The position numbers and the translations under genes were made by a program. A stretch of 32,000 nt of DNA from Rhodobacter capsulatus SB 1003 (GTDB taxonomy: Bacteria; Pseudomonadota; Alphaproteobacteria; Rhodobacterales; Rhodobacteraceae). The notes beneath the pieces are model-generated. The model was given only the letters and a program-made list of their open reading frames with translations, did not search any database and was not told where the DNA came from. The stretch's first letter is position 1; every line of letters begins with the position of its first letter. This document shows, piece after piece, positions 1-32,000 of this stretch. The DNA lies in assembly GCF_000021865.1 (NCBI RefSeq), contig NC_014034.1, positions 2,760,001 to 2,792,000 of the forward strand, in the 5' to 3' direction.

Positions 1-108
1 CACCCATTTAGGACGCACTACAGGAACAGTCCACCCATTTAGGACGTACCACAGGAGCGGGCCAGTCCGTCCAATTTCCCCTTACTACAGGACACCCCAA
101 GTCCGTCC
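1..108 (+). repeat. Iteron-like direct-repeat array upstream of the 157..2063 gene module
   Basis: The unit cacccatttaggacgcactacagga occurs at 1-25 and again at 32-56 (23/25 identical, 31-bp period). A partial copy, actacagga, is at 84-92. The composite acagga-N7-agtccgtcc occurs twice (51-72 and 87-108, 36-bp period). The array is truncated by the window start. Confidence 0.85.
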
Positions 109-156
109 CCCTCATCCCGTCAAACAACATCAACAATCCCAAGAGGAAACGACACA

Positions 157-1080
157 ATGAGCCAGAACACCATCCACCTTACCGAGGCCGAGGCCGTCCG
201 CATGGCCGATGAAGCCGCCGCCGCCCGCCGCAGCACACCTTACAACGGCTTCCAACCTGCCGCCATCACCTCCGACCGTCACGAAGTCATCATCCGGGGC
301 GGTCAAGTTGCCGAGGTCAAGAGCGCCAGCAAGACGCTGGGCGTCCCGACCGGCTATGCCGAACATCACCGCCCCGGCTTCATCCGCATTCCCGGCGCCG
401 GTGAGACGACGATTGCCGCCGCCAAAGCTGCCGGGTTCTTGCCGCATACCTGGCAGGAGGGCGATAAGCTCCCTTTTGACGACGCCCCCAAAGGTCCGCA
501 ATCGGACCCCCAGCGGGGCAGCGACAAGGCCACTGAGGCGGCCGAAGACAAGCCGCAGGAACGCACCGTTGCAGAGCACCGGGCCAAGGTCGCCGGGGAC
601 ATTCTGGACCGTGCCGACAAGGCGCTGGGCGCAGAGGTGACGGACAAATACCTGAGCGATGCAGTCGAGACGGGGGTTATCCCCGAGGAAGGACTTCCCG
701 AAGGTTTCACGCCGGTCATGGTGAAACAGGTCTACCAAGGATACGTCGCCCAAGCTGACGCAGTGCTGGCCCCCGTGGGCGCCTCCGTGGCGTTGCTGCA
801 GGACATGCTGACCGATGACGAGCTTCGCCAAGCGCGCCATCATACCTTGTCCAAGGACAGCGACAGCCTTGCGGACCTCGGACGGGCTGCGGTCAACCGC
901 CTCGCCATGCTGCCCAAGACCGACCCCGAGGGCTTCATGCAGATGGTCGCGGACATGCCCGCCGCCGAGCGCAAGTGCATCGACTTCGACAAGAAGCGCG
1001 GGGAATGGCTGGTCAAGATCCCCGGCAAGCCGACCATGAGTTACGGCGCTGCGGTCCGCATGGCCCTTGTCCGCGTCTGA
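157..1080 (+). CDS. Hypothetical protein (307 aa), island-borne, no family recognised
   Basis: Long ORF with SD-like aagagga 8-14 nt upstream of the ATG. GC3-rich codons. Followed by a stem-loop at 1103-1130. Confidence 0.7.
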   Translation: MSQNTIHLTEAEAVRMADEAAAARRSTPYNGFQPAAITSDRHEVIIRGGQVAEVKSASKTLGVPTGYAEHHRPGFIRIPGAGETTIAAAKAAGFLPHTWQEGDKLPFDDAPKGPQSDPQRGSDKATEAAEDKPQERTVAEHRAKVAGDILDRADKALGAEVTDKYLSDAVETGVIPEEGLPEGFTPVMVKQVYQGYVAQADAVLAPVGASVALLQDMLTDDELRQARHHTLSKDSDSLADLGRAAVNRLAMLPKTDPEGFMQMVADMPAAERKCIDFDKKRGEWLVKIPGKPTMSYGAAVRMALVRV

Positions 1081-1102
1081 CGCTCTCCCCGAACACTGAC
1101 TA

Positions 1103-1140
1103 GCGCCCCCGTTGACCACCGCGGGGGCGCCCTTTCGTCA
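1103..1140 (+). terminator. Stem-loop after the 307-aa ORF (possible intrinsic terminator or attenuator)
   Basis: gcgcccccg (1103-1111) pairs perfectly with cgggggcgc (1122-1130), with a 10-nt loop, followed by cctttcgtcatt. The U-tract is weak. Confidence 0.5.
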
Positions 1141-1171
1141 TTCTCTACCGTCACCCAGAGGAAACCCGACA

Positions 1172-1381
1172 ATGACTGCTGAAATCTACACCATGCCGCC
1201 CCTGCCAACCGCGATCTGTCCCGGCTGCGGGGCCACCTTCACCCCGCCCGTGCTGCCCTCCCGCGCCCGAGGCAATGACACCACCTGCCGCGCCTGTGCC
1301 GCCGCCGCCATCGAAGCAGAGCGCGCAGCCGAACGCGCAGCTTACACCGACATGTGCACCACGGGGACCATCCTGAAATGA
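1172..1381 (+). CDS. Small zinc-ribbon-like protein (69 aa), unknown function
   Basis: Internal ATG of track ORF 1112..1381, preceded by cagaggaaacccgaca. Contains CPGC ... CRAC (two CxxC pairs about 20 residues apart). Its stop overlaps the next start (ATGA at 1378-1381). Confidence 0.6.
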   Translation: MTAEIYTMPPLPTAICPGCGATFTPPVLPSRARGNDTTCRACAAAAIEAERAAERAAYTDMCTTGTILK

Positions 1382-1833
1382 ACGCAGAACACCCCATCGC
1401 CCGCCTTCTGAACCTCACCGCCGCCTTCGGCATCGACCCGGCCAAGCTGACAGCGCAATTCGACACGCTCCGGGGGGACCCGGACGCGGACGCCATGTCC
1501 GACAGCGAAGGCGCGGTTGTCGCCCGTGCCGTGCATGACCTCATTGAAGCCTGTGCCAGCGCGGATCGGATCATCAAAGCGGCGGTCATCGCCAAGGCCA
1601 TCGGGGACTATCTGGCCGAGGCCCAGCGCCAAGCGCAAGAGCCGCCCCGACACCCCATGCAGCGCGCAAGGGACGCCATCGCAGCCCACGAACGGGACAC
1701 CGGAACGCGCCCCTCTTGGGCCGACCGGAAGGCCGTTGCGGCCATCGCCAGAGCCGCCAGCGCGCCCCGTGACGTGGTGCGCTTCCTCTTGCGGTACCCC
1801 ACCTGCACCCTCGGCATGGGGGCCTCTCAGTGA
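1378..1833 (+). CDS. Hypothetical protein (151 aa), translationally coupled
   Basis: ATG at 1378 overlaps the upstream TGA (ATGA). The downstream gene starts at a GTGA overlap (1830-1833). No family recognised. Confidence 0.6.
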   Translation: MNAEHPIARLLNLTAAFGIDPAKLTAQFDTLRGDPDADAMSDSEGAVVARAVHDLIEACASADRIIKAAVIAKAIGDYLAEAQRQAQEPPRHPMQRARDAIAAHERDTGTRPSWADRKAVAAIARAASAPRDVVRFLLRYPTCTLGMGASQ

Positions 1834-2063
1834 GCCGCAGCGTTGATTTGACGCCGGTCCCCGTATGGGTCGCCGGTAAGGGCTTGGTCAGTCCCCCCGG
1901 CTGGATCAGCCCGGAGACGCGGGCACTCATGGACAAGGCGCAGCGCGAATGCGCAGAGGCGGCAGAAGTCATCGCCGCGCGCAAGGCCAGTCCCCAGGGC
2001 GACGACAAGGGCGACGGGACACCTGCCGGGTTCGTCATCGACCCCACGGGCGGGCAGCGATAG
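1830..2063 (+). CDS. Hypothetical protein (77 aa), translationally coupled (GTG start)
   Basis: GTG at 1830 overlaps the stop of the preceding ORF (GTGA). It is the last gene of the coupled module. Confidence 0.5.
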   Translation: MSRSVDLTPVPVWVAGKGLVSPPGWISPETRALMDKAQRECAEAAEVIAARKASPQGDDKGDGTPAGFVIDPTGGQR

Positions 2064-2170
2064 GCCCACCGACTCACCCACAGGCCCGCCAAGGGGCCGT
2101 CTAGGTTTGCCATAGGCAGCCCACCTGAAACCCCGGAAGGCCCCTGTGCGGGCCTCTCCGTGAGTCCTGA

Positions 2171-2302
2171 GCGCCGCCCGCTCCGATCATCCACCTAGCC
2201 TTCGCATTGCCAGCTTCGTTTGTGTCGAGATTTCCCCTCGGCTGCCGATGCGTGCGGGGGTGACGGCCCGCCGCTGGGTGGATGATCCGAACGGGCGGGC
2301 GC
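2171..2302 (+). repeat. Long-range imperfect inverted repeat (candidate structured-RNA stem) in a 389-bp non-coding region
   Basis: The left arm 2171-2195 (gcgccgcccgctccgatcatccacc) pairs with the right arm 2277-2302 (ggtggatgatccgaacgggcgggcgc). There are 11 consecutive base pairs at the loop-proximal end and about 22 pairs in total, with 2 mismatches and 1 bulge. The arms enclose about 81 nt. No credible ORF spans the region. Confidence 0.6.
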
Positions 2303-2452
2303 TCTTCTCCTATCCTTCCATTCTCTCGCATGGCGCCCCTGCGCGACCCGTTCGGCTGATCCTTTCCGGCCCTTCGGGTGCCCGTGGTGGGGCTGCCGGG
2401 GGCGTCATGCCGGGGAATGGACCCCGATAACCACCACACAGAAAGGAAACCC

Positions 2453-3202
2453 ATGAACGAACTGACGACCTTCCAATTCCAGCCCGCAGAGGGCACCGAA
2501 AGCGCCCGCCCGGTGCGCACCGTGACCATCGACGGTGAACCGTGGTTCATTGCCCGCGACGTGTGCGACGTGCTGGGCCTCGACAACGTGACGAAAGCAC
2601 TCCTGAGCCTCGACCCCGATGAAAAGGCCCTGAATAATGTTCAGTCCCTTGGCGGCGCGCAGACGACAAACATCATCTCGGAAAGCGGCCTCTATGCTCT
2701 CGTGCTGCGGTCGCGACGGCCCGAGGCGAAAGCCTTCCGCAAATGGGTCACGGCGACCGTGCTGCCGACGATCCGCAAGACCGGCTCTTACGTTCGCGGC
2801 GAAGAAGCCTTTGACGTGACCACCGAGGCTGGCCTTGCTGCCGCGACGATGCACGTCATGGCCGCCCTGCAAGCGAAAGCGGACGGGTTCAAGGCGATGT
2901 ATGAGGCCGCCAAGCCCAAGGCCGACGCCTTCGCGGTCATCGCAGAGGCCACGGGGTCTATGACCGTCACCGAGGCCGCCAAGGCCCTGAAAGCGAAGCG
3001 GGTGGACCTCTACGGCTTCCTTGAACATCGCAAGTGGGTCACGAAGGGCAAGGGGCGTCAGGCCACGGCATACGCCCTGCGCACCGGCTACATGGACACG
3101 CGGACCCATACGGACCCCCGAGGGCGCGTCCGCACGACCCCCGTGGTGACCCCCAAGGGCTTCGCCTATCTGGCCCAGGTCAAGGCTCAGAACAGGGCCT
3201 AG
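2453..3202 (+). CDS. Phage antirepressor-like protein, BRO-N domain plus C-terminal KilAC/ANT domain (249 aa)
   Basis: The N-terminus (FQF...VRTVTIDGEPWFIARDVCDVLGL...SESGLYALVLRSRRPEAKAFRKWVT..VLPTIRKTG) is typical BRO-N. The C-terminus (MTVTEAAKAL...LRTGYM...VTPKGFAYLA) is KilAC-like. SD gaaagga lies upstream of the ATG at 2453, so the track start at 2378 was rejected. Confidence 0.85.
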   Translation: MNELTTFQFQPAEGTESARPVRTVTIDGEPWFIARDVCDVLGLDNVTKALLSLDPDEKALNNVQSLGGAQTTNIISESGLYALVLRSRRPEAKAFRKWVTATVLPTIRKTGSYVRGEEAFDVTTEAGLAAATMHVMAALQAKADGFKAMYEAAKPKADAFAVIAEATGSMTVTEAAKALKAKRVDLYGFLEHRKWVTKGKGRQATAYALRTGYMDTRTHTDPRGRVRTTPVVTPKGFAYLAQVKAQNRA

Positions 3203-3264
3203 ACGGTGTAAGGAAGGAGGGGGTTGACAGAGAGGTTTGCACCCTCCGGGCACCTGCGAATCAA

Positions 3265-3282
3265 TTAGGACGCACTACAGGA
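3265..3282 (+). repeat. Third copy of the 18-nt repeat core ttaggacgcactacagga
   Basis: Identical to positions 8-25. It lies in the convergent gap between the antirepressor-like gene and the integrase gene. Confidence 0.85.
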
Positions 3283-3295
3283 GGGGGCCCCCCTT

Positions 3296-3315
3296 TACAT
3301 GTTACTTAACATGTA
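3296..3315. promoter_or_regulatory. AT-rich perfect palindrome tacatgtta-ct-taacatgta (protein-binding site or origin-like element?)
   Basis: 9-bp perfect arms with a 2-nt spacer, 13 bp downstream of the repeat copy at 3265-3282. Preceded by the GC palindrome gggggccccc. This is the most AT-rich patch of the element. Confidence 0.5.
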
Positions 3316-3393
3316 TGGGATGCTCAAAGTGAGCGACTAGGCGAGGGTATGACCAGCGTCCCGATAGCGCCTCCCACTCACTCCCCCTCCCCC

Positions 3394-4818
3394 TCATTCC
3401 TCCCCTGGGTGCTGACTATCAACCTCTGACAGGTCCACCCCGAGGGCCTTCTTCATCGCCTTCGTGGTCTGCCGCAGTTTCGCCACCTCGCCCCCATACA
3501 CCCGATCCCCGACACTCCCGAGGGCGTGACCAAGGATCAGGTTTTGTTCCAGTGTCGCCACCTCGGCCAGAATGAGGGCGTCCTTCATGTTGTGCCGCAG
3601 CGAATGGACAACGTGTTTGGGGTCTTTGGTCACGGTGCGAAGGTGCTTCATCAACGACGCTGAGGCCGCGTCAGCGCCCCGCTCAGACGCATAGTCCGGG
3701 AACAGTAGGTTGCCCTGCCGGGGCAGCTTAAGGGCCTCCTTGGCGGCTTCCAGAGCGTCACCGACGAGGGGCACAGACCGGCGAGAGGCTTCGGTCTTGA
3801 GCCGCCTGTTTTCGTGCCATGTGACCTTGATATGCGGGAACTCCCCGCCCGTCGCCACGTCTTCGACCCGCAGCCCCGTGACCTCGGCAAGGCGGCATCC
3901 GGTCCCTTCAAGGATACGCCAGATCAGCCCCAAGTCGGCCTTGGCGTGGCCCATGATCCGCTCACGGACCTTCCGCAGCACAGTTGCAGGAAGGGGGTCA
4001 CGTTTCTCCCCGTCCGACGCACGGCCCCGCACGGTGCCCAGAGTGAGCTTGTTAAACGGGTTCTGAAAGGTCGCCGGAAGGGGCAACTCAGTGGCCGCGA
4101 AGTTGATCACGGCTTTCAGCCCGTTCATGTCTCGCGCCACCGACGCGGGGCTGATCTTCTCGCCGTTGTCCTTGAACCGGGACAGCATGTAATCGCGGAC
4201 CCTGCGCGCATCATCACGCGTCAGGTCAACAAGGACCGGATCAGACCCGAGGGCAGCGCGGACGTGGCCGACGATCCGCTCGACCTGCCCAGCAAACCGC
4301 GCCAGTGCCTCCTCTGCTTCGCCGCTCTTGGCCCGTTCTTCGAGATAGAGCCGCTTTGCGTCTTCGAGCGTCGCAGCGGGTGCGGGGTATCGCTTCGGCC
4401 CGAGGCGCAAAAGGTTGATCGTATGGCGCTCCACAGGGGGCACCCCGATAGGCTCAAAATGGTCTTGCGGGAAGCTATCGGCCAGTGAGTCGGCGGCAAG
4501 CTCTAACTCTCCCTCCGTCGCGCCGCGCTCGATCAGGTCAGCCCGACGACGCAGCGCCTCGGCATAGGCCGCCCGGTCTGACGCCTCCGACGACGACGCA
4601 GCCGCAGCCCCGGCAAGCCGCCGCTTGGCCTCGGCAATCTCGCGCTCAACTTCGGCATGGTAGCGGGGATAGGCGGCCAGAGCGGCCTTCTCAGAATCAC
4701 CCAGCTTGCGCTTGAACTCGCGCTTGGTGATTACGGATGCGACCTCTTTGGGAACTCTCCGGCGATACTGCCAGCTTCCCGATTTGGTGCGCTCTACATG
4801 CTTCAAGACCATTCCCAT
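3394..4818 (-). CDS. int: Tyrosine-type site-specific recombinase / phage integrase (474 aa)
   Basis: The C-terminal catalytic region has TGCRLAEV (Arg), HSLRHNMKD (His-x-x-Arg), LGHALG and DRVYGG (Tyr). Adjacent to the tRNA-Asn 3' end. Confidence 0.9.
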   Translation of the reverse strand: MGMVLKHVERTKSGSWQYRRRVPKEVASVITKREFKRKLGDSEKAALAAYPRYHAEVEREIAEAKRRLAGAAAASSSEASDRAAYAEALRRRADLIERGATEGELELAADSLADSFPQDHFEPIGVPPVERHTINLLRLGPKRYPAPAATLEDAKRLYLEERAKSGEAEEALARFAGQVERIVGHVRAALGSDPVLVDLTRDDARRVRDYMLSRFKDNGEKISPASVARDMNGLKAVINFAATELPLPATFQNPFNKLTLGTVRGRASDGEKRDPLPATVLRKVRERIMGHAKADLGLIWRILEGTGCRLAEVTGLRVEDVATGGEFPHIKVTWHENRRLKTEASRRSVPLVGDALEAAKEALKLPRQGNLLFPDYASERGADAASASLMKHLRTVTKDPKHVVHSLRHNMKDALILAEVATLEQNLILGHALGSVGDRVYGGEVAKLRQTTKAMKKALGVDLSEVDSQHPGEE

Positions 4819-4904
4819 GTGTGCCTCGCGTGTGCCGCAATGTGCACCGAGAGGGACGCAAAGTCACTGAAATCCTTGATATTCAGGACTTCAACTTGGG
4901 ATTA

Positions 4905-4979
4905 TGGCTCCGGCGGTAGGGATCGAACCTACGACCAATTGATTAACAGTCAACTGCTCTACCGCTGAGCTACGCCGGA
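4905..4979 (-). tRNA. tRNA-Asn (anticodon GTT)
   Basis: The minus strand reads TCCGGCG-TA-GCTC-AGCGGTA-GAGC-A-GTTGA-CTGTTAA-TCAAT-TGGTC-GTAGG-TTCGATC-CCTAC-CGCCGGA-G-CCA. This gives a full cloverleaf with encoded CCA. Confidence 0.95.
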
Positions 4980-4990
4980 ACACGAGGGGG

Positions 4991-5019
4991 TGTATAGCGG
5001 CGGCTGAATCGGGGTGCAA
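4991..5019 (-). promoter_or_regulatory. Putative sigma-70-type promoter of tRNA-Asn
   Basis: On the minus strand, TTGCAC-N17-TATACA ends 10 nt before the tRNA 5' end. An A7 tract further upstream (5036-5042 on the plus strand as t7) could act as an UP element. Confidence 0.5.
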
Positions 5020-5460
5020 GGGGGGGGCAACGTTTTTTTCGTCGCCCGGAAACATGTCTTCATCGACCGTTCCTGTCATCTTCATCAACCGCCCCTCTCG
5101 GCGTCAGGCGGGGGAAACGGGCGCGTCCCTTGGGCAAAAGGGCAATCGCGCCCGCAATCGCCTGCGCGCCCCGACGCCGGGTCCTCCGCGGGAACCGCGC
5201 GCGCAGCCCTCCGCCCCGGCCGTTCACGAAAACGTTTCCTGTCCGGGCGATGACCCCGTCGGCGCCGCAGCGGGGCGCGCGGCGAATCGCGCCCTCGCCC
5301 GTCGGGCCGACCGGGTCTCGCCGGGGCGGACACCCGCCGGGCCCGACACAAAGCTGAGGCAAATACTCATATTTATTTCTTGACGGATTTAGTCATGCAT
5401 GCGATCCCGATCCGGCCCGACAGCGGGCGACATGACCTTTCCAGCCCCGGAGGCCCTGCC

Positions 5461-6474
5461 ATGACCCTTTCCCCGCGCGCCCTGCTTCTGACCTCGGCCC
5501 TGCTTGCCCCCCTGCCCCTCGCGGCGGCCGAGCTCAATCTTTACACCTCGCGCGAGCCGAAACTGGTCGAGCCGCTGCTTTCTGCCTTCACCGCCGAAAC
5601 CGGGATCGCCGTCACCACCGTCTTCCTCAAGGACGGGCTGGCCGAGCGCGTCGCGGCCGAGGGCGCGGCCTCGCCCGCCGATGTGCTGATGGCGGTCGAT
5701 GCCGGCAACATGGCCGATCTGGCCGCCAAGGGCCTGACGCAAGCCATTGACTCCGAAGCCGTTCTGGCCGCCGTGCCGAAAGAGCTGCGCGACCCGGAAA
5801 ACCAGTGGGTGGCGCTGTCGATGCGGGCACGCGTCGTTTATGCCGCCAAGGATCTGGGCCTGACCGCGATCACCTATGAAGAACTTGCCGATCCGAAATG
5901 GGCGGGCAAGATCTGCATCCGCTCGGGCCAGCACCCCTACAACACCGGGCTTTTCGCCGCCTATCTGGCGCATCACGGCAGCGCTGCGACCGAGACCTGG
6001 CTGACCGGGCTCAAGGCCAATCTGGCGCGCAAGCCCGGCGGCGGCGACCGTGACGGCGCCAAGGACATCCTGGGCGGCATCTGCGACATCGCGGTGGCGA
6101 ATTCCTATTACGTCGGGCTGATGCGGACGAACGAGAAAGAGCCCGAGCAGAAGGCCTGGGGCGAGGCGATCACCGTGCTTTTGCCCAGCTTCAAGGACGG
6201 CGGCACGCATGTGAACATCTCGGGCGCGGCGATTGCGAAACACGCGCCGCACAAGGCCGAAGCGGTGAAACTGCTCGAATATCTCACCTCGGATGCGGCG
6301 CAAAAACTCTATGCCGAGGCGAATTTCGAATATCCGGTCAAGGGCGGGGCGGAGCTGGCGCCGATCGTCGCCGCCTTTGGTACGCTGACGGTCGATCCGC
6401 TGCCGCTGACCGAGGTGGTGAAAAACCGCAAGGAAGCCAGCGCGCTTGTCGACAAGGTCGGTTTCGACAACTGA
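5461..6474 (+). CDS. fbpA: Fe(3+) ABC transporter periplasmic substrate-binding protein, FbpA family (337 aa)
   Basis: Signal peptide LLLTSALLAPLPLAAA. Strong by-eye similarity to Mannheimia-type FbpA (LYTSREP, SPADVLM, RARVVY, GLKANLARKPGGGDRD, ANSYYVGLM, NISGAAIAKHAPHKAEAVKLLEYL). SD ggagg lies 7 nt before the ATG at 5461. Confidence 0.88.
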   Translation: MTLSPRALLLTSALLAPLPLAAAELNLYTSREPKLVEPLLSAFTAETGIAVTTVFLKDGLAERVAAEGAASPADVLMAVDAGNMADLAAKGLTQAIDSEAVLAAVPKELRDPENQWVALSMRARVVYAAKDLGLTAITYEELADPKWAGKICIRSGQHPYNTGLFAAYLAHHGSAATETWLTGLKANLARKPGGGDRDGAKDILGGICDIAVANSYYVGLMRTNEKEPEQKAWGEAITVLLPSFKDGGTHVNISGAAIAKHAPHKAEAVKLLEYLTSDAAQKLYAEANFEYPVKGGAELAPIVAAFGTLTVDPLPLTEVVKNRKEASALVDKVGFDN

Positions 6475-6482
6475 GCCCGGCC

Positions 6483-8171
6483 ATGGCCGTGACCGATCTG
6501 GCCCCGCGCCTGCCCGGGCGCCTGCGCCCCCGCCCCCTCCCGGGGGGCGGGTCGATCTGGCTTTGGGCGGCGGGCGGCATCGCCGCGCTGGTGCTGGCGC
6601 CGGTGGCGGCGCTGCTTTGGCAGGCGGCGCAGGGCTCGGACGGGCTTTGGGGCCATCTGTGGGCCTATGTGCTGGCGCCCGCGCTGGGGCAGACGGTGAT
6701 CCTGCTGGCCGGGGTCGGGATCGTCGTCACGGTTCTGGGCACCACGCTCGCCTGGCTGGTGGCGGCGCATGACTTTCCGGGCCGCAGGCTGCTGGATTGG
6801 GCGCTGCTTTTGCCGCTGGCCGTGCCAAGTTACATCATCGCCTTCGTCTATCTGGAGGTGACCCATCCGCTCGGCCCGCTGCAAGACGGGCTGCGGGCGC
6901 TTTTGGGCTACGCCTCGCCGCGGGAGTTCCGGCTGCCCGACATCCGCTCGATGCCGGGGGCGATTTTGCTTTTGGGGCTGGTGCTTTATCCCTATGTCTA
7001 CCTGCCGGTGCGGGCGATGTTCGCGATGCAGGCGGCGGGGCTTCTGGAGGCCGGGCGGATGCTGGGTTGCACGCGGCGGGGGCTGCTGTGGCGGCTGGCG
7101 CTGCCGCTGGCCCGTCCGGCGATCGCGGCGGGGGCAAGTCTGGCGCTGATGGAGACGCTCAACGACATCGGCGCGGCCGAGTTTCTGGGCGTGCGCACGC
7201 TGACCGTGTCGATCTATGCCACCTGGGTCACGCGCTCGGACCTGCCGGGGGCGGCGCAGATCGCGCTGGTCATGCTGGCCGTGGTGGCGGCGCTGGTGGC
7301 GCTCGAACGCTTCGCCCGGCGCAGGCAGCGCTTTGCGGGCGGGGCGCAACGGATGCGCCCGCTGGTGCCGGTGCGGCTGACGGGGCTGCGCGGCTTTGCG
7401 GCGCTGGGGCTGGGGCTGGTGCCGGTCCTGCTGGGCTTTGGCGTGCCGCTGGCCTGGCTTTTGTCCGAGGCCGTGACGCGGATCGCCGAGACCGGGATTT
7501 CCGCGCAGCTGCGCGCCGAGATGCGGGCGACGCTGCTTTTGGCGACGGCGGCGACGGTGGCGGTCGTGGCGGGGGGGCTGGTGGTGGCGCTGACGGCGCG
7601 GCTGTGCCCCGGCGGGCCGGGCGCGCTGATCGGGCGGCTGGCGAGCCTTGGCTATGCGATGCCCGGAACCGTGGTGGCATTGGGCGTGCTGGTGCCGGTG
7701 GGGGCGCTGGACCGGCTGCTCGACGCGGCGGCGCGGGCGGCTCTGGGTCAGGGCACCGGGCTGGTGCTGATCGGCTCGGGGCTGGCTTTGGGCTATGCCT
7801 ATCTGGTGCGGTTTCTGGCGATCGCTGTGGGCGGCTGCGAAAACGGTCTGGCGCAGATCCCGCGCGCGCTCGATCAGGCGGCGCGCAGTCTGGGCCATGG
7901 TCCGGCGGCCAGCCTGCGCCGGTTGCATCTGCCGCTTCTGCGCCCGGCCCTGATCGCTGCCGCGCTGCTCGTCTTTGTCGACACGATGAAGGAGCTTTCG
8001 GCCACGCTTCTGCTGCGCCCGCTGGGGGTCGAGACCTTGGCCACCCATCTTTATGGCGAGGCGGCGCGGGGCAGCCACGAAGACGGCGCCATCGCGGGCC
8101 TTGCCATCGTCGCCGTGGGCATCCTGCCGGTGATCGCGCTGGCGCGGCTGGCGCAGCGGCGGGGCGCCTAA
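6483..8171 (+). CDS. fbpB: Iron(III) ABC transporter permease, duplicated-domain FbpB type (562 aa)
   Basis: Highly hydrophobic, two-module permease 9 bp downstream of fbpA. The size and architecture are typical of FbpB/HitB. Confidence 0.85.
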   Translation: MAVTDLAPRLPGRLRPRPLPGGGSIWLWAAGGIAALVLAPVAALLWQAAQGSDGLWGHLWAYVLAPALGQTVILLAGVGIVVTVLGTTLAWLVAAHDFPGRRLLDWALLLPLAVPSYIIAFVYLEVTHPLGPLQDGLRALLGYASPREFRLPDIRSMPGAILLLGLVLYPYVYLPVRAMFAMQAAGLLEAGRMLGCTRRGLLWRLALPLARPAIAAGASLALMETLNDIGAAEFLGVRTLTVSIYATWVTRSDLPGAAQIALVMLAVVAALVALERFARRRQRFAGGAQRMRPLVPVRLTGLRGFAALGLGLVPVLLGFGVPLAWLLSEAVTRIAETGISAQLRAEMRATLLLATAATVAVVAGGLVVALTARLCPGGPGALIGRLASLGYAMPGTVVALGVLVPVGALDRLLDAAARAALGQGTGLVLIGSGLALGYAYLVRFLAIAVGGCENGLAQIPRALDQAARSLGHGPAASLRRLHLPLLRPALIAAALLVFVDTMKELSATLLLRPLGVETLATHLYGEAARGSHEDGAIAGLAIVAVGILPVIALARLAQRRGA

Positions 8172-9043
8172 CCGGCGCGGGCAAAGACCGCGGTCACCGC
8201 CAGACCCGGATCCGCCACCACCCGGCCCTGCCCGACCAGTGCCACCAGATGCGCGAAAAGATTGCGCGACGCCGCCCGGTGCAGGGCCGCGGGCGTATCG
8301 GCATAGACCCGTCCGGTCAGCGTGGAAAGCGTCGCGGGCCCCTCGGTCAGGGCCTGCAGGATCTGCGCCGTGCGGGCCTGCCGATGCGCCGCAAGCTCGG
8401 CCAGCCGCGCCGCGGGATCGGGCACCGGATCGCCATGGCCGGGATAGAACACCCGCGCCCCCTGCCCCGCCAGCCGGTCAAGCGAGGTGAAATAAGCCTC
8501 CAGATCGCCATCGGGCGGCGAGATCAGCGTCGTCGACCAGCCCATCACCACATCGGCGGTGAAGACCGCCTCGCCCATCGCGAAACACAGGTGGTTGCCG
8601 AAATGCCCCGGCGTGTGCAGCGCCGTCACCGACCAGTCGCCCAGCGCCAGCCCCTCGCCATCCGCCAGCGTCTCATCGGGGCGAAAGCCCGCATCCACCC
8701 CCTCGCCGCCGCCCGCCAGCCCGGCCTTGGCCAGCGCCCGCATCGCGGCCGAGCGCCCCGCCGCCGCATCGCCAAAGGCGAAGACCGGCGCCCCGGTCAG
8801 ATCGGCCAGCGGCCGCGCCGCCGCGGAATGATCGAGATGCGCATGGCTGACCAGAATCGCCGCCACCCGCTCGCCCGGGGCAAGGCGGTCGAGCAGCGCG
8901 CGCAGATGCCCCGGATCGGCGGGCCCGGGATCCAGCACCGCCACCGCGCCCCGACCCAGCACATAGGAACAGGTGCCCCGCTGCGTCAGCGCCGAAGGGT
9001 TGGGCGCCACAAGCCGCCGCACGCCCGGTTCCAGATCCTCCAT
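8168..9043 (-). CDS. MBL-fold metallo-hydrolase (291 aa)
   Basis: HxHxDH motif (SHAHLDHS), and a downstream TPGHFGNH. Convergent with fbpB; the two genes overlap by 4 nt at their stop codons. Confidence 0.85.
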   Translation of the reverse strand: MEDLEPGVRRLVAPNPSALTQRGTCSYVLGRGAVAVLDPGPADPGHLRALLDRLAPGERVAAILVSHAHLDHSAAARPLADLTGAPVFAFGDAAAGRSAAMRALAKAGLAGGGEGVDAGFRPDETLADGEGLALGDWSVTALHTPGHFGNHLCFAMGEAVFTADVVMGWSTTLISPPDGDLEAYFTSLDRLAGQGARVFYPGHGDPVPDPAARLAELAAHRQARTAQILQALTEGPATLSTLTGRVYADTPAALHRAASRNLFAHLVALVGQGRVVADPGLAVTAVFARAG

Positions 9044-9082
9044 CCCTCTTCCCCTCTGCCGCTGTCAGGGCTAGGTTGTGGC

Positions 9083-10423
9083 ATGAATTTCGCTTGGCTC
9101 AAACACTTCCTGCCGCGCGGTCTTTACGGCCGGGCCGCGCTGATCCTGATCCTGCCCGTCGTCACCATCCAGCTGGTCGTCTCGGTCGTGTTCATCCAGC
9201 GCCATTTCGAGCGCGTGACCGAGCAGATGACCACCTCGATGCTGCGCGAGATCGCGCTGGTGATCGACCGCGCCGAGACCGCCGAGACCCAGGCCCAGGC
9301 CGCGACGCGGATGGCCGAGCTGGCACAGGCGCTGGATCTGCAGCTGGACCTGCCCGCGCCCCGGCCCGTTCCCGCCGCCGACCGGCGCGAGATCACCGAT
9401 TTCACCGGGCTGACCGTGCAATCGACGCTGCGCGCGGGCCTGCCGGGGATGATCGCGCTGGATCTGACCGCGGGCGGGCGGGTGCAGCTTTGGGTCGCGA
9501 CGCGGCACGGGCCGCTTTACATCGGCTTTCCGCGGATCTGGGTCTCGGCCTCCAATCCGCATCAGCTGCTGGTGCTGATGGTCTTCGTCTCGGTGCTGAT
9601 GACGCTGATCGCGTTTTTGTTTCTGCGCAACCAGTTGCGGCCGATCCAGCGGCTGGCCCGCGCCGCCGAGGCCTTCGGCAAGGGCCAGGTCGCGCCCTAT
9701 CGCCCCACCGGCGCGCTGGAGGTGCGGGCGGCGGGCAAGGCCTTTCTGGAAATGCGCGACCGGATCGAACGGCAGACCGAAAGCCGCCGGCTGATGCTGT
9801 CGGGGATCAGCCACGATCTGCGCACGCCGCTGACCCGGCTGCGGCTGGGTCTTTCGATGCTGCCCGAAGAGCCCGAGACCGAGGCCGAGATCGCCGCGAT
9901 GGCGCGCGACGTGACCGAGATGGGCAAGATGATCGACGCCTTCCTGAATGTCGCGCGCGAAGAGGCGATGGCGGGCGAGCCCGAACGGGTGGAGATCTGC
10001 GCCTTTGTCGCGCACGTGGTCGAAGATGCCGTGCGCGCCGGGCAGCCGGTGCAGCTGGTGGCCTGCCCCGATGCGCCGGTGCAGGCGGTGCTGCGCCCCG
10101 ATGCGCTGCGCCGGGCGCTGGAAAACCTGATCGGCAATGCGGTGCGCTATGGCACCCGGGCCGAGGTTTCGGTCACGGTGCGCCCGCGCAGCCTGCGGCT
10201 GGTGATCGAGGATGACGGCCCCGGCATCCCCGCCGAGCGGCGCGAAGAGGCGATGCGGCCTTTCACCCGGCTGGATCCCGCGCGCAATCAGGACCGCGGT
10301 CAGGGCGTCGGGCTGGGGCTGGCGATCGCCGCCGACATCGCCCGCGGCCATGGCGGCAGCCTGACCCTGCTCGAGGGCAAGCGTCTGGGCGGGCTGGCGG
10401 CGGAACTGTCGCTGCCGCTTTAG
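9083..10423 (+). CDS. Membrane sensor histidine kinase, EnvZ-like with HAMP domain (446 aa); no cognate response regulator nearby
   Basis: Two TM segments, a HAMP-like LRPIQRLARAAEAFGKGQ, the H-box SGISHDLRTPLTRL, N-box ENLIGNAVRYG, and G-boxes DDGPGIP and GQGVGLGLAIA. This is the real gene inside the artefactual 1208-aa track ORF. Confidence 0.88.
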   Translation: MNFAWLKHFLPRGLYGRAALILILPVVTIQLVVSVVFIQRHFERVTEQMTTSMLREIALVIDRAETAETQAQAATRMAELAQALDLQLDLPAPRPVPAADRREITDFTGLTVQSTLRAGLPGMIALDLTAGGRVQLWVATRHGPLYIGFPRIWVSASNPHQLLVLMVFVSVLMTLIAFLFLRNQLRPIQRLARAAEAFGKGQVAPYRPTGALEVRAAGKAFLEMRDRIERQTESRRLMLSGISHDLRTPLTRLRLGLSMLPEEPETEAEIAAMARDVTEMGKMIDAFLNVAREEAMAGEPERVEICAFVAHVVEDAVRAGQPVQLVACPDAPVQAVLRPDALRRALENLIGNAVRYGTRAEVSVTVRPRSLRLVIEDDGPGIPAERREEAMRPFTRLDPARNQDRGQGVGLGLAIAADIARGHGGSLTLLEGKRLGGLAAELSLPL

Positions 10424-10444
10424 GCGCCGCATCAGCGGATCGGC

Positions 10445-10582
10445 CTAGAGGATCAGCACGAAAAGCCCGACCCAGATCCCCGCCCCGGCCAGAACCGAGG
10501 GCAGGATCCACCAGCCGGAGGCCGATCCGGGCGCCGCGACCTTCTTTTCGTCAGAGGGCGCGACCGGAGGGGAATTTGACAA
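10445..10582 (-). CDS. Possible small single-pass membrane protein (45 aa, TTG start)
   Basis: GC3-rich C-terminal hydrophobic segment WWILPSVLAGAGIWVGLFVLIL. There is no ATG in frame, only a TTG without a clear SD, so the start is uncertain. Confidence 0.3.
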   Translation of the reverse strand: MSNSPPVAPSDEKKVAAPGSASGWWILPSVLAGAGIWVGLFVLIL

Positions 10583-10897
10583 GGCGGCAGATCCCGGCCT
10601 GGCTTCGCATCGCTCATCACGCCCGCGCTCCCACGCTGCCCCGCCCGCCCGCCCGGGACCGATTCTTGCAACCTCAGGGTAAGGTTCGGACCGAAGCCGC
10701 TTCAACCCCCGGTCTGCGCGGCGGCGGTTTTTCGCCCGCCGCCCGGCGCAAAAGGTCAGCTGGCGGCGCAAAAGGCGCGCGCAGGCCGCCGCTGTGCGGG
10801 TTGTCGCGCATTCGAACCAAGCCGGGCTTGCGATGCGGGGCGTTCTGCCGCAGTGTGAAGACTTGATGACGGCGGGGCGGGCTGTCGGTTCGGCGCA

Positions 10898-10928
10898 GTT
10901 GAACTGTGCCTCCCCCCCCCCTAGATAT
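10898..10928 (+). promoter_or_regulatory. Putative heat-shock (sigma-32/RpoH-type) promoter of lon
   Basis: gTTGAAc at 10898-10904, then a C-rich block (C10, 10912-10921) running into CCTAGATAT (10920-10928). This resembles TTGAA ... CCCCAT/CCTATAT-type RpoH promoters. It ends 68 nt upstream of the lon ATG. Confidence 0.4.
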
Positions 10929-10995
10929 GGGGCATGGGAAGGGACGGGTTGCCAATCGCGGGACCAGTGCCTTTCGCCGCAAACAAGGACAGACA

Positions 10996-13407
<2,412 letters not shown>

Positions 13408-13430
13408 TCTGCCCCTGAAACGGGCTCTGA

Positions 13431-13462
13431 CGCGCCCCCCTTGCGGGGGCGCGTTGTTTTTT
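13431..13462 (+). terminator. Rho-independent terminator of lon
   Basis: cgcgccccc (13431-13439) pairs with gggggcgcg (13445-13453), with a 5-nt loop, followed by ttgtttttt. Confidence 0.85.
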
Positions 13463-13542
13463 CCGGGCCCGGCCTTGCACCGCATGGATTGTTGCGCCGT
13501 TGCGGCCTAACCTTGGCGTGACAGCAAACCGATGGGGCCGAG

Positions 13543-13989
13543 ATGCGCAAATCCACGAAGAAATCCACCGCGGCAAAGGCCGTGCACCCGGAGCCGGTGC
13601 CCGAAGAGGTCGCACCCGGGACGACGCCCGAAGCGGCACCCGAGACCGCACCCGAGGCGGCCCCCGAGACGGCCCCCGAGACGGCCCCGGTCGCGGTGCG
13701 GGTGCAGGTGAAGAAAAAGGACTTCGTCGAGCGCGTGGTGCTGCGCAGCGGCGCCAAGAAGCCCGCCGCGCGCGATCTGACCGAGGCGGTGCTGGCGGTG
13801 CTGGGCGAGGCGCTGGCGAAGGGCGAGACGCTGGTTCTGCCGCCTTTGGGCAAGATTTCGGTGGCCCGCGCGGTCGGCAAGTCGGGCGGCGAGATCCTGC
13901 ATGTGAAGCTGCGGCGGATGGCTTTGCCGGAAGATGCGAAAAAGGACGAAGATTCCGCGACAGACCCCCTTGCGGATGCCGAGGAGTGA
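13543..13989 (+). CDS. HU/IHF-fold-like DNA-binding protein with an N-terminal Pro/Glu/Ala repeat extension (148 aa)
   Basis: The core KKKDFVERVVLRSGAKKPAARDLTEAVLAVLGEALAKGETLVLPPLGKISV resembles the HU helical body with a short arm. The N-terminus is TPEAAPETAPEAAPETAPETAP. Its position directly downstream of lon mirrors the lon-hupB arrangement. Confidence 0.6.
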   Translation: MRKSTKKSTAAKAVHPEPVPEEVAPGTTPEAAPETAPEAAPETAPETAPVAVRVQVKKKDFVERVVLRSGAKKPAARDLTEAVLAVLGEALAKGETLVLPPLGKISVARAVGKSGGEILHVKLRRMALPEDAKKDEDSATDPLADAEE

Positions 13990-14008
13990 GGCTAAACACC
14001 GCTCCACC

Positions 14009-14083
14009 GGGCGATTAGCTCAGCGGTAGAGCGCTTCGTTCACATCGAAGATGTCAGCGGTTCAAATCCGTTATCGCCCACCA
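14009..14083 (+). tRNA. tRNA-Val (anticodon CAC)
   Basis: GGGCGAT-TA-GCTC-AGCGGTA-GAGC-G-CTTCG-TTCACAT-CGAAG-ATGTC-AGCGG-TTCAAAT-CCGTT-ATCGCCC-A-CCA. Confidence 0.95.
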
Positions 14084-14090
14084 TCATTCC

Positions 14091-14122
14091 AAAAGGCGCT
14101 GGAAAGTTTCCAGCGCCTTTTT
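14091..14122. terminator. Bidirectional rho-independent terminator
   Basis: aaaa-ggcgctgg-aaagttt-ccagcgcc-ttttt. The A-tract and T-tract flank an 8-bp GC stem. It lies between tRNA-Val (+) and the convergent NDH-2 gene (-). Confidence 0.85.
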
Positions 14123-14203
14123 CCTGTCCGAAGCCGGTTTACCGCCAAAACCCCCAGGCCGCGGGCCTTGGGGGCGGTTCAGCGGGCGGGCGGCGGGCCG
14201 GGC

Positions 14204-15853
14204 TCAGGAGCCCGGCTTTTGCGTGTCGGGGGTGTCGGGCTTGCCGGTGCCGGGCAGGGTGACGCCGTGCTTTTCCATGTAGGGGCGGAAATAGTCGCGG
14301 AAGGCCTCGAAGCTTTCGGCCAGCATCAGGAATTCGGCGCGGTTCATCACCAGCACCTTGGTGTCCTCGATCGCATGCACCGAGGTCTTGCGTCGTGTCG
14401 CCCCCAGAATCAGCCGCTCGCCGAAATGGCCGCCGGGACCGATCACCCGCGTCGTCATCTCGCCCGTGTCGGGGTCGGTCCGCACCATCTGCACCGCGCC
14501 CGAAATCACCGTGTAGAACCCGTCCGAGCGGTCGCCCGCCTGATAGATCCGGTCGCCGGCGCGGAAATAGACATGCCGCATCGGCGGCTTCTGATAGGTG
14601 CGCAGCTGCACGAGGCTGCGCGCCCCCAAAAGATCCAGCGACCAGTTGATCATCACCCGGATGCGGGTGCCGATGCCGGGCAGAAGCGCCAGATAATAGG
14701 ACCGCCAGATGAACCAGGCCGGAAAGCCGGTGATGTTGCGCCCGAAAATGTCGGCGACGCCGCGTTTCGCCCCCAGCGAGGCCAGTGCCCCGCGCGAGCT
14801 GTAGGCAAAGACCCCGGGCGCCCGCCCCTTCAGCACGGCGGTGATGTTGGCGGCGACGCGCTTGGCCTCGCGCACGGCGAATTGCGCGGTGGGCGGGGCG
14901 AAATCGTTGCGCTCCGCGGCATCGTCCTTGAGAGGGATCAGCGCGCAATCGCCCAGCGCCCAGACATCGGTCCGGCCCTTGACGCGCAGGCTGCGATCCA
15001 CCGCGACGCGGCCCTTTTCCAAGGGCAGCCCCATGCGCAGGATCACCGGCAAGGGCGCATTGCCGATCGTGGCGACGATGGTGCGGGTGTCGATCACCTC
15101 GCCGTCGCTGGTCACCAGCTGCCGATGCGTGGCCGAGCGCACGCCGGTGCCCAGTTTCAGCTCGATGCCGTGGCGTTCCAGATGCGCGGTGGCGTAATCG
15201 GCCAGCTCTTTCGGCATCTCGTTCAGGATCCGCGGCGCATATTCGACCAGGAGCACGCGGACCTCGGACGGGTCGATGTTGGAATAGAACGGCAGCGAGC
15301 GGTCGAGCAGTTCCTTCATCTCGCCCACGGTCTCGACGCCGGAAAAGCCGCCGCCGACGACGGTGAAGGTCAGCGCCCCGCGCTTGGTGTCGGGCAGCGC
15401 GGTGACCTGCGCATGTTCAAGCTGCTCGATCACATGCTCGCGCAGACGCCGCGCATCCTCGAGCGTCTTCATCTTCAGCGCATGTTCCTCAAGCCCCGGC
15501 ATGCGCGAGAAATCCGCCCCCTGCCCCAGCGCGATCACCAGATGGTCATAGGGCACCTCGGTCGGGCGGCGCTGGATGCCCTGAAAGACGATCACCATCT
15601 TGCGCTCGAAATCGACGCTGTCGACGACGGCCTTGCGCACCTGCACGCCCTTGAGCAGGAAGCGCAGGGGCGAGACCGCATGCGCGGGCATGATCGAACC
15701 CGCGCCCACCTCGGGCAGAAGCGGCTGGAAGACGAAGTAATTCTCGGCGTTGATCAGCTCGATCTCGGCTTTGCGGCCCAGCCTGCGCGCAAGCGCGCGG
15801 GCCGTATACATGCCGCCGAAACCCCCGCCCAGAACGACGATCCGCGTGGCCAT
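14204..15853 (-). CDS. Type-II NADH dehydrogenase (NDH-2)-like FAD/NAD(P) oxidoreductase fused to a C-terminal cyclic-nucleotide-binding domain (549 aa)
   Basis: N-terminal Rossmann motif RIVVLGGGFGG and a second dinucleotide motif FTVVGGGFSGVE. The C-terminal roughly 120 aa are CAP-effector-like (FRAGDRIYQAGDRSDGFYTVISGAV ... IGPGGHFGERLIL...RKTSVHA). The second ATG (15853) was chosen because GGAGGG lies 6 nt upstream. Confidence 0.85.
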   Translation of the reverse strand: MATRIVVLGGGFGGMYTARALARRLGRKAEIELINAENYFVFQPLLPEVGAGSIMPAHAVSPLRFLLKGVQVRKAVVDSVDFERKMVIVFQGIQRRPTEVPYDHLVIALGQGADFSRMPGLEEHALKMKTLEDARRLREHVIEQLEHAQVTALPDTKRGALTFTVVGGGFSGVETVGEMKELLDRSLPFYSNIDPSEVRVLLVEYAPRILNEMPKELADYATAHLERHGIELKLGTGVRSATHRQLVTSDGEVIDTRTIVATIGNAPLPVILRMGLPLEKGRVAVDRSLRVKGRTDVWALGDCALIPLKDDAAERNDFAPPTAQFAVREAKRVAANITAVLKGRAPGVFAYSSRGALASLGAKRGVADIFGRNITGFPAWFIWRSYYLALLPGIGTRIRVMINWSLDLLGARSLVQLRTYQKPPMRHVYFRAGDRIYQAGDRSDGFYTVISGAVQMVRTDPDTGEMTTRVIGPGGHFGERLILGATRRKTSVHAIEDTKVLVMNRAEFLMLAESFEAFRDYFRPYMEKHGVTLPGTGKPDTPDTQKPGS

Positions 15854-15981
15854 GACACCCTCCATGCTGCTGCGCGAAGCATAGCCGAACCGCGCCGGAC
15901 CGCCAGAGCCTATTCACGCCCGCCCGGCCCCGCGATGCAGGAAGGTGACCAATGTCTTGCCGGACCGTCTTGCCAGGGGGC

Positions 15982-16057
15982 TGGTGCCGGCGGAGGGACT
16001 CGAACCCCCGACCCCCTGATTACAAATCAGACGCTCTACCAACTGAGCTACGCCGGC
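15982..16057 (-). tRNA. tRNA-Thr (anticodon TGT)
   Basis: The minus strand reads GCCGGCG-TA-GCTC-AGTTGGTA-GAGC-G-TCTGA-TTTGTAA-TCAGG-GGGTC-GGGGG-TTCGAGT-CCCTC-CGCCGGC-A-CCA. Confidence 0.93.
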
Positions 16058-16159
16058 CACGGTGCTGAAATAACCCTCCGGCCGCCCCGGCGCAAGACCG
16101 GACGGCGGGGCTTTGCCTTCCCGGCTTTGACCGCTATGGTGGCGCAAGGAGAACACCCA

Positions 16160-17047
16160 ATGCATCTGGTCTTTCATCTGGGCGCGCATGCCACCGATGA
16201 CGAACGCCTTGTCAGGACGCTGGCCACCAACCCCGAGGCGATGACCGCGGCGCAGTCCCATGCCCCCGCCCCCGCCGCCTATCGCATGGCGCTGCGCGAT
16301 GCGCTGATCGGGCTCCGCGGGCGGCCTGCCGATGCCGAAACGCAGGACCGGCTGCGCGCGGCCTGCCTGCGCGGCGCCCGCGGCCCGGTCGAGCGGCTGG
16401 TCTTCAGCTACGAGAATTTCCTCGCCCTGCCCGAACGCGCGATCGGCGCCAGCGGGCTTTATCCGGCCGCCGCCGACAAGCTGGTGCCGCTGGCCAATCT
16501 GTTCCCGCAGGACCGGACCGAGTTTCATCTGGGGCTGCTGGACCCTGCGCTGCTTCTGGTGGCGCTGGCGGCGCGGCAGCCGGGCCGGGATTTCACCGAG
16601 ATGCTCTGCGGCCATGCCCCCGAGGATCTGCGCTGGGGCCCGGTCGTGGCGCGGATGGCCGAGGCCGCGGACCGGGTCGGCGCGAAACTCGTGCTCTGGT
16701 GCAACGAGGATCTGCCGCTGCTGTTCCCCGAGGTGCTGCGGCAGATGGGCGGGCTGCCCGAGGCCGGGGCCTTGATGGGCGAATATGGTCTGGTCGAGGA
16801 GCTGATGCAGCCCGAGGGCGCCCGGCGGCTGCGCGCCTATCTGGCCAGCCACCCGCCGCAGACGGCCGAGCAGCGGCGCAAGGTGCTGATCGCGTTTCTG
16901 GAGAAATTCGCCCGTCCCGAGGCGCTGGTGGCCGATGTGGCGCTGCCGGGCGTCAGCGCGGATCTGGTGGCCGAGATCGCCGCGCGTTACGCCGCCGATC
17001 TGGCCGGGATCGCCCGCCTGCCGGGCGTGACGCTGATCACGCCCTGA
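16160..17047 (+). CDS. Conserved-looking hypothetical protein (295 aa), no family recognised
   Basis: SD aaggag lies 7 nt before the ATG at 16160, with GC3-rich codon usage. This is the real gene at the 3' end of the artefactual 998-aa track ORF. Confidence 0.65.
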   Translation: MHLVFHLGAHATDDERLVRTLATNPEAMTAAQSHAPAPAAYRMALRDALIGLRGRPADAETQDRLRAACLRGARGPVERLVFSYENFLALPERAIGASGLYPAAADKLVPLANLFPQDRTEFHLGLLDPALLLVALAARQPGRDFTEMLCGHAPEDLRWGPVVARMAEAADRVGAKLVLWCNEDLPLLFPEVLRQMGGLPEAGALMGEYGLVEELMQPEGARRLRAYLASHPPQTAEQRRKVLIAFLEKFARPEALVADVALPGVSADLVAEIAARYAADLAGIARLPGVTLITP

Positions 17048-17062
17048 CGCAGGCCAGCGCGC

Positions 17063-17311
17063 TTACGACATGCCGAGCGCGGCCTTGTAGATGTCGAGGA
17101 TCGCCTCTTCCTCGGCCAGATCGTTCTTGTCGCGCTTGCGCATCGCGATGATCTTCTTGATCACCTTGGTGTCGTAGCCGCGGGCCTTGGCCTCGGACAT
17201 GATGTCCTTCTGCTGCTCGGTGATGTCCTTCTTTTCGGCCTCAAGATGTTCGTATTGCTCGATGAACTGGCGCAGCTCGTCCGCGGCCACGGTATAGGCG
17301 TCGTTCGACAT
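17063..17311 (-). CDS. gapR: GapR / UPF0335 (DUF2312) nucleoid-associated DNA-binding protein (82 aa)
   Basis: Clear by-eye similarity to Caulobacter GapR (L..FIE..E.LE.EK.DI.E..K....EAKA.G.D.KV.KK....RK.D......EEAILD.Y..ALG). Confidence 0.9.
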   Translation of the reverse strand: MSNDAYTVAADELRQFIEQYEHLEAEKKDITEQQKDIMSEAKARGYDTKVIKKIIAMRKRDKNDLAEEEAILDIYKAALGMS

Positions 17312-17451
17312 GAAGGCTCTCCGAAGGTCGTTACGCGGGATGAAGCCCCTGACTAGCGCAGCCCCGCCCCCCCTTCAAGCCGCAACCCGGCGGCATCGGC
17401 GGCTTGCCAAGACCGCCCGTGCAGGGTAGCCCGGACAAAACGGAGGCGGTG

Positions 17452-17667
17452 ATGGACTTTCTGATCTGGGCAGGCGCGGCGGTCTCGCTTTTGGGGATGA
17501 TCGGCATCCTTTATTGCGCGGCGCAAGTGGCCAAGGCGAAAAAGGCCGGGCTGGACGATGCGGGCCTGCGCGCGGCGCTGCGCGGCATCGTGGCGATGAA
17601 CCTGGGCGCGCTTTTCGTTTCGGTGATCGGGCTGATGCTGGTCGTGCTGGGCGTGACCTTCAAGTGA
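17452..17667 (+). CDS. Small two-TM membrane protein (71 aa)
   Basis: SD ggagg lies 6 nt before the ATG at 17452. Two hydrophobic helices flank a basic loop (KAKKAG). Confidence 0.6.
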   Translation: MDFLIWAGAAVSLLGMIGILYCAAQVAKAKKAGLDDAGLRAALRGIVAMNLGALFVSVIGLMLVVLGVTFK

Positions 17668-19597
17668 AGCGCTCGGCCAGGGTCTGGCCGTCGCGGATGA
17701 GCGCATCGAGCAGCGCGGGCGGCGGCGGCGCCCCCTCGGCCGTCAGCGCGCGCAGCCGCTTGCGCAGCGCCAGCGCGCCGATCCGGTCGGCCTGAAACAT
17801 CGGCCCGCCGTGCGGCGCGGGAAAGCCAAGCTCCACCCCCGCCATCAGATCGATGTCGCCCGGCCGGAACGCCTCGCCCGTCTCCAGCGCGGTCAGGCCC
17901 GGCAGCGCCAGCTCGGCCAGGATGCGGGCCAGGATCTCGGTCTCGGACAGCGGGCGCGGCACGATCCCGGCCTCGGCGCGCAGCGCGGCCAGCGCCGTTT
18001 CGGCGGCTTCGCCCGTCCCCCCGCCCAGCACCGCCAGCGTCGCCAGAACCGGGCCCGGTTCGCCCCCGGCGGCGATCAGCCGGGGGAAGCTCCGCTCGGC
18101 GCCCAGCCGCGCGGCACGGGCAAAGGGCCCCTCGGCAAAGCCCCAGCGCGTCAGCGCCGCATCGACCGCCTGCGGCGCCGCCCCGGCCAGAACGCAGCGA
18201 TCGGCCGCGCCAAGCCAGGCCGCCTCGACCCGCAAGCCCAGCGCCCGGGCATGGATCACCCGCATCCCGCCCGCGCGCAAGACCGCCGCCAGCCGTGGCA
18301 GATCGGCCCGCCGTTCGGGGGTCGCCGCCCAGATCGCCGCAAGGCGCTGGCTGCGGTCGATGCCCAGCTCGCCCGGGCCGGGTGCCGTGCCCGAAAGCGC
18401 CAGAACCGCCCCCGCAGGCAGGGCCTGCCGCAGCCGGTCGCGCTCTGCGATGCTGGCGGGTTTCGCAATCACCAGATCAGTCGCCCCGAAAGCCTCGGGC
18501 GTGGCCACCGGATCCAGCCGCGCCCAATCGGCGGCGCGGCGGGCGGGATCCAGCTGCCCGGCCGCCACCGCCTGTTCCTGCGCCCGGGCGATCCCGGTCA
18601 GAAGCTGCGCCAGCGCCTCGGGCGCGGTGGTGCCGATCTGCACCGACAGCCCGCGCCGCAACAGCGCCCCCGCCTGCGCCACCGAAGGGTTCCAAAGCGC
18701 CACCCGGGCCACCGGCGCGACCGCCCCGGCCGGCACGGCGGCAAGCGTTTGCGTGGCCGCCCGCGCCCGGGCCAGATGGCGCAGCGCCGCCGCCGTCTCG
18801 CTGCGGGACAAATCGTCATAAGCCACCGCCTCGACATCCAGCGCGGCGGAAAGGGGCAGCAAAAGCGCCGCCTCGGCGACTTCGGCGATGCGGGCGATGG
18901 CGGGCAGATCGGCGCGCGCCGGATGGCGGGCCCGCGCCGCCGCCAGCGCATCAAGCGCCGCGCCCGGGTTCGAGAGCGCGCCCTCGCGCGGGGAAAACGG
19001 CGCCTCCGGGCCCAGCGCCGCGACGCGCAAGGCCTCGGTCAGGGCGGCGGTCTCGATCGTGCCCTCAGAGGCGACGGCATCGCACAGGCCCAGCGTCATC
19101 GCCTGCGCCGGATCCAGCACCCGGCCCGAGAGCAGCACCTCCAGCGCCGCCCCGCCCGCGCGGCGCAGCAGACGCACCGTGCCCCCCGCGGCGGGCAAAA
19201 GGTTCAGCCCCGCCTCGGGGCAGTGAAACCGCGTCGTCGCCAGCGCAAGGCGCAGCCCCGCCGCCTGGCTCAGCGCCAGCGCCCCGCCCGAGATCGTGCC
19301 CGACAGCACCGCCACCACCGGCACCGTCGCCTGCAAAAGCCGCGTGCACAGCGCCGCAAGTGTCGGCTGCTCGGGGCTGTAATCCTCGGCCGGGTCGATG
19401 CCGCAAGGCCAGCCCCCCGGGCCCGCGCGCAGAACGATCGCCTGCAGCCCCGGGGTGGCGAAAGCCTCGGTCAGCGCGGCGTCCAGCGCCCGGCGCAGCG
19501 CCGGATCGAAGCCGCAATCCTTCGGCCCCGCCGCGGCGCCCTCCAGCGTCACCAGCGCCACACCATCCCGCCGCTGCACGCTCACCCGTCTTGCCAT
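17660..19597 (-). CDS. Enoyl-CoA hydratase / 3-hydroxyacyl-CoA dehydrogenase (FadB/FadJ)-like fusion protein with degenerate catalytic motifs (645 aa)
   Basis: The N-terminal crotonase fold (VVAVLSGTISGGALAL...FHCPEAGLNLLPAAGGTVRL) is followed by a region collinear with the HAD domain. SD GGAGGGGG precedes the second ATG (19597). Confidence 0.7.
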   Translation of the reverse strand: MARRVSVQRRDGVALVTLEGAAAGPKDCGFDPALRRALDAALTEAFATPGLQAIVLRAGPGGWPCGIDPAEDYSPEQPTLAALCTRLLQATVPVVAVLSGTISGGALALSQAAGLRLALATTRFHCPEAGLNLLPAAGGTVRLLRRAGGAALEVLLSGRVLDPAQAMTLGLCDAVASEGTIETAALTEALRVAALGPEAPFSPREGALSNPGAALDALAAARARHPARADLPAIARIAEVAEAALLLPLSAALDVEAVAYDDLSRSETAAALRHLARARAATQTLAAVPAGAVAPVARVALWNPSVAQAGALLRRGLSVQIGTTAPEALAQLLTGIARAQEQAVAAGQLDPARRAADWARLDPVATPEAFGATDLVIAKPASIAERDRLRQALPAGAVLALSGTAPGPGELGIDRSQRLAAIWAATPERRADLPRLAAVLRAGGMRVIHARALGLRVEAAWLGAADRCVLAGAAPQAVDAALTRWGFAEGPFARAARLGAERSFPRLIAAGGEPGPVLATLAVLGGGTGEAAETALAALRAEAGIVPRPLSETEILARILAELALPGLTALETGEAFRPGDIDLMAGVELGFPAPHGGPMFQADRIGALALRKRLRALTAEGAPPPPALLDALIRDGQTLAERFT

Positions 19598-19723
19598 GCC
19601 CCCTCCGGTTTTGCCGCAGGTTACGCGCGCGACCCCGGTCACGGCAAGCGCAACCCGGCCCCAAGCCCCGGTCGGAACAGGAAAATCTTCATGACCCCGC
19701 GGGCCTTGGCCGAAGCCGGGGTC

Positions 19724-20047
19724 TCAGTGCCGGGCGGCGTGGTCGCGGCAGAAGGGGGTGGCGGGCAGAAGATCCAGCCGCTCCTCGGCGATCGGCTCGC
19801 CGCAGCTGACGCAATAGCCATATTCGCCGTCGTCCATCCGGGCCAGCGCCGCCTCGATCATCCGCAATTCGGCCCGCGCCGCATCGCCCAGATCCTGCAA
19901 CACCTCGTCCCCTTCACGCTCGGTCGCCATCTCGGCCCAGTCCTTGGCCTCATGCGTCTCGAACTCGTCCGAGATCTGCGCGATCCGCGCCGTCAGCGCC
20001 ACCTTGCGGGACAAAAGCTCCGCCCGCCGGAGATCAAGGGATTTCAT
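19724..20047 (-). CDS. DksA/TraR-family zinc-finger protein (107 aa)
   Basis: Coiled-coil N-terminus and C-terminal GYCVSCGEPIAEERLDLLPATPFCRDH. SD aggagg precedes the ATG at 20047. Confidence 0.8.
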   Translation of the reverse strand: MKSLDLRRAELLSRKVALTARIAQISDEFETHEAKDWAEMATEREGDEVLQDLGDAARAELRMIEAALARMDDGEYGYCVSCGEPIAEERLDLLPATPFCRDHAARH

Positions 20048-20132
20048 CGCATCCTCCTGTCCTGCCCGATCGAAACGCAAAACCCGGAAAAACGCCTTGA
20101 TTCAGGTCAATCGACAGGCCCGGAGACCCGGT

Positions 20133-21389
20133 TCAGAAGCTGGAGCCGATCTTCAGCGGCGGCAGATCGCCCGCCGGATCCTCGCCGCCGAACCCGTCCA
20201 GCGTCAGCCCCATCGGCGGCAGATCGTTGCCGCTGTCGAAACCGCCGAGGCCCCCCAGACCGCCCAGACCGCCCAGATCGCTGCCGCCCTCCAGACCGCC
20301 AAGGCCGCCCAGACCGCCGCCACTGCCGGGCAGCGGATCATAGGCCGGGGAATCGATCCGGTCGAGCGGCGCGCGCGGCCCGCTGGGCGCCGATTTCCCG
20401 GCAAAGGGGCTTGGCCCCGCCTCGAAGGGCGGCGGCACGACGCGGCGCACCTTCGGTTCGGGCGGCGCCATCAGCTCTTCTTCCTCGTGTTCGATCAGCC
20501 GCACCGCGCGCAGGCCGCGATGCTGCCCCAGCCGCGCGGCAGAAAGCTTGCGCCGCCCCACCCCCTCGACCGTCAGATTTTCCAAAGCGTCCGAGGGAAT
20601 CGGAATGTCCATCCCGGCGCGCAGCCGCATCACCGCCGCCAAGGGCAGCGTCACCCGATGCAGCACCGCATCAAGCTGCGCCGAAGCGCCCATGACCGAA
20701 TTTTCCAGCCGATGCGCCCATTCCGCGGCCTCGCGGTCGGGGCTGATCGGCCCTTCGTCGGCAAGCCCCGGCAGACGGCGCAGCGAATGGCCGCGCCCGT
20801 TCACCGGCACCGCCCAGATCAGCTTGCCCTTGCGTTCGAAGCCGACACCAAAGCCGATTTCCAGCTGCCAGAGCCGGTAGCCCATGTCTTCAAGCAACAG
20901 GCCAAGCGGGCGCGGATCATCCAGATAGGAGGCGTAACGGAACCCCCCCGCCCAAATGACGGCCTCGGTCTCGACCAGGCTTTCCTCGATCATCGCCAGC
21001 GTGGTGTCCAGAAAATCGACCACCATCGAGGCGTCGATCCGCGTCGGCTTGCGCGGCGGCGGCGGGCCCTTGCCCAGATTGCCGGTCGTCTGCACCTCGA
21101 TCAGCACCGAAAGCGTCTCGGGCGGCAGGGCGATGATGCCCATGCTTTCCTCGGGCCCCTCGATGATGGCGATCAGCGAAAACGGATCGATCGCCTCGGG
21201 CAGATCGGCCAGCGTCCGGCGCCCCTCGCTCACCTGCAGGACCTGCGCAGGCAGCTGGAACATGTCCTGCGCCACCTTCGAGACCGCCTGCACGATCGCC
21301 CGTTCGGCCGTGACCGGAGAGCCGTCCGCCGCGGGCCTGCCCGCCTCGGCCTTGCGCCGCATCACTGTCTGAAGCCGTTCTTCCGTCAT
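20133..21389 (-). CDS. FliM-like protein with a FliM/FliN (SpoA) C-ring domain and a Gly/Leu-repeat C-terminal tail (418 aa)
   Basis: The middle region resembles FliM (LIAIIEGPEESMGIIALPPETLSVLIEVQTTG...RKPTRIDASMVVDFLDTTL). It has a SpoA-like segment (VTLPLAAVMRLRAGMDIPIP...LTVEGVGRRKLSAARLGQHRGLRAVRLIE). The tail is GGGLGGLGGLEGGSDLGGLGGLGGLGGF plus two DLPP(M/L) motifs. The start at 21389 was chosen as the first ATG downstream of the upstream kinase stop; the SD is weak. Confidence 0.6.
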   Translation of the reverse strand: MTEERLQTVMRRKAEAGRPAADGSPVTAERAIVQAVSKVAQDMFQLPAQVLQVSEGRRTLADLPEAIDPFSLIAIIEGPEESMGIIALPPETLSVLIEVQTTGNLGKGPPPPRKPTRIDASMVVDFLDTTLAMIEESLVETEAVIWAGGFRYASYLDDPRPLGLLLEDMGYRLWQLEIGFGVGFERKGKLIWAVPVNGRGHSLRRLPGLADEGPISPDREAAEWAHRLENSVMGASAQLDAVLHRVTLPLAAVMRLRAGMDIPIPSDALENLTVEGVGRRKLSAARLGQHRGLRAVRLIEHEEEELMAPPEPKVRRVVPPPFEAGPSPFAGKSAPSGPRAPLDRIDSPAYDPLPGSGGGLGGLGGLEGGSDLGGLGGLGGLGGFDSGNDLPPMGLTLDGFGGEDPAGDLPPLKIGSSF

Positions 21390-21472
21390 CCCGTCCCGCC
21401 GTTTCCCTGTGCGTCGACGGATAAGGAATCGCAGATCAAGGTTTACAAAAGGTTGAGATCGGCGCCGGAACT

Positions 21473-24205
21473 TTACACTTTTTCGCGGTCTTTCCCGGGG
21501 CTTGCCCCGCCGCCCGCGGTCGGGCCCGCGCCCTGCCGCCGCAGCGGCAGCGTCACGCGGAAGGCCGCGCCGCCCTGCCCCGGCAGATAGTCGATCGAGC
21601 CGCCAAGATTGGCCATGATCTCGCGGCAGATCGCAAGGCCCAGCCCCGCGCCGCCCGCCTTCGAGGTGTCGGTCAGCCGCGAGAATTTCTCGAAGATCAG
21701 CCCCTGCGCGGCCTTGGGAATCCCCGCGCCATTGTCGCAAAAGTCGATCTGCACCAGCTTGCCGCGCTTTTTCACCTCGATGCGCAGCACGGCGCGTTCG
21801 GCGCCGCAATATTTGCGCGCATTCGAAATCAGGTTGATGAAGACCTGCACCAGCCGGTCGGTATCGGTGAAGACCGGCATGTGTTCGGAGGGAAAATCGC
21901 GGTCATAGCGGAAATCGCGCTCGGGCCGGGTGGACGACGCCGCCTGCACCGCGCGGTCGATCAGGTCATGCAGGTTCGCCACCGAGATGTTCAGCTGCAC
22001 CTTGCGGTTTTCCAGCACCGCAAGATCCAGAAGATCGTCCAGCAGACGGGTCAGGCGGCGGGCCTCTTCGTGAATGATTTCCGCATATTGCGCCCGCAGC
22101 GGCTCGGGCAGCTCGGGCTCCATCAGGATTTCGGAAAAGGCCCGGATCGAGGTCATCGGCGTGCGCAATTCGTGGCTGATCTGGCCAAGGAACGCATCCT
22201 TTTGCACCGAAAGCGCGGTCAGCTTCGCATTCGCTTCCGAGAGCGCGCGGGCGGTGCGGGCCAGTTCCGCCGATTTCGCCTCGAGCTGGGCGGAATATTC
22301 CTTGATCTCGGCCGCTTCGTTCGCCACCGCGAGCAGATCCTGCACCGAGACCGCCGCGCCGCCGGTCAGCTGCGAAATCATCGCATGCGCCGTCGCCGCG
22401 CCGACCGAACCGGCCAGTTGCCGTTCCAGCGCGGCCAGAAAATCCGGCGTCGGATCGGGCAGGAAACCGCGCTTGCCCTGCGCCGCCGCCTGCGCCTGAA
22501 AGAACAGCTGCGCCTCCTCGGCGCCCAGAATGCGCTGCGCCATCGACAGAAGATCCTCGGCCTCGGCCTGGGTGCGCGACCAGCCGCGCGCGCCCGGCCG
22601 CCCCTCGAAGACATTGACAAAGGCGACGCCCTGCAGCCGCTCCACCGGGCCGGGGAAGGACAGGATCGAAAACACCAGGAAAGCCAGGGTGTTGAACAGA
22701 AGGCTCCAGAGCAGCGCATGAAGCAGCGGATCCAGTCCCCGAATGCCGAAAAGCGCCTGCGGCCGCAGCCAGGTCAGGCCAAAGGGCCCCTCGGCCATCA
22801 GCTGCGCCGAAATCAGCCCGCTTTCGCCCACCGAGGGTAGGAAAAGCGCATAAAGCCAGATCGCAAAGCCGATCAGAAGTCCGATCGCCGCGCCCAGATG
22901 CGTCGCCCCGCGCCAGTAGATGCCGCCCAGAAGCGCGGGCAGCACCTGCGCCGCGCCGACAAAGGCGATCAGCCCGATCTCGGCCAGCGCCTCGGTCCCG
23001 CCCGAGAGCTTGTAATAGCCGTAGCCCATCGCCAGCACGAGCCCGATCGAGAGGCGGCGCGACATCAGCACAAGGCCGCGGACATCGCCGCGCTCGGCCG
23101 GTTCGTCGCGGTAGATCGCCAGCCACAAAGGCGTGACGACATGGTTCGACACCATGGTGGAAAGCGCGATGGCGGCGACGATCACCATCGAAGTGGCCGA
23201 GGAAAACCCGCCCAGAAAAGCCAAAAGCGCCAGCGTGCCGCGCCCCTCGGAGAGCGGCAGGGTCAGCACGAAAAGGTCGGGGTTCGTCCCGGCGCCCGGA
23301 TGGCCGAGCCCGACGACGGCGATCGGCACGACAAACAGGCTCATCAGCATCAGATAGGCCGGAAAGGCCCAGCTGGCGGTGCCCAGATGGCGCTCGTCGG
23401 TGTTTTCGACGACCAGCACCTGAAACATCCGCGGCAGCGTCAGCACCGCGGCGGCCGAAACGAAGGTGAGGCCCGCAAAGCGGCCGGGCTTCAGGCTCCA
23501 CTCGGCGATATCCGAGGCGTCGATCCGGGCAAGAATGTCGGAAATCCCCCCCGCGACGCCCCAGACGACCCAGATGCCCACGGCCAGAAGCGCCACCAGT
23601 TTCACGATCGCTTCCAGCGCGATGGCGGTGACGACGCCGTGGTGACGCTCGTTCGCGTCCAGATTGCGGGTGCCGAACAGGATGGTGAAAAGCGCCAGCC
23701 CCCCCGCGATCCAGAGCGCCGTCGCCGATTGGTCGGGCAGCGCCCAGGAGCCGGGCGTCTGCGCCGCAAAGACGCCAAAGGACAGCGTGACCGATTGCAG
23801 CTGCAGCGCGATATAGGGCGTGGCCGAGGCCACCGACATCAGCGTGACGATCACCCCCAGAAGGTTCGACTTGCCGTACCGGTTTGAAATCAGATCGGCA
23901 ATCGAGGTGACGCGCTGGGTCCGGCCGATCCGCACCAGCTTGCGCAAGACCCACCACCAGCCGACGAAGATCAGCGTCGGGCCCAGGTAGATGGTCAGGA
24001 ATTCCAGCCCCGAACGCGCCGCATAGCCCACCGCGCCGTAAAAGGTCCAGGCGGTGCAATAGATCGAGAGCGAGAGCGTGTAGACCCAGGGGCTGTGCAG
24101 GAAGCGCAACCGGCCCCGGGCGGCGCGGCGCTCGGCGACGAAGGCGATCAGGAACAGCACCAGCACATAGACCAGCGAAACGCCGACCAGCACGTCAAAG
24201 GGCAT
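21473..24205 (-). CDS. Sodium:solute symporter (SSF/SLC5)-domain-fused sensor histidine kinase, CbrA/CrbS-like (910 aa)
   Basis: The roughly 560-aa N-terminal polytopic region is SSF-like. It is followed by a coiled coil, the H-box GQISHELRTPMTSIRAFSEIL, N-box NLISNARKY, and G-boxes DNGAGIP and GGAGLGLAICREI. There is no receiver domain. Confidence 0.88.
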   Translation of the reverse strand: MPFDVLVGVSLVYVLVLFLIAFVAERRAARGRLRFLHSPWVYTLSLSIYCTAWTFYGAVGYAARSGLEFLTIYLGPTLIFVGWWWVLRKLVRIGRTQRVTSIADLISNRYGKSNLLGVIVTLMSVASATPYIALQLQSVTLSFGVFAAQTPGSWALPDQSATALWIAGGLALFTILFGTRNLDANERHHGVVTAIALEAIVKLVALLAVGIWVVWGVAGGISDILARIDASDIAEWSLKPGRFAGLTFVSAAAVLTLPRMFQVLVVENTDERHLGTASWAFPAYLMLMSLFVVPIAVVGLGHPGAGTNPDLFVLTLPLSEGRGTLALLAFLGGFSSATSMVIVAAIALSTMVSNHVVTPLWLAIYRDEPAERGDVRGLVLMSRRLSIGLVLAMGYGYYKLSGGTEALAEIGLIAFVGAAQVLPALLGGIYWRGATHLGAAIGLLIGFAIWLYALFLPSVGESGLISAQLMAEGPFGLTWLRPQALFGIRGLDPLLHALLWSLLFNTLAFLVFSILSFPGPVERLQGVAFVNVFEGRPGARGWSRTQAEAEDLLSMAQRILGAEEAQLFFQAQAAAQGKRGFLPDPTPDFLAALERQLAGSVGAATAHAMISQLTGGAAVSVQDLLAVANEAAEIKEYSAQLEAKSAELARTARALSEANAKLTALSVQKDAFLGQISHELRTPMTSIRAFSEILMEPELPEPLRAQYAEIIHEEARRLTRLLDDLLDLAVLENRKVQLNISVANLHDLIDRAVQAASSTRPERDFRYDRDFPSEHMPVFTDTDRLVQVFINLISNARKYCGAERAVLRIEVKKRGKLVQIDFCDNGAGIPKAAQGLIFEKFSRLTDTSKAGGAGLGLAICREIMANLGGSIDYLPGQGGAAFRVTLPLRRQGAGPTAGGGASPGKDREKV

Positions 24206-24208
24206 GGC

Positions 24209-24499
24209 TCAGCCCTCGCCGGTTTCGGGGCGGCTGCCCTCGGCCTCTTCCTCGGCGTCAAGCGCCGGGGCAAGACCACGCGCCAGCGCGGCGGCGGCCA
24301 GGATCAGCCCGACCCAGACCGCAAAAAGATAGATCATGCCGCGCGCGGTATCGGGCACCGGCGTCTCGCCCGGATGCCAGAGCATCGGCAGCAGGATCAG
24401 CACCAGCCCGACCAGCGGCAAAAGCCGGGCCGCATCCATCATCCGGCGGCGCCGATAGGAGCGCCGGGCCAGAAAAAGCGGCGTGCCGGACCCCGGCAT
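24209..24499 (-). CDS. Small two-TM membrane protein (96 aa), coupled between the response regulator and the SSF-kinase
   Basis: Its ATG overlaps the response-regulator stop (ATGA at 24497-24501 on the plus strand as catca). Its stop lies 3 nt before the kinase ATG. There are two hydrophobic helices. The position is analogous to the small subunits often encoded beside SSF transporters. Confidence 0.6.
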   Translation of the reverse strand: MPGSGTPLFLARRSYRRRRMMDAARLLPLVGLVLILLPMLWHPGETPVPDTARGMIYLFAVWVGLILAAAALARGLAPALDAEEEAEGSRPETGEG

Positions 24500-24927
24500 C
24501 AGCCCGCCTTGCCCGATCCTGACAAGGCCGGGCCCGCCAAAGCCGGGTCTGCCAGAACCGGGGCGGCGATCGCTTCAAGCGCGGCCAGCACATCGGCATT
24601 GGCGAAGGGCTTGGCCAGAAAGGCCGAAGCGCCCGCGGCGGCGGCGGCCTCGCGGTCGCGGACCTGCCCGCGCGCGGTCAGCATCAGCACCGGCGTGCGG
24701 CCCAGATCGGCATCGGCGCGCAGCTCGGCCAGAATTTCCAGCCCCGAACAGCCCGGCAGCATCAGATCCAGAATGACCGCCGTCGGCCGCAGCGTCGCGA
24801 TCCGGGCCAGAGCCGCGGCGCCCGAGGCCTCGACGGTCACATTCCAGCCCGCCCGCGTCAGGATGAACCGGATCGCCTCGGCGATGTTCGGCTCGTCCTC
24901 GACCAGCAGCACTTGCTTTTCGGCCAT
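24499..24927 (-). CDS. Single-domain (REC-only, CheY-like) response regulator (142 aa)
   Basis: LLVEDEP (acidic pocket), ILDLMLPG (phospho-acceptor Asp), MLTA (Thr) and LAKPF (Lys). No output domain. SD GGAGGAGG precedes the ATG at 24927. Confidence 0.88.
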   Translation of the reverse strand: MAEKQVLLVEDEPNIAEAIRFILTRAGWNVTVEASGAAALARIATLRPTAVILDLMLPGCSGLEILAELRADADLGRTPVLMLTARGQVRDREAAAAAGASAFLAKPFANADVLAALEAIAAPVLADPALAGPALSGSGKAG

Positions 24928-24987
24928 GATCGTCCTCCTCCCCCGGGCCAATCTATCCACGCTTGGCCCCGCGCTGTCAAACCGCCG

Positions 24988-26343
24988 TCAGCGCGCCGCG
25001 ATCAGCGAGGGCTCGCGCCGGCCGGCGCAGGCCAGCCGCGGGCAGACCCGGCAGGAGGTGCCGACCGGCCGGGCGGTCTCGAGGCGGCTGGTGGCGGGGG
25101 TGACCAGCATCATCGCCTCCATCAGCACCGGGGCGTCGAAACTGGCCGCGGCGCCCTCGGGCGGGCGGGGGGCGGCGAAGGCCCAGGACTGGAAGCGCTG
25201 CGGCAACCGCCCGGCCATGTCGAGCGTCAGCCGCAAGGGCTGCATCGGCCGCGAGAGCGCCTCGTAAAGCGGCCAGAGCGGGCAGCCCGCGGCCGAGCGC
25301 GGCAGGGCAAAACCGGGCAGCGGGCGGCGCAGGGTCAGCGTGCCCGAGCCGTCGCAGACGACAAGGCCAAGCGGCGGCAGGTTCGCCGCGCCCTCGGGCA
25401 GGGTGGCCAGACGGCGGAAGACCGCGGCCATCGGCGCGCCGAACCGCGCCGCCAGCCGCGCCGGGTCCAGCCCGGTCTCGCTCAGCGCGGCCAGAAACGG
25501 CTTGAGCGGCAGGATGCGGCTGTCGGCCAGCGCACGGGTCAGATAGGAAAGCGCCAGATCGCGCGCCGCCGAGGCGGCGAGTTCCGGGGCCTGGGCGATC
25601 AGCTCGGCCGGGTCGGGCGGATCGGGACGCTCGAAATCGGGCAGATGCCAGCCGCGCGCCGAAAGCCAGGCTTCGAGCTGGTCGAGCGGCGCGGCCAGCC
25701 CCGAATCCGTCGCCTCGATACTGTCAAGATAGGCCACCAGCCCCTCGGCCGCCGCGCTCAGCCGCAGGCTTTCCGAGGCGATCGAGGACAGGAACCGCGC
25801 CTGCCATTCCGGTTCGATATCCGGGGTTTCGACCAGAATCGCCGCGCCCGAGCGCAGCGAGGTCACCGCCGAAAGCACCTCGTGCAATTCGTCAAGCAGA
25901 TAAGGATCCTGCCCCATCCGTTCGGAATAGGTCTCCACCACCCGCTCCAGCGCCGCGAGGCGGGACTGGCGGGCGGCCAGAACCTTCGCCCAGCCGGGAA
26001 AGCGGCCGACGAATTCCTCGATCCGTTCCAGCTCGGAGGGGTCGATCAGCGCGCCGACGGCATCGCCCGTGCCCGTCCCCGCGCCACCGGCCACCCCGGC
26101 CGCAGCCTCGCGCAGGGCTTCGAAAAGCGCGCTTTCGGCGCCTTCGGACAGCGCCACCGGCGCGACGCCCAGCGCCTTGGCAAAAGTGTCGAGCAGCGGC
26201 TCGGAAACCCGGCGCCGGTTGTGTTCGATCAGGTTGAGATAGGCGGCCGAAATGCCGACCGCGCGGGCCAGATCGGCCTGCCGCAGTTTCAGCGTCAGCC
26301 GCCGTTCCCGTATCCGCGTCCCCGTCAGGGCAGACCGTGCCAT
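24988..26343 (-). CDS. XRE-family HTH regulator of the ScfR/RamB/PrpR-like type (HTH plus ImmA/IrrE-like plus DUF2083-like C-terminus, 451 aa)
   Basis: The N-terminal HTH is LRQADLARAVGISAAYLNLIEHNRRRVS. It has a long middle region and a Cys-containing C-terminus (CDGSG..., CPLW..., CRVCPRLACAGR), as in short-chain acyl-CoA-responsive regulators. Confidence 0.7.
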   Translation of the reverse strand: MARSALTGTRIRERRLTLKLRQADLARAVGISAAYLNLIEHNRRRVSEPLLDTFAKALGVAPVALSEGAESALFEALREAAAGVAGGAGTGTGDAVGALIDPSELERIEEFVGRFPGWAKVLAARQSRLAALERVVETYSERMGQDPYLLDELHEVLSAVTSLRSGAAILVETPDIEPEWQARFLSSIASESLRLSAAAEGLVAYLDSIEATDSGLAAPLDQLEAWLSARGWHLPDFERPDPPDPAELIAQAPELAASAARDLALSYLTRALADSRILPLKPFLAALSETGLDPARLAARFGAPMAAVFRRLATLPEGAANLPPLGLVVCDGSGTLTLRRPLPGFALPRSAAGCPLWPLYEALSRPMQPLRLTLDMAGRLPQRFQSWAFAAPRPPEGAAASFDAPVLMEAMMLVTPATSRLETARPVGTSCRVCPRLACAGRREPSLIAAR

Positions 26344-26390
26344 CGCTTCCCCGCTTGCCGACCGGCCCCAAGGGGCCCGTCACGCCGTCA

Positions 26391-26412
26391 CTTGCCGGAA
26401 CTTACCGGCAAG
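26391..26412. promoter_or_regulatory. Perfect palindrome cttgccgg-aactta-ccggcaag in the leader/promoter region of the ScfR-like gene
   Basis: 8-bp perfect arms with a 6-nt spacer, 48-69 nt upstream of the ATG at 26343. On the minus strand it overlaps a possible TTGTAT-N16-TAAGTT promoter. A second palindrome, ggcccc-aa-ggggcc, is at 26363-26376. Confidence 0.45.
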
Positions 26413-26475
26413 CTTCGGAAATACAAAGCGATTCAACACGCCCCGGCCGGTTGCGCCGGGTTTTCGCGGCCGATG

Positions 26476-26543
26476 CCACGCGACACTGGGGGCCACGCGA
26501 CACTGGGGGCCACGCGACACCCGGGGCCACGCGATACCGGGGC
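26476..26543. repeat. Four tandem 17-bp repeats (ccacgcgacactggggg x2, ccacgcgacacccgggg, ccacgcgataccggggc)
   Basis: Head-to-tail units at 26476-26492, 26493-26509, 26510-26526 and 26527-26543. They are intergenic, between the lipoprotein stop (26574) and the ScfR-like start (26343). Confidence 0.9.
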
Positions 26544-26573
26544 GCCAGGGCGCGGCAGGGCCCCGCCCAGCGA

Positions 26574-26729
26574 TCAGCAGGGGTTTTGCACCGTCACGCT
26601 CGAGAGCGTCGACAGGTCGGACACGCCGCCTTCGCATTTTTCGGGCGCTTGCGTGCAGCCCGCAAGGGCGGCAAGCGCCACAGCGGCAACAAGGGCAAGC
26701 GACGCCTTGCGGGTGGATGTGCAGGTCAT
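26574..26729 (-). CDS. Small lipoprotein (51 aa), absent from the supplied ORF track
   Basis: Hand translation gives MTCTSTRKASLALVAAVALAALAGCTQAPEKCEGGVSDLSTLSSVTVQNPC. It has the lipobox LAGC, and SD GGAGGAGG lies 6 nt upstream of the ATG. Confidence 0.6.
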   Translation of the reverse strand: MTCTSTRKASLALVAAVALAALAGCTQAPEKCEGGVSDLSTLSSVTVQNPC

Positions 26730-26837
26730 GTGCGGCCTCCTCCAGAACGCGGTCGCCGCGGGTTGGCCCGGGCGATGTGAACTACATGGTTCACAGCATG
26801 CGCCGCCGCCCCGATCCCTGTCAAGCGGCCTGAAGAT

Positions 26838-27293
26838 TCAGTCGAAACTGCGGAACCGCGCGCCATAGGTGACGGCTTTCTGCGAACACAGATCCATCGC
26901 ATATTGCAGCCAGACCGAGGCTTTCTGCCCGGAGCCCTGCTTGTCGACCGAGAGTTTCGAACGCCCCTGCGCGATCGCCGGGCCCATGTCGGCGTCGATG
27001 TCGCGCAGCCGCTTGACCCAGAACTGCGCCGCCTCCTCGAAATAGCTGCCCGGCGGCGCGCCGCTGGACACGATCGACTGCGCCACGGTCAGGCAATAGC
27101 CCGCCTCGACATCCTGGTTGGGGGTGTTGAACAGATGTCCCGAGGGCGCGGCGAACTGGCTTTTCCAGACCCCCCAGAACAGGCCCGCGACCAGCAGCAA
27201 AAGCGCGGGCCCGCCCCCCCAGACCAGAAGCGGGGACAGCTGCTCCTCCGGGTTGACGCGCGGTTTCGATTTCTTGCTGGCAGTCGTGGGCAT
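26838..27293 (-). CDS. Membrane-anchored hypothetical protein (151 aa)
   Basis: SD GGAGG precedes the ATG at 27293. It has a basic N-terminus, one TM helix (LLVWGGGPALLLLVAGLFWGVW) and a soluble domain with no recognised family. Confidence 0.55.
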   Translation of the reverse strand: MPTTASKKSKPRVNPEEQLSPLLVWGGGPALLLLVAGLFWGVWKSQFAAPSGHLFNTPNQDVEAGYCLTVAQSIVSSGAPPGSYFEEAAQFWVKRLRDIDADMGPAIAQGRSKLSVDKQGSGQKASVWLQYAMDLCSQKAVTYGARFRSFD

Positions 27294-27356
27294 GGCATCC
27301 TCCGCCCCCAGAATGGCGCAGAATGGTTGAGAATCTGCCAACGGCGCACAGGAATG

Positions 27357-27378
27357 CGGGGGCGGTCACCCGCCCCCG
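27357..27378 (-). terminator. GC-rich stem-loop downstream of the aminotransferase gene
   Basis: cgggggcgg-tcac-ccgcccccg, a 9-bp perfect stem 6 nt beyond the stop codon. The trailing U-tract is poor. Confidence 0.45.
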
Positions 27379-27384
27379 GCCCGC

Positions 27385-28710
<1,326 letters not shown>

Positions 28711-28773
28711 GGAAGTCTCCCTGAAGGGCCCGGCTTGGGCCAAATTTTGCGCCCGGATCTCGGGCCGGGTCGT

Positions 28774-28789
28774 TTGACCGAACGGTCAG
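28774..28789. promoter_or_regulatory. RutR-box-like palindrome TTGACCGAACGGTCAG in the divergent aminotransferase/rutR intergenic region
   Basis: It matches the E. coli RutR consensus TTGACCAnnTGGTCAA at 13 of 14 specified positions. The inner arms TGACCG/CGGTCA are perfectly inverted. Confidence 0.6.
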
Positions 28790-28853
28790 CATCAGGCTAA
28801 CATCGGCGCGGGCGGCGTCAAGCTTCCCGCGCCTGATGAAAGGACCCGACCGC

Positions 28854-29504
28854 ATGCCCTCCGATCCGATGTCCGCCGAACCGATGCCGCTCGAGCCCGC
28901 CGCGCGTCCGCTCACCCGCATCCAGAAGCGCAACATCGAGGCGATCCTTGAGGCGGCGCTGGAGGTGTTTTCGGCGCAGGGCTTCCGCGGCGCGACGCTG
29001 GATCAGATCGCCACCGCGGCGGGGCTGTCGAAGCCGAACCTGCTTTATTACTTCCCCTCCAAGGAGGCGATCCATCTGGAGCTGCTCAGCTCGCTGCTCG
29101 ATGACTGGCTGGCGCCGCTGCGCGAGATGCGCGCGACCGGCGAGCCGCGCGACGAGATTATGCGCTACATGCGCCGCAAGCTGGAGATGAGCCGGCAGAT
29201 GCCGCGCGAAAGCCGGCTTTTTGCCAATGAAATCCTGCAGGGCGCGCCGCGGATGGGGGGCACGCTGGCGGTCGATCTGAAGGCGCTCGTCGATGAAAAG
29301 GCGGAGATCATCCGGGGCTGGGCCGCGGCGGGCAAGATCGCCCCGGTCGATCCGCATCACCTGCTGTTCTCGATCTGGGCGCTGACGCAGCATTACGCCG
29401 ATTTCGACGTGCAGGTCCGCGCCGTGCTCGGCCCCGGTCACGATCCCTTTGCCGAGGCGGAGCCCTTCCTCGACACGCTCTTCGAGCGGCTGCTGCGGCC
29501 CTGA
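28854..29504 (+). CDS. rutR: TetR-family pyrimidine-utilisation regulator RutR (216 aa; the alternative start at 28836 gives 222 aa)
   Basis: Extended by-eye identity with E. coli RutR (GLSKPNLLYYFPSKEA, WLAPL, SRLFANE, DLKALVDEKAEII.GW...GKIAPVDP.HL.F.IWA.TQHYADF..QV.AV.G). Confidence 0.85.
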   Translation: MPSDPMSAEPMPLEPAARPLTRIQKRNIEAILEAALEVFSAQGFRGATLDQIATAAGLSKPNLLYYFPSKEAIHLELLSSLLDDWLAPLREMRATGEPRDEIMRYMRRKLEMSRQMPRESRLFANEILQGAPRMGGTLAVDLKALVDEKAEIIRGWAAAGKIAPVDPHHLLFSIWALTQHYADFDVQVRAVLGPGHDPFAEAEPFLDTLFERLLRP

Positions 29505-29615
29505 CCCCGATCGCGGCGTTAACCCTTTGGCGAAATGACGGGTTTTGGTAACTCTTGGGTAACTTGCCGGGCGCATCCTTGTCGACAGGGGTAAAACCGC
29601 GAGGAGAGTGGGGAA

Positions 29616-30170
29616 ATGGACCGCATATCGGGGCTGATGCCCCAAGTCGGATGGTCACCTTTGCTGAGCATGGTGCCACCAAAGAAAGCGCCGGCGACGA
29701 CTGTCGAACCGGCAAACACGTCGTCCGGCACGAATTCCGGCATGGGGGCCGAGGTCGGCACCCAGGCGCAACCCGAGCGGAGCGCGCAATTGCAGGCGCG
29801 CAACCGCGACGTGGCGGTCGAGACCGCCGTTCTGGCGCAAAGCCGCGCCGAAGCGGTGCCCGACCCGGATGCGCCGACCGGCCCGCCGCCGACCTTCGAC
29901 GTCACGCCGCTCGAAGCCAAGGCCGCCGCGCTGATGGCGGTGCCGCCACAGGAGGAGGCGCCCGCCGCGGCCAGTACCGCGCCGCGGGAGCCCGCGCAAC
30001 CGCCCGCGGAGCCCGCCGTTTCGGCCGAGCCGCAGGCGCCCGCCCCGGCCGAGGCCGCGCCGCGCGCCGAGACCGCGCCGGAGCCCGCGCCGCAACCTGT
30101 GCCGCAGCCCACGCCGGACTGGCAAGCCACTTCCGAGACGGCAGAACCGAGTCTCGACGTCGTGCGCTGA
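29616..30170 (+). CDS. Pro/Ala-rich low-complexity hypothetical protein (184 aa)
   Basis: SD gaggag lies upstream of the ATG, with GC3-rich codons. The composition is dominated by A/P/E. Overlapping ORFs in other frames are equally long, so the coding call is tentative. Confidence 0.4.
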   Translation: MDRISGLMPQVGWSPLLSMVPPKKAPATTVEPANTSSGTNSGMGAEVGTQAQPERSAQLQARNRDVAVETAVLAQSRAEAVPDPDAPTGPPPTFDVTPLEAKAAALMAVPPQEEAPAAASTAPREPAQPPAEPAVSAEPQAPAPAEAAPRAETAPEPAPQPVPQPTPDWQATSETAEPSLDVVR

Positions 30171-30466
30171 ACACGGCCGGGCTTGCGTCCCGGCCCTGCG
30201 CATCCTTCGCACGCCCGCGCCGCGCGGGCGGTGTTGCGGATCTTCGGCCGCACCGATGCCTTGCCGCCGTCCCTCCGGGTCGCGCGGCCGATGGCACAGG
30301 TGCGGCCCGTTTTCATCGCGAAATCCGCCCGCCCGGGACCCTCCGGAGCCTTTCCCCTGCGTCATCCGTTCACGCTTTCCTCGCCCGCGCGCCTCGCGTA
30401 TAAGCGGGGCACATGAACGCGCCCCATCGATGCCCCGGGGCCCCTGAAGAGTCTTCCGAGGACCGC

Positions 30467-30964
30467 ATGACCAAACAATCGCATGAAAACGACGTCGCCT
30501 TCATTCAGGCGCTGGCGGAGTTGCTGAACAAGAACGACCTGACCGAAATCGCGGTCGTGCGGGAATATGGCGAAGACGACAGTCTTGAAGTGCGCGTGGT
30601 GAAACAGGCGACCGTCGTTGCCGCGCCCGCCCCGGTCTATGCCGCCCCGGCGCTGGCAGCCCCCGTCGCGGCCGCGCCCGCCGCTGCCGCCGCCCCTGCC
30701 GCCGCGGCCGACGCCGATCCGGCGAACCACCCGGGCGCCGTCACCTCGCCGATGGTCGGCACCGCCTATCTGGCCCCCGAGCCGGGCGCCTCGGCCTTCG
30801 TCAAGGTCGGCGACACGGTCAAGGAAGGCCAGACGCTGCTGATCGTCGAGGCGATGAAGACGATGAACCACATTCCGGCGCCGAAATCGGGCACGGTGAA
30901 GCGCATTCTCGTCGACGACGGCTCGCCGGTCGAATACGGCGCGCCCCTGATGATCGTCGAGTGA
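30467..30964 (+). CDS. accB: Acetyl-CoA carboxylase biotin carboxyl carrier protein (165 aa)
   Basis: Ala/Pro linker, and a biotinyl-lysine motif EAMKTMN inside a lipoyl-like domain. SD gagga precedes the ATG at 30467. accC follows 7 nt later. Confidence 0.93.
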
Positions 30965-30971
30965 GGTCGCA

Positions 30972-32000
30972 ATGTTCGACAAGATCCTGATCGCCAACCG
31001 GGGCGAGATCGCGCTGCGCGTGATCCGTGCCTGCCGCGAGATGGGGATCGCCTCGGTGGCGGTGCATTCCACCGCTGACGCCGACGCCATGCATGTGCGC
31101 ATGGCCGATGAAAGCGTCTGCATCGGGCCGAACCCCTCTTCGGAAAGCTACCTTTCCATTCCCGCGATCGTCGCCGCCTGCGAAATCACCGGCGCGCAGG
31201 CGATCCACCCGGGCTATGGCTTCCTGTCGGAAAACGCCACCTTCGTGCAGGTGCTCGAAGATCACGGCATCACCTTCATCGGCCCGAAGGCGGAACATAT
31301 CCGCATCATGGGCGACAAGATCACCGCCAAGGACACGGCGAAAAAGCTGGGAATTCCGGTGGTTCCGGGCTCTGACGGCGGTGTGCCCGACTTCGAGGCG
31401 GCGAAGAAGGCCGCCGCCGAGATGGGCTATCCCGTCATCATCAAGGCCACCGCGGGCGGCGGCGGGCGCGGCATGAAAGTGGCGCAATCGGAGGCGGAAC
31501 TCGAAATCGCCTTCCGCACCGCGCGCAGCGAGGCCAAGGCCGCCTTCGGCAATGACGAGGTCTATATGGAGAAATATCTCCAAAGGCCGCGTCACATCGA
31601 GGTGCAGATCTTCGGCGACGGCCGCGGCCGCGCCGTGCATCTGGGCGAGCGCGATTGCAGCTTGCAGCGCCGCCACCAGAAGGTGTTCGAAGAGGCCCCC
31701 GGCCCCTGCATCACCCCCGAACAGCGCGCCCGCATCGGCGGCATCTGCGCCAAGGCGATGGGCGAGCTGGGCTATTCCGGCGCGGGCACGATCGAATTCC
31801 TCTATGAAGACGGCGAATTCTACTTCATCGAGATGAACACCCGCCTGCAGGTGGAACATCCGGTGACCGAGGGCATCTTCGGCGTCGATCTCGTCCGCGA
31901 ACAGATCCGCGTCGCGGCGGGCGAAGAAATAGAATTCACGCAGGAAAACCTGCAGATCCGCGGCCATGCGATCGAGGTGCGGATCAATGCCGAACGGCTG
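30972..32000 (+). CDS. accC: Acetyl-CoA carboxylase biotin carboxylase subunit (partial, first 343 codons; runs off the window)
   Basis: [26 protein letters not shown]... is followed by the ATP-grasp motifs [17 protein letters not shown] and [14 protein letters not shown]. Confidence 0.95.

Follow-up and report, generated by a model that had tools for sequence, protein, structure and literature searches.

Analysis of a block of seven co-directional genes in Rhodobacter capsulatus SB1003 leads to the conclusion that its cohesive unit is a four-gene cassette, in which an SLC5-type sensor kinase and a small two-TM protein are encoded together with a receiver-only response regulator and an XRE regulator of ScfR type. 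Nothing yet shows that the seven genes form one pathway, and the block is, in our judgment, probably a conserved synteny of four or more units, each under its own control, rather than one phosphorelay. The cassette appears to be undescribed, as no paper in the searchable literature discusses its genes (rcc02592-95, RSP_0169-0172 or Dshi_1405-1408); this agrees with a first-pass annotation of the DNA, which knew of no described system of such composition.

Results

The window, the whole stretch of DNA that was analyzed, spans 32,000 nucleotides and contains the following features.

17660..19597, minus strand: FadB/FadJ-like protein whose dehydrogenase half is degenerate, rcc02589 (tag deduced by counting); ECH and weak 3HCDH
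19724..20047, minus strand: dksA2, short DksA/TraR-family protein, 107 aa, rcc02590; DksA-like_N and zf-dskA_traR
20097..20110, no strand assigned: FnrL binding site TTGATTCAGGTCAA, between fliM and dksA2
20133..21389, minus strand: fliM, flagellar C-ring switch protein, 418 aa, rcc02591; FliMN_C, FliM fold
21441..21456, minus strand: CtrA-box-like element TCAACCTTTTGTAAAC, from sequence reading
21473..24205, minus strand: CbrA-type SLC5-domain sensor histidine kinase, 910 aa, rcc02592; HisKA and HATPase_c, homology to 10ED
24209..24499, minus strand: small two-TM protein, 96 aa, rcc02593; position and topology resembling CbrX
24499..24927, minus strand: receiver-only response regulator, 142 aa, rcc02594; Response_reg
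24988..26343, minus strand: XRE-family regulator, ScfR-type (short-chain fatty acyl-CoA regulator), rcc02595; HTH_3 and ScfRs

All seven minus-strand ORFs (rcc02589 to rcc02595) were present on re-reading, with the intergenic gaps originally given (60, -1, 3, 83, 85 and 126 bp, in order), and profile searches agreed with the proposed domain identities apart from small corrections. The FadB-like gene had been placed within 19724-26343 and lies outside that range. The receiver, small-protein and kinase genes are joined by operon-tight junctions, as first described: the start of rcc02593 shares 1 nt with the receiver stop, in the sequence TGATG and not the ATGA reported earlier, and rcc02593 ends 3 nt ahead of the kinase ATG.

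The four cassette genes

The product of rcc02595 (identical to ADE86325; orthologues RSP_0172 and Dshi_1405) was called a ScfR/RamB-like XRE regulator, which is borne out by Pfam matches to HTH_3 (E=1.3e-9) at the N-terminus and ScfRs (E=1.1e-9) at the C-terminus, the arrangement of the ScfR family (PccR, RamB, MccR). The RamB equivalog model is matched only in part, with 96 bits where the cut-off is 700. Regulators of Hyphomicrobiales cassettes also share with this family a central Peptidase_M78-like domain, whereas a Pfam domain search detected no Peptidase_M78 in the R. capsulatus protein. The R. capsulatus regulator matches ScfR only weakly, an observation that weighs against our preferred explanation. 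A PccR-type operator, TTTGCAAA, was not enriched in a search across the window. No characterized ScfR is known to be encoded alongside a two-component system.

The receiver gene rcc02594 (product identical to ADE86324; orthologues RSP_0171 and Dshi_1406) is preceded by a Shine-Dalgarno sequence, GGAGGA, 7 nt ahead of its ATG at 24927. Response_reg is the sole domain (Pfam, E=3.4e-25), and the sequence retains the phospho-acceptor Asp together with the Thr, the Lys and the aromatic switch residue. The protein had been described as a CheY-like, REC-only regulator; the second part of this description stands, while the top NCBIfam matches are PhoB/OmpR-type receivers (89 bits) rather than CheY (59 bits). 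The lack of an output domain, and of any demonstrated partner, also counts against the explanation we favor.

The product of rcc02593 agrees in both ORF and two-TM topology with the mini membrane protein first proposed. It matched no Pfam or NCBIfam family above the curated threshold, and no sequence similarity was found to PDB chains, CbrX included. A small ORF occupies this position in all related cassettes examined.

The kinase rcc02592 (identical to ADE86322; orthologues RSP_0169 and Dshi_1408) is 65-88% identical across Paracoccaceae. Pfam places HisKA at residues 669-732 and HATPase_c at 781-889, and finds no receiver domain. The protein had been read as an SSF-domain kinase lacking a receiver. 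The absence of the receiver holds, but Pfam SSF PF00474 gave no match at E<0.1; the SLC5 type is assigned because residues 6-461 are homologous to the SLC5 domain of Pseudomonas putida CbrA in PDB 10ED (E=1e-68 with a single sequence, 1.4e-79 with a profile). Of nine residues compared in the pocket and the Na2 site, six are the same in the kinase and CbrA, K196/K202 among them.

These features can be compared with CbrX-CbrA/CbrB of Pseudomonas, where CbrA is an SLC5-STAC-PAS 'transceptor'. Homology between the membrane domain of rcc02592 and CbrA SLC5 extends to the proton-coupling Na2-site lysine and to most of the aromatic pocket. The two kinases also share a DHp and CA core, and a tightly coupled small two-helix membrane ORF lies directly ahead of the kinase gene, as in cbrX-cbrA. 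In contrast, rcc02592 has too little sequence between residue 660 and the DHp to hold a PAS domain, and a STAC domain like that of CbrA could be traced neither from the sequence match, which ends at residue 462, nor from the AF2 model, which is unusable. Furthermore, rcc02593 lacks sequence similarity to CbrX, the partner is receiver-only whereas Pseudomonas CbrB is NtrC-type, and the R. capsulatus cassette includes a ScfR-type regulator. Two pocket residues are changed (A56 to T and F248 to S), and the ligand therefore need not be histidine.

Similarly, the SLC5/STAC kinase systems CrbS/CrbR and RpuS/RpuR, which govern acetate or pyruvate use, tie an SLC5 kinase to carbon-source uptake or use, and RpuS/R is an alphaproteobacterial SLC5 kinase system that controls a transporter. 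CrbS and RpuS are hybrids with a fused receiver, which rcc02592 lacks, and these systems employ LuxR-type DNA-binding regulators, with no LuxR partner in the R. capsulatus cassette.

Distribution of the cassette

Of the 57 loci with the kinase, 48 also have the regulator gene. Phaeovulum has an intact cassette at a site separate from fliM, the two loci (L083 for the cassette, L036 for fliM) coming from one assembly. Neorhizobium, Devosia, Pelagibacterium and Mesorhizobium share the identical four-gene order, followed by unrelated downstream genes, and these Hyphomicrobiales cassettes are in every case divergent from a Liv-type ABC operon. The receiver is thus not the only partner of the kinase, as had been claimed, since the ScfR-type regulator accompanies the cassette even without fliM in all five of these genera. 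In D. shibae, a COG0683/branched-chain ABC gene lies just before Dshi_1405. A Liv-type transporter was not adjacent to the cassette in the 80 Paracoccaceae loci, which weighs against our preferred explanation. Additionally, kinases of this SLC5 type are found paired with receiver-only proteins in unrelated contexts, one example being a paralogous, non-flagellar pair on plasmid 1 of P. denitrificans.

fliM and its promoter

We conclude that rcc02591 is the genuine orphan fliM of the vertically inherited Rhodobacterales flagellum. Pfam matches FliMN_C at residues 232-300, and the AF2 model is mostly at pLDDT 85-95 over residues 30-200. In Foldseek, full-length FliM chains of Salmonella (8UMD_C, E=7.6e-15) and the FliM middle domains 2HP7 and 4FHR (TM 0.75-0.77, rmsd 2.8 Å) rank best. 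RCC02591 is labelled FliM in the supplement of the FnrL paper, and published studies of C. sphaeroides and of D. shibae place fliM and fliG outside the flagellar gene clusters; the P. inhibens flagellar gene cluster has no counterpart of A. fabrum or R. rubrum FliM. The full fold and this orphan-fliM literature uphold the FliM/SpoA family call but not the accompanying 'scaffold' reading: the protein is the flagellar FliM itself.

Like the fliM of the archetypal Rhodobacterales flagellum (Fla2 FliM of C. sphaeroides; Dshi_1409), rcc02591 has the full FliM architecture and sits outside the flagellar cluster, and it shares upstream neighbors with Dshi_1409 and has a CtrA-type box in its gap. It falls under the Pfam and TIGRFAM FliM thresholds, lacks the LSQxEIDxLL motif and ends in a long, disordered Gly/Leu-rich tail that varies among orthologues. 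The Fla2 FliM of C. sphaeroides is reported to be RSP6099 (del Campo 2007). In Rhodobacterales FliM a conserved basic N-terminal helix (consensus QTVLRRKAEAG) replaces the classical CheY-docking motif, and E. coli is therefore no guide to the docking partners of FliM in this order.

The element TCAACCTTTTGTAAAC lies 17 nt past the kinase stop and about 60 nt ahead of the fliM start. An extended motif, TTTGTAAACCTTGATCTG, sought with at most 5 mismatches, precedes fliM at 61 of 80 loci, at a distance of 53-140 nt (in most cases about 60-65 nt), and is retained at the cassette-free fliM loci L022, L034, L036, L042 and L045. For comparison, CtrA sites of D. shibae have the form TTAA-N7-TTAAC. From these sequences we infer that TCAACCTTTTGTAAAC acts as a CtrA site, and fliM would then be transcribed from its own CtrA-type promoter inside the 83-bp gap after the kinase gene. 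D. shibae has the gene order Dshi_1405 (XRE), 1406 (REC), 1407 (small), 1408 (HK) and 1409 (fliM). In its ctrA, cckA and chpT mutants Dshi_1409 is about 4-fold down (log2FC -1.7 to -2.3), with Dshi_1405-1408 at log2FC 0 to +0.44, and on AHL induction fliM alone rises among Dshi_1405-1409. Together with the FnrL site of dksA2 described below, the box and these mutant data contradict the idea of seven genes in one co-regulated unit.

Conservation of the neighborhood across Alphaproteobacteria, a check the first-pass annotation had suggested, proved deep. The kinase gene is directly upstream of fliM at 57 of the 65 genome loci with enough flank, adjacency extends to Paracoccus ferrooxidans and D. 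shibae, and conservation of the seven-gene block is far above chance. On one strand, with gaps of about 50-240 bp, kinase-fliM adjacency outlasts typical non-operon adjacency by far, which weighs against the explanation we prefer. No terminator-like structure was found between the two genes, and read-through and some functional coupling are therefore possible.

dksA2 and the FadB-like gene

The DksA/TraR-family assignment of rcc02590 (identical to ADE86320, 'DnaK suppressor protein-2') was confirmed by Pfam matches to both expected domains. TTGATTCAGGTCAA, which has a single exact match in the window, is the site given for RCC02590 dksA2, with 28-fold ChIP-seq enrichment and activation by FnrL (PMC4634722). 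The gene encodes an FnrL-activated, anaerobically induced short DksA/TraR protein. Its C. sphaeroides orthologue, RSP0166 (dksA2), is also activated by FnrL through a near-identical site; RSP0166 failed to complement an E. coli dksA mutant, and a strain deleted for it had no phenotype (PMC4010833). There is no notable difference between the two, RSP0166 being already described as un-DksA-like in function.

In rcc02589, Pfam matched ECH_1/ECH_2 at residues 41-208 and, weakly, a C-terminal 3HCDH, and did not match the NAD-binding domain; the FadJ model gave 95 bits against a cut-off of 869. This fits the degenerate FadB-like protein first described, and the product is probably not a dehydrogenase. 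A FadB-like homologue occurs within 5.5 kb downstream of fliM at 54 of 67 loci and is absent near fliM at the D. shibae and Paracoccus loci examined; this synteny is limited to Paracoccaceae.

Discussion

The first-pass annotation proposed a phosphorelay from the kinase through the receiver to FliM. In this model the solute-sensing SLC5 kinase phosphorylates the receiver, which would then dock on the C-ring FliM and alter the motor (speed, stops or reversals); if true, this would give the motor a nutrient input parallel to the chemotaxis CheY proteins. The order-wide adjacency of cassette and fliM, a receiver that keeps its phosphorylation and switch residues without an output domain, a FliM with a conserved atypical N-terminal helix followed by a linker, as in docking-peptide architecture, and a kinase-fliM gap free of terminators are all consistent with such a relay. 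We nevertheless consider it unlikely, as the cassette is conserved without fliM in Phaeovulum and four Hyphomicrobiales genera, a paralogous pair exists in a non-flagellar setting in P. denitrificans, the D. shibae cassette is not co-regulated with fliM or the flagellar regulon, and the receiver is nearer to PhoB/OmpR receivers than to CheY. Furthermore, the C. sphaeroides Fla2 motor is reported to be under CheY1, CheY2 and CheY5. Among the genes that proved essential for motility in P. inhibens, in a screen covering 13,000 transposon mutants, no such kinase or receiver appeared; this point is weak, because a modulator could be dispensable.

Alternatively, the receiver could act on the CckA-ChpT-CtrA phosphorelay in the manner of Osp, so that nutrient status would set CtrA activity and hence transcription of fliM and the flagellar regulon. 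Osp of C. sphaeroides, a 120-residue single-domain regulator, binds and inhibits CckA and thereby controls Fla2 motility (PMC9430884), which provides a precedent for a Rhodobacterales receiver-only protein with such an effect. Organic acids repress CckA/CtrA, the activating signals are not known, and a CbrA-like nutrient sensor adjoining a CtrA-controlled gene would fit. Against this, Osp is another gene in another context, beside a TetR regulator, and is active unphosphorylated with no cognate kinase gene beside it; the Hyphomicrobiales cassette adjoins an ABC transporter, pointing to a metabolic role, and the constant ScfR-type member is left unexplained. We hold this route to be very improbable.

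Based on the synteny and the separate regulation of the orthologues, we favor an independent cassette within a block of separately controlled units. The signal to its kinase is probably a transported small solute, recognized in a CbrA-like pocket that is proton-coupled and largely aromatic, and the kinase would then phosphorylate the adjacent receiver. The most likely output is control of nutrient uptake and catabolism, as in CbrAB, CrbSR and RpuSR, since the conserved companions of the kinase are a ScfR-type DNA-binding regulator and, outside Paracoccaceae, a divergent Liv-type ABC system.

Results

Gene identities and neighbourhood conservation

Re-reading of the seven minus-strand ORFs of this Rhodobacter capsulatus SB1003 window confirmed the gaps proposed in the first-pass annotation (60, -1, 3, 83, 85 and 126 bp) and corrected the junction between the receiver and small membrane protein genes, which is not ATGA but TGATG, a 1-nt overlap. 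The Fe(III) ABC system rcc02578/79 (5380-8171) provided an anchor for published locus tags. Sequence-identical protein entries were found for the XRE regulator (ADE86325), the receiver (ADE86324), the small membrane protein (ADE86323), the kinase (ADE86322) and the DksA-like protein (ADE86320). A published supplementary table lists rcc02591 as FliM, rcc02592 as a Na+/solute symporter/histidine kinase (RSP_0169 in Cereibacter sphaeroides), rcc02593 as RSP_0170, rcc02594 as a receiver (RSP_0171) and rcc02595 as an XRE regulator (RSP_0172), and rcc02590 is mentioned as dksA2 (PMC4634722).

A total of 80 genome loci were collected through the FliM family and scanned by tblastn with the window proteins. 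The kinase gene lies directly 5' of fliM in 57 of the 65 loci whose upstream flank reaches 6 kb or more, and a short insertion separates the two genes in one further locus. Among the 57 kinase-fliM loci, the receiver is present in 55, the small protein in 54 and the XRE regulator in 48. Downstream of fliM, a DksA-like gene occurs in 45/67 loci and a FadB-like gene in 54/67. The five-gene block of XRE regulator, receiver, small protein, kinase and fliM is also found in Paracoccus ferrooxidans, and Dinoroseobacter shibae carries the same five as Dshi_1405 (431 aa), Dshi_1406 (121 aa), Dshi_1407 (106 aa), Dshi_1408 (897 aa) and Dshi_1409, which is fliM (349 aa). Taken together with the Paracoccaceae loci, these genomes make kinase-fliM adjacency order-wide. 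For dksA2 and the FadB-like gene, synteny is confined to part of the Paracoccaceae. The FadB-like protein itself scored 95 bits against the FadJ model (cut-off 869), and Pfam detected no 3HCDH_N domain, the NAD-binding domain of 3-hydroxyacyl-CoA dehydrogenases, in it. Divergent from its gene is a conserved gene without a family match (16100-17047, plus strand), which is syntenic in most Paracoccaceae loci at 36-90% identity.

The cohesive unit is a four-gene cassette composed of the ScfR-type XRE regulator, the receiver-only regulator, the small two-TM protein and the SLC5 histidine kinase. Two Phaeovulum genomes have an intact cassette that lies away from fliM; in one of these assemblies fliM, with its upstream box retained, is on a different contig (L036) from the cassette (L083). 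Plasmid 1 of Paracoccus denitrificans PD1222 (L085, 626365-631784) carries a paralogous, uncharacterised set in which a small ORF and a receiver-only regulator accompany an SLC5 kinase that shares 42% identity with that of the window. A DUF294-type nucleotidyltransferase gene lies on one side of the set and a PAS-exonuclease gene on the other. In Neorhizobium, Devosia, Pelagibacterium and Mesorhizobium (L086, L088, L089 and L090) the order is ScfR (HTH_3, Peptidase_M78 and ScfRs domains), receiver, a 76-95-aa ORF and a kinase of ~910 aa, and each cassette diverges from the five genes of a Liv-type ABC transporter. No fliM lies beside the cassette in these four Hyphomicrobiales genera, where the downstream genes are unrelated. 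The Liv-type binding protein is 76-88% identical between the four genera, a degree of sequence conservation that suggests a specific conserved substrate. A COG0683/branched-chain ABC gene stands just before Dshi_1405 in D. shibae, and no Liv-type transporter was found near the cassette in the Paracoccaceae loci examined.

Sensor kinase, small membrane protein and regulators

The domain calls of the first-pass annotation held, with the exception of a Pfam SSF match on the kinase, which was not recovered. Among PDB entries, none of the classical SSF transporters matched the kinase at E=0.001. The transporter-like part is instead of the SLC5 type found in Pseudomonas putida CbrA (PDB 10ED), to which kinase residues 6-462 align at E=1e-68 as a single sequence and at E=1.4e-79 with a family profile. 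The kinase core comprises HisKA (E=8.3e-18) and HATPase_c (E=1.5e-23) domains. The 10ED alignment ends ahead of the region of a possible STAC domain, and the AlphaFold2 model of the full kinase, unusable at a mean pLDDT of 45, shows helices at 549-613 only. The kinase has no room for a PAS domain.

Pocket residues taken from the published CbrA structure were mapped onto the kinase through the 10ED alignment. Identical residues (CbrA/kinase) are Y51/Y49, W55/W53, F71/F69, Y75/Y73, F406/F415 and the Na2-site lysine K196/K202; S53/T51 is conservative, and A56/T54 and F248/S250 are changed. From this mapping the SLC5 domain looks like a CbrA-type, proton-coupled binding site, and its candidate ligand class is possibly that of amino-acid-like solutes.

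The best 120 matches listed in the kinase homologue search were all at least 73% identical, and plasmid records together with a Neorhizobium query gave access to more distant taxa. SLC5 domains 44-54% identical to that of the kinase occur in Paracoccus, Neorhizobium, Azospirillum, Cupriavidus and an Azoarcus EAL-domain protein. The latter, encoded on plasmid pAZKH of Azoarcus sp. KH32C (L087, 202401-205343), has a CbrA-like SLC5 domain (45% identity over 614 residues) fused to an EAL protein rather than to a kinase; the sensor module has therefore been reused with a cyclic-di-GMP output.

CbrX is a two-helix membrane peptide that precedes CbrA, is translationally coupled to it and co-purifies with it. 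In the window, a 96-aa two-TM protein ends 3 nt ahead of the kinase start and is tightly coupled to it. This protein is a candidate CbrX counterpart by position and topology; no sequence similarity to CbrX or to any other PDB chain was detected. The kinase differs from CbrA, CrbS and RpuS in the regulator encoded beside it, which is neither of the NtrC type (CbrB) nor of the LuxR type (CrbR/RpuR). The adjacent regulator has Response_reg as its sole Pfam domain and is closer to PhoB/OmpR receivers than to CheY, and a receiver-only partner is present in all related cassettes examined. The identification of the window receiver as Osp, the C. sphaeroides single-domain regulator that inhibits CckA (PMC9430884), was rejected on comparison.

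The XRE regulator has the N- and C-terminal domain pair of ScfR proteins (HTH_3, 38.3 bits; ScfRs, 38.8 bits against a cut-off of 24). Pfam detected no central IrrE/Peptidase_M78-like domain in the window protein; a Peptidase_M78-like central domain was detected in the Hyphomicrobiales cassette regulators. The ScfR/PccR operator TTTGCAAA is not enriched within the window. Upstream of the XRE start codon, by 132-204 bp, lies a 17-bp tandem repeat, GCCACGCGACACCGGGG (26475-26547; 4.2 copies, 91% matching), which is absent in all 83 loci compared, other R. capsulatus strains included. Between the XRE gene and the gene for a conserved 167-aa membrane-anchored protein (26838-27341), a minus-strand ORF at 26574-26729 encodes 51 aa with a lipobox (…LAALAGC…) and a lipoprotein-like signal; it has no family match.

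The rcc02591 product is FliM

The first-pass annotation described the rcc02591 product as a FliM-like scaffold. Its modelled fold, the ranking of its PDB matches and the orphan-gene literature indicate that it is FliM of the flagellar C-ring itself. The AlphaFold2 model, built from 16 homologues, has pLDDT values mostly of 85-95 over residues 30-200 and moderate values in the SpoA domain. The top Foldseek matches in the PDB were full-length Salmonella FliM from C-ring cryo-EM (E ~1e-14, ~280-300 aligned columns), followed by the FliM middle domains 2HP7 and 4FHR (TM 0.75-0.77, rmsd 2.8 A). FliY, CheC and CheX rank below both FliM sets. The CheC-like middle domain of FliM is present. A C-terminal SpoA/FliN-like domain was found as Pfam FliMN_C (E=1.3e-7, 31.9 bits against a cut-off of 23.8).

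Judged by sequence models, the rcc02591 family is a divergent one that falls below the FliM thresholds: TIGR01397 scored 34.8 bits against a cut-off of 219.6, over the C-terminal part only, and the Pfam FliM family gave no match at E<0.1. The CheY-docking motif LSQxEIDxLL is absent from the N-terminus across the family. This region carries a conserved basic helix (predicted at residues 3-16; consensus QTVLRRKAEAG) in which K13 and A16 are invariant. The C-terminal tail, for which disorder is predicted, is Gly/Leu-rich and variable among family members; orthologues differ strongly in tail length, and some lack the tail. The GGL-rich part of the tail is encoded by a coding repeat with a 9/18/36-nt period (20241-20321).

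According to the literature, the flagellum that Rhodobacterales inherit vertically has an orphan fliM. No counterpart of the A. fabrum or R. rubrum FliM was found inside the flagellar gene cluster of P. inhibens. Cereibacter members of the FliM family sit between the RSP_0166 and RSP_0169 orthologues, a position consistent with RSP6099 being the Fla2 FliM, as del Campo et al. reportedly identified it in 2007.

Separate regulation within the block

The block is not one regulatory unit. A CtrA-like box belongs to fliM, the orthologues differ in expression and dksA2 has an FnrL site of its own. The box in the window is as follows.

21432-21456, CtrA-like motif, TCAACCTTTTGTAAAC then CTTGATCTG, starting 17 nt past the kinase stop codon

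The motif lies 53-140 nt (mostly ~60-65 nt) 5' of the fliM start in 61/80 loci, 5 of which have no cassette upstream. Its 11-bp half-site spacing is that of CtrA sites (TTAA-N7-TTAAC), and the C. azotoformans version reads TCAAC-N6-TCAAC. Near fliM, the strict pattern TTAA-N7-TTAA had no match even when 1 mismatch was allowed, and the box was seen only through cross-locus conservation. In C. sphaeroides, fliM is CtrA-activated according to the literature. In published arrays of D. shibae ctrA, cckA and chpT mutants, Dshi_1409 (fliM) is down by log2 1.7-2.3, whereas Dshi_1405-1408 stay between 0 and +0.44 log2. Upon AHL induction in D. shibae, fliM alone among Dshi_1405-1409 rises, to log2 2.7.

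The 85-bp fliM-dksA2 gap contains the exact published RCC02590 FnrL site (20097-20110), for which 28-fold ChIP enrichment was reported; RSP0166, the C. sphaeroides dksA2 orthologue, is likewise FnrL-activated (PMC4634722). RSP0166 does not complement an E. coli dksA mutant, does not act like DksA and can be deleted without a phenotype (PMC4010833), and the window DksA-like protein falls under the cut-off of all NCBIfam DksA models. A promoter and terminator scan gave nothing useful between the block genes.

Other features of the window

A likely integrated element occupies 130-4979 at a tRNA. It includes a phage-type integrase gene (3394-4818, minus strand) adjoining tRNA-Asn (4905-4979, minus strand), a Bro-N/KilAC antirepressor gene (2378-3202, plus strand) and several ORFs without a family match. 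A Lon protease gene (10906-13407, plus strand) has a GC content of 0.61-0.63, below that of neighbouring regions; the long antisense ORF opposite it (10921-13485) is spurious. Between tRNA-Val (14009-14083) and tRNA-Thr (15982-16057) lies a gene for a type-II NADH dehydrogenase-like flavoprotein (14204-15865, minus strand; Pyr_redox_2 and NDH2_C) with a cyclic-nucleotide-binding domain fused at the C-terminus.

Discussion

The cassette is best interpreted, on the present evidence, as an old alphaproteobacterial unit for the control of uptake and catabolism. In the Rhodobacterales, the orphan fliM would then stand beside this unit under its own CtrA-dependent promoter. The first-pass annotation proposed that the receiver, as the only partner of the kinase, acts on FliM. 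The argument from a sole partner fails because the ScfR-type regulator is a constant partner in the cassette, because kinase and receiver-only pairs exist without fliM, and because the receiver is nearer to PhoB/OmpR receivers than to CheY. We regard direct action of the receiver on FliM as unlikely. A link to motility nevertheless keeps some probability, given that kinase-fliM adjacency persists across the Rhodobacterales, no terminator separates the two genes and the FliM N-terminus is atypical.

Such a link might take more than one form. In a specific version that we consider a little more doubtful than direct action in general, a CbrA-type transceptor would signal to the motor through a phosphorylated receiver that docks on the basic FliM N-terminal helix, so that metabolic state would tune rotation independently of CheY. 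A lineage-specific rewiring of the older uptake cassette onto the motor would, if true, explain the lasting adjacency of fliM and kinase across the order. By analogy with Osp, the receiver could also reach motility through CckA, a route that we hold to be the least probable of these possibilities.

The four-gene cassette is widespread in the Rhodobacterales and Hyphomicrobiales, and we found no description of it, nor any discussion of rcc02592-95, RSP_0169-0172 or Dshi_1405-1408, in the searchable literature. It appears to be an uncharacterised variant of the SLC5-kinase two-component class, and it widens this class of 'transceptors' by an architecture without a DNA-binding response regulator. 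The block also provides a caution, as tight co-directional spacing here masks three regulons: CtrA, FnrL and a third that is unassigned. According to the literature, it is not yet known which environmental signals control the CtrA system in the Rhodobacterales, or the flagellum that these bacteria inherit vertically. A conserved CbrA-like sensor beside fliM is a concrete and cheap candidate for signal input to the flagellum and CtrA.
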